The notes under the pieces were generated by a model. It did not search any database and was not told the DNA's origin. It saw nothing but the letters and a program-made list of their open reading frames with translations. Made by a program: the position numbers and the translations under genes. A stretch of 53,390 bases of DNA from a virus (Duplodnaviria > Caudoviricetes), in IMG/VR virus record IMGVR_UViG_3300025307_000067, positions 1-53,390 of that record; one strand, 5' to 3'. Of the stretch, positions 1 through 53,390 are shown one piece after another. Position 1 is the first letter of the stretch. Each line of letters starts with the position of its first letter.

Positions 1-33
1 CTATATTATAGTAAATTTTGATGTTTTCTACAA
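1..33 (-). promoter_or_regulatory. sigma70-like promoter firing leftward out of the window
   Basis: Minus strand TTGTAG-17 nt-TATAAT(ATAG); the same CTATAATATA -10 context recurs elsewhere in the window. Confidence 0.55.
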
Positions 34-76
34 GAAATTTATCTAACTTTTTTGATATTAGGATGATTATTTCTCC

Positions 77-718
77 TCACTTCAAATCCAACCACTTATG
101 AATTTGGCAATTCAAGGTCACATCCCACAACTTTGCATCTAGAATCCATCCAGCTAACATCTTGCCAGACAAGGCCTCGTGGATTGGACTGAGAGCAAAT
201 CTTGCCTTACAGCCCAACTCTCTCAGAAGCCCTAAAATATTTGTAGCTCCATCAAAATCCTCTCGACTGCCTACCACTATTTTCACCCAGTCGAACTCTC
301 TCAAGAATTCAAAGGCATCTGGATTGTAGTGCCCAGGTTTGTAATCTACGATAAGGCACACGTTTTCATTCGGCTTCCGGCATTCCCGGAACCGGCGAGT
401 AGAAATCGTTCCATTCGTCTCGATGGAAATACGGTAGTTTTCCGGGAAGAGACGGTTTATCAAGAGGTGAATTTCGTCCTCTTGGAGGAGTGGCTCGCCT
501 CCGGTGATGGTAATCTTTTTGCAGCCATAGTTGCGGATGATCCTGACAACCTCATCGATGGTCGTCTCTTGGCCAGCTTTGGGATCTTGCGCTTCGGGAA
601 TGTCACAATACGAGCACCGGAGCGAGCACCCAGATAATCTTAAGAAAGTACTGGGACAACCCTGCCCCCACTTGTTAACTTCCCCATCAACAGATTGAAA
701 GATCGAAAATACTTGCAT
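77..718 (-). CDS. queE: 7-carboxy-7-deazaguanine synthase (radical SAM)
   Basis: IFQSVDGE, CSLRCSYCD (CxxxCxxC), ITGGEPLLQ, IETNG and C-terminal QIHK motifs; next to queD. Confidence 0.92.
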   Translation of the reverse strand: MQVFSIFQSVDGEVNKWGQGCPSTFLRLSGCSLRCSYCDIPEAQDPKAGQETTIDEVVRIIRNYGCKKITITGGEPLLQEDEIHLLINRLFPENYRISIETNGTISTRRFRECRKPNENVCLIVDYKPGHYNPDAFEFLREFDWVKIVVGSREDFDGATNILGLLRELGCKARFALSPIHEALSGKMLAGWILDAKLWDVTLNCQIHKWLDLK

Positions 719-933
719 TAGACCAACTCTCCATTTATTTCAATGGTTCCAGTTTCTGGTGCCTCTGGAATCAACTCGGTTTTAACAGTAGGTAATAGCA
801 TACTAAGTTGATTAGCTGTGAGCAGAAGCGGAAAATAACCATTTCGCTTAAGACTATAAGAAAAATAGTCTGGTTCATCTCCTGCCTTGTGCCGAGTTTT
901 CCAGATAACGAGAATCATTTTTAGGCCCTCCAC
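718..933 (-). CDS. hypothetical protein
   Basis: Fills the queD-queE gap with overlapping ends; start uncertain. Confidence 0.5.
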   Translation of the reverse strand: MEGLKMILVIWKTRHKAGDEPDYFSYSLKRNGYFPLLLTANQLSMLLPTVKTELIPEAPETGTIEINGELV

Positions 934-1301
934 TCACATCTAGAACCAGAGGTCTCCCAGAGTTTGATTAAGGCCAGTTCACATCCTGTCTTCTGTAGAT
1001 GATGGATTAATATTGTAGCCATCCACTGAATCATATTCTCGGCAGTGGGGTTTTCACACACCCCGATCAAGCCAGTTTCATTGAGATATTGGTGATCTAA
1101 ATGTGCGATGATGTGATCATTGACCAGATCTTTCAGTTGTTTGAAATCAGCAATCATCCCTGTTTCTGGATCTACTGGCCCTGTTACCCCTACTTCTATT
1201 GTCCAATTATGGCCATGGAGATTTTGACAAGCTCCTTTGTGGTTAGGAAGACGATGAGCGGCTGCAAATTCAAATTGTTTAACAATGATAAGTTTTGACA
1301 T
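921..1301 (-). CDS. queD: 6-carboxy-5,6,7,8-tetrahydropterin synthase
   Basis: FAAAHRL, CQNLHGHNW, DF..LK, LDHQYLNE, PTAEN, LWET motifs. Confidence 0.95.
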   Translation of the reverse strand: MSKLIIVKQFEFAAAHRLPNHKGACQNLHGHNWTIEVGVTGPVDPETGMIADFKQLKDLVNDHIIAHLDHQYLNETGLIGVCENPTAENMIQWMATILIHHLQKTGCELALIKLWETSGSRCEWRA

Positions 1302-1729
1302 TATACTTCACTCCATTCGGCTTGCCGTAGGGTCACTTTCTCAGGGTTTCCCTTGATATGGTCCTGAAAACGATTGCTGATTCCAAACCCGTTCAACAGA
1401 CCCTTATTCTCTCCGGCCAAAGCCACATTGTAGAGATAATATACCGCATACTCCTGGGTTCTTGGGAAGTTTTTGAGGGTCTTGACTGCCCAGGTCCCGA
1501 ACCTCTGGTACTTCCTTTTCAGGTCATCTGGAAGTGCTTCTTCAAGGCGGATCTTGCACCAGCTGGACACCAACTCAATGGTGCCGGTCAAGAATTCCCG
1601 GAGAGCGTCTAATGACCAGAACTCCAGATTGGCCGGATGGGTAAGCATATGAGATACAATTTGTCGAGGATCTTGCTCGTATGCTGATACTTCCTGTCCA
1701 TCAATTAATATCCTACTGGTTAGGGCCAT
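1301..1729 (-). CDS. hypothetical protein, first gene of the que operon
   Basis: AAGGAG RBS and a TATAAT promoter at ~1745; stop/start overlap with queD. Confidence 0.7.
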   Translation of the reverse strand: MALTSRILIDGQEVSAYEQDPRQIVSHMLTHPANLEFWSLDALREFLTGTIELVSSWCKIRLEEALPDDLKRKYQRFGTWAVKTLKNFPRTQEYAVYYLYNVALAGENKGLLNGFGISNRFQDHIKGNPEKVTLRQAEWSEV

Positions 1730-1777
1730 TTAAATCTCCTTTATTATATTATAGTTTTGTCTGGTTCAACTTTAAGT

Positions 1778-2515
1778 TTATTGCGGTATTCTCTTTGGTA
1801 AAATTTCATAACCCACAAAATTTCTCCTATATTCCTTGTATAATTTTTCTTCTCCTGGACCACAAAATGGATCAAGTATGGTATCACCAATAATTGAAAA
1901 CATTCTCATCAGTCGGTAAGGAATTTCTTGTGGCCACCCAGAATCACCTTTGGCTCCAGTCTTTCCCTGGACATTCCAAACCTGTTGGAACCATAAGTCT
2001 CTCTCAAATTTGGTAAATTTTGATAATTGTCTTTGTATTTTTTGTTGACCATGAAACTGCCTCAATCTACCTTTACGAAATATTCCGATATATTCGTGAT
2101 CTTGTGAGACATAAGCATTGACTGGTAAAAAACCACTACCAAGAAATGCGTTAGGGCGATTACTGATTTTCTTCCACAAGATTGGAATGAGTGGAGTGAA
2201 ACCAATTTCTTTGCAACAAATAGTTAAAGCTGCAAAATTTGGATAGCACTCAAAATTCTTATTGATGGTTCTGGTGGCGTCACCAATATTTAAACAGAGA
2301 ATACCACCAGAAATAAGAGCTCGATAACATTCTCGGATGGATAAACTCAGCAGAGCTATTGAGTCAAACCAAAGCCCAGAATTTGGTCCACAGCCCTGAT
2401 CTTCGAAACTATTATCCCATTTTTCAATCATAGGATATGGAGGAGATGTTATGACACAATGAATAGACTCATCTTCCAGTTCTGACATATTGGCAGATGA
2501 ATGATAATAAATCAT
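1778..2515 (-). CDS. DNA methyltransferase (N4-C/N6-A, beta class)
   Basis: ITSPPY motif IV near N-terminus, ILDPFCGPG motif I near C-terminus. Confidence 0.88.
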   Translation of the reverse strand: MIYYHSSANMSELEDESIHCVITSPPYPMIEKWDNSFEDQGCGPNSGLWFDSIALLSLSIRECYRALISGGILCLNIGDATRTINKNFECYPNFAALTICCKEIGFTPLIPILWKKISNRPNAFLGSGFLPVNAYVSQDHEYIGIFRKGRLRQFHGQQKIQRQLSKFTKFERDLWFQQVWNVQGKTGAKGDSGWPQEIPYRLMRMFSIIGDTILDPFCGPGEEKLYKEYRRNFVGYEILPKRIPQ

Positions 2516-4042
2516 CTAATTATTTCCCCTCACAAAAGAAGAATCAATCACCGCTTGACCAAGCTCTATGCATTGTAGAATAGTCACCTGGTTGGCGAGG
2601 ATGCTCTTGTCGTCTCGCTGAACACTTACTCCAATCCTTGCCCTCATGGCTTCACGCTCACTATCCGTCTGATCCAAGCTAATCATCCCGTCAACATCAC
2701 CTAAGATAGCCACAGATTCTCCAATGTCCGATCTTTTCTTTGTCTTCCTCTCAATAGCTTCTTTACTGCCTGCTTGGAATGGCATTATCAATAAACTATG
2801 ATATTGTTGGGCCAGGGCCACTGCAAACCGGCGATTATCAACTATTGTATGTCTATCTGTTTGTCCGGGTTTCTTCATTAAGTCTGGAGAGTCTATAACA
2901 ATTACATCTGGGACGAACCCTTCCAGATGTTCCCAAACCTGAAGGGTGGCTTTTACCTCTGATATGCCAGCAGAATACATTGGCCAGTACTGGAATTTGA
3001 ATCTAGCTCCGCGAAGCTGCTTTGAAATCCCCTCTGCTTTTCTCCAGGCATTGCGCCATGTCAAGACGTCACATTTCCATTCTTCGGCCCAGGTTTCCAT
3101 TTGCCAACTCTTCTGTCCTCGACAGACCGCGCATGGTTTGTATCCTGGGTGCTCCTGGCCAAATATCGGTCTTGGTTCTTCTCCTTTGTACAAGGTTATG
3201 CCACAAGTTCGGTCGGGTCGATAGCAAGATCCATCTTGATTGAATTTGCAATCCCAGACCGGCATCCAGATTTTACCATCCTTTGGTGGGCGAATTGGCA
3301 TTGCACAGATGGATTGGATGAACCTGCGAGTCTCTTTTCTCTTATTCATTTCAAAACTGAATCTGGCTACATTCAATCTATTATAGAGGGCTTGATCTTG
3401 GATATAAGTACAAGCCCAGGATTTGCCTGCTTTGTAGGCCCCTACCAAGCCCCAAGCATCTTCTCTTACCATCGGTCCAAGTAGTCTGCCAAGATCTCCA
3501 GGAAGAGTGAATAATTCATCATCAGTTGTGAAGGCGTCTCTGACTGACTCCATATCTCTAAGCGGTTCACAACCCAAGGTCACTACTTTCTCTGGGGCGA
3601 TGAAATTGGCTACTGATTCTCTGGCTGCTAGGATGTTTCCTTGACCAAGTCTTTCTTCAAGGTCTTCTTTCAGGAGTGTGAGGGCACGCTCCTCAAAGTA
3701 TTGTTGTGCTTGGTCAAGGAGATATTCTTCATTGAACTCACCTTGTTCATAGCTTTCTGATATAGAACTGAGAAATTGACCGATAAGCTCAGAAAGATCT
3801 GAATCCATGCCGGCTCGACGGTTGGCTTCATACAAGTCCTGGATATGACCTTGAGGAGCGCGATCATATTGGGCCAAATATTCCAATGCCCACAAGGCCA
3901 CTTTTTGCATATAAGGTACAGTCAGATAGCGTGGTTTGTAAGCTAATGCTAGATTGCGGAGCACCCTATCAGAGATTATCATTCCAGTAAGGATCGAACG
4001 TTCGATCTGGGTGTCGGCTCTTTGGCGGGTCCAAGTGGTCAA
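2516..4042 (-). CDS. DnaB-like replicative helicase with Cys-rich insertion
   Basis: Walker A GAYKAGKS, FSFEM, PDVIVIDSPD (Walker B), SDIGES motifs. Confidence 0.85.
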   Translation of the reverse strand: MTTWTRQRADTQIERSILTGMIISDRVLRNLALAYKPRYLTVPYMQKVALWALEYLAQYDRAPQGHIQDLYEANRRAGMDSDLSELIGQFLSSISESYEQGEFNEEYLLDQAQQYFEERALTLLKEDLEERLGQGNILAARESVANFIAPEKVVTLGCEPLRDMESVRDAFTTDDELFTLPGDLGRLLGPMVREDAWGLVGAYKAGKSWACTYIQDQALYNRLNVARFSFEMNKRKETRRFIQSICAMPIRPPKDGKIWMPVWDCKFNQDGSCYRPDRTCGITLYKGEEPRPIFGQEHPGYKPCAVCRGQKSWQMETWAEEWKCDVLTWRNAWRKAEGISKQLRGARFKFQYWPMYSAGISEVKATLQVWEHLEGFVPDVIVIDSPDLMKKPGQTDRHTIVDNRRFAVALAQQYHSLLIMPFQAGSKEAIERKTKKRSDIGESVAILGDVDGMISLDQTDSEREAMRARIGVSVQRDDKSILANQVTILQCIELGQAVIDSSFVRGNN

Positions 4043-4045
4043 GTT

Positions 4046-4759
4046 CTACTGTCCCAACCAAGCGTTAGCAGCATCCCATTCGATATCATTGATGTGTAAA
4101 TCTTTTGACATGGCTACAGTCGGACCTGGCTCTACCATCTTGCCAGATTCATGGGTGATGATACAACAATGAATTTCTTTGAGGAGTTGAATACCAGCCA
4201 TGTTCAAAGGAAAGGCCCCGAAATGATTCCATGCTCGGAAGTAGACGTAGTAATGAAGATAATCCATCTGAGCAATTTTATTGTAGATAATCCGAGTATC
4301 AATCATTCTGAGGCAGGGGATTGACACCGTATCTCTATCATGTGGCTCAATATATCTCTCTACATCATTGGGCAACCCTACAGGCATTACTGCCTGTTGA
4401 ACATAGAACCCCGCCTGGGCATAATGCTTGGCAGTTGCATGAATGGCCGGAGTTAAATACTGAGCATAGGTGTATGATTCATGCTCAGCAGGGGGTTCAG
4501 TGTTATACAAATATTCTCGAAGATATTTCTCAGCATCATCTTCGGTGCATGGCGACAAACAACCTGGTTTGGCCAATGGTACCAGTGGGCGCTCATGTGG
4601 ATGACTGATTTCCACTGAGCAAAAGTCCAGGGCCTTACGGAGCATCCCAGCCCTAGAGCCGCCATCCTTATGGTATTCGCGGCCTCTGGACATGATTTCC
4701 TGCATGATGCCCAACCATGCCTGCTCCAAAGTTCTAACTTTCAGATTTGTGGTAATCAT
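4046..4759 (-). CDS. thymidylate synthase-like protein (divergent)
   Basis: YTYAQY, IPCLRMID (catalytic Cys), YFRAWNHFGAFPLN, LHI motifs. Confidence 0.8.
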   Translation of the reverse strand: MITTNLKVRTLEQAWLGIMQEIMSRGREYHKDGGSRAGMLRKALDFCSVEISHPHERPLVPLAKPGCLSPCTEDDAEKYLREYLYNTEPPAEHESYTYAQYLTPAIHATAKHYAQAGFYVQQAVMPVGLPNDVERYIEPHDRDTVSIPCLRMIDTRIIYNKIAQMDYLHYYVYFRAWNHFGAFPLNMAGIQLLKEIHCCIITHESGKMVEPGPTVAMSKDLHINDIEWDAANAWLGQ

Positions 4760-5190
4760 TTATCTTCCTTCCAGTACGGTTTGAAGTTTTGTAGAGTCAT
4801 TAAGGTATCAGAGAAATTGCCTAAAAATGGAATTGCTCGATCATCAATGTAAGCTACTGCTGGAACTTTTCGATTAGTAATCTTATGAATGAGATCGCCA
4901 ACACCATATTTGTAAGTCCAAGCAATTATTCCAGATGGATTGCGGGTGGTATGGATGACAATCTCATAATTTAGCATACATAGTTGTTTAAGAAAACCTA
5001 GAGCCCCAGGCATAGGATCACCCAGATGGTCAGGACCTTTCCAGCCTATGTATTCTGCTAATACTCCATCGAAATCAACACAGATGGTTTTTGGACTGGC
5101 TTTATAGCAATCGTAACACCAGTCTTCTTTATCTTCAATAGTGATTTGTTTTTCTGGTGAGATTTCTTTTTCACATTGTGAGCAGTTCAT
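4756..5190 (-). CDS. HAD-family phosphatase/nucleotidase with N-terminal zinc ribbon
   Basis: ICVDFDGVLA, HTTR, KVPAVAYIDDRA; start placed at the ATG overlapping the upstream stop. Confidence 0.8.
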   Translation of the reverse strand: MNCSQCEKEISPEKQITIEDKEDWCYDCYKASPKTICVDFDGVLAEYIGWKGPDHLGDPMPGALGFLKQLCMLNYEIVIHTTRNPSGIIAWTYKYGVGDLIHKITNRKVPAVAYIDDRAIPFLGNFSDTLMTLQNFKPYWKEDK

Positions 5191-5594
5191 CAATACGGCC
5201 TCCTGACAATCGGTTCCAAACATTTCAATTCTGGCGTCCACGCCCCAAATTGTTTCACTACTTCCGGGAACTCTTGAATCGTATGTTTACGTAATGCCCA
5301 TGTCTCGTTTTGAGTTAGGGCGATGTGGAGGAGCTCATGGTAGAGTAGGGCTTGTTTATCATGATCGGAGGCACACTCCCACCATTCGGCCCATAAAATT
5401 ATTACATAATCAAAATCTGATAGGTGTTTCCATGGACCATGTGCAAGATGAGTCTGTCCAAGCCAGGTTGATTTTTTGGCTGATTTGACCAGATATTTGA
5501 TTTTGGCCTTACAAGCATCCATTAAAGGATTCTGTAAAAATCTGGCTCTGGCCAATTCTTCGACATCTTCTGGCGCATCGAGATAATCAGGCAT
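5190..5594 (-). CDS. putative phage metallopeptidase
   Basis: ALLYHELLHI (HExxH), LRKHTIQEF, GAW. Confidence 0.8.
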   Translation of the reverse strand: MPDYLDAPEDVEELARARFLQNPLMDACKAKIKYLVKSAKKSTWLGQTHLAHGPWKHLSDFDYVIILWAEWWECASDHDKQALLYHELLHIALTQNETWALRKHTIQEFPEVVKQFGAWTPELKCLEPIVRRPY

Positions 5595-5859
5595 GGTTAG
5601 CCTCCTTCTTTTTATAATAGATTATTTGAAAGACCCAGATGGTATTTGCTACTACGATTGAAATTCCACCTGCGAAAGAAAACTGCTGATTTAAGGATGG
5701 ATAGTAGTGCAAATTCCACAGACCCCAGACTGCGAAGAACCCTATTGTCAAAAAGCTAACTCCTCTCACTTGCTTTTGTTTGTAGAGCAGAATGATGCTG
5801 CGCCAGATAAATAAAGATCCGAGAAATTCAAACAATCCATTTATTGTATCTGGTGTCAT
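5587..5859 (-). CDS. small 3-TM membrane protein, PQ-loop/SemiSWEET-like
   Basis: Three hydrophobic helices with a K..RGVS loop. Confidence 0.55.
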   Translation of the reverse strand: MTPDTINGLFEFLGSLFIWRSIILLYKQKQVRGVSFLTIGFFAVWGLWNLHYYPSLNQQFSFAGGISIVVANTIWVFQIIYYKKKEANHA

Positions 5860-6155
5860 AGATTTACTTCGTTCTGGTTTTCTTCGCCCTCTTTCATAAT
5901 TTTTCCAACTTCAACTCGTGCCTGCTCCTTCCGATATTGTTTGGGGAAGAAGTGCTGGCGGAGTTCTTGGAAAGACTTGAAAATCTTTGGTTGTTTATTT
6001 TTGGAAGATGAGTTTACTACAGCTACCACTTTTTGTGTATCTGGAGAAATTCCATTACACCAAGAAAATCCAGGGCATTTTTCCATTGGAGAAATATAAT
6101 TGCCTTGCTTATCTATCAGAGCACATCTTCCATCGCATTCAAATTCTTTAGCCAT
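5856..6155 (-). CDS. hypothetical protein
   Basis: AAGGAG RBS, overlap with next gene. Confidence 0.55.
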   Translation of the reverse strand: MAKEFECDGRCALIDKQGNYISPMEKCPGFSWCNGISPDTQKVVAVVNSSSKNKQPKIFKSFQELRQHFFPKQYRKEQARVEVGKIMKEGEENQNEVNL

Positions 6156-6176
6156 AATAATTCCTATCTCCTTTTA

Positions 6177-7805
6177 TTATAGTCCTGGCTGCATCATTCT
6201 TAATTCTGGTCTAACTGCTAGTCTATCAACTCCAATAGAGTCCAAGAAATTCTTTACCGGCTTGTTATCAGGGTTGAACCAACCAACATTGACAATCTCT
6301 GCTGCATCTTCAATGGAGTCCAAAAATTCTTTGAAGAACTCTGGCCAGGTATTTCTACCGATAGAATTGCCATTCGTCTTCAACCTGTACTCCTGTACAT
6401 ATCTTTTCTTGAGGTTGATTATGTTGCTGGCTAATCTTGGCTTGTCTTCTGGCATTATTTTCTTAGGAATGATATCTATGGCCAGTTCCAGCTCTCGTTC
6501 TACCGACTTGAGGTCAATAGGCATCTGTTTGACAATCTTGACTGGATTTGCCATCCATACTCTCGCAAGGAAGGAGTATCCTTTATGTGATCTCATCGCG
6601 CCAGACAAATATATCTTCTCTCCTTTACCACCATAATCCACTCCCAACATATTATTGAGCAGTTGATATAACTCACGGCGTTCAGCTTGGTCAAATGTTC
6701 GATCAAGAAATCTCTCTCTCAGAACTTTCTCTGTCAGAGGATAATTGCCACCTGGCATTATCTTACCCTTCATATTATTGACAATAGCTTGTATCTCATC
6801 TGGTCGGAGGTAATTGCTTGGGCCATATATGAGTGCCTTGACCACTCTGGTGTCTTTATGATATTCTTTGGTGTCCAGTCTGGGTGACCTGACAAGATTG
6901 AGATTCTCTCTTATCCAGTTCATATCGAGGGTGACTTCGATAGGATATTTCTTGAGTTCGCCTACTTTCTTTTTCTTGAAATCATTTCTTTGGATTGGCT
7001 TTAATGTCTCGAGTTCCCATAAACGGAGATGCTCTTCAACAGTGCCAGCGGGAGCCTTGGTTGTATAAGGAATTCTTATTGGCATATTATATTCCTTTTT
7101 TGTAGGGAGGTTTATTTGTTCTATAGGGGGGTTTTCTTTTGAAGGAACTTCCTTAACAAACAGAACCGAAGGTTCTTTAGTATTATCTTTAGATAATACT
7201 CCTATACCAATATCTATACTATCTATACTTAATAGATTAGTTTTCTTATAGGGTTCACTTAGTTTTCTTATAGGGTTGCACTTAGTTTTCTTATAGGGTT
7301 CGACTTCTTTGATGTTTTGAAAATACTGCATTTCTTTGATCCCGAGTTGCTCACAAATCCAGTGTTTTTTGGCATAAGTGAAGTGCCTGATTATGGAAGC
7401 GAGAAGTTTTTTAGTGGGAGATAAATTTGAAATGAGTATATCTTCGTCGATGGTCAAACCAAGAAGATTGTCGTCTGGTGGTGGTTGCAGGAGTAATTCT
7501 ATCATTCGATTGCAATGGCTTCCATGACGCTTAATAAAGCCGAGTTTTTCGAGCTTCTGAAGGTGTTTTAAGGCAGCTTGACCACCACCACGAATACCAG
7601 ATCGTTTAGCTATTTCTTCATTCGTGATTTTGCAGGTAGTTTTATCATCCCCGCTACCCTGTATGGCAGCCCAGATAACGGAGAGAATAAGGGCATCCCC
7701 ATTGCTCTTAATGCTGCTATCTCTGAGGATGAACCAGGGTGCCTTTCGGAATTGTGGAGTTGGATCACTTGAGTTTTGAACACAGTCTGTGGGGGAGATT
7801 GGCAT
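6177..7805 (-). CDS. putative replication initiator (wHTH, internal iterons)
   Basis: TNEEIAKRSG...HLQKLEKLGFIKR wHTH; direct repeats in the linker as in lambda O-like initiators. Confidence 0.65.
   Translation of the reverse strand: MPISPTDCVQNSSDPTPQFRKAPWFILRDSSIKSNGDALILSVIWAAIQGSGDDKTTCKITNEEIAKRSGIRGGGQAALKHLQKLEKLGFIKRHGSHCNRMIELLLQPPPDDNLLGLTIDEDILISNLSPTKKLLASIIRHFTYAKKHWICEQLGIKEMQYFQNIKEVEPYKKTKCNPIRKLSEPYKKTNLLSIDSIDIGIGVLSKDNTKEPSVLFVKEVPSKENPPIEQINLPTKKEYNMPIRIPYTTKAPAGTVEEHLRLWELETLKPIQRNDFKKKKVGELKKYPIEVTLDMNWIRENLNLVRSPRLDTKEYHKDTRVVKALIYGPSNYLRPDEIQAIVNNMKGKIMPGGNYPLTEKVLRERFLDRTFDQAERRELYQLLNNMLGVDYGGKGEKIYLSGAMRSHKGYSFLARVWMANPVKIVKQMPIDLKSVERELELAIDIIPKKIMPEDKPRLASNIINLKKRYVQEYRLKTNGNSIGRNTWPEFFKEFLDSIEDAAEIVNVGWFNPDNKPVKNFLDSIGVDRLAVRPELRMMQPGL
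7237..7300. repeat. three iteron-like direct repeats (putative origin)
   Basis: TTAGTTTTCTTATAGGGTT at 7237, 7259 and 7282 (22-23 nt spacing), next to an AT-rich TATCTATAC duplication. Confidence 0.8.
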
Positions 7806-7882
7806 TTAACAATCCTCTCAAATGGAAAATTAATAACTTTCATAACCCCTACCTTATTGCCTTAAATGGAAGATATGAAGGG

Positions 7883-7915
7883 TGCTTGGAGTAGCCTGCA
7901 GAGCTACTCCAAGCA
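7883..7915. repeat. perfect 13-bp inverted repeat in the initiator leader
   Basis: TGCTTGGAGTAGC-CTGCAGA-GCTACTCCAAGCA. Confidence 0.85.
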
Positions 7916-7983
7916 ATTGAGGAAAAATTTGATGCCCTGTTTCCATTTGAGGTATTTTTATTATATTATGAAACACTTAAACT

Positions 7984-8196
7984 TCAAAGAATAAAATTTA
8001 GCCCTCCTTTCTCCTTTGATTTAGGCAACTTAGGGTTAAATCCGCTACATTCATAGCATGGTACCGCTGACCAATTAGCTTTCGCAGTTAGATCCAAGCA
8101 ATTATCATAGTGGGTGCAATTCCTTCTCTCGTGCTTCCTGGTTTTATTTCCATGACACTTCCCCATCCTTTTGGGTTTTTCTTTTAATCTCGACAT
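7984..8196 (-). CDS. small Cys-rich hypothetical protein
   Basis: CTHYDNC and CYEC motifs. Confidence 0.55.
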   Translation of the reverse strand: MSRLKEKPKRMGKCHGNKTRKHERRNCTHYDNCLDLTAKANWSAVPCYECSGFNPKLPKSKEKGGLNFIL

Positions 8197-8203
8197 TCCA
8201 TAC

Positions 8204-8446
8204 TCACCTCATTATAGGTAGGCCTTCGCCTCGTAGGAATCTCACCAGGCGAGTGGGATACACCCTCCACTCACCGCCTATCTTAACCCCTAATGATAAT
8301 CCATCAACCTCATACCTCCTAAACCAGTTCAGTAAAGTGGCGTCCGAACACTGGCACGCCTCTCGTAGTTTTAGGTCAAGATCAATCATTGGGATTGGGA
8401 GTTCGTCATCATCGAGAATTGGTTTTTCTGTCATTATGGATACCAC
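8204..8446 (-). CDS. excisionase/MerR-like HTH protein
   Basis: CSDATLLNW...GVKIGGEWRVY wing motif. Confidence 0.7.
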   Translation of the reverse strand: MVSIMTEKPILDDDELPIPMIDLDLKLREACQCSDATLLNWFRRYEVDGLSLGVKIGGEWRVYPTRLVRFLRGEGLPIMR

Positions 8447-8952
8447 TTGATCGTACTCATAGAACCACCACCAGTAGTGGGAACAGTATTAATCACTGCC
8501 CTCCCCGGGTAAAAGTGCCCACCCGCAGTATAGGATGGGTATGGGGTGGCCCCAGCAGCACACACGGCACCCACTCCGGCAGTAATCAGAGCGACCGTCC
8601 CGACCGCATACATTCGCTTTTCTTCTGAGTTTTCGACTTTGATATTAGAGACAATCCTATTAACATCGAAATAGATATCCACTATTCGATTACGGATAGT
8701 CTGCTTCTGGGTGAGATCCAGCAAAGGTAAGTAACACAAGGCAGGAATGATCCGATCATTCCCAATATATCGCCAGGGATTGACATAAAGGTTTTCTGGT
8801 TCACCTAGCAGGTACAGGATTTGCACACTGGTTGTTACACCTATCTCGATGTTATCTTGGAAAGAGGCACTCATAATCTTCTGATTGCCAGTGCCAGTGG
8901 AGGCGCAGCCAAAAAGAAGTAAAACAAACAAACAGGTTCCGATTGATTTCAT
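8434..8952 (-). CDS. lipoprotein, SmpA/OmlA-like
   Basis: Lipobox LLFG-C; IEIGVTT..QILYLLGEP; IYFD. Confidence 0.65.
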   Translation of the reverse strand: MKSIGTCLFVLLLFGCASTGTGNQKIMSASFQDNIEIGVTTSVQILYLLGEPENLYVNPWRYIGNDRIIPALCYLPLLDLTQKQTIRNRIVDIYFDVNRIVSNIKVENSEEKRMYAVGTVALITAGVGAVCAAGATPYPSYTAGGHFYPGRAVINTVPTTGGGSMSTIKWYP

Positions 8953-8961
8953 TACCTCTCC

Positions 8962-9351
8962 TTACTTCTCTGGAAATGGTGGTAGTGGTAGAGGAAGATT
9001 TCCTCTTGCTTTATTTCCTTGAACCAACATCTCCAACTGTTGAAAGATTAAGACAGCTTCATCCAAGTCTCCAAGTATTATAGCCTTAGCCATAACCTTA
9101 ATGAGGGTGTTGTATTTTATGGTTATGGGGAGTTCATCCCAAGAAATTGTAATCTCTCCTCCCAAAACTTCCTGTAAAATCTCTACTGTAAAGGCAAACG
9201 GCAGAAACTTCTCTCCTCGACTCTCAACAGGCTCATGCCAATCAACCACCCGTATTGGAGTTGACAAATCCGGATGATCAATGGTGAGTAAAGTGAGAAT
9301 AGTAGGAGCTTCTCGTAACGCTTTCTTGAATTTTTTTGAGATTTGTTTCAT
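8962..9351 (-). CDS. DUF1833-like protein
   Basis: LTLLTIDHPDLSTPIRVV...VESRGEKFLPFAF resembles DUF1833. Confidence 0.6.
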   Translation of the reverse strand: MKQISKKFKKALREAPTILTLLTIDHPDLSTPIRVVDWHEPVESRGEKFLPFAFTVEILQEVLGGEITISWDELPITIKYNTLIKVMAKAIILGDLDEAVLIFQQLEMLVQGNKARGNLPLPLPPFPEK

Positions 9352-9358
9352 GATTTGT

Positions 9359-9592
9359 TCACTTGACCTCCTTCATGTCGGTGTAACCCATCATCTTGGC
9401 GGCCTCGATGGCCTTTTTCTGCTGCTGCTCAGCATTGATTGCGGCCATGACTCCTGCCATGCCCCATCCCCATGAACTGTGAGAAACATAGACACACTTG
9501 CCGGTTTCAGGGTTGGTCATAATGACGTTCATGGGTGTGGTTGCGCATCCAAAACAAAACAACATTGCTGCGATAATCATGATAGTTTTCAT
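9359..9592 (-). CDS. small lipoprotein
   Basis: Lipobox LFCFG-C. Confidence 0.6.
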   Translation of the reverse strand: MKTIMIIAAMLFCFGCATTPMNVIMTNPETGKCVYVSHSSWGWGMAGVMAAINAEQQQKKAIEAAKMMGYTDMKEVK

Positions 9593-9593
9593 C

Positions 9594-10484
9594 TTAATTC
9601 TCCTTTAGAAGTTCATTTTTGAGAGCATCTGCCTCACTCTGGTCCATGCTTCCAGGATCGCCTTTATCAAGAATCACATTCTCTGCTATCACTCCAACTC
9701 CAGACAAGGTCTTGCAAGCCTTTTCTGCCTGGGCTTGGGCTTCTGGCTCTCCGTCGTAAACAAAGAATACCTGTTCATACTTGGATAGAATCAGAAGCTG
9801 GGATTGGGTAAACTTAACTCCGAATGTCCCGGCAGTGTCGTCTCCGAACCTCCATACGTCTGTCACCCCCTCTACCACGAGAATAGATTGACCTCGGCAA
9901 TTATCAAGATTGTACAGGATCTTCTTGTGGCTAACTTCCTCGACATCTGGGCTGGCAGATTTATATTTTAGCTCTGCCTTGCCGGTTATGTCCCTGGCTT
10001 GCCAGCTTACCATCCGGCCTTGGTAGAAGATAGGAATGACAATCCTGTGAGGTAGATGACCAGCGGGTCCAGTGCCTAAGAGATTATATTTAGTTTCCAA
10101 AATCTCTGGATCAAAGTGCCGTCTGCGTAGATATTCTTTGTGTCTCATTTCCATCTTTTTGGTGCCCATTGGCAGTTTTAATTGACCAGTAGATTTCCTG
10201 GTTTTCAGTATTGGAATAATTGGCCGGAAATTTATTTCATATTGTATTCTCCTTTGACAAGCGACATGGTAGGGTACTCGTTCCAGAGCCATGATGATAT
10301 TTTCTATCGAATGGTTCCGGCAGCGCCAGCAGGAGTAGTAATCTTCTGGAGAAAAACCTCCGTGAAATGAAGGGTCGTTACAAAAAGGACATTTGATATT
10401 GATCCAACCATCGCTAACATTTTTTCCGCTGGTAATAAAAGAAATATTTCTGTCACGGAGATAAGATATGGTATCGAAGGTCAT
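9594..10484 (-). CDS. DNA primase (zinc finger + Toprim)
   Basis: CPFC...CWRC, RIVIPI, WQARDI, VVEGVTD, YDGE, DPG. Confidence 0.92.
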   Translation of the reverse strand: MTFDTISYLRDRNISFITSGKNVSDGWINIKCPFCNDPSFHGGFSPEDYYSCWRCRNHSIENIIMALERVPYHVACQRRIQYEINFRPIIPILKTRKSTGQLKLPMGTKKMEMRHKEYLRRRHFDPEILETKYNLLGTGPAGHLPHRIVIPIFYQGRMVSWQARDITGKAELKYKSASPDVEEVSHKKILYNLDNCRGQSILVVEGVTDVWRFGDDTAGTFGVKFTQSQLLILSKYEQVFFVYDGEPEAQAQAEKACKTLSGVGVIAENVILDKGDPGSMDQSEADALKNELLKEN

Positions 10485-10497
10485 ATGATTTTTTCCT

Positions 10498-11391
10498 TCA
10501 ATCTTTGTAGGGGACTCTTACTGGTTTGTTTTTTAGTTTTCTTCTAACCCAAGATTCTTTTATCTTCTTTTTGGCTTCTTCAGTATGTTGTTTGCCATAG
10601 AAATGGTTTTTCTCTCCTTTATGAGCCTCACTGTTCTTCCTTCGAGCTTCTTCTGAAGGAGCCTTATTATAGTTAGGATTCTTATTTCCTAATTTACCTT
10701 GCCTAATCTTTTCAATAGTTTTTGGAGTATGTTTTACCCCTTTATTCCAAGAAATTCTTCCTTTCCTTGCTTTACTTAAATTTTTTCGATGATCTTCTGA
10801 AAAAATCCTATTTTTGTAAAGTTGTCTTAGTTTTTGTTTGAACTCATCAGAACATATATGACCGCCGGATCCTTCTCCTCCATTCGTCATATTGGCAAGA
10901 ATACCTGTTCCATTATCGTGACGTCCATACAACTCTATAGCAGCCCTTTCGATATCAAAAGCGTCTTGTTCTGAAAGATTGTCAAGAAATATCTCTTCAG
11001 TGAAATCCAAACCCGACTTCCAAAGAGCGTGAATGATAGCTATTTTATATATTTTTCTTCCTGATTTATGCAATAGCTGCTGAGCTTCTTTTCGATGACA
11101 TTCATATCTATGATTTTGCCCCTTACCTACATAGAATGGGCAGGCCAGATTTGAATCTTCTGGGTCTTCCTTATCTGGCCTGCGCAGGTAGTAAATATAA
11201 AATCTCGTCAAGTTTTCTTTCCTGGAATCCGATTCCAAACCGCTTTGGTTAAGTCCTCCTGTTTTATCAACCATATTGGGCCGTATTTCTTGGCCTGGAT
11301 CTTGCCAGATTGGATCAATTGATGAATCCTGCCTGGAGTTAGGCTCAGTTTCTCCGCCGCTTGCCGTGTGGTTAACATTTTTAGTCCTCAT
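10498..11391 (-). CDS. GIY-YIG homing endonuclease with NUMOD3 repeats
   Basis: FYIYYL...PFYVGKG..R, LANMTNGGEG, HFYGKQHTEEAKKKI repeats; own TATAAT promoter. Confidence 0.88.
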   Translation of the reverse strand: MRTKNVNHTASGGETEPNSRQDSSIDPIWQDPGQEIRPNMVDKTGGLNQSGLESDSRKENLTRFYIYYLRRPDKEDPEDSNLACPFYVGKGQNHRYECHRKEAQQLLHKSGRKIYKIAIIHALWKSGLDFTEEIFLDNLSEQDAFDIERAAIELYGRHDNGTGILANMTNGGEGSGGHICSDEFKQKLRQLYKNRIFSEDHRKNLSKARKGRISWNKGVKHTPKTIEKIRQGKLGNKNPNYNKAPSEEARRKNSEAHKGEKNHFYGKQHTEEAKKKIKESWVRRKLKNKPVRVPYKD

Positions 11392-11452
11392 ATTAACTAT
11401 TATATATGGATATAATAGTTATACCAAGAATAAAATTACAGAATCAAACATA

Positions 11453-11677
11453 TCAGTTTGCTTTTTCGCAGTGACTTAAACAAACATGAAAGGTTTTGGT
11501 TCCTTGAGAGCCATGGAGATCTCCATGGTGGATGAGATTATTACAACCAAACACTGAGCAAGGAGTAGGTAATGGTCCATAAATGATATGACGGCGGATT
11601 TTAACCATTTTCCAATATCCAGTTCCAAAGATATTGGAATTAGTCCTTGCGGTGTCTCCTCTTTTTAGTTCGTTCAT
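11453..11677 (-). CDS. hypothetical protein
   Basis: AGGAGG RBS before MNELKRG; Cys/His-rich. Confidence 0.55.
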   Translation of the reverse strand: MNELKRGDTARTNSNIFGTGYWKMVKIRRHIIYGPLPTPCSVFGCNNLIHHGDLHGSQGTKTFHVCLSHCEKAN

Positions 11678-11919
11678 TATATCCCTCCTTTCCAGATTAA
11701 TACCTGACCTTTGCCGAGGCCAATGCCGATTCCATACTTGGAAAAACAAATAGTACACATATTGGCCCAGATACCAGTTATGGTTTTACCGTCCACTAAG
11801 GAGATGGGATTTGGGCAAAGATCGCAGCATTCTCGAATAGCAGTCAATACTGCTTTATCTGGTACTGCCAGCCCTTGCTCAAACAAATTTAAGGCTTCTC
11901 TGACTTGCTCTTTACTCAT
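11677..11919 (-). CDS. hypothetical zinc-finger protein
   Basis: CDLC...DGKT..G.WANMC..CF...G.G.G.GKGQ. Confidence 0.65.
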   Translation of the reverse strand: MSKEQVREALNLFEQGLAVPDKAVLTAIRECCDLCPNPISLVDGKTITGIWANMCTICFSKYGIGIGLGKGQVLIWKGGI

Positions 11920-12541
11920 AGGGCACCCGATTTTTGATAGTGACCGGCGTGAGTCCTCTCTTGACGATTCGCTCCAGATCTTCCCCGGTTTCATCACCTT
12001 TGACCACATATTCAACTGCGGTCGGGCGGAAGATTGAGAAGATGGCAGAAATATCTTTCTTTCCCTCGATTGGTTCGCGGATATCAGGATGGCTTATGGT
12101 AACAATTTCAGTGAGCACCTTCCTATGAGCCAATAACACCCAAGTCTCACCTAGTTTGAAATCTTTGGGGACTGCCCCGATGCGCCGACTGATACCCATC
12201 TCTCTGGCCTCTTGGAGAAAAATTTCTGGAGTCGGATAGAATTTCTCACCGATCCAGATAAGCCCGGCCTTACCAATTTGTCCAAAGTCATTCAATGGGC
12301 ATTTACATTGAGGGGCATCTGAGTGGAGCCCTGGACCATTGGGAAAGAACAATCTATCAGCATCTACCCACGTCCAAGCTCTGGCGGGTCGAATACCGGC
12401 ACCACAGCACGGACATACCGTGAGGGCAAATGGAAGTTTACAACAGTTTTGTCCAGTTGGTGGCCCAATTAGATATAAGCCACCCGGCTTGCGATATCCG
12501 CAGCCTCGTTTGCCCTCAATCTGGGTTTCGATTTTAATCAT
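11912..12541 (-). CDS. hypothetical phage protein
   Basis: RGCGYRKPGGLY, CPCC, WIGEKFY; strong RBS. Confidence 0.75.
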   Translation of the reverse strand: MIKIETQIEGKRGCGYRKPGGLYLIGPPTGQNCCKLPFALTVCPCCGAGIRPARAWTWVDADRLFFPNGPGLHSDAPQCKCPLNDFGQIGKAGLIWIGEKFYPTPEIFLQEAREMGISRRIGAVPKDFKLGETWVLLAHRKVLTEIVTISHPDIREPIEGKKDISAIFSIFRPTAVEYVVKGDETGEDLERIVKRGLTPVTIKNRVPYE

Positions 12542-13068
12542 ACATTTCTCCTCGCTGTTTTGGCCATATCACCAAGAATATCTTTGACCTTTGACAATCT
12601 GTCCAAGTTTTTAGTTAGGTCCAGGAGTCCTACTTTGAGGCCAGGAATAGCATCCTGGAGTTTACATAGGGAGTCGACGACCTTATTGAGATGGTCCAGC
12701 CAGTAGCCAGGCTCTGCTGGAGAATTACTCGATGTAAGGCCAAAATCATTTTTCAATTTCTTTATAGCTTTTTCTCCAGCTTTGGCATTTGCTTCTACTG
12801 CTGGACAAGGAAAACGAACAGGGAGAAATTCTTTGTCGGTTGAGATAAATTTCTTTCTCTTGTCTATGAATCCGACAAATTTGACGTACCCTTCCTTCAC
12901 CAGTTCGGAGATTGCTCTCGATACGGAAGAAATATCCATTCTATCCTCGAATAGAGCTTCCCAGATATCAGTCGGTCCAGCGCCTTCTGGATGTTGCATG
13001 AGAACTAGGTTTAAAGCGGTGTAAACCTCTTCCTGTAATTCTTGTGATATTTTTCTTGTCATCACCAT
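12538..13068 (-). CDS. wHTH DNA-binding protein
   Basis: ISSVSRAISELVKEGYV (MarR-like wHTH). Confidence 0.65.
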   Translation of the reverse strand: MVMTRKISQELQEEVYTALNLVLMQHPEGAGPTDIWEALFEDRMDISSVSRAISELVKEGYVKFVGFIDKRKKFISTDKEFLPVRFPCPAVEANAKAGEKAIKKLKNDFGLTSSNSPAEPGYWLDHLNKVVDSLCKLQDAIPGLKVGLLDLTKNLDRLSKVKDILGDMAKTARRNV

Positions 13069-13286
13069 GTCCTCCCAAACATCCAGCCAAACAATGCTCC
13101 GATGGCCAGACAGAAAGTTACTTCAATTCCCCAGATTATCCAGACCTTGCGGTTGGCTTGCTTGGCTTCTGGGCTGAGTCTGGATTTCCTGATTTCTTTC
13201 CAGTTGTTGGTCATGATAATTCTCCTTTTTTTAATATTTAAGCATAATTTGGAAGAATTCTTGGGGTAGACAGAGATCTCCATCAA
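13062..13286 (-). CDS. small membrane protein
   Basis: C-terminal TM helix; start uncertain. Confidence 0.45.
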   Translation of the reverse strand: MMEISVYPKNSSKLCLNIKKRRIIMTNNWKEIRKSRLSPEAKQANRKVWIIWGIEVTFCLAIGALFGWMFGRTW

Positions 13287-13479
13287 ACATATTCTCCGAG
13301 GCTTCTTTCACATTATCAAGAAACGCCTTTCTTAACCAGCGCGCCATCTTTCTCTTCTCCCGGTTTGATTCCCGACGGATTTGTAATTGAGAGCGAAGAT
13401 GTATCTCAAGTTCATCTGGACTGAAAACACTAGGAAATCCAGTCCACTTCTCAGCAATTTGGTTAAGTCGAGATTTCAT
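13231..13479 (-). CDS. hypothetical protein
   Basis: ATGA overlap with helicase stop, RBS present. Confidence 0.55.
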   Translation of the reverse strand: MKSRLNQIAEKWTGFPSVFSPDELEIHLRSQLQIRRESNREKRKMARWLRKAFLDNVKEASENMFDGDLCLPQEFFQIMLKY

Positions 13480-16184
13480 TTCCTCTCCTTTTTCATTTTC
13501 TTGAGCAGTTCGCCCAGGATGGAATGTTTCTCAACTTCCTTGCCGTCGAGGACCTGGCTTAACACCTCAGCCTTTTCATCGAGCATAACGGCGATGTCTT
13601 CCTCAATGGTGTCCTCGGCTACCAGATAATAGACGTTAACGGTTTCTTCCTGGCCGATACGATGGGCGCGGTCCTCTGCCTGCTGGTGCTCGCCGGGCGT
13701 CCATCCCATTTCTACGAACGCTACGTGGGTAGCAGCGGTCAACGTGATACCTACGCCGGCAGCTTTCGTGTTGCCAACAAAGACCTTAATATCGGGGTCG
13801 GTTTGGAAATCGTCAACAGCCTTTTGACGTTGCTCCTGATTTTCCTTACCAGTGAGGCGAACCGCCTGCTTACCAAACTCGGCCATCAAAGCATCCACCA
13901 TCCAATGATGTACGGCAAACACGATGATCTTTTCATCCTGGTCTACAACGTCTCTGATCCAGGAGAGAGCGGATTGGAGCTTGCCACGGGCCGCCAGCTG
14001 CTTGAGTTTGCCAATGGCCACTAAAGCCTCTGCCGCAGACGCTCTCTCCGCCGCTTCTACACCTTCGGTACGCTCTAACCAACCCAGGAAGTCACGGACC
14101 GCTTCATTATACTCACTGCGGTTTTCCAACTCAAGAGGAACTACCGATCTGATTTTAGCCGGGAGGTCCTTGAGAACGTCCTTCTTGAGGCGGCGGATCA
14201 TTAAGGTCTTGGTGAGGATCTGGTGGAGTTCCTCAGTGTTGCTGGCACCAGAGTAATCCATGGCAAATCCATTAAACTTCGGAGCGCAGAACTTGTTGGC
14301 AAACTTGAACCAAGACGGAAACACCGTCGGATTCACTATGCTGATCGCATTGTAGAATTCGATGGGTCTATTGACAATAGGAGTACCGGACATAGCGATC
14401 ACATGCGGTACGCCTTTGGCCAGATCGCGAACGGCGAGCGTCCGTTGAGCCTTATTGTTTTTGACATAGTGGCTCTCATCAATGACCACCGCCTTAGGGT
14501 TGAGTTTCTTGAGGATCGGATTCCACTTTTTCAAGATGTCGTAATTGATGATGATCACGGAGACGGCTGGCAAAGCCAACTCTTGGCCATTGCCATTTGG
14601 GCTGCCAGACAGGATCATAACGGTTTCTTGTGAACGATCCATCCACTTGTAAGCCTCCCGCCGCCAATTCAGTTTCAAGCTGGCGGGGACTACGATAACT
14701 GCGGGTCTGGCTTCGGGATGGATTCTCAGCCATGCCAGGGTGATAATAGTTTTACCCAAGCCCATTTCATGTGCAACTAACGCTCTCCCTTGTCGACTTT
14801 CAAGGAAGTCAACGCTTTCTTTTTGAAAGGAGAATAGTTTTTCAAAGCCTGGTGGATTTTGGCTTAGTGCTTTAAGCGTAGAACAGTCCAGCCAAGGGCT
14901 TCCAATACTTTGGTTTTCTTGGCGTCTGTGATTTTGCTCTCCTTGCTGTTGTGGAGCCCACTGTCCACTTCTATTGCCACCATCGCGATCGGATCTGCGA
15001 AGTCGACTTTGTAGACAGTCGCGGCACTCGGGAAGGAAGCAATCACTGATTTGGTTTTCACCGGATATTCTCGGATGAACCCCTGCTCCCTCAGAAGACT
15101 GTCCAGATAACCGATAATGTCTGTCATTTCCTGTCCGTTGCCTCCCCGGAAATTCACTCCGTGTTTCTTTCTGGCCATCTCCAATCCCTTGAGATGTTTG
15201 CCCCTGACTTCTGGACGATGCATTGCTTCTTTGGTGGCTTTGGACACCTTCTCTCTCCAGGCTTCGTCTTGGGCATTCTCTATTAACTTCTCTCGGACTT
15301 TGGCCCTGACATCTGGGGTTCTCCCCTTTTCGAGGTTCTTTTTGTTCGATTCGTCTCTCACTTTGCTCGGCTTTCTGACGTAAACTCCCTTCGGCATTTT
15401 TCCTACCCCCATGGTTTTTAATTTCATTATATAATGGGCATAGGGAAAAATAAAGAATATTATTTATCTCTCCAGGTTTGTGCCCTTCCAGGTAGTTTTT
15501 CAGGTTGTCGTCCTGAGTGAACTGCCACTTCTCCAGGAGTTCCATGAGCTGGATGCTGGCGGGCACTTCCCAGAAGAACTTGTCAGGGTTCCAATGTCGG
15601 CTTGGGCAATCTTTGACTTCCTCTTTGATGGTTTCAAAATCTCTGTCTTTACGGTCCCAAAACAGCCGAATTTTTTCGTCCTCGAGCCATGCCGTCCTGG
15701 GCCGTAATGCTGGCGCAGCCATGGGCTCAGGCGCTTGAGCGCCGAGGTTTTTAATCCGTTCGAGGTCCTTAATATAGACCCTGGCTTGGGGGAGGATAGA
15801 CATCACCCGATTCAGGATTTCTTTACTGGCCGGGACGGACCAAAGGCGGGACCCGGTGAAGTCAAAGTTCCAACCTTGGATAGCCTTGATTTCTTTTCTG
15901 ATCGAACCGTCCTCATCGAACTTGAAACGGACGACGAAACGGTCGCCTTTGGCGTTTAGGGAAACGATGCTGGGGCCGTCATTCATGGCCGCAGCAATGA
16001 GGTTCGGGTCCATCTCCATATTGAGGCGAGCCAATTCTTGCTGGCAGATACCCCAATGGTTGGAGCATTCAGGCCCAATGCCTGCAGCGTAACTGTCTGG
16101 ATGGGTAAGTTCTCTGCCGCACCGCCTGCAGAAAACGTCCGGTCGCCTGTCAAGCGTTTCTATGACGGCTTTATCGGGGTTCAT
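13476..16184 (-). CDS. SNF2-family (SMARCAL1/HARP-like) helicase with N-terminal zinc finger; carries a ~200-aa non-helicase insert
   Basis: CRRCGRELTHPDS..GIGPEC finger, two HARP-like repeats, HEMGLGKT, IDESH, SGTPIVN, GVGITLT, QAEDRAHRIGQ. Confidence 0.9.
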   Translation of the reverse strand: MNPDKAVIETLDRRPDVFCRRCGRELTHPDSYAAGIGPECSNHWGICQQELARLNMEMDPNLIAAAMNDGPSIVSLNAKGDRFVVRFKFDEDGSIRKEIKAIQGWNFDFTGSRLWSVPASKEILNRVMSILPQARVYIKDLERIKNLGAQAPEPMAAPALRPRTAWLEDEKIRLFWDRKDRDFETIKEEVKDCPSRHWNPDKFFWEVPASIQLMELLEKWQFTQDDNLKNYLEGHKPGEINNILYFSLCPLYNEIKNHGGRKNAEGSLRQKAEQSERRIEQKEPRKGENPRCQGQSPREVNRECPRRSLEREGVQSHQRSNASSRSQGQTSQGIGDGQKETRSEFPGRQRTGNDRHYRLSGQSSEGAGVHPRISGENQISDCFLPECRDCLQSRLRRSDRDGGNRSGQWAPQQQGEQNHRRQENQSIGSPWLDCSTLKALSQNPPGFEKLFSFQKESVDFLESRQGRALVAHEMGLGKTIITLAWLRIHPEARPAVIVVPASLKLNWRREAYKWMDRSQETVMILSGSPNGNGQELALPAVSVIIINYDILKKWNPILKKLNPKAVVIDESHYVKNNKAQRTLAVRDLAKGVPHVIAMSGTPIVNRPIEFYNAISIVNPTVFPSWFKFANKFCAPKFNGFAMDYSGASNTEELHQILTKTLMIRRLKKDVLKDLPAKIRSVVPLELENRSEYNEAVRDFLGWLERTEGVEAAERASAAEALVAIGKLKQLAARGKLQSALSWIRDVVDQDEKIIVFAVHHWMVDALMAEFGKQAVRLTGKENQEQRQKAVDDFQTDPDIKVFVGNTKAAGVGITLTAATHVAFVEMGWTPGEHQQAEDRAHRIGQEETVNVYYLVAEDTIEEDIAVMLDEKAEVLSQVLDGKEVEKHSILGELLKKMKKERK
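14864..15397 (-). CDS. nested homing endonuclease (DUF559/Vsr-like PD-(D/E)xK) in an alternative frame of the helicase
   Basis: MPKGVYVRK start, basic NUMOD-like helices, EYPV..YKVDFA..VAIEVDSGLH...D..K...L...GWTVLRL; TATAAT at ~15430. Confidence 0.85.
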   Translation of the reverse strand: MPKGVYVRKPSKVRDESNKKNLEKGRTPDVRAKVREKLIENAQDEAWREKVSKATKEAMHRPEVRGKHLKGLEMARKKHGVNFRGGNGQEMTDIIGYLDSLLREQGFIREYPVKTKSVIASFPSAATVYKVDFADPIAMVAIEVDSGLHNSKESKITDAKKTKVLEALGWTVLRLKH

Positions 16185-16217
16185 AATTTAACTCCTTTAC
16201 TTATTATAGGATTTCTT

Positions 16218-16278
16218 CCTCATCATCAGGCCAGAAATTCATCTGGCGTTCCCCGACCCTCAACCGGGGAATTCGAGG
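16218..16278 (-). ncRNA. hammerhead ribozyme, type II, U15.1-A16.1 variant
   Basis: CCUC-GAA-UUCCCCG/CGGGGAA-C-GCCAGA/UCUGGC-CUGAUGA-U-GAGG. Confidence 0.8.
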
Positions 16279-16284
16279 TGTTGG

Positions 16285-16878
16285 TTATAATCCCGCGTCG
16301 AAACCTTGGACTTCTTCGATCTGCGCCTGTACGAGCTCTACTTTGGCCTCTTCTCCCCGAGTTTCCCATTCTTCTTTCTCGGTTTCGTATTCAGTCTGAC
16401 GCTCTTCGAACTCCTCGTCGGTCTCCTCCTTTTCTTTTTCGGGCTCTTCGGGCTCTTCCTCGTCGAACTCGAAGTCCAGGTCAACTCCCTCCAGGTCAGA
16501 AATCCAGCCATCCAACCCATCCACCCGTTCCTGGAGGAGCTGGCCGGTGTCTCCCTGCTGCAAACCTTCGGGCATATTATCAAGATTGCCTTGGGTTTCG
16601 TCCCGGAGATTTTCGATGTTGCCAATGATCTCTTCGATCTGAGATTTCAGATCCTCGGCGGACTCGGCGGTCAGATTCTCGATCTGCTCCTGGATGGAGT
16701 AATACTCCTGCAGGAAAGGGCTGCCGGTGAGCTGGCTGGGCTTGGGCGGAGTCAACGACCGGTAGGTCCGGCTACTTCTCGGCCCGGTCATGACGGACCA
16801 GGTGTAATGTTCGTCTCCCTTCTTAATACCAAACTCGGGATAATCTTTCCGACCTTTCACTTTAAAAACTTTAGGCAT
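16285..16878 (-). CDS. acidic coiled-coil hypothetical protein
   Basis: PKPSQLTGS, LDNMPEGLQ; very Glu-rich C-terminus. Confidence 0.8.
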   Translation of the reverse strand: MPKVFKVKGRKDYPEFGIKKGDEHYTWSVMTGPRSSRTYRSLTPPKPSQLTGSPFLQEYYSIQEQIENLTAESAEDLKSQIEEIIGNIENLRDETQGNLDNMPEGLQQGDTGQLLQERVDGLDGWISDLEGVDLDFEFDEEEPEEPEKEKEETDEEFEERQTEYETEKEEWETRGEEAKVELVQAQIEEVQGFDAGL

Positions 16879-16904
16879 TTTCTTTCTCCTTGATTAGATT
16901 TGTT

Positions 16905-17522
16905 TTATAACTCCTTCAACATCATTTTAATCTCACCAAAAACCTGGTCGATCTTCTTTGGTTTCCAACCCAGGCTATGGAGGAAGGTCCGAATGGAACT
17001 CTGGCTTGGCCGGATCCAGCGGATGGTCCAGTCAACCAATTCCTGAGGACTGCCCAGAACCAGATAAACAACTTCCAAAGCCTCTTTACTGAGGCTGGCC
17101 AACCCAGCCCGGAATTTGGTTTCCTCGAAGGGGCTGGGTCGTTCGTCGGCTATCTGGATACCAAGGTCCAAATCATCTAATGATGATAAGACACTTGAGC
17201 GGTGTTCTTCCGACGGGCTGAACATATTGTTTTGATATGTATGTCCAACTCTTCCATAACCATCTTCGAGAAGAATTGTGTTTTTCTCCTCTGTTGGACA
17301 ATTGATACAGCCTTTGATTCTTCCCATTTGATCCTGGAGTTGATACCAAAGGTGGGTTGAAAACATGCCTTTGTTTGGATCCCAGGTTTTGATCGCTTGC
17401 ATGAACCCGAGAGAGCCGAGGCTGACCAGTTCGTCGAAATCCAAGGAAGGATTTGTTTTGATCTTTTTCCAGGCTACCTTCCTGATCATATTGACGTAGT
17501 CGGAGTATTGAGGTTCTGACAT
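16905..17522 (-). CDS. phage sigma-70-family factor
   Basis: Region 2: DFDELVSLGSLGFMQAIKTWDPNKGMFSTHL. Confidence 0.8.
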   Translation of the reverse strand: MSEPQYSDYVNMIRKVAWKKIKTNPSLDFDELVSLGSLGFMQAIKTWDPNKGMFSTHLWYQLQDQMGRIKGCINCPTEEKNTILLEDGYGRVGHTYQNNMFSPSEEHRSSVLSSLDDLDLGIQIADERPSPFEETKFRAGLASLSKEALEVVYLVLGSPQELVDWTIRWIRPSQSSIRTFLHSLGWKPKKIDQVFGEIKMMLKEL

Positions 17523-17531
17523 AACTTTTCC

Positions 17532-17786
17532 TTAACTGTAGACCAGCCGCCCCGGCTCTTCGGACCGGATGCTAATCCCCCACTCGTAAGCCAACGGACG
17601 GATCGCCCTCAACACCGCGGCGTTCCACTTGGTGTAGCCCTTGAGCAAGGCTTTGGGGGTAATGATAAACTGCCCTTTCACCTTGTAGACCTTGGCGTTC
17701 AGGTCTCTGACCAGGTCGGCAAAGTTCTTTCTGACTTGCCTCTTGCTGTACCTCTTCGCATTGTTACTCATTTGTGTACCCTCCAA
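17532..17786 (-). CDS. hypothetical basic protein
   Basis: GGAGG RBS; likely start at MSNNAK. Confidence 0.6.
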   Translation of the reverse strand: MEGTQMSNNAKRYSKRQVRKNFADLVRDLNAKVYKVKGQFIITPKALLKGYTKWNAAVLRAIRPLAYEWGISIRSEEPGRLVYS

Positions 17787-17801
17787 AATTTAATTTCTGA
17801 T

Positions 17802-17864
17802 ATCCATCATCAGACCTGGAATTCACCAGGTTTCCCCGTGCACCTCCGGGCCGGGGATTCGGAT
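17802..17864 (-). ncRNA. hammerhead ribozyme, type II, U15.1-A16.1 variant
   Basis: AUCC-GAA-UCCCCG/CGGGGA-A-ACCUGG/CCAGGU-CUGAUGA-U-GGAU. Confidence 0.8.
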
Positions 17865-17867
17865 TGA

Positions 17868-18092
17868 TTACCGATAAAGATCAACAAATTCTCCGAAATA
17901 CTTATCGAAGGTCTGCACCGCGTTTTCGTAGTCGCTCGACATCATTTCCTTCTGAATCTGGTCGAAGTCAAGTCCCAGCTGTTTGGCAAGGGTTTTGGCT
18001 GTACCGATCAAGAAGAAAACATTTCCCTCTGGGCCAGTCAGATCAATCTTTCTTTTGCCCTTGGGAAGAGCATCAATAGATTTGATTGTCAT
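17868..18092 (-). CDS. conserved phage hypothetical protein
   Basis: IDLTGPEGNVFFLIG...MMSSDYE...FDKYFG, a pattern I recognise from small phage proteins. Confidence 0.75.
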   Translation of the reverse strand: MTIKSIDALPKGKRKIDLTGPEGNVFFLIGTAKTLAKQLGLDFDQIQKEMMSSDYENAVQTFDKYFGEFVDLYR

Positions 18093-18352
18093 ATCTTGGC
18101 CTCCCGAATCTTCTTGTGGTAGTCGGCTCCCTTGCAGCGGATTGCCTCGCCATTATAGGCACGTTTCATAGCCTTGACAATTGCCTCACTCGGAGGCCCC
18201 TGCCATCTAGGAGTGGAGAAAACCTCAGGATTGTCAAATCTGGCACAATGGAGGCAATCATACCACACCCAACGACGACCACGACTCCTTCTCATGGCAC
18301 CATGATCTCCGCCATATGGTTTGAACCATAGGCAATCTCGATTTGTAGCCAT
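18089..18352 (-). CDS. hypothetical protein
   Basis: AGGAGG RBS before MATNRD. Confidence 0.55.
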   Translation of the reverse strand: MATNRDCLWFKPYGGDHGAMRRSRGRRWVWYDCLHCARFDNPEVFSTPRWQGPPSEAIVKAMKRAYNGEAIRCKGADYHKKIREAKI

Positions 18353-18362
18353 AATTGTCCTC

Positions 18363-18638
18363 CTATAAATACGGAATCCGTATCGGTTTGGGCTCCAAAG
18401 CCTTCTTGGCCAACTTACGATAATACCGCCACCGGGGACACCTATTGCCACATCCAGCATTCATGTACAACTCCGGCTTGAACCCCCTTGCCCTGCACTT
18501 TTCATCAGACATTTGTGGATAGGGTTCGATGTGCCAGCATTTGAATATCTGGAATGGATTGAAAATCTCAGGTGGCTCCCAGGAGTAAAATCGCCTCTGG
18601 TTTTCGAGGATAAGTGCTACTTGTTCAGATTTTGTCAT
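18363..18638 (-). CDS. hypothetical protein ending in KPIRIPYL
   Basis: ATGA overlap with upstream gene. Confidence 0.6.
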   Translation of the reverse strand: MTKSEQVALILENQRRFYSWEPPEIFNPFQIFKCWHIEPYPQMSDEKCRARGFKPELYMNAGCGNRCPRWRYYRKLAKKALEPKPIRIPYL

Positions 18639-18898
18639 CTCTTATCCTCCCACATTTTCATATTGGCGTGGACTTGGTCGGTCAGGCTGACGGAATCTGA
18701 AGCAGACTTGCCAGCCCGGACGGCGCCGTTCTTGCCGACGAAATACAACCTACCGTCTTTGACGAACTGGCGATATTTTGACCGGGAAGAAACTTCCTGC
18801 ATCGCCAGGCCCTCCACCAGGAACCTTACGACCCGGTCGGTCAAGGTCTTGGGTTGGCCTTTCCTGGGGCCGCTTTGGAATGTTTGGTAGGTATTCAT
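18635..18898 (-). CDS. hypothetical protein
   Basis: RBS before MNTYQTF; YFVGKNGAVRAG. Confidence 0.65.
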   Translation of the reverse strand: MNTYQTFQSGPRKGQPKTLTDRVVRFLVEGLAMQEVSSRSKYRQFVKDGRLYFVGKNGAVRAGKSASDSVSLTDQVHANMKMWEDKR

Positions 18899-18899
18899 G

Positions 18900-19139
18900 T
18901 TATCTTCCAGCTTCAAAATCGGCCAGAATTTGCTGATTCCGGCGATTGTCCGCTTCAATATCTTCTTGGTATTTCTTCTCCCAGGCAGTCCAACATTCTT
19001 CACACCAGATGGTCGTCTTAGTGGTGTAATGGCCGCCAGCGCACCAGCGCCTCTTGGTTTCACCCTCGAATCGTTTGAAAACAGGTTTAACCTTTTTACA
19101 GTTGACACATTTGGCTTCCATCATACCCTCCCAATTCAT
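18900..19139 (-). CDS. small zinc-finger protein
   Basis: CVNC and CEEC pairs; GGAGGG RBS. Confidence 0.55.
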   Translation of the reverse strand: MNWEGMMEAKCVNCKKVKPVFKRFEGETKRRWCAGGHYTTKTTIWCEECWTAWEKKYQEDIEADNRRNQQILADFEAGR

Positions 19140-19151
19140 TAGATTTGGTTT

Positions 19152-19210
19152 CCTACCACCGGGTCGCAGCCCGGTTCCGGCCGGTTACCATCCGGCTCTC
19201 ATCAGGTAGG
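19152..19210 (-). ncRNA. hammerhead-like RNA, type I, non-canonical core (GGAA, G at cleavage site)
   Basis: CCUAC-CUGAUGA-GAGCCGG/CCGGCC-GGA-ACCGGG/CCCGGU-G-GUAGG. Confidence 0.6.
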
Positions 19211-19212
19211 GG

Positions 19213-19407
19213 TTATAGATAATCAGGATTGATGTATCTCTCGGCATCAGTGGGATTATCAAAAGTTTTTGGTAACGAGCCATTATAAGGGAAGGCATGG
19301 AATTTATCCTGAGAATTTTTATGCCTCACATGTCCAAGCTCTTGCCCCATAGTGGATTTTACTAACCATGCTGTGTGGTCTAATTTGTGAACTTCTATAT
19401 ATGCCAT
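19213..19407 (-). CDS. hypothetical protein
   Basis: GGAGGG RBS. Confidence 0.55.
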   Translation of the reverse strand: MAYIEVHKLDHTAWLVKSTMGQELGHVRHKNSQDKFHAFPYNGSLPKTFDNPTDAERYINPDYL

Positions 19408-19523
19408 TTTCCTTCCCTCCCATTAATTTATTTGTTAAGGATTGATAAACCGTTATGTTGTGCCTGAGCCGATAAACCGGCTATTAGCTTTGCCCTGAAC
19501 GGCGGCAGGGGATTGACCGCATT

Positions 19524-19847
19524 TTAGTAGATAACCTTGTCCAGGTTATTGATGAGTTGGTCGGATTGATTCTGGATGGTAAATAAGTTATCATCAGGAT
19601 ATTCACAAAGGATTCTTGCTTTACCCTTTTTGAAAGATTCATTATTGAAAAATCCTGGCTCATCTCCTTCTGGCATGAACTCCCAAAAGTAACCGCCAGG
19701 AAAATGTCCAACGTAACGACTTGCCCAATGGCCGGTTGATTTTTCATAATATTGAAAGAACCAACCAATCATCTTACCATTCTGACGAATCTCATATTCT
19801 GGTTTTCCAGAAGTTTTATGAAAAGTTGCCATCTCCTTACCCTCCAT
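19524..19847 (-). CDS. hypothetical protein
   Basis: AAGGAG RBS before MATFHK. Confidence 0.6.
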   Translation of the reverse strand: MEGKEMATFHKTSGKPEYEIRQNGKMIGWFFQYYEKSTGHWASRYVGHFPGGYFWEFMPEGDEPGFFNNESFKKGKARILCEYPDDNLFTIQNQSDQLINNLDKVIY

Positions 19848-19863
19848 TCAGATTTTATTTTGG

Positions 19864-19925
19864 CTCCTGCTACCCCGACCATTAAGCCGGGGTTTCATGC
19901 TCGCCAGGCAATCATCAGGCGGGGT
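19864..19925 (-). ncRNA. hammerhead ribozyme, type I, overlapping the upstream stop codon
   Basis: CCGC-CUGAUGA-UUGC/GCAU-GAAA-CCCCGG/UCGGGG-UA-GCAGG; canonical GUA site. Confidence 0.78.
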
Positions 19926-20199
19926 TGGTTAATTCTTGGATTTGGCGGTCGATGGTTTCAAGTTCAATTAGATGGCTTCTCCTAATGCAATCCAGTTCAG
20001 CCATCTTTTCTGCCCTGGGAAGCATGTCTTGGAAGATCACAAAGCCATGCTCTAAAAACAGCATGGCCACTTGGGTTTTTCCGCCGACGTCTTTGATGCT
20101 GGGATGGAAGGTGTACACTCGGTTAATGACAATCCATTGCTCGTCGGTACATTTTCCTTTGACACTTTCTGTCAAGGCATCAAACTCTGATCTCATCAT
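19915..20199 (-). CDS. hypothetical phage protein
   Basis: EF......I..VY.FHPSI...GK motif; AGGAGG RBS. Confidence 0.7.
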   Translation of the reverse strand: MMRSEFDALTESVKGKCTDEQWIVINRVYTFHPSIKDVGGKTQVAMLFLEHGFVIFQDMLPRAEKMAELDCIRRSHLIELETIDRQIQELTNPA

Positions 20200-20217
20200 T
20201 TTATTGCCCTCCTGAGA

Positions 20218-20478
20218 TTAATTAAAAAGTTCTTTTCCTGCATCGGTGTAATCGAAGACCATATCGGAAAACTTACCCTTGCCCTCGTCATCGGATATGA
20301 CGACTAACCCCTTTTTCACCAGGGAAGCAACTACTCCTCGGTAGATTTTTTCGTCCAGTTTGGCAGCATCGCAAACTGCGAAAGACCACTGACCACCTTC
20401 CAGGCAGTCGCCGAAGTTTGTCTTTCTGGCAGCCTGGAGAACTTTGATTTCCAACTCGGTTAGTCCGTCGGTTTTCAT
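20218..20478 (-). CDS. wHTH-like small protein
   Basis: LTELEIKVL...RGVVASLVKKGLV...YTDAGKEL. Confidence 0.7.
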   Translation of the reverse strand: MKTDGLTELEIKVLQAARKTNFGDCLEGGQWSFAVCDAAKLDEKIYRGVVASLVKKGLVVISDDEGKGKFSDMVFDYTDAGKELFN

Positions 20479-20551
20479 TTTGCTACCCCTTTTTTGCCAT
20501 TGTCGTCCTCAATTATGATTTTCATGTTTCTTACCCTCCACTTTTTATTTT

Positions 20552-20607
20552 GATCTCATCAGCACCAGATTGACTGGTGGACCTGCTCCTCCAAGCAGGT
20601 TTCGATC
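20552..20607 (-). ncRNA. hammerhead ribozyme, type II, canonical core
   Basis: GAUC-GAAA-CCUGCU/AGCAGG-UC-CACCAG/CUGGUG-CUGAUGA-GAUC; GUC cleavage triplet. Confidence 0.92.
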
Positions 20608-20608
20608 T

Positions 20609-20914
20609 TTAAAGATTATTTTTGTACCAAGCCACCAAAGCCCGGAAATTATCTCTCCATTTCCTGCTGTGGTTCATCCCACCTTTCATAACATGGGCAA
20701 CTTCGTGAAGGAAAGTGCCGACTGTGGGAGAATAAATAAATACTTTGGGCTGACCAAACTGGTTTAGCCCAGCCTCGCCATTGAGTTTAGGATCGAACCC
20801 TTTGGCAATGGTTACTGATAAATTAGGAGAAAATTGGTTGCAGACTGCAGAAACGGTTTGTAAGGTTAAAGGAGCCTCATAAAGACTCCCGGCAATTAAT
20901 CTGTTCCAATCCAT
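20609..20914 (-). CDS. small HExxH (SprT-like) metalloprotein
   Basis: TFLHEVAH...NHSRKW; AGGAGG RBS before MDWNR. Confidence 0.7.
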   Translation of the reverse strand: MDWNRLIAGSLYEAPLTLQTVSAVCNQFSPNLSVTIAKGFDPKLNGEAGLNQFGQPKVFIYSPTVGTFLHEVAHVMKGGMNHSRKWRDNFRALVAWYKNNL

Positions 20915-20940
20915 TATTTTATCCTCCTTAGGATTTGGTT

Positions 20941-21006
20941 GATCATCATCAGCATTGGCATCACCAATGGACCGGAACAATTATATTATCTGCTCCGGTT
21001 TCGATC
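20941..21006 (-). ncRNA. hammerhead ribozyme, type II, canonical core
   Basis: GAUC-GAAA-CCGGAGCA/UGUUCCGG-UC-CAUUGG/CCAAUG-CUGAUGA-U-GAUC. Confidence 0.92.
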
Positions 21007-21330
21007 TTTCGATAATAATTTTTTCACTACTGGCCAAACCCGGCCCCGGTACTTATTCTCATCTCTTTTAAATTGTTAATCAGCTTAGTTTTCGGTCTCT
21101 CTCCTACCAAGTCTTATCGGTTTTGAACCGGTTCCTTGGGTGACCTCCCCGGGTTCCTCCGAGTGCGTCAATTTAAGCCTTTAGGTGGCCTGAACCCTAT
21201 CTTCCCATTTCAGGAGTTCATGAGGTGGTCCGTGCTGTGGGTTTGCCTTTCGGCCTCTCCAACCACCCCGCCAGGTTCGGCCCGGCTTTTCATTTGGTCT
21301 GACTTTGGTACCTCCTTAACCTTTATTTAC

Positions 21331-21363
21331 CTATATTATATAGTGTTCTGTGAAGAAGACAAG
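21331..21363 (-). promoter_or_regulatory. putative early promoter
   Basis: TTGTCT-16 nt-TATAAT with an AT-rich UP-like region upstream. Confidence 0.65.
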
Positions 21364-21466
21364 CTTTTTTATTAAGAAATATTAATTTATAGGAATTATT
21401 ATTTTATAACTATCCAATGATTACAATAGGTTATAAAAACACCCAAAAATAATTTTGGTTTAGGTC

Positions 21467-21973
21467 CTATTTTTTTTCACTTTCCAGCCTCAAATCATCC
21501 AAATATCTCCTACAACTTCCCTTATGTCCATCCTCGTCCTTATTGAAATTCTCCTTTACTCCCCATCGACCACAGCGCTTACATTGCAGAGCATGAGCGC
21601 TGCCAGTAGCCTGCCAAGCCCGCTGGCGCTTCTTGAGCAAAAAGTGATATTCACGCCCCTGACAGACCACCAAGTTGGAATTATCAGAATCAGATTTACA
21701 GCCATTGACGTGGAAGATCTCGGCTTTGGATGGCAGATATATGCCTGCAGCTTCCTCGACCACCAACACATCTTCTCTGACATGAGAGGTTTTGGATCTT
21801 AGTGCTCGGGGATTATCTGGGGCGTAGATGGTCTTATAGGAATTGATCTGCCCTGCTCCTTTTTTCCAGTTAGGAGCGTTCTCACCAACTCGGCCAGTAT
21901 GATAATGACCTCGACGCCAGAGGCATCCAGGAGTGACTTGTCTTCCACAGCCGCAGGCACAGAGTCGTTTCAT
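21467..21973 (-). CDS. degenerate HNH homing endonuclease-like protein
   Basis: CACGCG, NAPNWKKG, IFHVNGCKSDSDNSNL (eroded HNH). Confidence 0.6.
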   Translation of the reverse strand: MKRLCACGCGRQVTPGCLWRRGHYHTGRVGENAPNWKKGAGQINSYKTIYAPDNPRALRSKTSHVREDVLVVEEAAGIYLPSKAEIFHVNGCKSDSDNSNLVVCQGREYHFLLKKRQRAWQATGSAHALQCKRCGRWGVKENFNKDEDGHKGSCRRYLDDLRLESEKK

Positions 21974-22413
21974 TTGCAGCCTCTTTTCTTTCTTCTCTCT
22001 TCTTCTTTTGTTATTGCCTTGATATCCATAACCCAAAGAAAGTTTGATTTTACACATTTCGTAAATCCCTGCCCGACTTTTGGCTTATATCCTATGTTAC
22101 AACTACCTATTTTCATTTTTCCCCATTTTTTCTGAGATTTGTTTGCTATAAAATTAGGACATGATCCACAGCTTGATGGCAATGGTATTGGTTTTGCTTG
22201 TTTCTTTGGTAGGCGGTCTATTTTTTCTTCTAACTCTTCTATAGTAGGTAGATATTCAAAAGAGTATATAAAACTGGCAATAAGATGAAATTCTAACTTT
22301 TGTGAAGAACAACTCCATTCAACCTTCTCCATTTTTTCTAAAAAGCAAAGATAAGCCTTGTCGCGAATAGATTGTTTACGAAGTGGAAATTGAATTATTT
22401 TTGCTGTGTTCAT
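21970..22413 (-). CDS. hypothetical protein
   Basis: AGGAGG RBS, ATGA overlaps. Confidence 0.55.
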   Translation of the reverse strand: MNTAKIIQFPLRKQSIRDKAYLCFLEKMEKVEWSCSSQKLEFHLIASFIYSFEYLPTIEELEEKIDRLPKKQAKPIPLPSSCGSCPNFIANKSQKKWGKMKIGSCNIGYKPKVGQGFTKCVKSNFLWVMDIKAITKEEERRKKRGCK

Positions 22414-22823
22414 TGCCCCCTCCTATATGAGCCAGTAGCCCATTGAGCCCATGCCTCCTTTGCCGCCAGCAGAATAGCAATGCAAGGATTATCATCTGCG
22501 CCTTGGCCGTGGATGAAAGGATCGATTTTGTGGAACTGAGCAATGGATATAGTTATACCCTTATGGGCCTGCCAGTTCAGATTGAGATTAAACCCATCAG
22601 ATCCATCTGGTAAGGCCTCACGCATCTTTCTGATGACCATCCATATCTGGCCGGTGGATTCATCATCAGGTCGCCACTGGTCTTCAAACATAACACACTG
22701 GCAGTGCCCAATTTTTTCAGTGGCAACCCACCATTGTCCATGTTGTAAGAACCCCCCCATTAAATCTTCAGCACTCCAGTGCCTAAGTTCCAAAATCTTT
22801 GGATTGGTCATTTTACTCTCCAT
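22410..22823 (-). CDS. hypothetical protein
   Basis: WRPDDE...WMVIRKM...PCIAILLAA. Confidence 0.6.
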   Translation of the reverse strand: MESKMTNPKILELRHWSAEDLMGGFLQHGQWWVATEKIGHCQCVMFEDQWRPDDESTGQIWMVIRKMREALPDGSDGFNLNLNWQAHKGITISIAQFHKIDPFIHGQGADDNPCIAILLAAKEAWAQWATGSYRRGQ

Positions 22824-22977
22824 TTTGGTTAAAAACTAAAAAAGTTTAAAAGTTACAAACCCCGATATCTTATTAGCGGGCCATAGCCAAGACTTTTGTA
22901 CTGATGAATACAAATATACCAAGTAGTACACACCATCCGTACAACTTAATCTGATGGCGCTTATGAAGTTCTTTCAT

Positions 22978-23238
22978 TTATAAGCTCTCTACCCTCAAAA
23001 CCCGCCGCTGACCAATCCAGTGAAAGTTGATTTTGCCATCGACGGTGTAAAATATTAACATAAATGGTCCACGGTAAGGATTGCGTCTCTCGGGTTCATC
23101 ACACATTGGATTCATACAGAGAAAGTCGGTGTTGGGATCAGTAGCGATCTTTTCCACATAGGCAGTCTGAAAATCAGTCCTGCCAGACGATGGGCCAAAG
23201 TTTGATAATTCGTGGTTGTTACCGATTTTGATTAGCAT
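22978..23238 (-). CDS. hypothetical protein
   Basis: AAGGA RBS before MLIKIG. Confidence 0.45.
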   Translation of the reverse strand: MLIKIGNNHELSNFGPSSGRTDFQTAYVEKIATDPNTDFLCMNPMCDEPERRNPYRGPFMLIFYTVDGKINFHWIGQRRVLRVESL

Positions 23239-23242
23239 TTGA

Positions 23243-23458
23243 TTAGTCCTTATACAAGTCTTTGTTGAATAGCGCATACCAGAAAGCAGCGATCCAAACC
23301 CGGGTAGTAGGAAATAACCAAGGTAGAAACACAGGTGGAAATGGGATGCCTTCAGAATGGCACATAAATGGATCGAACCGATAATCTTTGACCCTTTCCA
23401 AATAAGTGGGTTGACGAAAGCGTTCTGGATGGATGATGGTTTTAGCAAGATTAGGCAT
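23243..23458 (-). CDS. hypothetical protein
   Basis: AGGAGG RBS directly below a TATAAT promoter. Confidence 0.55.
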   Translation of the reverse strand: MPNLAKTIIHPERFRQPTYLERVKDYRFDPFMCHSEGIPFPPVFLPWLFPTTRVWIAAFWYALFNKDLYKD

Positions 23459-23469
23459 AAATTTATCCT

Positions 23470-23618
23470 CCTATATATCTATATTATAGTAAAAATCTCC
23501 TAAAATAAAGGATTATTTATATACTAAAAATAATTTTTATATTGGTTATTTCATAGTAAACCACTATAGTATAATTTTTATTCTTTGAATTATTTTATTC
23601 TTACATTATAATAATTTT
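23470..23618. promoter_or_regulatory. AT-rich divergent promoter region separating the two genome arms
   Basis: TATAAT on minus (~23483) and plus (~23570, ~23608); gene orientation switches here. Confidence 0.65.
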
Positions 23619-24449
23619 ATGGTTGAGCGCATTCCATATATAGATAATAATTTAATAAAGCGAGGCAGAGAACGCCCTAAGGGGAGCAAGAATAGCCCTG
23701 GCCATAAGGCGGGTAGGCCAAGCAATGGGAAATCACAGCATAACCTATCTATTAAACCCATCGTAGAACCTAATGTAACAGCCGCTACTAAGAGTTCTCT
23801 TCCGATTAGGGTAAAGGAGCCACCCCAGACTATAAACTTGAATACAACGAGTCATACCAAGCCGGTTAGGCTACCTTATATAGAATGCACTGACGGTCAC
23901 AATTACCCTCCTGTATTAGACTTGACTCTACCTTCTAATGGAAACGGTAAACCAAAGCCTACGAATCCGATTCCTCCTAATGTGGCCCGTTCGGTAATAC
24001 AGTCTGGTTTGAATGAGGAGTTGATCACCCCAGAGCAGATCATTAAAGAAGTGATGAAGATAGCAACCTCTGATATTAGGCTACTCCCCGGTTGCCCTAA
24101 GGGGATTCCGGATGATATAGCGGCGGCCATATCGTCTATTGCTTTAAATCCTCTTGTATATGAAGGAAAACCGATTCTAGGTCCAGACGGAAAAGTTCTT
24201 TGTCAAGTAAGATATAATCTCTGGAGTAAATCTTCTGCCCACGACCAGCTTATGAAATGGGCCGGGCTATATTCACAAGACAATGCTCAGACCAAGCCCA
24301 GTATAAATCTACAGCAGAATATCCAGGTCAACCAAGTCAATCTTAAGGATTTCTCCAAGGAAGAGCTTTTAGCCTTGTATAAGCTGGGAATATTGAAAAG
24401 TCAGAGCGAAGAGATGCTGCTCTTACCAGAAAAAAGTTCATGTGATTGA
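23619..24449 (+). CDS. terminase small subunit with disordered N-terminal extension
   Basis: ITPEQIIKEVMKIATSDIR...AAAISSI...LWSKSSAHDQLMKWAGLY. Confidence 0.75.
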   Translation: MVERIPYIDNNLIKRGRERPKGSKNSPGHKAGRPSNGKSQHNLSIKPIVEPNVTAATKSSLPIRVKEPPQTINLNTTSHTKPVRLPYIECTDGHNYPPVLDLTLPSNGNGKPKPTNPIPPNVARSVIQSGLNEELITPEQIIKEVMKIATSDIRLLPGCPKGIPDDIAAAISSIALNPLVYEGKPILGPDGKVLCQVRYNLWSKSSAHDQLMKWAGLYSQDNAQTKPSINLQQNIQVNQVNLKDFSKEELLALYKLGILKSQSEEMLLLPEKSSCD

Positions 24450-24473
24450 GTTGATTCATACTATAATATAAGT

Positions 24474-24891
24474 GAATGGAGGAGGCGGGTGAGTAAGACG
24501 GTTGTACAAGATCACGCATTACTCGCTAACTTCGCCCCGGTGATACACCCGTGTAGAGTGGGCCTTCTCTGTCACCCGGGCTGGTGGAGGGCTGCTGAGA
24601 TTGCCGACTACTATTGATTTCGTCGGCCAGTATGCAGCCCCTCTCGCTCCCGCTGGCGAGGAAGAGTGCAGCGGTGACTCGGCTGTGGCCACCGAGGTCG
24701 TTAGACAGAGAGTAAGGCTCAATGTTTCGGTGGCATCTGCTTCAAGGAGGAACTAGATTGAGTAACCCTAATGGAACGCCGCGGCACTGGAGTGCCAAAG
24801 GCCCAGATGCCCAGACACTGGTGAGCTTTTGGCAAGGGAAATCCTCCTAAGGCCCGCCGGGAGCCTAATGAAATCCCGGCCTTGATTTTTT
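24474..24891 (+). ncRNA. unassigned ~400-nt structured RNA
   Basis: CTATAATATA -10 at 24461, GC-rich non-coding stretch with many helices, terminator at the 3' end. Confidence 0.6.
24856..24891 (+). terminator. intrinsic terminator
   Basis: GCCGGGA...TCCCGGC followed by CTTGATTTTTT. Confidence 0.55.
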
Positions 24892-24916
24892 AATTAGCTT
24901 GCAAGTAGGCATAGAT

Positions 24917-25162
24917 ATGGCGGTGAAGATTCCACGAGAGCAGATAGCCAGTTCGATTTCAGACCCCTGTCTTCAATCACTGACTTTTAAAGAAGTGCTT
25001 TCGTGTTTTAAAAAAGCAAACAAAGTACTTGGTAAAAACGGCGATGTTGATATTGAGGTTTGGATAGAAAACAAAATGTATAGAATTGTGAGGGTAGGAC
25101 AATTTAGTTTTGTTCCCACAGTTACCTTAACATTGGTCGATAAACCAGAATTTGAATTATAA
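24917..25162 (+). CDS. hypothetical protein
   Basis: ORF between the ncRNA and tmRNA. Confidence 0.45.
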   Translation: MAVKIPREQIASSISDPCLQSLTFKEVLSCFKKANKVLGKNGDVDIEVWIENKMYRIVRVGQFSFVPTVTLTLVDKPEFEL

Positions 25163-25165
25163 TCA

Positions 25166-25518
25166 GGGGGTGTAATGGTTTCGACGGTGGCAGGAAATCA
25201 TAGTTGCGTTCCGGGGCCAACTTCCGTTAATGTTGGACATGGCACACTTGCCGACTCTTACTACCAACTGAAAGCGGCTTAAGGCACGCTTTCCGTTCGT
25301 ACTGATGATTTCAGATAGTCAGATGCGGGCGTCAAACCTAATCTGGATAGGAGATATGATGTTGCTGCATCGTCATTATCCGAAGTTTAGCGCAGCTGGT
25401 CTGGCAGGAGTTGATCTCAGAGCAATATTGCCGGGCGAGACGGAGTCTGAGATTATGAATGTAGATGCTATGGTAGAATGTTCTCCGGACCCGGGTTCGA
25501 CTCCCGGCACCTCCACCA
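25166..25518 (+). ncRNA. ssrA: tmRNA; tag (A)ADSYYQLKAA at 25250-25282
   Basis: 5' GGGGGTGTAATGGTTTCGAC; 3' CCGGGTTCGACTCCCGG-CACCTCC-ACCA with G3:U70; tag ORF ending AA-TAA; TATAAT just upstream. Confidence 0.96.
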
Positions 25519-25568
25519 ATTTTTAAGGGAATTATATACTTGATTCCCTAAATGAAAGGAGTAATGGA

Positions 25569-25760
25569 ATGAATCCATGGTGGCTTTTGTTGATTGTTCC
25601 AGGGATAAGTATTTTTGTGTTTTTACTCGTAGCTTTGTTGGCATCGGCATCTTGTGGGAGTTGTCGAGAAGCTATGCAGTACCGAGAATCGTTAATAGAT
25701 AAAAAAGGATTTGAAGCCGGCTTCAAAGAAGGAATATCAAGTCTCTCTAAGGTAGGATGA
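25569..25760 (+). CDS. small membrane protein
   Basis: N-terminal TM helix, AAGGAG RBS. Confidence 0.55.
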   Translation: MNPWWLLLIVPGISIFVFLLVALLASASCGSCREAMQYRESLIDKKGFEAGFKEGISSLSKVG

Positions 25761-26111
25761 TCGTCACTGAATTTTGCCACTCATCTGGCCGTTTCACCTG
25801 GACTTGTCGGGAATGGAGTTGTTGTGGTCATCTTTGGCAACTCCTTCTTTCTCGCAATTTTCCTGATCGATATTTTTGGGATCCAATCTGTTCAACTTGT
25901 GGTTCAAAGGCAAATAGTAGAGCTCAAAGTTATAGAGGTTAATCTTGAGTGAAATCATCAAACCAGAGATCATTGCCAAGGCCTTCTTCATGGGCACTCA
26001 AGTCGGCATATTGGTTAAGACTGCAGGTTGGTGGAACTATTATGGAATGGTGCCACTTATGGATGACCCCAGGACAAGACAGATAATTCAGAGACAAGCA
26101 GGGTTAAAAAC

Positions 26112-26300
26112 ATGAATAGCGGAATCATCATCTGGTTCGAAATCATCTCTGATGAAGATTTGGTTGAGATGTACAAAACTAAGTCGTTACTACAGATGGA
26201 CAAAATCCTTGGAGTGAGTTACCAGACTATCGGTCGAAAACTGAAAAGTCTTGGCGTCACCCTGAGAGGACGAGGAGGACCAAATCATATTAAACCTTAA
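26112..26300 (+). CDS. small HTH protein
   Basis: SLLQMDKILGVSYQTIGRKLKSLGVTLR. Confidence 0.65.
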   Translation: MNSGIIIWFEIISDEDLVEMYKTKSLLQMDKILGVSYQTIGRKLKSLGVTLRGRGGPNHIKP

Positions 26301-26333
26301 TCAACAGAGGGCTGGCACCCATAAAATGCCAGA

Positions 26334-27581
26334 GTGATCAAGGCGATCTTATGTCTCTTGCTGTTAATCTCTTATCCAGTGACTGCCGCCAGCCCACTCC
26401 CAGTAAGGGAAGTGACTATGCAGTCCTGGCTCCGTTATGTCAAAACTTGCTCAGACAAGTATGGGATTGACCCAAACTTTGCCTTGGCGGTGGCAGAGAC
26501 GGAATCTTCCAATAAGGAGGTACGATTCAGATTTGGTAAAATGGGCAAAGGAACTTACTACGGACCATTCGGCATCCATAAATGTTTCCTTAACAAATGG
26601 GCAATTAATGATCCGATGGTTAATACGGAGGTGGGAATTAGAGCACTTGCTCGGTATAAGGATCAAAAGAAATCCCTTAAGAAGTACAACGCCTCCTTCA
26701 ACGAAGGATACTGGAAGCGGATAAAGCAGTTGGAACGCCAGAACCGGATGGCTAAGGTCTTTAAGGAGAGCCAAGTGCTGATAGTTGATGGAAACAATTG
26801 TGCGTATAGAGAAGGAATTTCTAAAGCAGGCCTCTCCTATAATGGCAAGCCAACAGGTGCTATTTTAGGATTTCTGAGACAACTCAGATCTCTACTGGAG
26901 ATTTATCCGGGCGAAGTTGCCGTTTGCTGGGATTCCAGACGTTCGCTTCGTAGGGAGTTTCACTCAGAGTACAAGGCGAATCGTAGGAACGGTGGAGAAG
27001 TTCCTGAACAGATCCAAGATGTATTCACTCAGATCGAAGATCTCCGAGATCACATTCTTCCTAGAATAGGCTATCCAAACCAGCATATTCAGGACGGCTA
27101 CGAAGCCGATGATCTGGTGGCGGTCCTATGTCAGAGACCAATCGACGCTTATCGAGTAATCATCTCTTCTGATAACGACCTGTTCCAATGCCTGGGCCCG
27201 TCCGTCTTCATGCATAACGTCTCCACTAAGAAAAAGTATACCTACAAAGACTTCCAGGAAGAATACGGGGTTACCCCCAGGCAATGGCCGGATGTTAAGG
27301 CCATAGCAGGTGACGCAGGGGATAATGTGATTGGTGTGCCTGGAGTAGGACCTAAGACGGCTGTCAAGTACCTGAGCCCGCCTGACGCTAAAGGAAAGAC
27401 GGTGTCCGATAAAGTGTCGCGTCGGATTGAAGAACACCGCGCAATCATCGTTAGAAACACTCGCCTTGTCAAGTTACCTTGGGAAGGCTGTGATCCCGGA
27501 GAGGTTCAGAAATCGCAGTTCAACGAACGGGAATACATTCGGGTCTGTAATGAGTATGGGTTGAATTCTTTGCTGAGGTGA
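26334..27581 (+). CDS. lytic transglycosylase (SLT) in frame with a 5'-3' exonuclease/flap endonuclease; the nuclease probably also starts at GTG 26775
   Basis: Signal peptide, YGIDPNFALAVAETES; then LIVDGNN, YKANR, EADD, SSDNDL, GDAGDNVIGVPGVGPKTA; AAGGAG before the internal GTG. Confidence 0.85.
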   Translation: MIKAILCLLLLISYPVTAASPLPVREVTMQSWLRYVKTCSDKYGIDPNFALAVAETESSNKEVRFRFGKMGKGTYYGPFGIHKCFLNKWAINDPMVNTEVGIRALARYKDQKKSLKKYNASFNEGYWKRIKQLERQNRMAKVFKESQVLIVDGNNCAYREGISKAGLSYNGKPTGAILGFLRQLRSLLEIYPGEVAVCWDSRRSLRREFHSEYKANRRNGGEVPEQIQDVFTQIEDLRDHILPRIGYPNQHIQDGYEADDLVAVLCQRPIDAYRVIISSDNDLFQCLGPSVFMHNVSTKKKYTYKDFQEEYGVTPRQWPDVKAIAGDAGDNVIGVPGVGPKTAVKYLSPPDAKGKTVSDKVSRRIEEHRAIIVRNTRLVKLPWEGCDPGEVQKSQFNEREYIRVCNEYGLNSLLR

Positions 27582-27913
27582 TAGAGTTGAATAGAAAAGA
27601 ACATCTTCGTATAGATCAGCTTAGTGAGATTATTCAGAGAAGTCGAAGACAAATATATCGGACTATGGAGCGAGTTGATGTTAGAGGGAATACTTACTTT
27701 AGGGTACCACAAGAAGTGAGAGAAATGGATCCGAACGATCGGCTGATGAAAACCAAAGAAGTCTCAATTCTCTTCTCTATTCATCAGACAACAGCAATTC
27801 GGTGGTTTAATGAAGGGAAATTAAGGGGAGTTAAACTCGGCGAAGGGAACAGTTGTATTCGGATTTTTAAGAGTAGTGTAGATAAATTATTGAAAGAATC
27901 AGACAATGTCTGA
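27578..27913 (+). CDS. excisionase-like HTH_17 protein
   Basis: LMKTKEVSILFSIHQTTAIRWFNEGKLRGVKL...IRIFKSSV. Confidence 0.75.
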   Translation: MIELNRKEHLRIDQLSEIIQRSRRQIYRTMERVDVRGNTYFRVPQEVREMDPNDRLMKTKEVSILFSIHQTTAIRWFNEGKLRGVKLGEGNSCIRIFKSSVDKLLKESDNV

Positions 27914-29411
27914 ACTAGATAAACATCTTCGTGCAGTAGAGGCTGTACAATATCCTACCTCCATAATTCGTGAGCTGTGCAATCGAGATTTTTATTTCTT
28001 CCTAAAGTACTTTTGGCAGTCAATATGTCACGATACATTTCTTTCCAACTGGCACATTGAGTATCTCTGTAGTACTCTTCAAAAGAAAGCCGAACGAGTA
28101 GCAAATCGCCTACCTAATGATTTTGATTTGGTTATCAACGTACCTCCGGGGACGTCGAAAACAATGACCTGTAACGTCATGTTCCCGGTCTGGTGCTGGA
28201 CGAAATGGTACTGGATGCGATTCCTGACATTTGGTTACAACCAGGAGCTTTCCTTAGAAGCAGCAGATAATTCTAGAAACCTGCTTGTCTCACAGATGTT
28301 TCAGGAAGTCTATCCCGAACTGATAATGAAGCGAGGCAAAGAAGGTGTAACCAATTTCAGAATAGTTAAGATTGAGGATGACGGTACTATTAGGTTGGGA
28401 GGAGGTAGGTTTAGCTCCTCTATCTCTGGCACTGGCACCGGTTTCCATGGCGATCTGATTATCATAGATGATCCACTAAATCCAAAACAGGCCGCATCGA
28501 CTGTTGAGCTCAAAAACAGTATTGACTGGCTCGACCAAACCCTCCCTACGCGTAAGACAAATAAAGAAGTTACTCCTACGATCCTAATTATGCAGAGGCT
28601 ACATGAAGGAGATCCATCTGGCCATCTGTTAGCCAAGAAGAAAACTAAAGTCAAGCATATCTGTCTGCCTGGTGAGATCAATACCTCTCAGTATGCAGAC
28701 AAAGTAAGACCAATAGAGTTGGTTAGCAAATATGTGAACGGCCTCCTTGATCCTATTAGACTTCCTCAGTCTGTTTTAATAGGAATGGAAGAGAGTTTAG
28801 GGCAGTATGGTTACGCTGCCCAGTTCGGTCAGTCCCCCACTCCTCCTGCTGGTGGGATGTTTCGTGTAGATCGTTTTGTGATGGTTGAATCTATGCCGTC
28901 TCCATCTACCATAATTCAGACAGTTCGGTCTTGGGATAAAGCGGGAACGAAAGACGGCACAGGGGCCTTTACTGTCGGTACCAAGATTCACAAACTGGCC
29001 AGTGGTAAGTATCTTATATCGGATGTTGTTAGAGGGCGATGGTCAGCAGAGGTCAGAGAGCAGATCATCAGATCAACTGCCGAAGCAGATGGCCCTGGAG
29101 TAGAGATAGTTCACGAACAGGAACCAGGATCAGGTGGTAAGGATAGTGCTCAAGCTACAACCAGAAATCTGGCTGGCTATTCTGTCACGGCCGAACGACC
29201 TATTGGGAACAAGATTGCCAGGGCCGATACTTTGAGTGTGCAGGTTAATATGGGGAACGTGATGTTGTTAAAGGGTTCTTGGAATTATGAATTCATAGAG
29301 GAGTTTCGATATTTTCCTTTCAGTAAGTTCATGGACCAGGTCGATTCTGCTTCGATGGGATTCACTAAGTTGGCTCAAAAGAAACAGGTGTTAGTTTTAG
29401 GGAGGGCCTAA
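27906..29411 (+). CDS. terL: terminase large subunit
   Basis: VINVPPGTSKT Walker A, LIIIDDP Walker B, IMQRLH, RSWDKA, EQEPGSGGK, DQVDS. Confidence 0.95.
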   Translation: MSELDKHLRAVEAVQYPTSIIRELCNRDFYFFLKYFWQSICHDTFLSNWHIEYLCSTLQKKAERVANRLPNDFDLVINVPPGTSKTMTCNVMFPVWCWTKWYWMRFLTFGYNQELSLEAADNSRNLLVSQMFQEVYPELIMKRGKEGVTNFRIVKIEDDGTIRLGGGRFSSSISGTGTGFHGDLIIIDDPLNPKQAASTVELKNSIDWLDQTLPTRKTNKEVTPTILIMQRLHEGDPSGHLLAKKKTKVKHICLPGEINTSQYADKVRPIELVSKYVNGLLDPIRLPQSVLIGMEESLGQYGYAAQFGQSPTPPAGGMFRVDRFVMVESMPSPSTIIQTVRSWDKAGTKDGTGAFTVGTKIHKLASGKYLISDVVRGRWSAEVREQIIRSTAEADGPGVEIVHEQEPGSGGKDSAQATTRNLAGYSVTAERPIGNKIARADTLSVQVNMGNVMLLKGSWNYEFIEEFRYFPFSKFMDQVDSASMGFTKLAQKKQVLVLGRA

Positions 29412-29464
29412 ATATTTTGATGAAAACCAGATTGAATCTGTGAAATTTTACTATAATATAAGTA

Positions 29465-29647
29465 GAAGCCAGGGGGGCTGAAGAAAACCATCATAATAAA
29501 GCGAGCCATGGACTGAAAGAAAACCATAGCGAAGAAGCGAGTCATTGAAAGCAAGAAACCCACAAACGTTAAGCGAGCCATGTATGCTAAGAAAACCAAA
29601 GATCATAAGCGGGCCATCAATACCAAGAAGACCAAACAACGTAAGCG
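29465..29647 (+). repeat. TIGR-type array 1 (5 units of ~36 nt)
   Basis: Alternating AAGCGAGCCA and AAGAAAACCA repeats separated by 8-nt variable segments; begins just after a CTATAATATA -10. Confidence 0.9.
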
Positions 29648-29677
29648 TAATTCCTAATCAAAAGGAGAACCTGAAAG

Positions 29678-30454
29678 ATGAGAACAAGCAAAATCAAATT
29701 GGAAGATTTGGTATTCGATGAAAACCTGATCTCCCTGCGGAAAATCAATGACCAGATTGTTGGCCAGTATCGTCAGGCTTATCGAGCTGGTGCCAAAATG
29801 CCTCCGATCATCATCGAGAGGAAAACTAACCGGATCGTCAGTGGCAATCATCGGGTCAAGGCTATGCTCAAGGAATATGAGTCTGACCATGAAATTGGCG
29901 TTATCGTCAAGGAATATGCCAGTGAGAAAGCTCTGCTGCTGGATGCAGTCAAAGAAAACTCTGAGCACGGCTATCCTCTGGACGGCATCTCCCGTAAGGG
30001 TTTGGCTTGTGCCCTGCGTAATCATGGTGCCTCCCCGGATGAAATGTCGGCAGCCTTTTCGGTCTCCTATACCAAGATCGAAACCTGGTTTGAGGGGACG
30101 GCAGATGTTATGAATGTCGTCACCATCGGAAAAGATGTGCATCGGGTGACGTTGGTGGAGAGAGCTACTGCTCATGTTTCTCCTCCGGGCACCGTAGCAA
30201 TGCCTGTCAAACGTCACTTTCCTTTGGGGAGAACGGTTACTGCTCCTCAGTATGATGAGCACATGAAGAAAGACTTAGGGTTGCCTTTGGGGCAGCTTGC
30301 CTATCAGATTGTGCGGTGGGTCAAGAATGGCTGGATTGAACGGACGTCCCAGAATCTCGCCGCCTTGGTTGACTTGAAACAAGCTCTGGATGGGTTCTTT
30401 GCTGAAGGCGTTGCTCAGATTGGGGATGGAGTTCCCAAAGTGATTGATGGGTGA
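29678..30454 (+). CDS. ParB/Srx-like N-terminal domain protein with HTH
   Basis: MPPIII...IVSGNHRVKA, ENSEHGYPL, following HTH-like segment. Confidence 0.85.
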   Translation: MRTSKIKLEDLVFDENLISLRKINDQIVGQYRQAYRAGAKMPPIIIERKTNRIVSGNHRVKAMLKEYESDHEIGVIVKEYASEKALLLDAVKENSEHGYPLDGISRKGLACALRNHGASPDEMSAAFSVSYTKIETWFEGTADVMNVVTIGKDVHRVTLVERATAHVSPPGTVAMPVKRHFPLGRTVTAPQYDEHMKKDLGLPLGQLAYQIVRWVKNGWIERTSQNLAALVDLKQALDGFFAEGVAQIGDGVPKVIDG

Positions 30455-30458
30455 GTGA

Positions 30459-30571
30459 ATTTTGGTCGTCTTCTCCAAGTAAACCAAAGAAGTCAAACGG
30501 GTCAAAAAACCCAAGAAAACCAACAAAAGCAAGCGAGCCAATACATATAAGAAAACCGAAGAGGATAAGTG
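30459..30571 (+). repeat. TIGR-type array 2 (3 units)
   Basis: AAGTAAACCA / AAACGGGTCA / AAGAAAACCA / AAGCGAGCCA / AAGAAAACCG at 18-nt periodicity. Confidence 0.85.
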
Positions 30572-30607
30572 CAACTTAACCAACCTTTAATCAAAAGGAG
30601 AACCGTA

Positions 30608-31465
30608 ATGAGAACACAAGATCAGATCGCATTAAGGATGTACGTCAGAGCCAGGGAAGATTTTCAGGACATGCGCAAACGAATGGATAACCGTCTTGGC
30701 CAAAAGGCAGATGGCAAAGCGCAGAACCTCAAGCAAGATCGGGTATTCAGCCAGGAAGACGCAAACAATTTCGGCATCATTTCTATGGAGGCCCGCCGCA
30801 ACGAAAAATCTGTGGAAAAGATGCTCAAGCAAGTACTGAAGCGTTTCCCCATCTATACCAAATGGCTGTTGAATGTCAAGGGTGTAGGCGAAGTCATGGC
30901 CGGCCACATCTTGGGTGATTTCGACATCACCGTTGCCACCACGGTTTCCAAGATGTGGCAATATTCTGGTCTTAACCCCGGTTTGGTTCGGGGCAAAGTT
31001 CGGATCGAGGCTGCCAAATACAAACCTGAAATGGGTCAGATAGCTTCTATCATATCTGATGAAGATGGCAAACCCAAGGATTACATCTATCAGAGCAATG
31101 ATCTGGTTAGGGGAGATAAGGCCACACCGGGCTATGTTCTGCCTTATAACAAGGCTTTACGCACTGCCTTGGTAGGTATCCTGGCCTCTGGATTTGTCAA
31201 GTGTCAATCATCCTACGCCATGGATTACTACTATCCTTACAAAGCCCGTCTGGAGCAGGAGTTCAATGGCGTGGCCAGCATCGGCAACAAAGATGAAGGC
31301 AAAGCGTGGAAGGATGTCAGTAAGGGTCATCGTGACAATGCTGCCAAGCGCTACATGATCAAGATGTTTCTGAAAGACCTGTATGTGGCATGGCGTACTA
31401 TGGAAGGGTTGGTTGTCAGGCCGCCTTATGCGGAAGAGTTTCTGGGTAAGGTACATTCTGAGTAA
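30608..31465 (+). CDS. TasA-like Nop-domain RNA-guided DNA-binding protein (IS110/Nop family, no RuvC or HNH)
   Basis: N-terminal coiled coil, WLLNVKGVGEVMAGHIL, SKMWQYSGLNP, YNKALRT, GHRDNAAKRYMIKMFLKDLYVAWR; flanked by 36-nt arrays. Confidence 0.85.
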   Translation: MRTQDQIALRMYVRAREDFQDMRKRMDNRLGQKADGKAQNLKQDRVFSQEDANNFGIISMEARRNEKSVEKMLKQVLKRFPIYTKWLLNVKGVGEVMAGHILGDFDITVATTVSKMWQYSGLNPGLVRGKVRIEAAKYKPEMGQIASIISDEDGKPKDYIYQSNDLVRGDKATPGYVLPYNKALRTALVGILASGFVKCQSSYAMDYYYPYKARLEQEFNGVASIGNKDEGKAWKDVSKGHRDNAAKRYMIKMFLKDLYVAWRTMEGLVVRPPYAEEFLGKVHSE

Positions 31466-31467
31466 GT

Positions 31468-31835
31468 AAGTGAGCCAAAAAACTCAAGTAAATCAATGCT
31501 GAGAAGCGAGTCAGAACCTGTAAGTAAACCACTGTTGCAAAGCGAGTCATCAAATTCAAGTAAACCAGGGATTGCAAACGAACCATACCCTTAAAGTAAA
31601 ACCATAAAAGGGAAGTGAGTCATATACCTTAAGAAAAACCATGTCATATAAGCGGACCACGGTCGTAAAGAAACCCAACATGGAAAAGTTGGCCAGGTTC
31701 TCCAAGGAATCCGAGTTATGAAGCGAGTCGTGCGTTACAAGGAAACCACATTAAGGCAGCGAGCCATAATGATAAAGAACGCCAATTAGGCAAAGCGGGT
31801 CAAAGAGTTTAAACAAATCATGTTTGATAAGCGGG
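31468..31835 (+). repeat. TIGR-type array 3 (10 units)
   Basis: AAG(C/T)GAG(C/T)CA-N8-AAG(T/A)AAACCA-N8 repeated 10 times. Confidence 0.92.
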
Positions 31836-31842
31836 AGCGCGT

Positions 31843-31885
31843 AAAACCCTGAGGCGAATTAAGTCGCTTTGGGGTTTTATTTTTT
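31843..31885 (+). terminator. intrinsic terminator closing the TIGR locus
   Basis: AAAACCCTGAGGCGA-ATTAAG-TCGCTTTGGGGTTTT followed by a T tract. Confidence 0.85.
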
Positions 31886-32041
31886 ATTCTTTGTCTTTTC
31901 TTTCCTTTATTATATAATTGAATTTAAGATGATATGCCTTATCTGTAAACGACCAGAATGCTGGGCGGAATACAAGGAGAGTTGTCGGCGTGGGTGAGAT
32001 TAATTTCCACACCCAACAATCCTCCAATGAGGAACAAAACA

Positions 32042-33514
32042 ATGACGACTAAATCAAAAGTCACCCCGATAAAACCGAATGCTGATTTCAGCGCCATCCA
32101 GGTTATGAGCACCATGCTCTCCAGGGCAATGCTCTCGGCACAACTTGGAATGAGTTACGGGACGAATCGCGATCTTTATCAAGCTCTTGGCTATGATAAG
32201 GACATAACATATAACCAGTACGTGAGCCAATATAGCCGCCAAGATATCGCCAGGGCTGTCATCGACCGACCGGTATCAGCCACTTGGCAAGGCGGGTTTG
32301 AACTGATTGAAGCAAATGACGAGAAAGACACTAAGTTGGAAAATGCCTGGTATGACCTATATGATAAACTAAAACTCCGTTCCAAATTGGCCCAACTGGA
32401 CCGTCTTACTGGCCTTGGTACCTACGGAGTTCTACTCCTTGGTCTATCTGATGCCAAGACCATTCAGGACTTCGCCCAACCAGTACAGGGAGTCAAACAC
32501 GATCTACTCTACGTCAAACCCTTTGGCGGCATGGCCACTCAAGGTAGTGCCCGGATTCAAACCTACGTAACAGGCCCTTCTGATCCACGTTATGGCCAAC
32601 CTCTTATCTATTCCATTACCATTAACAATCTGAGTACCGGCTCCAGCGAAATCCTCCAGGTTCATTACAGTAGAGTCATTCATGTGGCAGATGGTCTAAT
32701 GGAATCTGAGATTGAAGGTACACCTCGCCTTATGTGCGTATGGAATCGTCTGATGGATTTGGAAAAGATAGTCGGCGGTTCGGCTGAGATGTTTTGGCGT
32801 GGCGCTCGTCCCGGCTATACCGGTGCCATTGACAAAGAGTTCCAAGTCACTCCAGAAGCCAAAGCGGACTTGCAGGCTCAGTTGGATGAATATGAACACA
32901 ACTTACGACGCTTCCTTACCACCCAGGGGGTTGATATCAAGTCCCTCCAATCTCAGGTTGAAAATCCAACTGCCCATGTTGATGTCTGTATCCAGATGAT
33001 CAGTGCTGTTACAGGTATTCCCAAGCGGGTGTTGACTGGGAGTGAGAGAGGGGAGCTTGCCAGTACGCAAGATCAATCGTCATGGTTCAATCTCATTGAC
33101 GGCCGTAGAGGAGAGTTTGCAGAGCCGATGATAATCAGACCATTCATTGATCGTTGCATTGAACTCCAGATACTGCCGCCCCCAGTTAAAGAATATTCTA
33201 TCCAATGGCCAGATTTAAGATCTCCCAGTGATAAGGACAAAGCCGACATTGGGTCTGTCAGATCAACTGCTATCAAAAACTATGCCTCAACTCCAGCTGC
33301 TGAATTGGTAGTGCCCAAGAAATCATTCTATCGAATCTGCCTCGGGCTGGATGACGATGAGGTCAGCTTGATCGAAGAAGAGCTCCAGGCGGCATTGGGA
33401 TCTGAGGTTAACGCTCCTGAGATGCAGCCTGGGGGGGGAGTGGTTGTGCCTCCCCCGGTTCCTGCTGTGGTGCCGCCGGCGAATCAACCTCCCATTCCAC
33501 CCGCGGGCAAATAA
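32042..33514 (+). CDS. portal protein (DUF1073-like)
   Basis: RQDIARAVIDRP, QVHYSRVIH, GTPRL, GGSAEMFW, GIPKRVLTGSERGELAS; position after terL. Confidence 0.88.
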   Translation: MTTKSKVTPIKPNADFSAIQVMSTMLSRAMLSAQLGMSYGTNRDLYQALGYDKDITYNQYVSQYSRQDIARAVIDRPVSATWQGGFELIEANDEKDTKLENAWYDLYDKLKLRSKLAQLDRLTGLGTYGVLLLGLSDAKTIQDFAQPVQGVKHDLLYVKPFGGMATQGSARIQTYVTGPSDPRYGQPLIYSITINNLSTGSSEILQVHYSRVIHVADGLMESEIEGTPRLMCVWNRLMDLEKIVGGSAEMFWRGARPGYTGAIDKEFQVTPEAKADLQAQLDEYEHNLRRFLTTQGVDIKSLQSQVENPTAHVDVCIQMISAVTGIPKRVLTGSERGELASTQDQSSWFNLIDGRRGEFAEPMIIRPFIDRCIELQILPPPVKEYSIQWPDLRSPSDKDKADIGSVRSTAIKNYASTPAAELVVPKKSFYRICLGLDDDEVSLIEEELQAALGSEVNAPEMQPGGGVVVPPPVPAVVPPANQPPIPPAGK

Positions 33515-33631
33515 ATGAGGTATAGCCCCCTCATTAAACTATGTCTACAACCAATTGTAACGCTGGTTACTGCGAGTTTCTTATAGGCTTGGCCTCTTTT
33601 AAGGGGTAAGATAAAAAGGAGTAGTTTTAGG

Positions 33632-36600
33632 GTGTCAGTGCCGGCTAAAAAATCTAGAAAACCAGGTTATGTTATCTATGGTGGCCAAGGCTCCGGCAAC
33701 TTTGGCCATGCCGGTAGACCTACCCAAGCTAACCTAACCCAGTCTGATACCTCTACTCTCCTACTCGTACCATCTATCAATATCTATGCTAAACTGGCCC
33801 GTGTGGACCCCACCCGCACATTAGTCCTCCGTAATAACTTCGTTGCTCAGATGACGGCCCGTTTTAGAAAACTCAAAGCCATTATACAGAAAGCTGTCGT
33901 TGATGACGATTGCTTTGGTATCGCCAAGCCTGAATCACAAGGAAGAAGGATTGTGGTGCAGGCTGATCTCACCACCCGGGGTGGCAGATCATTCGACTTT
34001 CCTACCTCACAAGAGAAATCAGCCGCCTTCCTGGAGTGGCTCCGAACCCAGGAACAAGCTGGAATATTAGAAACAGTAAGAATCCCCCAGGTAGGCACTG
34101 GTATAGAAAGTGCCTGGACCGACGTTTTCATAAAAGATAGTTACCAGCGCGGTGTCCAACGAGCCAGAGACGAACTCCTCCGCGGAGGTTATGCTGTTCC
34201 ATCTATGGAAGTTACTGGAGGGATATCCGCGAGCATGATGCAACCCATGCATATAAATCGCCTCGGCGTCGCATTTTCACGCACCTTCGATGGACTCAAA
34301 GGTATAACGAGCGCGATGGATACTCAAATCAGTCACGTCCTCACCAAGGGCTTGGCAGATGGAGACGGCCAGGCTACTATTGCCAAGAAACTCCTCGCCA
34401 CCATCGACGGAAACAACGCCGGTACGTTGGGGATAACGGATTCACTTGGACGCTTTATCCCGGCGGAGCGTCGGGCCGCTATGCTGGCTAGGACAGAGGT
34501 CATACGAGCCCATGCGCAAGGCACACTCCAGGAATTTAAGAACTGGGGTGTTGCTGGAGTTGATGTATTGGCTGAGTGGGTAACTGCTGGCTTCAATGTA
34601 TGTCCCGAGTGTCAAGAACTGGCTGAAAAAGGACCATACAAGATTGAAGAAGCGTGGGATATGCTGCCAGCACATCCCCATTGCTTTATTAGCCCTATGA
34701 TTCCGATTTATACATCAACTGGTTGGAGACCAATTGGTACAGTTCAAGTTGGGGATATGGTTCTTACTCATAAAGGGAGATTCAAGAGAGTATATGGTCT
34801 GCCGAGGACTTTGAAACAAACACCAGAAGTTGTTCATTTTAGTCTTCGAGGTTTTGATAACGATGGTGTGACAATGACAACAAACCATCCAGTGTTGGTT
34901 TCGAATAAATTGTTGCCTCCGCATTGGAAAGAAGCTGGAAAATGTACTCTTGAAGATAGGATAGTTTTATTTGCGAGTAGATGTAAAAGATGCGATAAAA
35001 AAATCCCTTGGTTTAGAACTTATTGTTCTGGGAGCTGTTGTAGTTCTGACAATGCAGAAAGGCAATGGGCTGATCCTGCTCATAGAGAAAATGTTAGTAA
35101 AAAGAACAGAGAAGCTAATTTGAGACAATATGCTTCTGGCGAGAGAGACAGATTTGCCACGAAGAAAGCCAACGAAAAAATTCGGAAAATGATTAAAGAT
35201 GGAACTTGGGGAACTTGGATGTGTGATGATTTCTTTAAGAAGGTTTTCCAAGTTACCAATACTCCAGAACAAATAGCTGTCAACTCTGAGAGAATGAAGA
35301 AAAAAAATCCAATGCATGACCCCGCTATTGTTGCGAAAGCGACAGCTTCTCTTATTAAAACTCTTGAGTTGCATCCAGAGAAAAGATTGAATGCAAGAAT
35401 GGCCAAGCATCGCAAAAGCAATAAGATGACAGGCATTGAACAACTAATGGCTCAGCTTCTTGATCGTCTTGGAATCGAATATATTTTTCAATATCCAATT
35501 TTGAGATATGATGTTGATTTTGCTATACCAACTCTGAAGATTGCAATCGAGTGCGATGGTGAATACTGGCATCAAGATAAACAGAAGGATTTGATCAGAC
35601 AAAAGAGGATTGAAGCAGAAGGTTGGTTTGTATTAAGATATACTGAAACAAAGATTAATCAGTGCTTTGATGAAATTGAAGACGAAGTTGTGAGAGTTTT
35701 AGCTAATCATAATGGTGATTATGAATTTGTTGGTCACCCTATCAAGAAAATTGAAAGAAGAACAGTTACAAAGCCATTGACTTTATATAATCTTGCTGTT
35801 GAGGAAGATGAATCATATATAGCAAGGGGATTAGTGGTTCACAATTGCCGCTGTGCCTGGCTGGCAAAACCAATAGATGGCAAGGAGAAGACCCCAGTTG
35901 AGGTGGCGCCGGAAGATATAGTCAGTATCATTTCTCCAGAAGATTCAGTTTTTGATAGCATTGCCAACAACTATCTCGAGTCTCCATCATCTATACAAGG
36001 CAGAGATAGAACCCTCGAAGGTCTGGCCGAAACTCAAGGATTTACTCAGCTTCCTAAAGTAGTCTCTGGACAGGAATTTGAAGATATAGTTCAGCAGCAA
36101 GGAATGAAGGAACTTTTTCGCGGGGTTCAGAACAGTAATATCGCTAATATGTTTGCTACCGGTGACTATTATGGTGCAACCGGAGCCTTTGGAAGCGGTA
36201 CATACGCTGCTATGGAGCAGGATTTGGCCAAGTTGTATATGGCCGGGGATAATGCAGTATTAATGAGAATGGGCCTACCAGCAGATGTCAAGATTGGTAA
36301 GTATGCTGATGTCCTTGCAAGTATGAAGCAAGATACAACTTTTGAAAAGGCTGGCAGTAAGGTATTTATGCAAGGATTTAAAGAAAACAGTGAGTTCCTG
36401 GTAGAAAAAGGCAAGGTCATTGAATCTGTTACGAAGGATGTAGGTAGATGGGCGGTGGTTAATGGTTATGATGCTATCCAAGCCCCAGATCAGATGATTA
36501 TATTGAATCGCAGTAAGGTATTGGTCAGCAATGATCTTCTTTCTAGGGAAGGAAAAGTTATTAGATTGCTCCCCGAAACCCCAGCCGCTGGTGTGGTGAA

Positions 36601-37210
36601 GTGGAAGCCGGTTATGAGCAAGGCAGAGGCAGAGAAGTTTATTGAAGGTAGTAAGTATACAGAGGACGTTTATCATGTGACTTATGAGCAGAATGCGAAA
36701 GCAATTATGAATGAAGGTTTTGATTTAGAAAAGAAAGGTTTCGGAAGAGTTTTTGGTGAAGGTGTTTATGCTGGAATGGATTTAGAAACAAAGAGTATTT
36801 ATAGAATAATGGCAGGAGGATTAAAAACTGAGAGCTTAACTCTAAAAGTTAAAGTAGATAATCCATTATTTTTAAGCGGTAGTAAGATGTATGGAATAGA
36901 TAAGACTAATATTTATGAAGACATAGTAAATAAGAAACATCAGTTTATGAAAGAGATTAATAAGAATGATATTAAATTAAGTAACCAGGCAGATATAAAA
37001 TTTCCTGGAAATCCAAGTGGAAAAAGACAATGGCTAAATGAGAATGGTTTTGTAGGATATAGCGAATTGGATTCAAAAGCATTTACTATGGCAGTTAAAG
37101 ATTTCGGATATGATTCGATAATAATAGAAGAAAAAGGCGGGCCAACTAAAATACTAGGTGGAAATCAAATTATTACTTTTGATCCTAAAAAGGTTGTGGT
37201 GATAAAATGA
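33632..37210 (+). CDS. MuF/gp7-like head morphogenesis protein with intein and two C-terminal ADP-ribosyltransferase-like domains
   Basis: RAAMLARTEVIRAH, VCPEC..., PAHPH/C-RC; LFRG...GAFGSGTY and VYHVT...VFGEGVY...GYDSI. Confidence 0.85.
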   Translation: MSVPAKKSRKPGYVIYGGQGSGNFGHAGRPTQANLTQSDTSTLLLVPSINIYAKLARVDPTRTLVLRNNFVAQMTARFRKLKAIIQKAVVDDDCFGIAKPESQGRRIVVQADLTTRGGRSFDFPTSQEKSAAFLEWLRTQEQAGILETVRIPQVGTGIESAWTDVFIKDSYQRGVQRARDELLRGGYAVPSMEVTGGISASMMQPMHINRLGVAFSRTFDGLKGITSAMDTQISHVLTKGLADGDGQATIAKKLLATIDGNNAGTLGITDSLGRFIPAERRAAMLARTEVIRAHAQGTLQEFKNWGVAGVDVLAEWVTAGFNVCPECQELAEKGPYKIEEAWDMLPAHPHCFISPMIPIYTSTGWRPIGTVQVGDMVLTHKGRFKRVYGLPRTLKQTPEVVHFSLRGFDNDGVTMTTNHPVLVSNKLLPPHWKEAGKCTLEDRIVLFASRCKRCDKKIPWFRTYCSGSCCSSDNAERQWADPAHRENVSKKNREANLRQYASGERDRFATKKANEKIRKMIKDGTWGTWMCDDFFKKVFQVTNTPEQIAVNSERMKKKNPMHDPAIVAKATASLIKTLELHPEKRLNARMAKHRKSNKMTGIEQLMAQLLDRLGIEYIFQYPILRYDVDFAIPTLKIAIECDGEYWHQDKQKDLIRQKRIEAEGWFVLRYTETKINQCFDEIEDEVVRVLANHNGDYEFVGHPIKKIERRTVTKPLTLYNLAVEEDESYIARGLVVHNCRCAWLAKPIDGKEKTPVEVAPEDIVSIISPEDSVFDSIANNYLESPSSIQGRDRTLEGLAETQGFTQLPKVVSGQEFEDIVQQQGMKELFRGVQNSNIANMFATGDYYGATGAFGSGTYAAMEQDLAKLYMAGDNAVLMRMGLPADVKIGKYADVLASMKQDTTFEKAGSKVFMQGFKENSEFLVEKGKVIESVTKDVGRWAVVNGYDAIQAPDQMIILNRSKVLVSNDLLSREGKVIRLLPETPAAGVVKWKPVMSKAEAEKFIEGSKYTEDVYHVTYEQNAKAIMNEGFDLEKKGFGRVFGEGVYAGMDLETKSIYRIMAGGLKTESLTLKVKVDNPLFLSGSKMYGIDKTNIYEDIVNKKHQFMKEINKNDIKLSNQADIKFPGNPSGKRQWLNENGFVGYSELDSKAFTMAVKDFGYDSIIIEEKGGPTKILGGNQIITFDPKKVVVIK
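34682..35845 (+). mobile_element. intein (388 aa) with DUF559/Vsr-like endonuclease
   Basis: Starts CFISP, block B TTNHPV, ends YNLAVEEDESYIARGLVVHN followed by Cys; internal VDFAI..IAIECDGEYWH. Confidence 0.93.
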
Positions 37211-37389
37211 AAGGCTGCCTTACTTGTCAATACTTTGAATGGAAGGACGAAGTTTTTCCAATATGTCAAGCCTTCCCAAACGGAATTCCAGTTGTCTTTA
37301 CCTCTGGCCAATTCCTGCACGACAAAGTAGTTGAAGGTCAAGTAGGAGATTTCGTCTGGACTAAAAAGGAACTAACCAATGCTAGCTGA
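37207..37389 (+). CDS. small CxxC...C.AFP.GIP protein (possible immunity)
   Basis: CLTC, CQAFPNGIP; directly after the MuF-ART gene. Confidence 0.7.
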   Translation: MKGCLTCQYFEWKDEVFPICQAFPNGIPVVFTSGQFLHDKVVEGQVGDFVWTKKELTNAS

Positions 37390-37591
37390 ACCCAAATGCT
37401 ATACCAGAAAATGCAAACATTTCCTGGGTGTCAAGTGGTACGGCGATGAGGAATCATCTGAGAACAATTACTGCGAAGCGTTCCCAGATGGCATCCCTCA
37501 GGAAATCGCTTACGGTACAAACCAGCATCTGAAACCTTTGCCAGATCAGGGCAATGACATTGTGTACGAGAAAGAGCAGCCGCTGAGATGA
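37379..37591 (+). CDS. paralogous small C.AFP.GIP protein
   Basis: CYTRKCKHF, CEAFPDGIP, H.KP...Q.NDIVYE. Confidence 0.7.
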   Translation: MLAEPKCYTRKCKHFLGVKWYGDEESSENNYCEAFPDGIPQEIAYGTNQHLKPLPDQGNDIVYEKEQPLR

Positions 37592-37743
37592 CTACTAAAA
37601 CTTTCATTGATGAACACCACCAGGACATGGTGGACAACAAACGCTGGGGTCAGCTCATCATTGTATATCAGAATGGTAAGCCTGTGGTGGTCAAGAAGGA
37701 AGAGACTCTGAAGCCCCCTAAGGAGAATGGAAATGGAAAATGA
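37588..37743 (+). CDS. DUF2292/YezD-like small protein
   Basis: Manual translation MTTK...KRWGQLIIVYQNGKPVVVKKEETLK. Confidence 0.55.
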   Translation: MTTKTFIDEHHQDMVDNKRWGQLIIVYQNGKPVVVKKEETLKPPKENGNGK

Positions 37744-37948
37744 AATCACCATCCAGCAATTCATAGACGCTAAGAAAGAATTGGAAGTCAACTTGGGCCT
37801 GGTTATTCAAGGGGTCGTCTCTGAATTTGAGATCAAAACTGGTTATACTCCTGGTTCAATTAAGGTGGATATGGTCGATACAACTTGTATGGGAGATGGC
37901 AGAACCCATTATGTGGTTGGAGAAATTCATACAGATTTTAATATTTAA
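37727..37948 (+). CDS. hypothetical protein
   Basis: AAGGAG RBS. Confidence 0.55.
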   Translation: MEMENEITIQQFIDAKKELEVNLGLVIQGVVSEFEIKTGYTPGSIKVDMVDTTCMGDGRTHYVVGEIHTDFNI

Positions 37949-38045
37949 TCACGAAATCGTTAAAGGGATAAATTTTATTCTTTGATTTATCAAATCCATA
38001 CATTATAATAAATGATATATAATTAATTTTGGCATCGGAACAACC

Positions 38046-38085
38046 GGGCCATCTTCCCATAACAGGGTTGGTGGCCTTTTTATTT
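38046..38085 (+). terminator. terminator/attenuator hairpin upstream of the head operon
   Basis: GGCCATC-TTCCC...GGGTT-GGTGGCC followed by TTTTTATTT. Confidence 0.6.
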
Positions 38086-38301
38086 GGAGATAAAGTGATC
38101 AGTGTCAGCCCAGAAACATGCAGGTTTGATGACATGCTTTGTACCGAGTGTCCGAGCCGGACTTTTTGTGAGCCTCTTGATCCAATGTTGGCCTTGCAAG
38201 TGGTACAAGAAGATAAACCCAAACATCGTAGAATGCCAGCCTGGCTTAAAGACGCTTCGGCATCGGTCAAGCGGTCATATGGTTTTTGAGGAGAGATAAA
38301 G

Positions 38302-40350
38302 ATGCCCTTTACTCTGAAAGATGTGGAGAAACATAATAAAGGACTGGATGACAAGAAAAAAGCCCAGTGGGTGCAGGTAGCCAATTCAGTCTACGCTAAG
38401 TGCATCAAAGATGGCGGTGATGATAAGGCCTGCGCCCCGAAGGCCATACAGCAGGCCAATGGCGTTGTGGCCACCCATTCAGACATGAAACATCAATCCG
38501 TAGGTGCTTACAACTACGAGATTAGGGAAGAGACCCATCAAGGTAAGAAATATATGGTGGTTCCGGTCGTCATGATGACCAGCGACGTCCACTCGGGTAG
38601 CCATGGTCCTCTTCTTCACCTGGCAGAGGATCTCGGCAAGTTCCCCGCCTCCTGGGATGGCATTCCAATCTCGATTCAGCACCCGCAAGAAAATGGCAAC
38701 ATTGTCTCTGCCAATCAACCTCATATTATTGACAATCAAGTAGTAGGCAAAGTTTTTAACACTCGCATGGATGAAGGCAAGCTTCGTGCAGAAGCCTGGA
38801 TTGACCAAGACGCCATCCAGCGTATCTCCCCAGAGGCCTTCAAATACATCCAGGAGGGCAAGCCTCTTGATGTATCTGTTGGGGTGTTCACCGAGGATGA
38901 ATATTCCACTGGTGATTACAATGGCAAACACTACGAAGGGATTGCCAGGAACCATCGACCAGACCACCTGGCTCTCTTGCCTGGCGGAACGGGTGCATGC
39001 TCGTGGGCCACGGGTTGTGGGATAAGGGCCAATGCTTCGGAAGGAGATAAGATGCAGACAAACATAGGTCGCTTGAAATATGATGGTACTGAATCCACCG
39101 CCTGGTCTGGGCCAACCCTGACTGACTTTGGTATGGAAGGTCGTTGGCAGGATTTGACTGATTCCGATCGGGCCAAGGTGGCTGCCCATTATCTTATCGG
39201 CACTTCCCAGACTGGTTCTTTCTCAGACTTGAAACTGCCTGTTGTCAATCCGAAGACAGGAAAGTTGAATGAGTTCGCCTTACGGGCAGTCATTAGTGGT
39301 CGAGGTTCTGCCATTACAGGAGTCAATCCCAAGGAAAAGATGGCAGCCCAGCGGATGGCCTATCAATTACTCAACGATGAGTTTGGTGCTGCTCTTGCGG
39401 TGCCGACGAATATGGAGGCCTACGACCTTTTTAATGAGCAGACGTTGAAAGCGTTGGCTCTTCTTGGGATTAATGTCTCAGTCAATCAAATGAGTTTCGA
39501 TGACATCTCTGAGAGCATCCAAACGAAGATTGATGAGATGAATACTGCCACCAAAATTTACTATCTCAAGGAAGCTTTTCCTGACTATTTCATCTATTGT
39601 CTACGATCTGCTCAAGATGGACTGGTTAGTATTGGGCCGAGAGTGGACGAAATGGATGGAGAACTTTTCAAACAAGGTTACAAAGTCGCTGCTGATGGAA
39701 TAACAATCGAATTCACCGGCGTGGCACAACCCGTCGTGAAGAAAGTCGAATATATAACCCAAGAAGAACAAGGAGACTCAATTATGGCGAACAAGGATGA
39801 GAAGAAACCCTGTTGTGCCGAGAAGGTTGAGCTGCTGATTCAGTCGGAAGACACGCAGTTCACCGAGGGCGACCGGGAATGGCTGATGAGTATGGACGAA
39901 GGGCAGATTGCCAAGTTGGAGACGAATGTGACTCCGGCCGACAAAGCCAAAGCCCAGCAGATGATGCTTGACGCCCAGAAGATGATGGATGAGGCTAACA
40001 CCCTTATGGGCAATCAAGCCACCACCAAGGAACAGGCCATCCAGGTGCTCAAAGAAGAGCTGGGTGACCAGACCAAATTCCTGGGCCTCTTGCCTCCCGA
40101 AACCCGCGCCACCATGGAGCACGGCCTGCGGCTCTACAAGGCCGAGCGCGAAAAGAAGATTGGTCACATTTTGGCCAATACCAACGCCGATGTGTACAGC
40201 CAGGCTCGTTTGATTGCCATGTCCGATCAGGACCTGGACGATCTGGCCCGGGCCATTAAGGCGCCGGCAAGTTACGCTCCGATGAGCTCGCAGACTCTGA
40301 CCAACAACGAGGAGATCCTCCTGCCCGCCGGCGTAGTGCTGGACGGCTAA
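38302..40350 (+). CDS. prohead protease/scaffold (DUF2213-like)
   Basis: WDGIPISIQHP, DVSVG, RNHRPDHLALLP..GACS...GCG; helical C-terminal scaffold. Confidence 0.85.
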   Translation: MPFTLKDVEKHNKGLDDKKKAQWVQVANSVYAKCIKDGGDDKACAPKAIQQANGVVATHSDMKHQSVGAYNYEIREETHQGKKYMVVPVVMMTSDVHSGSHGPLLHLAEDLGKFPASWDGIPISIQHPQENGNIVSANQPHIIDNQVVGKVFNTRMDEGKLRAEAWIDQDAIQRISPEAFKYIQEGKPLDVSVGVFTEDEYSTGDYNGKHYEGIARNHRPDHLALLPGGTGACSWATGCGIRANASEGDKMQTNIGRLKYDGTESTAWSGPTLTDFGMEGRWQDLTDSDRAKVAAHYLIGTSQTGSFSDLKLPVVNPKTGKLNEFALRAVISGRGSAITGVNPKEKMAAQRMAYQLLNDEFGAALAVPTNMEAYDLFNEQTLKALALLGINVSVNQMSFDDISESIQTKIDEMNTATKIYYLKEAFPDYFIYCLRSAQDGLVSIGPRVDEMDGELFKQGYKVAADGITIEFTGVAQPVVKKVEYITQEEQGDSIMANKDEKKPCCAEKVELLIQSEDTQFTEGDREWLMSMDEGQIAKLETNVTPADKAKAQQMMLDAQKMMDEANTLMGNQATTKEQAIQVLKEELGDQTKFLGLLPPETRATMEHGLRLYKAEREKKIGHILANTNADVYSQARLIAMSDQDLDDLARAIKAPASYAPMSSQTLTNNEEILLPAGVVLDG

Positions 40351-40384
40351 CCTAAACTGAATCAAGGAGAAGGAGAATAAGAAT

Positions 40385-40852
40385 ATGTCCACCCCAAACA
40401 CGATTAAGCTCAAGAAGTATCTGGATGTCGTCATCGAACGGAAGGCGGCAGCGGCCATCACTCCGGGGATGCTGATCTATCTGACCGGCACCGCTGACAC
40501 GGTGGCGAAACACAACCACGACAGCGGCCCGGTTCATCCCCCGATGTTCGCCCTCGAAGATGAGCTTCAGGGAAAAACGATCTACCAGGCCTACGCCACC
40601 GGCGACCGTGTCCAGTGCTGGATTCCCCAGCGCGGGGAAGAAGTGCTGGCTCTGTTGGTCGACGGCGAGCATGTCGAGATCGGCGATCGTCTGGCCTCCA
40701 AAGGCACCGGATGGCTGAAGAAGCATGATGCTGACTCTCTCCACGAGGAAGAAGTTGTCGCCATTGCTCTTGAGCACATGGATCGTTCCACGAGTTCAGG
40801 CGCCGGCACCGATGAAGTGGCAGGCGGTCGAATCAAAGTGATGGTGGTCTAA
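40385..40852 (+). CDS. head decoration/cement protein
   Basis: AAAAITPGML, FALEDELQG, IGDRLASKGTGWL; between scaffold and capsid. Confidence 0.75.
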   Translation: MSTPNTIKLKKYLDVVIERKAAAAITPGMLIYLTGTADTVAKHNHDSGPVHPPMFALEDELQGKTIYQAYATGDRVQCWIPQRGEEVLALLVDGEHVEIGDRLASKGTGWLKKHDADSLHEEEVVAIALEHMDRSTSSGAGTDEVAGGRIKVMVV

Positions 40853-40883
40853 ACCACAACAAGAAAGAAAGGAGAACAAAGAT

Positions 40884-41990
40884 ATGGTACATGTCGACTT
40901 AATGACCCCAAATGGCAATCAGGGCCCGATGGCTAACGCCATTGCGCAGGCCGGCCGGTTTGACCCGTCTCGCATGCGGCCTTGGGTCGGCCCCGATGGC
41001 CGTTGCTATGTGACGGTACACACCGGTGGAGATCCCAAGAAACGGGAAAGTTATCGGAACATTCAGATCAATCGGAACGAGCTCCAGACGTATGGCACCC
41101 TGCGCCGGGACGAATGGAAGCAGCTGGACGAAGCGGTTCTGAAAATCTCCGAGATCCGCCTTGGCGGCATCCAGGATCTGATCGACTACAACCTGGTCTA
41201 CAACCTTGGCAACGCCATGGGGACGACCGTGCTGGAATACCATTCCATCAGCAATGCGATGGAAGCGGTTATCAGCATGGACGGGGTAACTCGGTCTAAG
41301 GGTGACCGCCCGGTGTACAGCACCCACTACCTGCCCATCCCGATTATCCATTCGGATTTCGAGATCAACGCACGCGCCCTGGCGGCCAGTCGTTCTCTCG
41401 GCAATCCTCTGGATGTCGACTCTGTGGAACGCGGCACCCGACGGATCAATGAGAAGTTGGAATCGATGTTGTTCACCAGCACTTCCTACGCCTTCGGCGA
41501 ACTGGGAGACGATGGTTACAACAGCATCTATTCCTATCTGTCTCATCCGAAACGGAATCTGTACACCCTGGGCACTTCCTGGGCTACCGACACTGGCGCC
41601 AATATCCTGGCCGATGTCATCGGCATGAAGCAGAAGTCCATCGATGCCAAACACTTTGGCCCGTGGATGTTGTATATCCCCACAGCCTATGAGACGGCGC
41701 TCGATAAGGACTATGACGCTGTCGCAGGCACCGGCCGGACTGTTCGGTCTCGTATCTTGGAAGTTGCCGGTATCAAAGGAGTTAAGGTCGTTGATACGCT
41801 CACTGCCGCCAATGTACTTCTGGTACAGATGACCAGTGATGTGGTTCGCCTGGTTCGGGGCATGGGTATCCAGACGGTGGAATGGCAGACCGAAGGCCAG
41901 TTCATCACGAAATATAAGGTACTTACAATTTCCGTACCTCAGGTACGTGCAGATCAGGACGGCAATAGCGGCATCGTTCATGCATCGTGA
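40884..41990 (+). CDS. major capsid protein (HK97 fold, encapsulin-like)
   Basis: TLRRDEWKQLDEAV, LPIPIIHSDF, HFGPWMLY, VPQVRAD..G.SGIVH; strong codon bias. Confidence 0.9.
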   Translation: MVHVDLMTPNGNQGPMANAIAQAGRFDPSRMRPWVGPDGRCYVTVHTGGDPKKRESYRNIQINRNELQTYGTLRRDEWKQLDEAVLKISEIRLGGIQDLIDYNLVYNLGNAMGTTVLEYHSISNAMEAVISMDGVTRSKGDRPVYSTHYLPIPIIHSDFEINARALAASRSLGNPLDVDSVERGTRRINEKLESMLFTSTSYAFGELGDDGYNSIYSYLSHPKRNLYTLGTSWATDTGANILADVIGMKQKSIDAKHFGPWMLYIPTAYETALDKDYDAVAGTGRTVRSRILEVAGIKGVKVVDTLTAANVLLVQMTSDVVRLVRGMGIQTVEWQTEGQFITKYKVLTISVPQVRADQDGNSGIVHAS

Positions 41991-42052
41991 ACCTGATCTG
42001 ATTAACTCATAATATAGCTAATCATGCTATAATATGATATGAGGTTTGACAG

Positions 42053-42889
42053 ATGACGCATCTGAATACTGGCATCTATGAGATTAGAAATACTACCAAT
42101 GGTAAGCGATACGTTGGTAGTGCTATATCTTTTGATACTCGTTTCCGAGCTCATCTGAATGATCTTCGCAAAGACAAGCATCCCAACCGACACCTCCAGT
42201 TCGCCTGGAACAAGTATGGAGAAGAGTCATTTCAGATCGGTCCAATAATCATTTGTTCAGTCAAGGATTTATTGTTTTACGAACAGATAATACTGGACAC
42301 TTTCTACGACTCTCTTTACAACTTAGCTCCAACTGCTGGCAGTCAGTTAGGATTCAGATTCTCTAAAGAATCAAGGCTGAAGATGTCGATAACCAGGACT
42401 GGTCAATCTATCATCTTGCCTCCTCGTACCAAGGAACATAGCCTGGCTATTTCTAAGGCTAATACTGGAAAGACCCAATCTCTCAAAACACGACAGAAAA
42501 GATCGGACAGTATGAAAGGTAAAAATCTTGGCAGGAAAGCATCTGATCAAGCAAAGAAAAATATCTCTGATGCCAAGAAAGGTTGTATTCCCTGGAACAA
42601 GGGCAAGACGGGAGTCTACTCAGCAGATACTCTTGCCAGGATATCCGTTACCTCCACCGGTCGTGTTTTCTCTCCTAAGTCCAGACAAAAGATGGCTGAT
42701 TCCCGTAAGGGTAAACCGAATGGGTTTCAAGGTAAACATCATACTCCTGAAGCACTTGATAAAATAGCTGCCGCTGGAAGGAAGCAAGTTCAATCTCGCG
42801 AAACTCGTCAAAAACGCTCGGACTCAATCAAGAGGTGGCATGCAGAGAGAAAGGCTCAAACAAAGCCTGTAAGAATTCCGTACCTATAA
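42053..42889 (+). CDS. GIY-YIG homing endonuclease with NUMOD3 repeats
   Basis: GIYEIRNTTNGKRYVGSA...R, HPNRHLQFAW, YNL; own TATAAT promoter. Confidence 0.92.
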   Translation: MTHLNTGIYEIRNTTNGKRYVGSAISFDTRFRAHLNDLRKDKHPNRHLQFAWNKYGEESFQIGPIIICSVKDLLFYEQIILDTFYDSLYNLAPTAGSQLGFRFSKESRLKMSITRTGQSIILPPRTKEHSLAISKANTGKTQSLKTRQKRSDSMKGKNLGRKASDQAKKNISDAKKGCIPWNKGKTGVYSADTLARISVTSTGRVFSPKSRQKMADSRKGKPNGFQGKHHTPEALDKIAAAGRKQVQSRETRQKRSDSIKRWHAERKAQTKPVRIPYL

Positions 42890-42901
42890 GGATACCATAT
42901 C

Positions 42902-43222
42902 ATGACTAATCAGAGTCAGAAGTCTGAAGAAATCAAATGGATTAATCGGGGCGGCGCACTTCGCACTAAGGATGGCCGGGACATTAAGAGCGGGGAGACT
43001 TTTATGGCTTGCCCAGAAGATGTTCCGATGACATTTCGGGACGTAGTCAAACCGTTGGAACAACTCCCCGAAGAACGTCCACTTGATGTAGCACAACCTC
43101 AGTATCAAATCGTATCACGTGGCCCAGGCACCTATAATGTCATCGACGGCAATGGCAAGGTCAAGAATGAAAAGCCATTAAAACAGGCTGATGCTCAGGC
43201 ATTAGTAGAGAGTCTTTCCTAA
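42902..43222 (+). CDS. hypothetical (possibly virion-associated) protein
   Basis: AAGGA RBS; follows the capsid gene. Confidence 0.65.
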   Translation: MTNQSQKSEEIKWINRGGALRTKDGRDIKSGETFMACPEDVPMTFRDVVKPLEQLPEERPLDVAQPQYQIVSRGPGTYNVIDGNGKVKNEKPLKQADAQALVESLS

Positions 43223-43241
43223 CCGATGGGAGATTTTATGA

Positions 43242-43679
43242 ATGCGACAGACTCAGCCTCAGCAAGCCTTCGGCCTTCACCTCACTCTTGACGGATATGA
43301 TTGTCTAAGAGAGTCGTTGATGAATTTGGATTTGATCTACAGGTTTTTAGATACCTGTCCAGATCTGATCCAGATGACTAAGATCATGCCACCTTACGTC
43401 TTTAAGTATCAAGGCAAGGTGGAGTCCGACTGGGGCCTTTCTGGGTTTGTCCTCATAGCTGAATCTCACATCAGCATCCATACTCTTCCTGACCGAGCTT
43501 ATCTGAGCCTCGATATTTTCTCTTGTAAAGAGTTTGATATCCAAGAGGCGATTTTCTATGCAGTGGATCTGTTCGGAATTGGCCGATATGAGAAAAACAC
43601 TTTCGATCGAGGCTTAGAATTTCCTCGAGATCAGGAAGTTGTCACTGAGTTTTTGATGGGGCAGAGACAAAAGTTATGA
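43242..43679 (+). CDS. speD: S-adenosylmethionine decarboxylase proenzyme
   Basis: FGLHLTLDGY, GLSGFVLIAE-SHISIHT (self-cleavage site), LDIFSCKEF. Confidence 0.93.
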   Translation: MRQTQPQQAFGLHLTLDGYDCLRESLMNLDLIYRFLDTCPDLIQMTKIMPPYVFKYQGKVESDWGLSGFVLIAESHISIHTLPDRAYLSLDIFSCKEFDIQEAIFYAVDLFGIGRYEKNTFDRGLEFPRDQEVVTEFLMGQRQKL

Positions 43680-44356
43680 AATGGACAGTGCCAAAAATGT
43701 GGGACGAAGGTGAGTGTTTTATCATTGGTGGTGGTCCATCAATTGTGAGTCAGTTTAATATTCCACAGGAAATTGTTGATCAAGTTAAATTGAATCAAAC
43801 CAAGGCCAATCTTTATTCTTCATATATGAAAGTTCTTCATGATAAACATATCATAGGAGTTAACAATGTCTATATGTTAGGAGACTGGGTAGACAGCGTT
43901 TTCTTTGGTGACTGCGCTTGGTATCTTGTTCATCGGCTTAATCTTGCTAAGTTTGCTGGGTTGAAAGTGACTTGTTGTCCTCGATTTGCAGATAAGCCAG
44001 AGCAGCGCTGTGAAGGGATTAAGTATCTTGCCAAAGATGGTAAAAGATATGGAATCTCTGATAATCCAACTAAGGTGAGTTGGAATCATAACTCAGGAGC
44101 AGCAGCTATCAGTCTGGCGGTTCATTTTGGAGTTAAGAGGATTATCTTACTCGGTTTTGATATGTGTTTAGGGGATAAAGGCAGCCATTGGCACGGGTCA
44201 CACGGCAACAAGAAGCCCCCTCCTTTTGCCCGACATCTGAAGGGATTTCCAGCAATTGCAGAGGATGCTAAAAAGATTGGAGTGGAGGTTCTTAATACGA
44301 GTCCGATGAGCACTATTGAGGTATTTCCTAAAGTGTCGATTAAGGAACTGTTATGA
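43676..44356 (+). CDS. Maf/DUF115-like glycosyltransferase-related protein
   Basis: FIIGGGPS, IGVNN, NSGAAAISLA..GVKRIILLGFDM. Confidence 0.7.
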   Translation: MKWTVPKMWDEGECFIIGGGPSIVSQFNIPQEIVDQVKLNQTKANLYSSYMKVLHDKHIIGVNNVYMLGDWVDSVFFGDCAWYLVHRLNLAKFAGLKVTCCPRFADKPEQRCEGIKYLAKDGKRYGISDNPTKVSWNHNSGAAAISLAVHFGVKRIILLGFDMCLGDKGSHWHGSHGNKKPPPFARHLKGFPAIAEDAKKIGVEVLNTSPMSTIEVFPKVSIKELL

Positions 44357-45315
44357 GTATGAGAAGCTACACGGCTGCGAGTACCTTACCAGTTAAGTTG
44401 CTGCAGAATGCCTTTGTGATAAATCGTATCCGTGCCGGCTACATTCCACCCCAGCATGTTCAGTTGAATCCTACGAACCGATGTAATCTCAAGTGTGATT
44501 TTTGTTCTTGTTCTGAAAGGGATAAGAAAACTGAGTTTGACTTGGAAAAACTCCTTCTCGTTATGGCTCAATTCAAAAAACTTGGTTGTCAGGCAGTCAC
44601 AATTACTGGCGGAGGGGAGCCTCTTCTTTATCCTGATATCAATGTTCTTCTTAAGACGCTTAAAGATCTTCAAATTCAATCTGGGTTAGTTACAAATGGA
44701 ACTCAGTTTGATAAATTAGTGAACTATAAGGACATTGTTTGGTGTCGTATTTCTTCAAGTGATGATAGAGAGCCTGTCTGGGAGGGAATTGAAGATGCAG
44801 TTCGAAAGGGTCCTAACATCGATTGGGCTTTTTCTCATGTTCTTACAAGTACCCCTGATTGGTCGCGTCTTTGTCGTTTGGTTTCTTTCGCCAACAAGAA
44901 TAATTTTACTCATATACGTATCGTGGCGGATCTTTTGGATATAGACTTGGCATCGGCTCAAGTCAAACAAGCCAGAAGTCATCTTTATGTTCAAGGAGTT
45001 GATGACAGTAAAGTAATTTATCAAGACAGGGCTGAATTTGTTAAAGGGAGAAAGAAGTGTGGAATTAGTTTGCTTAAGCCAGTTGTGGGTGCTGACGGAG
45101 GAATCTATCCATGCTGCGGTGTTCAGTATGCGCAAGATCCTCCAGGTCGAGATATGGTAGAATCAATGCGTATGGGCACTCTAGACGACATTGATCGGAT
45201 ATGGAAAGAGCAGATAGCTTTTGACGGCTCTATATGTTCTAGGTGTTATTATGATGACTATAACTCGGCGTTGGATTTGCTTACCATGCCACTGAGCCAT
45301 AAGGAGTTTATTTGA
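44353..45315 (+). CDS. radical SAM protein with SPASM/twitch domain
   Basis: CNLKCDFC, TGGGEP, TNG, ADGGIYPCC, CSRCYY. Confidence 0.9.
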   Translation: MSMRSYTAASTLPVKLLQNAFVINRIRAGYIPPQHVQLNPTNRCNLKCDFCSCSERDKKTEFDLEKLLLVMAQFKKLGCQAVTITGGGEPLLYPDINVLLKTLKDLQIQSGLVTNGTQFDKLVNYKDIVWCRISSSDDREPVWEGIEDAVRKGPNIDWAFSHVLTSTPDWSRLCRLVSFANKNNFTHIRIVADLLDIDLASAQVKQARSHLYVQGVDDSKVIYQDRAEFVKGRKKCGISLLKPVVGADGGIYPCCGVQYAQDPPGRDMVESMRMGTLDDIDRIWKEQIAFDGSICSRCYYDDYNSALDLLTMPLSHKEFI

Positions 45316-46328
45316 TGGTCACTCCTTACTATAAACCTGAGCCTCATATTCTTGGATGGCTTAGATGTTTTACCTTGCCTTCTGATACTGTTTTGGATGT
45401 GGGGAGTGGAGATAGGCGTTATCAGGACATCGGGGCCTCTGATATTAAGAGTTTGGATATTTGGCCGGCTGCTGAACCAGACTATCTTCTCGATCTCGAA
45501 GATAAAGATTTACCAGATAAAATGTTTAGTGTGATTTTTCTTATTGATCTTTTAGAACATCTTACTGATAAACGCGGTCGTGAGATTTTAGAGCAAGCAA
45601 AGAAGAGGGCTAAAAGAGCGGTTGTTGTTTTGACTCCTCTTACATGGGACGAGAATCGTCGTCCTTATCGTTCGGCAGGGGGATTTTATCAAGGTAATCA
45701 GGCAGTTTTACATCGTAGTTTGTGGTCCTTAGCTGATTTTGATCATAACTGGACACGAGTTTGGTTGCCCTCAACGAAGAAAGGTTTTTTCGGATACTGG
45801 GTGAGACCTATGACTGATTTCGGAGTTAGTAATTTTAATATAGATTCTGGCTCTCACTTGCCAGTTCTAACAAAACTTATGGAAATATCAGAAGGTCCCG
45901 TGTTGGAGTTAGGGACAGGGTTCTACTCGACCCCTTATTTGCATTGGGCTTGTTTTCAGCAGAATCGAAAACTGGTGTCTTACGACGCCTCCCTTTTGTA
46001 TTTTGAGTTAGCGAGTGGCTGTGCTCGAGACTTCCATGAAGTTTATTTTGTGAAGGACTGGAACAAGATAAATATCTCTCAACATTGGGGTATAGCACTT
46101 GTTGATCATGAGCCTATTCTTCAACGTCTTGTCGACATTCAGAGGTTAGCCAATAACTCCGACTATATAGTTCTCCACGATTCGGAAGAAAGCAACGACT
46201 ACGCTTACAAGTATTCTGAAATATACTCCCTTTTTAAGTATCGGTATGATTATAATAAACGACTACCACACACAACGGTAGTTTCTAATTTTAAGGATTT
46301 ATCTGAGTTAAAAGAGAGACTTGGATGA
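45312..46328 (+). CDS. tandem class I SAM methyltransferases
   Basis: VLDVGSG...LEHL; second domain VLELGTGFYST...VLHD. Confidence 0.82.
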   Translation: MMVTPYYKPEPHILGWLRCFTLPSDTVLDVGSGDRRYQDIGASDIKSLDIWPAAEPDYLLDLEDKDLPDKMFSVIFLIDLLEHLTDKRGREILEQAKKRAKRAVVVLTPLTWDENRRPYRSAGGFYQGNQAVLHRSLWSLADFDHNWTRVWLPSTKKGFFGYWVRPMTDFGVSNFNIDSGSHLPVLTKLMEISEGPVLELGTGFYSTPYLHWACFQQNRKLVSYDASLLYFELASGCARDFHEVYFVKDWNKINISQHWGIALVDHEPILQRLVDIQRLANNSDYIVLHDSEESNDYAYKYSEIYSLFKYRYDYNKRLPHTTVVSNFKDLSELKERLG

Positions 46329-46383
46329 GATCATCGACTTGGGAATTATTTTTAGCCGCACTTATTGGTTATATTATCGGTAG

Positions 46384-47847
46384 GTGGTGGTAATGGAAAT
46401 AGTTCTAATTGCTCAAGTTTGTATGTATAATGAAGTCTTGAAAGGTAATCTTGACAGATGTCTAGATAACCTGAGGCGATACTGTGATCACATTGTCATT
46501 TACGATGATGCCTCTACTGACAACAGTGTAGAAGTAGCCCTGAAATATACTCCTCATATTATCCGAGGCGAAGTTAATAATCAGATGCAAGAGTTGGCTC
46601 ATAAACAAATGATACTCGAAAAGTCGCTTGAATTGGGAGCGACTCATCTCTTCTGGCTTGATTGTGATGAGGTTTTAGAGCGCGATGGTACAATGGGTGG
46701 ACTCCGAGAACTCTGTGATAACTGGCCTGATGGTTTAGACGCGTATAGTTTTCGGGAACTTAACCTTTGGCGTTCACAAACATATGTACGCACTGATAGT
46801 CTTTTTTCAGTAGCCAGGTTTGTTAGATTATGGAAGGTGGTTCCGGGAATCTCCTTTACTGTTCGTGGAGGTGTTCATCTACGACTTTATCCCAAGACAA
46901 TTGAAAATGTGCAAGAGGCCCCGTTCGGTGTGATCCATTATGGATTCTGGGATTACAAGAAAATGTTGGTTAAGATCGGAGCTCATCTTTTTGACTGGAA
47001 AGAACTCCAAACCTGTTCCTTAACCAACTGGATTTTGGGAGAGACTGGGTGTTCTTGTTATAGATTACCAGATAAATCGTTTCCTCCTGGGTGTTTGCCT
47101 CCTGATATTTGGGATCAGCCGCAACCTCGTCTAACAAGTGATTTACTCCCAGATCCTCCTGATGAACTCCTACCTCCTTTGATGGATAAGAGGGCCGTGG
47201 CCGAGTGGGGCCGGTTACACCATGCAAGTTATCATGGAACCTATAAAAAGACTCACACTCGTAACAGTAATATCTGGGAAGCAAAAACGATAGATTGTCT
47301 GAATAGAATTAGCTTGTTAAGATTTGATCCCAAAGGAAAGATCATCTTTGATGTTGGTTGTGGTGGCGGATGGTTCATGTTAGATTGTTTAATCAATGGT
47401 GCCAAGGAAGTTATTGGTTTTGAAATAGATTCTAAACTTATTAAACGTGCAACAAGGAGCTTCCAAAAATTAGGGGTACAAAGTAGCCTTTACTCTTTTA
47501 TCGACTTGTCAGCACCCGCTCAGGCACTTCCTAAGGCAGATATAGTCTACTCTGTAGCCGTATTTATGCATATTCCATTTTGGCAGGCAGTCCGTTACTT
47601 CCAATGGATATATGAAACTCTGGTTCCGGGTGGCGAAGCGCATCTCCAGTTTAATCAAGGACATGATTTTCTTGAGACCAAGTTCTGGTGTGGTACCACT
47701 GAAGGTCGTGTTGATAGTGTTAGCACGATTCGTCTTGATCACGAACTAGAGCGAGCAGGGCTTATTATTGAATCCAAACATTTGGCAGAGGGAGAAGGGG
47801 TTCTCCCAGTTTGGCAGATGTACAGATGCATTAAGGGAGCGACATGA
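46384..47847 (+). CDS. GT2 glycosyltransferase fused to methyltransferase
   Basis: YDDASTD, LDCDE, IHYG; IFDVGCGGG, VFMHIP. Confidence 0.85.
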   Translation: MVVMEIVLIAQVCMYNEVLKGNLDRCLDNLRRYCDHIVIYDDASTDNSVEVALKYTPHIIRGEVNNQMQELAHKQMILEKSLELGATHLFWLDCDEVLERDGTMGGLRELCDNWPDGLDAYSFRELNLWRSQTYVRTDSLFSVARFVRLWKVVPGISFTVRGGVHLRLYPKTIENVQEAPFGVIHYGFWDYKKMLVKIGAHLFDWKELQTCSLTNWILGETGCSCYRLPDKSFPPGCLPPDIWDQPQPRLTSDLLPDPPDELLPPLMDKRAVAEWGRLHHASYHGTYKKTHTRNSNIWEAKTIDCLNRISLLRFDPKGKIIFDVGCGGGWFMLDCLINGAKEVIGFEIDSKLIKRATRSFQKLGVQSSLYSFIDLSAPAQALPKADIVYSVAVFMHIPFWQAVRYFQWIYETLVPGGEAHLQFNQGHDFLETKFWCGTTEGRVDSVSTIRLDHELERAGLIIESKHLAEGEGVLPVWQMYRCIKGAT

Positions 47848-48746
47848 GAGTAGCAGTTGTTATGGCTGGATTATTGGGTTGTTATCAGGTTTCTATTGAT
47901 TCCATTATGGAGAATCTTATAGTCCCTAACAATGTAGATGTTTTTGTTCTCACCTCACGTTACAATTATGTACACGTCTCATCAGAGGAGGATTTCACTC
48001 CGTATAATTTTCCTGCCTTGGTCTCTTCAGTTGATGAAGATCGCATTAAACAATGTTTTGGAAAACATCTTCGTTACTTTTCATACTCTGAAGATTTGTC
48101 TGGTTATCAAGAAGAATTAGAGAAACAGAAAGATAAGTTGAAAGAAAGATTACTTGATTTTGAAGGAGAGGATTTTTATTTTAATAGATCATCTGGAACA
48201 GTTCATAACGAAACAACATATTTAGATCAATATTTGAAATTGAAGTTTTTGATGTCTTTGGTATCTGGTTATAATCTAGTGATAAGGTTCAGGATTGACC
48301 ATGTTTTAACTAAGCGTTTAGTTCTTAAACCAGTAGAAGATGACACATTGTGGTGGGGAGGACATGAAGCCTACCTTTTTTGGGGAAGCGAAGAAACTAT
48401 GAAGCAGGTTTGCAACAATTTCTTGAATGAAATTGGCACATATAAGGCTCCAAGATATTTAAGGAATATTTCTGGTTTAGCATATGGTCTTGGCTCTGAT
48501 AGTCAATTTCATGGATTTCTTAAAAAGGAAACCATTAATACAAATCTTTCAGGAATTAAAGTTGGTTGGAGGTTACACAAACGAGACTCAATTTGTCATA
48601 TCATAGATTATGGGGTGTCTGAAGCAGAAATAAAAACTGCTGGAATTGCCCAGAAAGACTATCATATTTTTCATAAAAGTGTGGTACCTTATCATCCGAC
48701 TTTTGATACTAAACAAAATATTCTTTGGTCATATATGCTGTATTGA
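47844..48746 (+). CDS. putative glycosyltransferase
   Basis: MRVAVVMAG, VDVF, QYLK, YNLVIRFRID (GT-A-like). Confidence 0.6.
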   Translation: MRVAVVMAGLLGCYQVSIDSIMENLIVPNNVDVFVLTSRYNYVHVSSEEDFTPYNFPALVSSVDEDRIKQCFGKHLRYFSYSEDLSGYQEELEKQKDKLKERLLDFEGEDFYFNRSSGTVHNETTYLDQYLKLKFLMSLVSGYNLVIRFRIDHVLTKRLVLKPVEDDTLWWGGHEAYLFWGSEETMKQVCNNFLNEIGTYKAPRYLRNISGLAYGLGSDSQFHGFLKKETINTNLSGIKVGWRLHKRDSICHIIDYGVSEAEIKTAGIAQKDYHIFHKSVVPYHPTFDTKQNILWSYMLY

Positions 48747-48761
48747 GAAAAGGATAACAAA

Positions 48762-49400
48762 ATGGATTATAAGCAATGGCGAGAATGGTGGGTATCGAGA
48801 GCACTCGAATACTTTACCGATAAAGTTTGGCAGTTTAGTAAGCCAAATTTAATTGAGCGTTTGGGTATAGAGAAAACTCACTGTGTTTTGGAAATAGGAT
48901 TTGGTTATGGACGAGAACTCAGTCAGTTTTGTAAACTCAGTGATAATGTTTATGGATTGGAATTAACCGACTGGTCTTGTGAGAATACTTTGAAGATGCT
49001 ATCTAAACGAAAGGTGACTCCCTTGCCCAGACTCAAATCCTATGATGGGAAAATCATTCCTTTTCCAACCAGTGCTTTTAATGCTATCTATTCTTGCTTT
49101 GTGATTCAGCATCTTAGTCGTCAACATGCTCTTGATCTGATTAAAGAATCCATTCGAGTTTTGGGATATCAAGGCAAGATATTATTTGAATTTTTTGGAG
49201 ACCCAACATATTATAACAATGGCCAGGATGTTTTCAGCGGAGAAGATGGAGCAGGAGGCATGTTTAATAACGCCTACGTTTCTTCTGAGATTCCTGGTAT
49301 CATAGAATCTTGTGGCGGTAGGTTGTTATGGTGCGAAGTTTCCTCTGTGACTCATGAATGGGGAAATCATTGGGCTTGTTTTGAAAGAGTGTCGGCGTGA
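48762..49400 (+). CDS. class I SAM methyltransferase
   Basis: VLEIGFGYGR, FNAIYSCFVIQHL, RVL...G. Confidence 0.88.
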   Translation: MDYKQWREWWVSRALEYFTDKVWQFSKPNLIERLGIEKTHCVLEIGFGYGRELSQFCKLSDNVYGLELTDWSCENTLKMLSKRKVTPLPRLKSYDGKIIPFPTSAFNAIYSCFVIQHLSRQHALDLIKESIRVLGYQGKILFEFFGDPTYYNNGQDVFSGEDGAGGMFNNAYVSSEIPGIIESCGGRLLWCEVSSVTHEWGNHWACFERVSA

Positions 49401-51724
49401 GTAAAAGAACAAATATACCTAAAATCTGCCACCTATACTGGGGGAAAGATAGACCGTTGTCTTGGCTACGATGGTTGACCGCTAAGACATTTGCTTCTTT
49501 AAATCCAGATTGGCAGGTGATTGCATGGTATCCTAAACAGCCTGGGCTGCCAGGGCCTTGGAAAACTAAGGAGCATTCATATAGCTCATGGGAGGGGGAG
49601 GATTGGTTCAAACGTTTACCAGAGGCCGGACCGAATGTAGAGATTCGAGAAGCCCCTATCGGAGATTTTCCTTTATTAAGTGAGGTCCATCGCTCGGATC
49701 TCCTTAGGTGGCGTCTTCTTCATACTATGGGGGGGTTTTGGTCTGATTTTGATATCATCTATTTCCGACCCATGAAAGATTTGACACTTGATATGACTGC
49801 GGACGCTTTGCTTTGTTGGGGAGAAACAGAAGAGTTGAAGAACTGGCAAGCAATAGGCTTCTTGGCGGGAGCACCAGGATCTCCGTTATTCAAAGATATG
49901 TTTGAAGTTGGCTTTGCATTGGCCAAAGCACCGAGATTAGATTATCAAGAACTTGGAACTCATTTACTTTGTAAATTTGTCCCTCCTAAGGAAATAAGAG
50001 ATACTGGATATAGAGTAGGGCAGATTCCTATGCATGCAGTTTATCCTTTTGAGACAATAAAAAGTCAAATGCCAGCACTTTGGAAAAACTATAAGATTTT
50101 AGATGTCAGAGAATCCACTATTGGAGTTCATTGGTTTGCTGGACAGGAACTTGCCGGCTTAATGGAATCTTCTTGGTCGAGCTCTGCTGATGTAGAAAAA
50201 GAAAGGAGATTAGGGGGTGTTCGGTGGGCGCTTGAGAAAACAGGGATTGTCGCCCCTTTTGTTCCCGGGATAAGAACTGAATACAGCATCATTATGCCGT
50301 ATCTGGATCGGGCAACCTTGTTGCATAATAGCCTTTTAAGTTTTTCTTACTGGTATTCTGATCGTGATGATTGGGAAGTTATAATCGTTAAGGATTCAAA
50401 GTGTTCTAAAGAAGATAAGTTATCTGAAGTGGTAGCCGCATGGCGCCAGAGAGGGATAGATATTCGTATTGTAGAACAGAAAGCCGATGATTGTTATGGG
50501 CCTTCTAAGCTATTTAATCAAGGAGTGGCTGAGTGTCAAGGACAATATGTCATTCTTACCAGCCCTGAAGTTTTTCACAATTCAGATATTCTTGAGGGTC
50601 TTGATTTGGCCTTTGATGATGATCCCAATCAATATGTAGTATGTGCTTGTCAGAGCTTGGGACGAGTTAGAGTAGGAATGGAAACAGAGATAAAACGTTA
50701 TAACCAACTTCGTGGACAGTTTAAAGAATGGTTTCAACATAGCATTCACCGACCTGCCAAGTATCATTTTTGTTCTGCTTTGAAAAAAGAGTTATATCTC
50801 AAGGCGGGAGGATTCGATGAGGACTACGCCCTGGGATTTTGCTTTGATGACGATGATTTTCGTGATTCAATAATTGAGGTTGGGATTACTTTATCTCAGC
50901 GAGACGACCTTCTCACTTCTCACCAGTGGCATGTTCATTGTAATGTGCCTGACAAAAAAGTTCGCTGGGATAGGAATTTGAAACTTTATGAGTCAAAGCA
51001 TGGGACTTACCATTCAATTACTATGTCGTCACCACCAGCTAAGTTAGCACCAGCAATCGTACCTTCTTGTGATCGCTCAGGATCTCCAAAAGTTACTATT
51101 GTTTGTGTTCTAAAATCTGGAGGTGCCTTCACTCCAGATTATGTAACTAAACTTTATAATATGGTAGAGAGGAATACTACTCAGGCTTACGAGTTTATTT
51201 GTCTAACTGATTTTCCTAAAATTAAAGATTGTCAAATCACAAAATTGTTGAACGATTTCCCTGGATGGTGGTCCAAGATAGAACTATTTCGTCCCGGGTT
51301 GGCTTCTACTGAAAAACTAATTTACTTTGACTTAGATACTATTATCTTAGGAAACATTGATGCCTTCTTTGAATTTGGGGGCGAATTCTACGGCTTGAGG
51401 CCTTGGAATCGTGGTAATCAATTAAGAGGACAATTTGGTTCTGGGGTCATGGCTTGGAAATCAGACTCAGTAAATTTCATTTATAATGATTTTGACATTT
51501 CTCAGATTTCACCTCATTTTGGTGATCAGGCATATATTTCAAGGTCTTTAACTGATAATGGGGTTAACTATCAACCACTTCAAGATGTTGTAAGTGGAAT
51601 TTATTCTTATAAACGCGAGTGTAGTCGTAAAGGCCCTCCAAGTGACGCTAGAATTATCTGTTTTCATGGTCGTCCACGAGTACATGAAGTTAACGAGTCT
51701 TGGGTACATGAGGCGTGGAGATAG
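49397..51724 (+). CDS. three-domain glycosyltransferase (GT32/DXD + GT2 + GT8-like)
   Basis: IPKICHLYW..SDLLRW..GGFWSDFD; SIIMPY..GGFDE..DDDF; VCVLKSGG..WWSKIELF..YFDLD..GDQ..CFHGRPR. Confidence 0.88.
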   Translation: MSKRTNIPKICHLYWGKDRPLSWLRWLTAKTFASLNPDWQVIAWYPKQPGLPGPWKTKEHSYSSWEGEDWFKRLPEAGPNVEIREAPIGDFPLLSEVHRSDLLRWRLLHTMGGFWSDFDIIYFRPMKDLTLDMTADALLCWGETEELKNWQAIGFLAGAPGSPLFKDMFEVGFALAKAPRLDYQELGTHLLCKFVPPKEIRDTGYRVGQIPMHAVYPFETIKSQMPALWKNYKILDVRESTIGVHWFAGQELAGLMESSWSSSADVEKERRLGGVRWALEKTGIVAPFVPGIRTEYSIIMPYLDRATLLHNSLLSFSYWYSDRDDWEVIIVKDSKCSKEDKLSEVVAAWRQRGIDIRIVEQKADDCYGPSKLFNQGVAECQGQYVILTSPEVFHNSDILEGLDLAFDDDPNQYVVCACQSLGRVRVGMETEIKRYNQLRGQFKEWFQHSIHRPAKYHFCSALKKELYLKAGGFDEDYALGFCFDDDDFRDSIIEVGITLSQRDDLLTSHQWHVHCNVPDKKVRWDRNLKLYESKHGTYHSITMSSPPAKLAPAIVPSCDRSGSPKVTIVCVLKSGGAFTPDYVTKLYNMVERNTTQAYEFICLTDFPKIKDCQITKLLNDFPGWWSKIELFRPGLASTEKLIYFDLDTIILGNIDAFFEFGGEFYGLRPWNRGNQLRGQFGSGVMAWKSDSVNFIYNDFDISQISPHFGDQAYISRSLTDNGVNYQPLQDVVSGIYSYKRECSRKGPPSDARIICFHGRPRVHEVNESWVHEAWR

Positions 51725-51725
51725 T

Positions 51726-52088
51726 ATGGTTATCCTAATCACGGGCAAGCCAGGAGCCGGTAAATCTCATTATGCCTTTTGTTTGGCCCAAGAATTAAGA
51801 GACGAAGGAAAACTTGTACGAGTATTAGATGGAGATTTAGTTCGCCAGAGCAATAATGATAATGATTATTCAGATGATGGACGGAGAAATCATTTAATGA
51901 GAATGGCGACGCTTGCTGCCAAGACTGAAGAAGCAGATGTCATAGTAATTATAGCAGCAGTATCTCCTAAAAGAGAATGGAGAGATTCTATGCGTGCCAT
52001 GTGGAAAAGTTCCAGATTAGTTTACTTACCAGGAGGAACTCTCTGGGAAGGAACAGAATATATGAGGCCTCAAGATGATGAGTTCTGA
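51726..52088 (+). CDS. cysC: adenylyl-sulfate kinase-like protein (short)
   Basis: ITGKPGAGKS, LDGDLVR, YS.DGRRNH, AVSP. Confidence 0.8.
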   Translation: MVILITGKPGAGKSHYAFCLAQELRDEGKLVRVLDGDLVRQSNNDNDYSDDGRRNHLMRMATLAAKTEEADVIVIIAAVSPKREWRDSMRAMWKSSRLVYLPGGTLWEGTEYMRPQDDEF

Positions 52089-52791
52089 GCAGTTACCGGA
52101 TCCTATTCTCGTCACTGGGTGTGCCAGGAGTGGGACCTCGATGGTGGCGGGGGCGATAAATTTGTGCGGAGCTTTCGGTGGTATTATGCGGGGAGCGAAT
52201 CGCGCGAATGCCAAAGGAATGTTTGAGAACGCCAAAATCGTCAACACTATTACGAAACCGTATCTAAGAGAATTAGGTTTAGATCCATTGGGTCAGTTCC
52301 CTTTGCCAGATATTAACAACCTTCCTATTCCAACAGATTGGCGTAGGAGAGTTGAACAAGTTTTCATAGATGAAGGATACCAGATTGGTTCTCTTTTCTA
52401 TAAAGGAGCAAAGATGTGTTTATTTTGGCCAGTGTGGCATTATGCTTTTCCAAAATCTAAATGGGTGATCGTCAGAAGGCGCACTGGAGACATTGTTTCG
52501 TCCTGTTTACATACCGGGTTCATGCGAGCATTTCAAAATAGAAACTTTCAGAAAGCAGTTGGTGTAGATAATGAAAGAGACGGTTGGGTTTGGTGGGTCA
52601 ACCAGCATCTTGCCAGATTTCGTGAGATGATTGATGAAGGGTTGAATTGTCGTATTTTATGGCCTGAACGAATGGTCGATGGTGACTACAGCCAGTTATA
52701 TGATACGATAGAATGGCTCGGACTCAAGTGGAATCCAGAAGTTCTTACATTCATAGACTCTAAGCTCTGGAAAAGTCGCCAGAAGAGGTAG
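52075..52791 (+). CDS. sulfotransferase family protein
   Basis: PILVTGCARSGTS (5'-PSB loop), VIVRRR...VSS (3'-PB). Confidence 0.85.
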   Translation: MMSSEQLPDPILVTGCARSGTSMVAGAINLCGAFGGIMRGANRANAKGMFENAKIVNTITKPYLRELGLDPLGQFPLPDINNLPIPTDWRRRVEQVFIDEGYQIGSLFYKGAKMCLFWPVWHYAFPKSKWVIVRRRTGDIVSSCLHTGFMRAFQNRNFQKAVGVDNERDGWVWWVNQHLARFREMIDEGLNCRILWPERMVDGDYSQLYDTIEWLGLKWNPEVLTFIDSKLWKSRQKR

Positions 52792-53390
52792 ATGATGAAC
52801 ATCTTCTATGTATACTACCTAAGACGTCCCGATAAAGAAGATTCATTGTGGCCCGGAGCGAGTCAACCCTTCTATGTAGGAAAGGGCTGCAATGGAAGGA
52901 TTGGAGATCACAGATGGGAAGCAGAGCTTCTTAGACATAAACCAGGTCGTAAAACTATTAAGAACTTAATTATCCATAAATTATGGAAGCAAGGGTTGAA
53001 CTTCACAGAAGAGAAAATGTTTGAAAACCTTACTGAGAAAGAAGCTCACGAAATAGAAATTGAAGCTATCTCGGTATATGGTCGGATTGATCTTGGCACT
53101 GGCTGCTTAGCAAATTTGACAGATGGTGGTGAAGGCACTTCTGGTTGGATACCGTCAGAAGAGACAAAGCGAAAAATAGGAGATACAAAGAGAGGAAAAG
53201 AATCATGTTTAAAGGGTAAACATCTTACTGAGGCTCATAGAGAGAAGATTAGACAAGCCAATCTGGGAGAGAAAAGTCCACAGTTTGGAAAAACTAAAAC
53301 AGATGAACACAGAAAAAAAATAGGGGATTCTCAGAGAGGAGAGAAAAGTATACATTTTGGGAAACACCATTCAGATGAACGTAAAAAAAT
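52792..53390 (+). CDS. GIY-YIG/NUMOD3 homing endonuclease, truncated by window end; paralogue of 10498-11391
   Basis: Manual translation FYVYYLRRPDKED...PFYVGKG...YGRIDLGTGCLANLTDGGEG. Confidence 0.88.
   Translation, partial: MMNIFYVYYLRRPDKEDSLWPGASQPFYVGKGCNGRIGDHRWEAELLRHKPGRKTIKNLIIHKLWKQGLNFTEEKMFENLTEKEAHEIEIEAISVYGRIDLGTGCLANLTDGGEGTSGWIPSEETKRKIGDTKRGKESCLKGKHLTEAHREKIRQANLGEKSPQFGKTKTDEHRKKIGDSQRGEKSIHFGKHHSDERKK

What the first reader, a model, noticed from the sequence alone, without database searches (positions are those of the whole stretch)
14840..15480. Homing endonuclease overprinted inside an unbroken SNF2 helicase reading frame
Seen: a DUF559/Vsr-like endonuclease gene with its own TATAAT and RBS lies on the same strand, in another frame, between the HARP-like repeats and the ATPase domain. 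The helicase frame has no stop for ~200 codons across it, giving a low-complexity R/Q/S/G-rich linker. There are no intein motifs and no room for a group I intron core. Roughly (61/64)^200, about 1e-4, by chance at uniform composition. The helicase codons just downstream (~14740-14860) look more AT-rich than the rest of the gene, as if recoded. Inference: a splicing-free way to invade a gene, tolerated because the alternate frame was purged of stops and serves as a disordered linker.
Basis: partly seen in the sequence, partly recalled or inferred. Interest (0 to 1): 0.82.

Follow-up and report, generated by a model that had tools for sequence, protein, structure and literature searches.

The report
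Endonuclease gene read through inside helicase
A selfish DNA-cutting-enzyme gene sits out of frame inside a freshwater phage's helicase gene, and selection keeps the helicase frame free of stop codons across it, so the helicase is most likely made straight through the invader without splicing, a trick first described in 2025 for other phage genes.

Summary
A 177-codon DUF559/Vsr-like homing-endonuclease (HE) gene (window 15397-14864, minus strand) lies in the +1 frame inside an unbroken 902-codon SNF2 helicase ORF (16184-13476).

- **Mobile cassette.** An HE-free allele about 90% identical (L065) shows a 744-nt cassette (about 15485-14739) replacing 147 nt. The cassette holds a promoter, an SD, the HE gene and a recoded, AT-richer tract of about 95 nt running to motif I.
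- **Stop avoidance.** None of 68 HE codons that could create a helicase-frame stop ends in T. No stop-free outcome arose in 200,000 synonymous permutations (mean 9 stops).
- **Relatives.** In 24 of 38 related loci the same relative frame has no stops. In the other 14 it has 3-23 stops; most of these HEs sit just upstream of a helicase that starts at or after the Q motif.
- **Decayed copies.** Three distinct embedded copies have a broken HE frame but an open helicase frame.
- **No removal device.** No intein, intron or internal start codon was found.

Read-through as an unstructured linker is the best explanation. There is no RNA or protein evidence. The principle is in print for HNH genes in phage methylases (ShiLan domain, 2025), and this scan has noted it often on other DNA. 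This is therefore a new variant: a Vsr-like HE in a helicase interdomain linker, with free-standing relatives as a natural control.

The parts
13476..16184 (-). SNF2-family helicase ORF, 902 codons, unbroken across the insert
   Evidence: AF2 model confident outside residues 240-442
16053..16148 (-). DUF6011 Cys-rich N-terminal motif (aa 13-44)
   Evidence: Pfam E=8.7e-10
15480..16010 (-). Folded in the model, no Pfam hit.
   Evidence: pLDDT 75-92; no HARP at E<=1; homologues P0005, P0009 and P0014 carry precomputed PF07443
14739..15485 (-). Mobile cassette. It replaces 147 nt of the HE-free allele, a net gain of 597 nt (199 codons), in frame.
   Evidence: DNA alignment with L065; X3 contig joins 14738 to 15483 with 147 other letters
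15426..15454 (-). Cassette promoter: -10 TATAAT (15431-15426) and a weak -35 (TTTATT here, TTGACT/TTGATT in relatives) with a 17-nt spacer. Read as ..FSLCPLYN in the helicase frame.
   Evidence: Conserved upstream of embedded and free-standing copies alike. The simple promoter scan did not call it in the window.
14864..15397 (-). DUF559/Vsr-like homing endonuclease CDS, 177 aa plus TAA. The ORF is open from 15427.
   Evidence: AF2 pLDDT 87, C-terminal domain resembles I-Bth0305I and Vsr weakly
14850..15479 (-). Helicase-frame read-through segment (codons 236-445): R/Q/S/G/E-rich, no family, no confident fold
   Evidence: no Pfam family; pLDDT 26-38; composition; its sequence is no better conserved than the same frame of free-standing copies
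14739..14863 (-). Cassette-borne 3' helicase tract (Q motif to just past motif I): diverged and AT-richer, likely a co-conversion or immunity tract
   Evidence: 48/84 identical against about 90% in the flanks; GC 0.43 against 0.55
13653..14828 (-). SNF2 ATPase core (SNF2-rel 453-694, Helicase_C 743-844)

Best explanation
A free-standing-type Vsr-like (DUF559) homing-endonuclease cassette has homed into the interdomain linker of a phage SNF2 helicase, just 5' of the Q motif.

The cassette brings its own sigma-70-like promoter, an SD and the HE ORF. It also brings its own version of the roughly 95 nt of helicase coding sequence between the HE stop and motif I. The HE is made from its own start codon.

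The helicase is translated straight through the HE gene in the -1 frame relative to the HE. This gives a roughly 103-kDa protein with a roughly 200-residue unstructured R/Q/S/G-rich tether between the N-terminal repeats and the ATPase. Nothing is spliced out.

Purifying selection on the host removes every HE codon choice that would place a stop in the helicase frame. The amino-acid sequence of the tether itself is not selected.

Shown: the anatomy, the presence/absence polymorphism, the stop avoidance, the HE-frame constraint, and the absence of intein, intron or restart signals.
Inferred: translation through the insert, HE activity, homing with co-conversion, and a target near motif I.
For: (1) Insertion polymorphism with exact boundaries: L065 and an X3 contig lack 744 nt and have 147 nt instead, a net 597 nt in frame. 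Contigs from a second run, X2, bridge both junctions with 0 differences.

(2) Stop avoidance in the window: 0/68 risky codons end in T against 22/108 elsewhere. 0 of 200,000 synonymous permutations are stop-free, mean 9.0 stops. Expected 15.5 stops, P0 about 4e-9.

(3) Family-wide bimodality: of 38 loci with a near-full HE, 24 have 0 stops in this frame and 14 have 3-23. The other frame has 3-22 stops in all 38.

(4) Where the frame is open it belongs to a long ORF with an N-terminal domain. Most of the 14 stop-containing copies lie directly upstream of a helicase ORF that starts at or after the Q motif. No HARP-like N-domain was found in 16 such loci.

(5) HE frame broken but host frame open in L005, L029/L030 and L031.

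(6) Variation peaks at HE codon position 3 (0.53, against 0.34 and 0.29 at positions 1 and 2). Helicase-frame identity is 0.33 (class A) and 0.24 (class B) in embedded copies, against 0.22 for the same, meaningless frame of free copies.

(7) The only ATG/GTG/TTG codons in the helicase frame between 15500 and 14700 are two inside motif I.

(8) No Hint or intein hit in the window, although the same library finds Hint domains in relatives L014, L016, L018 and L019. No intron family in Rfam.

(9) AF2: insert pLDDT 26-38, flanks 75-96.

(10) Embedded and free copies intermix on the HE tree, with two starred sister pairs of opposite state.
Against: - No RNA or protein data. No RNA run holds the stretch, and this blank says nothing either way.
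- The low AF2 confidence may partly reflect the few sequences that cover the insert.
- The HE tree is poorly resolved (18 of 32 inner branches open, bootstrap not settled), so the number of independent switches is uncertain.
- The 38 loci are not fully de-duplicated (L003/L005 are near-identical) and are metagenome assemblies.
- The stop-free state could partly be inherited with the cassette rather than purged in this host.
- The promoter was not called by the simple scan in the window, and the SD is weak here.
- In the related class-B loci some host frames do carry a stop inside motif I, so plain read-through is not the family's only solution.
Confidence: 0.78

Rival explanations
1. The insert is removed after transcription or translation by an unrecognised intron or an intein-like element, so the mature helicase lacks the linker.
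For: Relatives of this HE family live in inteins of SNF2 genes (L014, L016, L018, L019: Hint hits). Vsr-like HEs also occur in group I introns (PMC2677866, passages).
Against: - RNA splicing would remove any need for an open frame, yet the frame is kept open.
- No Rfam intron match.
- Only about 65 nt of the insert lie outside the HE ORF.
- No Hint or intein family in the window protein.
- The linker's amino-acid sequence is no better conserved than the same frame in free-standing copies, which is not expected of a splicing domain.
Confidence: 0.06
2. The stop-free frame is a property inherited with a pre-adapted cassette, for example one evolved inside inteins. The insertion here is recent and the helicase may be impaired or dispensable, so there is no ongoing selection in this host.
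For: Class-A HE copies cluster on the tree (3 changes against a shuffled mean of 8.8). The cassette carries its own 3' tract, which by my count resembles L020's (about 60% aa) at least as much as that of the sibling allele P0002 (about 54%).
Against: - Embedded copies differ by 0.53 per site at HE third positions yet none has gained a stop.
- Decayed HEs keep the host frame open.
- Starred sister pairs differ in state.
- Outside the cassette the helicase is about 90% identical to the HE-free allele, with no disruptions.
Confidence: 0.1
3. The open frame is due to chance or base composition.
For: GC-rich relatives such as L011 have few stops in any frame (3 in the +1 frame).
Against: - 0 of 200,000 permutations are stop-free in the window.
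- The other frame has 10 stops in the window and 3-22 in all 38 loci.
- The family distribution is bimodal, 0 against 3-23.
Confidence: 0.01
4. A programmed frameshift fuses the helicase N-domain to the HE, or the ATPase is started internally, so the two halves act as separate products.
For: Fractured host genes with a restart at the HE 3' end are known for this HE family (PMC2677866) and occur in relatives (L007, L009, L056).
Against: - No start codon in the helicase frame before motif I.
- The HE has its own conserved promoter, SD and ATG in embedded and free copies alike.
- An open frame of 200 codons is not needed for either scheme.
Confidence: 0.04

Closest known systems
ShiLan domain and the Pacc40 insertion: hidden out-of-frame HNH endonucleases in mycobacteriophage DNA methylase genes (Arsenault, Gosselin & Gogarten 2025, PMC11855218; abstract, outline and Discussion read)
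   Same: - The insertion is absent from close homologues.
- The host frame has no stop across it.
- A complete HE ORF lies in another frame of the same strand.
- No intein or intron signature was found.
- The authors likewise propose that the insert stays in the protein as a tolerated loop.
- Evidence is computational only.
   Different: - The HE family is Vsr-like/DUF559, not HNH.
- The host is an SNF2 helicase, not a methylase.
- The insert lies in an interdomain linker.
- A conserved promoter and SD precede the HE (that paper reports no detectable RBS and suggests leaderless initiation).
- The cassette also carries a recoded host tract.
- Free-standing relatives of the same HE at the same host site give a direct control for stop purging.
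Fractured genes with Vsr-like or GIY-YIG free-standing HEs (Dassa et al. 2009, PMC2677866; passages read)
   Same: - The same HE family (Vsr-like) on the same strand, between two parts of a host enzyme gene.
- The HE has its own upstream control region with a hairpin or palindrome.
- The intein-less SbcD case is the closest layout.
   Different: In fractured genes the host gene is broken: the element supplies a stop for the upstream half and a Met for the downstream half. Here there is neither, and the host frame is continuous. No occurrence of 'SNF2' was found in that paper's text.
Inteins whose HE is a separate ORF in another frame or strand (Gosselin, Arsenault & Gogarten, bioRxiv 10.1101/2025.01.02.630785; abstract and passages read)
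   Same: The HE overlaps a host-frame segment that must stay open. Relatives of this very HE sit this way inside SNF2 inteins (L014, L016-L019).
   Different: In those cases the read-through segment is removed by protein splicing. The window has no splicing domain.
T4 mobA / gene 60 cassette (Manning & Atkins bioRxiv 10.1101/2022.08.31.505936, abstract read; PMC5009743, passages read)
   Same: The HE is linked to a host-gene alteration that has to be dealt with at translation. Class-B relatives of this HE carry stop-containing micro-gaps in motif I.
   Different: The window has no coding gap, and nothing needs to be bypassed.

Membership tests
DUF559 / Vsr-like homing endonucleases | Sequence match to the DUF559/Vsr nuclease core with conserved acidic, His and Lys residues | tested here: met
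   PF04480 E=3.4e-7, 30.6 bits against a 20.6 cut-off. E153, D155, H159, D168 and K171 are invariant in 29 sequences.
DUF559 / Vsr-like homing endonucleases | Vsr/I-Bth0305I-type fold | tested here: inconclusive
   AF2 pLDDT 87. Foldseek gives 3r3p_B E=0.053, prob 0.98, and 1vsr E=0.089; nothing at E<=0.001. The profile against PDB sequences gives 3hrl E=2e-4 and 3r3p E=0.33.
DUF559 / Vsr-like homing endonucleases | Mobility: presence/absence in otherwise near-identical host genes | tested here: met
   L065 and an X3 contig lack it at identical boundaries.
DUF559 / Vsr-like homing endonucleases | Site-specific cleavage of the HE-free allele | not testable with these tools
   Needs an enzyme assay.
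ShiLan-type hidden out-of-frame HE insertion | Host frame uninterrupted across an insertion that homologues lack | tested here: met
ShiLan-type hidden out-of-frame HE insertion | Complete HE ORF in another frame of the same strand | tested here: met
ShiLan-type hidden out-of-frame HE insertion | No intein or intron signature | tested here: met
ShiLan-type hidden out-of-frame HE insertion | Insert retained in the mature protein | not testable with these tools
   Also untested in the published case (PMC11855218 Discussion).
Intein | Hint splicing blocks flanking the HE region, in the host frame | tested here: not met
   No Hint or Intein_splicing hit in the 902-aa protein or in the linker. The same search finds them in L014, L016, L018 and L019 and in the window's own MuF ORF.
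Group I / II intron | Ribozyme core detectable around the ORF | tested here: not met
   Rfam at E<=10 gave no intron family. About 65 nt of the insert are non-ORF sequence.
Fractured gene (Dassa 2009) | Stop codon ends the upstream half and a new start begins the downstream half | tested here: not met
   No stop. No start codon before motif I.
HARP-SNF2 (SMARCAL1-like) annealing helicase | SNF2 ATPase core | tested here: met
   PF00176 E=9e-39, PF00271 E=4e-16
HARP-SNF2 (SMARCAL1-like) annealing helicase | HARP domain(s) N-terminal to the ATPase | tested here: inconclusive
   No PF07443 hit at E<=1 in residues 59-235. Precomputed PF07443 on homologues P0005, P0009 and P0014. Two folded beta-beta-alpha repeats in the model.

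The most novel reading that the evidence does not exclude
One Vsr-like HE lineage behaves as a 'frame-transparent' cassette that can live anywhere in or beside SNF2 helicase genes and switches between at least five states:
- free-standing, upstream of ATPase-only helicases;
- read through in the interdomain linker (this window);
- read through inside the RecA1 core, between the Q motif and motif I or just after motif I;
- read through inside an intein;
- fracturing the gene.

Its -1 frame is kept stop-free whenever host translation must pass. In core-inserted copies it travels with stop-containing micro-gaps of a few nucleotides in Walker A that ribosomes would have to hop over. HE-less alleles (L089, L100) appear to keep the same 3' tract and gap, as after a 'hit and run'. 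Splicing-free invasion of ORF interiors would then be a general, evolvable HE strategy and not an oddity.
Probability: 0.45. Interest if true: 0.75.

Novelty: new variant of a known kind. Interest (0 to 1): 0.52.

Why it matters
Textbook accounts say a homing endonuclease can sit inside a gene only if an intron or intein removes it, or if the gene is split. This locus and about two dozen relatives give unusually clean comparative evidence for a further way: the host simply translates through the selfish gene in another frame.

The same HE family also occurs free-standing at the same host site, where the frame is full of stops. This provides a built-in control that the published HNH/methylase cases lack.

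It also matters for annotation. Overlapping HE ORFs and 200-residue 'junk' linkers are missed or misread by gene callers. It further suggests that interdomain linkers are safe landing sites for mobile DNA. The claim can be tested directly with one expression construct.

Tried and rejected
I used the search for related loci instead, as the tool's message advised.
- The single-protein HE scan of viral contigs found no relative. The alignment A2 did.
A narrower alignment, A3, worked.
- blastn of the helicase region against GenBank phages gave one 137-nt match in a Ralstonia phage and no close relative.
- Rfam gave nothing above chance.
- No RNA holder is listed for the stretch, so expression and splicing could not be examined. 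The runs laid are DNA contigs only.
- Foldseek against the PDB gave no match at E<=0.001 for the HE model. The 'pdb_via' library was not on the machine.
- The simple promoter scan did not call the cassette promoter in the window.
- Paper searches: 'homing endonuclease' + 'overprinting' gave 0 papers. HE + SNF2 + bacteriophage + free-standing gave only group II intron papers. Helicase + Walker A + programmed frameshift and related terms gave nothing on the micro-gaps. I found no paper describing a Vsr-like HE read through in an SNF2 gene. Supplements were closed and may hold relevant tables (Dassa 2009 Table S1; Gosselin et al. Supplemental Table 1).
- I considered the conserved AAAGGAGGT after the HE stop in class-B loci as a restart SD. 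I rejected this because it reads KEV in the HE frame, matching the C-terminal extension of relatives P0130, P0135 and P0140.
- I considered TGA=Trp codes for the micro-gap loci and rejected them. The downstream helicase ORFs are open under table 11, and the 8-nt gaps need a frame change anyway.
- Rows dropped before the 38-locus count: L006, L008, L024, L030, L040 and L043 (near-duplicates or truncated copies of L003, L007, L023, L029, L038 and L039); L014-L019, L025 and L051-L064 (partial or distant HE matches). L005, a near-duplicate of L003, was left in.
Full report
**What is there.** The window is a 53,390-bp virus record, estimated 53% complete. On the minus strand a 902-codon ORF (16184-13476) encodes a helicase with a DUF6011 motif, an SNF2 ATPase core and Helicase_C. 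A 187-codon ORF (15427-14864) on the same strand, one base out of step, matches DUF559 (E=3.4e-7, above the curated cut-off). In an alignment of 29 HE sequences, the 28 relatives begin at MPxGxY, so the real start is most likely the third ATG at 15397. The first ATG overlaps the -10 box.

**It is an insertion.**
- Of 4,098 helicase homologues at E<=0.001, the nearest (P0002, 91% identical, 703 aa) lacks exactly this segment.
- A viral contig with an HE-free allele (L065) aligns at 645/699 upstream and 1131/1263 downstream.
- Window 15485-14739 (744 nt) stands where L065 has 147 nt. The net gain is 597 nt, 199 codons, in frame.
- An unrelated wetland run holds a contig of a ~92% relative that joins 14738 to 15483 with 147 other letters, the same boundaries. 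A second freshwater run has contigs with 0 differences that bridge both junctions, so the layout is not an assembly artefact of one sample.
- The cassette includes 89 nt of helicase coding sequence from the HE stop to motif I. This tract is only 48/84 identical to L065 and is AT-richer (GC 0.43 against 0.55).
- By my count, the tract resembles that of L020, the locus with the nearest HE, at least as much as that of its own sibling allele. This fits co-conversion during homing, or a tract that protects the HE-bearing allele.

**The open frame is selected.** A helicase-frame stop can arise only where an HE codon ending in T precedes a codon starting AA, AG or GA.
- The window has 68 such sites and none ends in T, while 22 of 108 other codons do (Fisher p=9.8e-6).
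- Permuting synonymous codons within the HE ORF gave a mean of 9.0 stops and no stop-free outcome in 200,000 trials.
- With the codon usage of stop-containing relatives, 15.5 stops are expected and P(0) is about 4e-9.

**Relatives give the control.** I fetched 17 viral and 45 metagenome loci with HE relatives.
- In nearly all of them the HE lies directly 5' of, or inside, an SNF2 ATPase gene.
- Among 38 loci with a near-full HE (rows dropped are listed under Tried and rejected), the frame corresponding to the window's helicase frame has 0 stops in 24 and 3-23 stops in 14. The remaining frame has 3-22 stops in all 38.
- Where the frame is open it is part of a long ORF with an N-terminal domain.
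- Most stop-containing copies lie just upstream of a helicase that starts at or after the Q motif, often with an ATGA overlap. No HARP-like N-domain was detectable in 16 such loci.
- In L005, L029/L030 and L031 the HE frame is broken but the helicase frame is intact.
- Variation is concentrated at HE third positions (0.53 against 0.34 and 0.29).
- The helicase-frame peptide is hardly better conserved in embedded copies (identity 0.33 in class A, 0.24 in class B) than the same, meaningless frame of free copies (0.22). The HE protein is under selection, and the tether is selected only to lack stops.
- On a poorly resolved HE tree, embedded and free copies intermix, with two well-supported sister pairs of opposite state.

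**Why read-through.**
- Selection for an open frame makes sense only if ribosomes cross it, which argues against RNA splicing or bypass of the whole insert.
- No intron family matches.
- No Hint or intein domain is found in the protein or the linker. The same library does find them in relatives L014, L016, L018 and L019.
- Between 15500 and 14700 the helicase frame holds no ATG, GTG or TTG except two inside motif I. The ATPase, including its Q motif, therefore cannot be started on its own.
- AlphaFold2 models the N-terminal repeats and the ATPase confidently but gives residues 281-442 a pLDDT of 26-38. The caveat is that few aligned sequences cover the insert.
- The segment matches no Pfam family.

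**HE expression.** Upstream of the HE start, embedded and free copies share TTGAYT, a 17-nt spacer, then TATAAT, followed by an AGGAG-type SD. In several relatives the -10 box lies in a palindrome. In the helicase frame this promoter is read as ..DFSLCPLYN, which explains that conserved 'protein' motif. The window's -35 is weak, and the simple scan did not call the promoter. The HE model has a four-helix N-terminal part and a C-terminal nuclease domain with weak similarity to I-Bth0305I and Vsr.

**Comparison with what is known.**
- Dassa et al. 2009 described Vsr-like HEs that fracture host genes, supplying a stop and a new Met (PMC2677866, passages). Here there is neither.
- Gosselin et al. 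describe inteins whose HE lies in another frame or strand (bioRxiv 10.1101/2025.01.02.630785, passages). Relatives of this HE do that in SNF2 inteins, but the window has no intein.
- The same principle as here was published for an out-of-frame HNH in mycobacteriophage methylases, the ShiLan domain: no stops in the host frame, no intein or intron, and retention proposed but untested (PMC11855218).
- Earlier notes of this scan report the kind many times on other DNA, mostly HNH in methyltransferases, and SNF2 inteins with an overprinted Vsr-like HE.
- This is therefore a new variant of a known kind.

**Side observations.**
- The same HE also sits between the Q motif and motif I (class B: L010, L035, L036, L038-L040, L043, L045, L047, L049, L055, L057) and once just after motif I (L044). 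The host frame is again stop-free across the HE.
- In six distinct class-B-type loci, motif I itself is interrupted by a stop-containing micro-insert. In five of them it is flanked by matching Gly or Leu codons.
- A pattern scan found 43 viral loci, about 36 of them phage SF2 helicases, with a Gly codon, a stop and 2-3 nt before GLGKT. The downstream frames stay open for about 390-450 codons.
- A GenBank phage (Paenibacillus Pd_22F) has a 5-nt version next to an annotated HNH gene.
- Two helicases (L089, L100) with no HE hit keep a similar 3' tract and the gap.
- This agrees with earlier notes of the scan on Walker-A 'stop-hops'. The 2016 review read here states that no natural in-frame stop-hop was known (PMC5009743, passages). 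The window itself has an intact motif I.

**Verdict.** The mechanism (read-through as a tolerated tether, the HE made from its own promoter, homing with a co-converted tract) is the best-supported reading at about 0.78. It rests on comparative evidence and has not been tested experimentally.

Noticed in passing
L010, L027, L036, L038/L040, L039, L045 (relatives); L069-L112; L075 (MZ092003.1 about 63,600-63,900): Walker A (motif I) of phage SF2/SNF2 helicases is interrupted by a stop-containing micro-insert, mostly an extra Gly codon plus TGA or TAA plus 2-3 nt. The downstream ORFs are intact for about 390-450 codons. A hop between the matching codons would restore DEMGLGKT/DMGLGKT. About 36 of 43 pattern hits are helicases, and one (L077) has two consecutive stops. 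Some lie beside this Vsr-like HE, and one cultured Paenibacillus phage has the feature beside an HNH gene. L027 has no matching landing codon.
   Followed up: partly
L089, L100: Class-B-type SNF2 helicases with no HE hit that keep a segment similar to the one following the HE in L010/L036/L045, together with the motif-I micro-gap. This looks like loss of the HE after invasion ('hit and run').
   Followed up: partly
L014, L016, L017, L018, L019: More distant relatives of the HE (35-36% identity over the nuclease domain) lie out of frame inside inteins of SNF2 helicase genes. The intein/helicase frame stays open across them.
   Followed up: partly
window 33632-37210 (+): The MuF-like 1192-aa ORF holds an intein with an in-frame DUF559/Vsr-like domain (aa 582-690, DUF559 E=6e-12). 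The same phage therefore carries a second Vsr-like HE in the classical in-frame intein layout, plus a PARP-like hit.
   Followed up: partly
window 10498-11391 (-): A free-standing GIY-YIG plus triple-NUMOD3 endonuclease gene (297 aa), a third HE-type gene in this record.
   Followed up: no
L009 3500-3925 and 4528-5916: A partial duplicate of the helicase 5' end (Q-motif region) lies upstream of the free-standing HE, as expected from imprecise homing or co-conversion.
   Followed up: no
L044 2702-5713: The same HE is inserted just after motif I (GLGKTIQVLFAL | HE | ..VICPASLKLNW) with the 1004-codon host frame open. This is a further read-through site, inside the RecA1 core.
   Followed up: no
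L075 (MZ092003.1): The GenBank annotation starts the helicase CDS at 63872, downstream of motif I. It thus misses the N-terminal ~33 codons (Q motif and the first part of Walker A) that precede the 5-nt gap.
   Followed up: partly

Follow-up and report, generated by a model that had tools for sequence, protein, structure and literature searches.

The window, by which we mean the whole 53,390-base stretch of DNA analysed here, comes from an uncultured freshwater phage and carries a leftward early/replication operon on its minus strand. The genes concerned (13476..20914; open reading frames, translations, Pfam and PHROG) are g1, a HExxH-like protein of 101 aa, then a 16-codon frame with g2b, followed by g3, g4, g5, g6-g10, g11, a sigma-70-region-2 protein (17522-16905), g13 and an SNF2 helicase (16184-13476), all on the minus strand. 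A sigma-70-like promoter for this operon is predicted at 21335..21362, also on the minus strand (TTGTCT, 16 nt spacer, TATAAT; 10/12 in a consensus scan), and the aligned position in the relative L003 reads TTGACT...TATAAT. It is followed on the same strand by a conserved non-coding leader (21015..21334), about 320 nt long from the predicted start. The segment 21374-21015 is 85% identical to L002 and L003, compared with 65-74% in the flanking genes. All five differences in the sole small frame of the leader alter the residue, and one leader helix changes from CCAAG/CUUGG to CCCCG/CGGGG between the compared sequences. A search of Rfam with the leader gave no match. Terminator-like signals within the operon are not above chance (12 found, 13.3 expected in shuffles). 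A strong promoter-like site is present inside g9 (18180-18152, 11/12 matches); because of it, the operon might not be transcribed as a single unit.

Six hammerhead-type folds, A to F, were read directly from the sequence in the gene gaps of this operon, all on the minus strand. The initial annotation had reported six such intergenic elements, each with CUGAUGA and each placed between a stop codon or leader and the next ribosome-binding site, and all six are where it had put them. The CUGAUGA sequence (the CUGANGA box, C3-A9) is present in 6 of 6 elements. Assignment of A-D to type II follows from the descriptor, and of E and F to type I from covariance model R2, as had been claimed. Element A is preceded by the non-coding leader, which ends 9 nt before it. 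Elements B, F, C and D start 1, 2, 3 and 6 nt past the stops of g1, g5, g10 and g13, respectively, while in E the first UGA of CUGAUGA is itself the stop codon of g3. After each type II element, the next start codon comes 26-33 nt past its 3' end.

The type II descriptor requires, in order, stem II, GAA, the stem III hairpin, N17, the stem I hairpin, CUGAUGA and stem II. Over the two strands of the window together it matches exactly four times, at 21006-20941, 20607-20552, 17864-17802 and 16278-16218, and the helices of these matches, in type II order, have 6-7, 6-10 and 4 bp. With the same kind of descriptor, 1,358,231 bases of unshuffled phage DNA yielded 189 matches, and a block-shuffled copy none. 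CUGAUGA occurs 23 times in the window, with 10.66 +/- 3.25 expected, and 23 or more were seen in 0 of 100 shuffles; six of the eight minus-strand occurrences between 16223 and 20952 are inside the elements. A strict type I descriptor gave no match in the window, both E and F failing it.

Element A (20941..21006, minus strand) has the canonical type II core with one extra U after A9; its C17 is nucleotide 20970, with the cut predicted at 20970/20969. Element B (20552..20607, minus strand) is a canonical type II hammerhead with C17 at 20580 and a predicted cut at 20580/20579, and its minimum-energy fold is the three-way junction. The 4-bp stem II is identical in the two, GAUC/GAUC. Model R1 was built from an alignment of IMG/VR type II members, none of them from the window or its relatives; against it A scores 46.4 bits (E 8.4e-9) and B 58.8 bits (E 1.1e-11). 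By their sequence, A and B are type II hammerheads of textbook form and belong to an abundant phage class.

Elements C (17802..17864, minus strand, A17 at 17832) and D (16218..16278, minus strand, C17 at 16248) also match the descriptor. They share the U15.1-A16.1 pair and an additional U following A9, and their 6-nt loop I is the same. Their scores against R1 are 16.0 bits (E 0.1) and 15.3 bits (E 0.15), a level of about 16 bits that is also that of spurious matches. Between C and D every pair of stems I and II differs and pairing is preserved, and the flanking A...A and the 3' tail of C agree with the type II class. A search for further copies of the C/D type found none that fold among 83 pattern matches. 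To judge from these features, C and D are a divergent sub-type of type II. The U15.1-A16.1 pair is a rare natural variant that self-cleaves weakly, with lowered activity (PMC3088659, section 8).

Model R2 was made from the IMG/VR type I class, again with no member from the window or its relatives. Element E (19859..19925, minus strand, A17 at 19871) matches it over 19923-19859 with 25.1 bits (E 9e-5). Stem III is present, stem I has 4 of 5 pairs with an A·C mismatch, and stem II has 3 bp closed by U·U, corresponding to U10.1·U11.1, which is known in natural hammerheads (PMC3088659). The 3' tail pairs with loop II over 4 bp (UGGC with GCCA), and the minimum-energy fold of E is without stems I and II. 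The initial annotation had counted this element among three canonical copies, together with A and B; the description fits B and A, and E is a variant.

Element F (19145..19210, minus strand) has the type I fold and scores 67.3 bits against R2 (E 5e-17). It retains all three stems, both in the minimum-energy fold and in the R2 alignment, and the loop II-tail pseudoknot; the pseudoknot reads UGGU/ACCA where most members of the type I class have GGC/GCC, and is thus a compensatory change. Its core has GGAA for GAAA (G13) and a G at position 17 (19157), which in the minimum-energy fold is paired with C3. None of the 24 type I class members from IMG/VR has GGAA. Ruffner, Stormo and Uhlenbeck reportedly found in 1990 that G13 or G17 each strongly impair hammerhead cleavage, and to our knowledge the cleavage-site nucleotide 17 of hammerheads is not G. 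With a G at both positions, F is most likely catalytically disabled or very slow and kept for its structure. The G13 and G17 combination was not found described in the available part of PMC3088659, whose variant lists in Figures S6/S7 may include one. The initial count of six ribozymes is therefore right as to hammerhead-family identity, for which class models, covariation in relatives and unselected conserved features speak, and too high as to activity: probably five or fewer copies are active.

It is useful to compare the cores of the six elements. Only in A and B is the core unaltered. The extra U between A9 and G10.1 is found in A, C and D, and likewise in four other type II members at other phage loci. 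The GAA box with A15.1-U16.1 is present in A, B and E, GAA with U15.1-A16.1 in C and D, and G-G-A in F. Nucleotide 17 is G in F and in the copy of F in L004; the other five elements have either C (A, B and D) or A (C and E) there.

The type II pattern, with the core and a GAUC stem II fixed, occurs in at least 119 stretches of IMG/VR. Both hairpins are in exact hammerhead register in 79 of 89 matches, from 80 loci examined out of these at least 119 stretches, whereas only 10 of 120 pattern matches fold likewise in a far larger collection of cellular genomes. When 70 of the 84 unique members are aligned, two-sided changes appear at 9 of 15 pairs and the catalytic core is invariant. Among 68 unique sequences N17 is C in 63, A in 4, U in 1 and G in none, in agreement with the rule on nucleotide 17; this count is from a descriptor that admits G, which some other descriptor runs excluded. 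Of the 119 unique class members among the matches listed, 112 have a stem II of exactly 4 bp. An A precedes stem II in 84/84 and follows it in 79/84, and loop I begins with U in 84/84. All these unselected features, the 4-bp stem II, the flanking A...A and the U-first loop I, are found in each of A-D. A Shine-Dalgarno sequence and start codon were found downstream of 55 of the 84, at a median of 24 nt and within 10-39 nt in 53 of the 55. Loop I of the type II class was searched for Watson-Crick pseudoknot pairing with the 3' tail, and the mean best pairing was 3.17, with 3.26 in the shuffled control. The A...A cap, the U-N-A loop I and the AGAAAC-like tail, conserved in the class and common to A-D, suggest a contact of another kind. 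The type I class, with stem II GAGCCGG...CCGGCC, comprises 24 IMG/VR loci (18 unique), and two-sided changes are seen at 12 of its 20 pairs, among them 3 of the 4 loop II-3' tail pseudoknot pairs.

Rfam reports B alone, as RF02276 (Hammerhead_II). The alignment spans the whole model, positions 1-66, but its 29.5 bits fall short of the gathering score, which is 37 bits; for A, C, D, E and F Rfam gives no match even at E up to 10. As a control, 12 phage loci holding 20 pattern-matching hammerheads gave no hammerhead match over threshold, and the Rfam thresholds thus appear too high for these short forms. The check by hammerhead covariance models proposed in the initial annotation accordingly has a divided outcome: R1 recovers A and B and R2 recovers E and F, C and D stay near 16 bits, and all six fall below the Rfam thresholds.

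The elements are conserved to different degrees in relatives. The L003 homologue of E (2608-2669, 30.1 bits with R2) has a perfect 5-bp stem I, and its stem II differs with compensation, the U·U being kept. In the window E closes g3, and its L003 counterpart closes an unrelated 81-aa frame. F is likewise retained in L003, where stem I reads CCUGC/GCAGG instead of CCUAC/GUAGG; A, B, C and D are absent there. In L004, F and C are present and E is missing after the g3 homologue. The L004 copy of F (2287-2352) carries both core changes too, at 92-95% identity, and has different neighbouring genes. The L004 copy of C is identical, within a block of 98-100% identity (17960-17781). Window-L004 identity is highest at F and C and then breaks off exactly at an extra gene of L004. 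Further core variants are an insertion after A6 (L003 4457-4537) and a swapped G3-C8 pair (L004 1190-1256), and a badly eroded copy with 16 bits is found at L003 3410-3467.

The insertion after A6, U15.1-A16.1 and U10.1·U11.1 are all described core variants (PMC3088659). In vitro cleavage is established for clustered prophage hammerheads, and one array of three also cleaves in E. coli (Perreault et al. 2011, PLoS Comput Biol; PMC3088659); three type II hammerheads of Desulfovibrio vulgaris cleave in vivo (PMC8782182). As in the window, the prophage clusters have type I and type II elements close together, flanking genes or short blocks of small unknown proteins, and the proposal made for them, that long phage transcripts are cut to gene- or operon-length mRNAs, is the processing hypothesis considered here, already published in 2011 (PMC3088659). 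The present array differs in that a single operon, in an uncultured freshwater phage, contains six elements belonging to two types and three sub-classes. Loop-tail pseudoknots are described for all three hammerhead types (PMC3088659). The window class shares with RF02276 the helix order, the open stem II and the CUGAUGA and GAAA boxes. It differs from that pseudoknotted consensus in its fixed 4-bp stem II capped by A...A, a stem I hairpin of 17-18 nt and no detectable Watson-Crick pairing of loop I with the 3' tail, and it scores below the gathering score. Similarly, E and F resemble the pseudoknotted type I form in the open stem I, the box order and the 4-bp loop II-tail pairing just past stem I, but E has the 3-bp stem II closed by U·U and F the two core substitutions.

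In the early mRNA of T7, host RNase III cuts structured intergenic sites and produces separate stable messages with 5'-phosphate and 3'-OH ends. This is a working analogy for intergenic structures that divide an early polycistron; here, however, the RNA would cut itself and leave 5'-OH and cyclic phosphate ends, and sequence and fold are unrelated. RiboJ is an insulator engineered from a satellite-RNA ribozyme, a hammerhead just before the ribosome-binding site that removes variable upstream RNA and leaves a hairpin-capped 5' leader. The phage hammerheads are likewise just 5' of ribosome-binding sites; unlike RiboJ they are natural, and by this analogy their insulating role is putative.

Taken together, we consider it probable that these are genuine hammerhead-family RNAs in the intergenic spacers of the operon that cut the polycistron into blocks. 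Processing without protein is plausible from hammerhead chemistry and from the placement about 25-30 nt upstream of start codons. The analysis establishes what the motifs are, which classes they belong to, where they lie and that they are conserved in relatives; transcription as a single unit, cleavage and an effect on stability are what we infer. In the proposed mechanism the operon would be transcribed from 21362-21335 and every element would fold as a three-way junction. Self-cleavage after nucleotide 17 would occur in the copies with a competent core: A and B, with E a probable third, and C and D at a slower rate. The upstream piece would end in a 2',3'-cyclic phosphate behind a hairpin, which for type II is stem III; for type I the entire ribozyme would remain with the upstream piece. 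The downstream piece would start with a 5'-OH, and for type II the stem I hairpin would come first, 54-63 nt to the next start codon, while type I would leave a short leader of 32-38 nt. The polycistron of about 5 kb would then give a leader of about 360 nt, g1 (390 nt), g2-g3 (709 nt), g4-g5 and g6-g10 (714 + 1325 nt with cleavage at F, otherwise 2039 nt), g11-g13 (1584 nt) and a message for the helicase. With a defined 5' untranslated region and end structures on every piece, stability and translation of a block might be uncoupled from the RNA upstream.

A more far-reaching version, which we regard as distinctly unlikely, would make the array a natural ribozyme insulator and cassette system. 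With each element at a fixed distance of about 25-30 nt before a start codon, every gene block would then be given a standard leader that is capped by a hairpin and begins with a 5'-OH. Cleavage at A would release the conserved, structured 5' RNA of the operon, about 360 nt long, to function independently as a non-coding RNA. The elements would at the same time be the junctions for gene-cassette exchange between phages, and F, with G13 and G17, would cleave by a non-standard arrangement or be purely structural.

Polycistron cutting must be weighed against readings in which cleavage matters less. Most or all copies could be hammerhead-derived RNAs without useful cleavage, kept as hairpin modules that serve as exonuclease barriers, RNase or protein sites, or spacers setting the context of the ribosome-binding site. 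The core deviations in 4 of the 6 elements point this way, as do the stems and compensated pseudoknot that F keeps despite G13 and G17, at 92-95% conservation between differing neighbours, the variant or eroded copies in L003 (4457-4537, 3410-3467) and L004 (1190-1256), and the inactive hammerhead-like RNAs in phage contexts noted in the legend to Figure S7 of PMC3088659. However, A and B have the full canonical core, the invariance of that core over 70 aligned class members is hard to explain without selection for catalysis, and the variants seen in C, D and E are reported to retain activity (PMC3088659), so we find this reading rather unlikely. Quite improbable, in our judgement, is that the elements are mainly cassette boundaries or linkers that promote recombination between phages, with ribozyme activity secondary. 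The absence of A, B, C and D from L003 and of E from L004 fits such a role, together with the ending of different upstream genes (g3, and the 81-aa frame of L003) in the same element and the peaks of window-L004 identity at F (95%) and C (98-100%) that end at the extra gene of L004. Against it, the comparison covers two or three related genomes, the 98-100% block includes about 90 nt of coding sequence and is thus explained by a single recent exchange, and an invariant catalytic core with freely covarying stems would be left unexplained.

The initial annotation had also suggested possibly circularisable units, and segments freed by neighbouring ribozymes might be rejoined as circular RNAs, either through ligation by the hammerheads themselves or by a host ligase of the RtcB type. 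The support for this is the 4-bp stem II common to A and B, through which the 5' end left by A and the 3' end left by B could reassemble a hammerhead around the g1 segment. But GAUC is simply the commonest type II stem II (94 of 119 unique class members among the matches listed), C, D, E and F are incompatible with their neighbours, and neighbours in longer arrays, for example L116, are often stem-incompatible. Spliced or circular products were sought by Perreault et al. and none were found (PMC3088659). Rejoining into circles thus appears very improbable, and the suggestion is unsupported. As for chance, namely ordinary intergenic hairpins that happen to adjoin CUGAUGA and GAA, the silence of Rfam at its curated thresholds might be quoted in favour, but Rfam is equally silent on the 20 hammerheads of the 12 control loci. 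The R1/R2 E-values of A, B, E and F (1e-11 to 9e-5, and 5e-17 for F) and the shuffled control (0 in 1.36 Mb, against 189 in real sequence) reject chance resemblance for these four, and for the array as a whole its probability is close to negligible. Arrays of such elements reach eight hammerheads in other viral contigs.

Six hammerhead elements are located on the minus strand of the leftward early operon (21362-13476), which carries the genes g1-g11 and g13 together with a sigma-like protein containing sigma-70 region 2 and an SNF2 helicase. Four elements, A (21006-20941), B (20607-20552), C (17864-17802) and D (16278-16218), are of type II, and two, E (19925-19859) and F (19210-19145), are of type I. 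Read directly from the sequence, each combines three helices with a GAA box and the motif CUGAUGA. A type II descriptor produced exactly four matches in the whole window, all at the positions that the initial annotation had assigned to A-D, and a similar descriptor produced 189 matches in 1.36 Mb of phage loci compared with none in a shuffled copy. The motif CUGAUGA occurs 23 times in the window, about twice the 10.66 found in shuffles, none of which (0/100) reached 23. Both E and F fail a strict type I descriptor. Stem I of E is interrupted by a mismatch and its stem II has a basal U·U; in F the sequence GGAA replaces GAAA (G13) and position 17 is G. With R2, the type I class model built from sequences of other phages with the window and its relatives left out, F scores 67.3 bits and E 25.1 bits. 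The six hammerhead-like folds are thus confirmed, by descriptor matches for A-D and by R2 scores for E and F. The two core changes of F are regarded as strongly inactivating, and F is probably not an active ribozyme. The elements had no variants across three freshwater or lake metagenome DNA runs. Two further candidates were rejected. The spacer between g4 and g5 (19523-19408) has neither CUGAUGA nor an Rfam match, and its fold is not beyond shuffles (z -0.23). An R2 match at 29412-29472 on the plus strand (19.9 bits) was considered noise, as its stems are poor and position 3 is U.

The initial annotation had proposed a check with Infernal and hammerhead models, for which the Rfam models proved of limited use. 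At the gathering threshold the sole Rfam match in the whole window is a tmRNA. At E-values up to 10, in 12000-25000 and 19100-21420, B alone appears, its 29.5 bits falling short of the gathering score of 37; A, C, D, E and F are not reported. Rfam likewise gave no match over threshold for the 20 pattern-matching hammerheads contained in 12 other phage loci, and no hammerhead match at E up to 1 in eight related loci. Because the 20 hammerheads in the other loci are likewise unreported, the Rfam misses reflect a limit of the thresholds and are not evidence against the elements. It is important to note that standard Rfam thresholds overlook such elements in phage contigs.

For the type II class, the pattern fixed nothing but a GAUC stem II and both core boxes, leaving the interior free. 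It is present in at least 119 stretches in IMG/VR, and both hairpins are in exact register in 79 of 89 matches from 80 fetched IMG/VR loci. Of 120 matches taken from cellular genomes, a considerably larger collection, only 10 fold in this way, which indicates that the type II class is a phage feature and that the pattern by itself is insufficient. In an alignment of 70 of the 84 unique members, selected for pairing and not for covariation, the core is invariant and stems I and III covary freely. Several further features were not selected for. A stem II of exactly 4 bp is shared by 112 of 119 unique members, an A precedes it in 84/84 and follows it in 79/84, the first base of loop I is U in all 84, and a Shine-Dalgarno sequence and start codon lie downstream at a median of 24 nt. 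The survey thus yields testable rules, namely a fixed 4-bp stem II, conserved flanks and a fixed start-codon distance. Pairing of loop I with the 3' or 5' flank, as a pseudoknot, was no better than in a shuffled control.

With R1, the type II model built from the alignment of 70 members and likewise without the window and its relatives, B scores 58.8 bits and A 46.4 bits, while C and D score about 16 bits each, the level of spurious matches. Despite these low scores we accept C and D as putative members of the same family as A and B, mainly because all four share the unselected features: the 4-bp stem II, the A caps, the loop I beginning with U and the placement of the downstream start codon. 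Every pair of stems I and II differs between C and D, with the pairing preserved. A search for further copies of the C/D sub-type gave 83 pattern matches in IMG/VR; none of them folds as a hammerhead, and they were therefore attributed to chance.

The type I class was recovered with stem II of F as the probe, which returned 24 IMG/VR loci (18 unique, five duplicates and one non-folding). In the resulting alignment stems I and III covary, and so does the pairing of loop II with the tail that immediately follows stem I.

The window, one IMG/VR virus record with an estimated completeness of 53%, is phage DNA throughout. The minus-strand arm (1-23450) includes a DnaB-like helicase, a primase, the SNF2 helicase and the sigma-70 region 2 protein, and the plus-strand arm (from 26334) includes an exonuclease, the large terminase, the portal and head-morphogenesis proteins. 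Within the minus-strand arm the hammerheads occupy the first 5 kb, a stretch that begins at a promoter-like site (21362-21335) conserved in one related phage. This is the one strong upstream promoter, and terminator signals in the operon are not above chance; on these grounds the region would be transcribed as a single RNA. A caveat to the one-transcript reading is a strong promoter-like site inside g9, at 18152-18180 on the minus strand (TTGTCA, a 17 nt spacer and TATAAT; 11/12). It outscores every other such site in the region and may be an internal promoter.

If the region is cleaved as in the hammerhead family, the 2'-OH of nucleotide 17 would attack the adjacent phosphate, leaving a 2',3'-cyclic phosphate and a 5'-OH. 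The predicted cuts are at 20970/20969 (A), 20580/20579 (B), 19871/19870 (E), 17832/17831 (C) and 16248/16247 (D), with one at 19157/19156 should F work at all. At the type II sites, the stem III hairpin would end the upstream RNA and the stem I hairpin would head the downstream RNA, 54-63 nt upstream of the next start codon. At the type I sites, the ribozyme would remain with the upstream RNA, and the downstream message would have a leader of 32-38 nt. With cleavage at A, the conserved non-coding leader, about 360 nt long, would be released. These steps and the resulting RNA pieces are what we infer for the operon.

The activity is expected from the sequences to differ by copy. Elements A and B are standard hammerheads and F is apparently disabled, while C, D and E would be known weak variants. 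The U10.1·U11.1 of E is given as the best tolerated mismatch in section 8 of PMC3088659, and the U15.1-A16.1 of C and D is described there as cleaving weakly.

The same arrangement is found in the prophage hammerhead arrays described in Perreault et al. 2011 (PMC3088659), in which three arrays are reported as tested in vitro and one in E. coli. Given these published arrays, and others with up to eight elements in viral contigs, the six elements in one operon are a good example and are not new in kind. Protein-free processing of the polycistron, as put forward in the initial annotation, is plausible, and processing into gene-length mRNAs was already published as a hypothesis in that paper. The accompanying suggestion that released segments are possibly circularisable is unsupported; the account in Perreault et al. 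2011 states that circular or spliced products were sought without success. Since stem II differs within arrays, the idea of a universal stem II through which neighbours reassemble for circularisation was not accepted as generally valid. Hammerheads often flank small ORFs of unknown function and are tied to phages according to a 2017 review (PMC6155905), which, like a 2019 review (PMC6765202), lists the role of hammerheads in phage genomes as unresolved. The operon offers a compact natural test bed, with two standard, three weak-variant and one apparently disabled copy separated by defined genes. Comparing cleavage, RNA half-life and protein output over the six sites could reveal site-by-site tuning of processing efficiency. 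The largest array among the 151 fetched loci is in another viral contig, L116, where a 3.3-kb stretch of the plus strand (3034-6289) contains eight type II hammerheads, and arrays of three or four are present in several other fetched loci.

Blastn found no match to the 4.9-kb region among 50,697 deposited phage records, and no close relatives came from scanning viral contigs for a protein pattern drawn from just the sigma-like protein. This protein has few relatives (8 proteins), and their alignment led to the recovery of two viral and seven metagenomic loci. The related loci L002 and L003 are identical in sequence. The copy of E in L003 has a perfect stem I and a different yet paired stem II, with the U·U retained. 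Its copy of F (4457-4537, plus strand; 48 bits) has a compensating change in stem I, the standard GAAA, U17 and an extra A after A6, and a third copy (3410-3467, plus strand; 16 bits) has an eroded 5' core box and GGAA. In another related locus, L004, the copy of F carries the same G13 and G17 and the copy of C is identical to that of the window. A further type I hammerhead in L004 (1190-1256, plus strand) scores 66.8 bits with R2 and has the core GUGACCA; it looks like a compensatory core variant in which the pair C3-G8 is swapped to G3-C8.

The presence of the elements varies among relatives, L003 being without A, B, C and D. Compared along their length, the window and L004 are most alike at F (95% identity) and at C (98-100%), the latter over 17960-17781 on the minus strand (L004 3420-3693), in phages that are otherwise 50-85% identical. 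Element C, the last part of g10 and the ribosome-binding site all fall within this block, which ends exactly at an extra gene of L004. The L004 contig ends in a long series of 12-nt repeats (5100-5341, plus strand), which are variants of CAGCGTCTGGGC and apparently lie within a coding frame.

At the operon's 5' end, the non-coding leader (21015-21374, minus strand) shares 85% identity with L002/L003, compared with 65-74% for the neighbouring genes. In its only small frame all five differences alter the residue, and one helix shows a double compensatory change. The leader has no Rfam match, its fold z-score of -1.5 is not significant, and an exact 21-mer taken from it is contained in L002/L003 alone. 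The leader may be a new structured RNA, which A would cut free.

Other features of the genome were also observed. Element B is immediately followed by a frame of 16 codons (20475-20525, minus strand) that has a good ribosome-binding site. The stop of this frame and the start of the following gene overlap (ATGA), suggesting that their translation is coupled. Genes similar to HNH or homing endonucleases are found in the early arm at 21467-22057 and 10498-11391 (both minus strand), one of which adjoins the operon promoter on its upstream side. The tmRNA gene (25166-25518, plus strand) is full-length, scores 132.7 bits and encodes the tag peptide ADSYYQLKAA; it appears to be phage-encoded, since it lies between the two divergent arms of otherwise phage DNA. 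Just past the large terminase gene is a run of repeats of about 36 nt (29470-29650, plus strand), for which a repeat finder gives 2.2 copies at 29570-29647, with more degenerate copies visible by eye upstream; a role in protein binding or packaging is possible. The 1192-residue Mu F-like head-morphogenesis protein (33632-37210, plus strand) contains an inserted DUF559/Vsr-like endonuclease domain at residues ~580-690, with sub-threshold matches to intein splicing and, close to the C-terminus, to a PARP-like domain.
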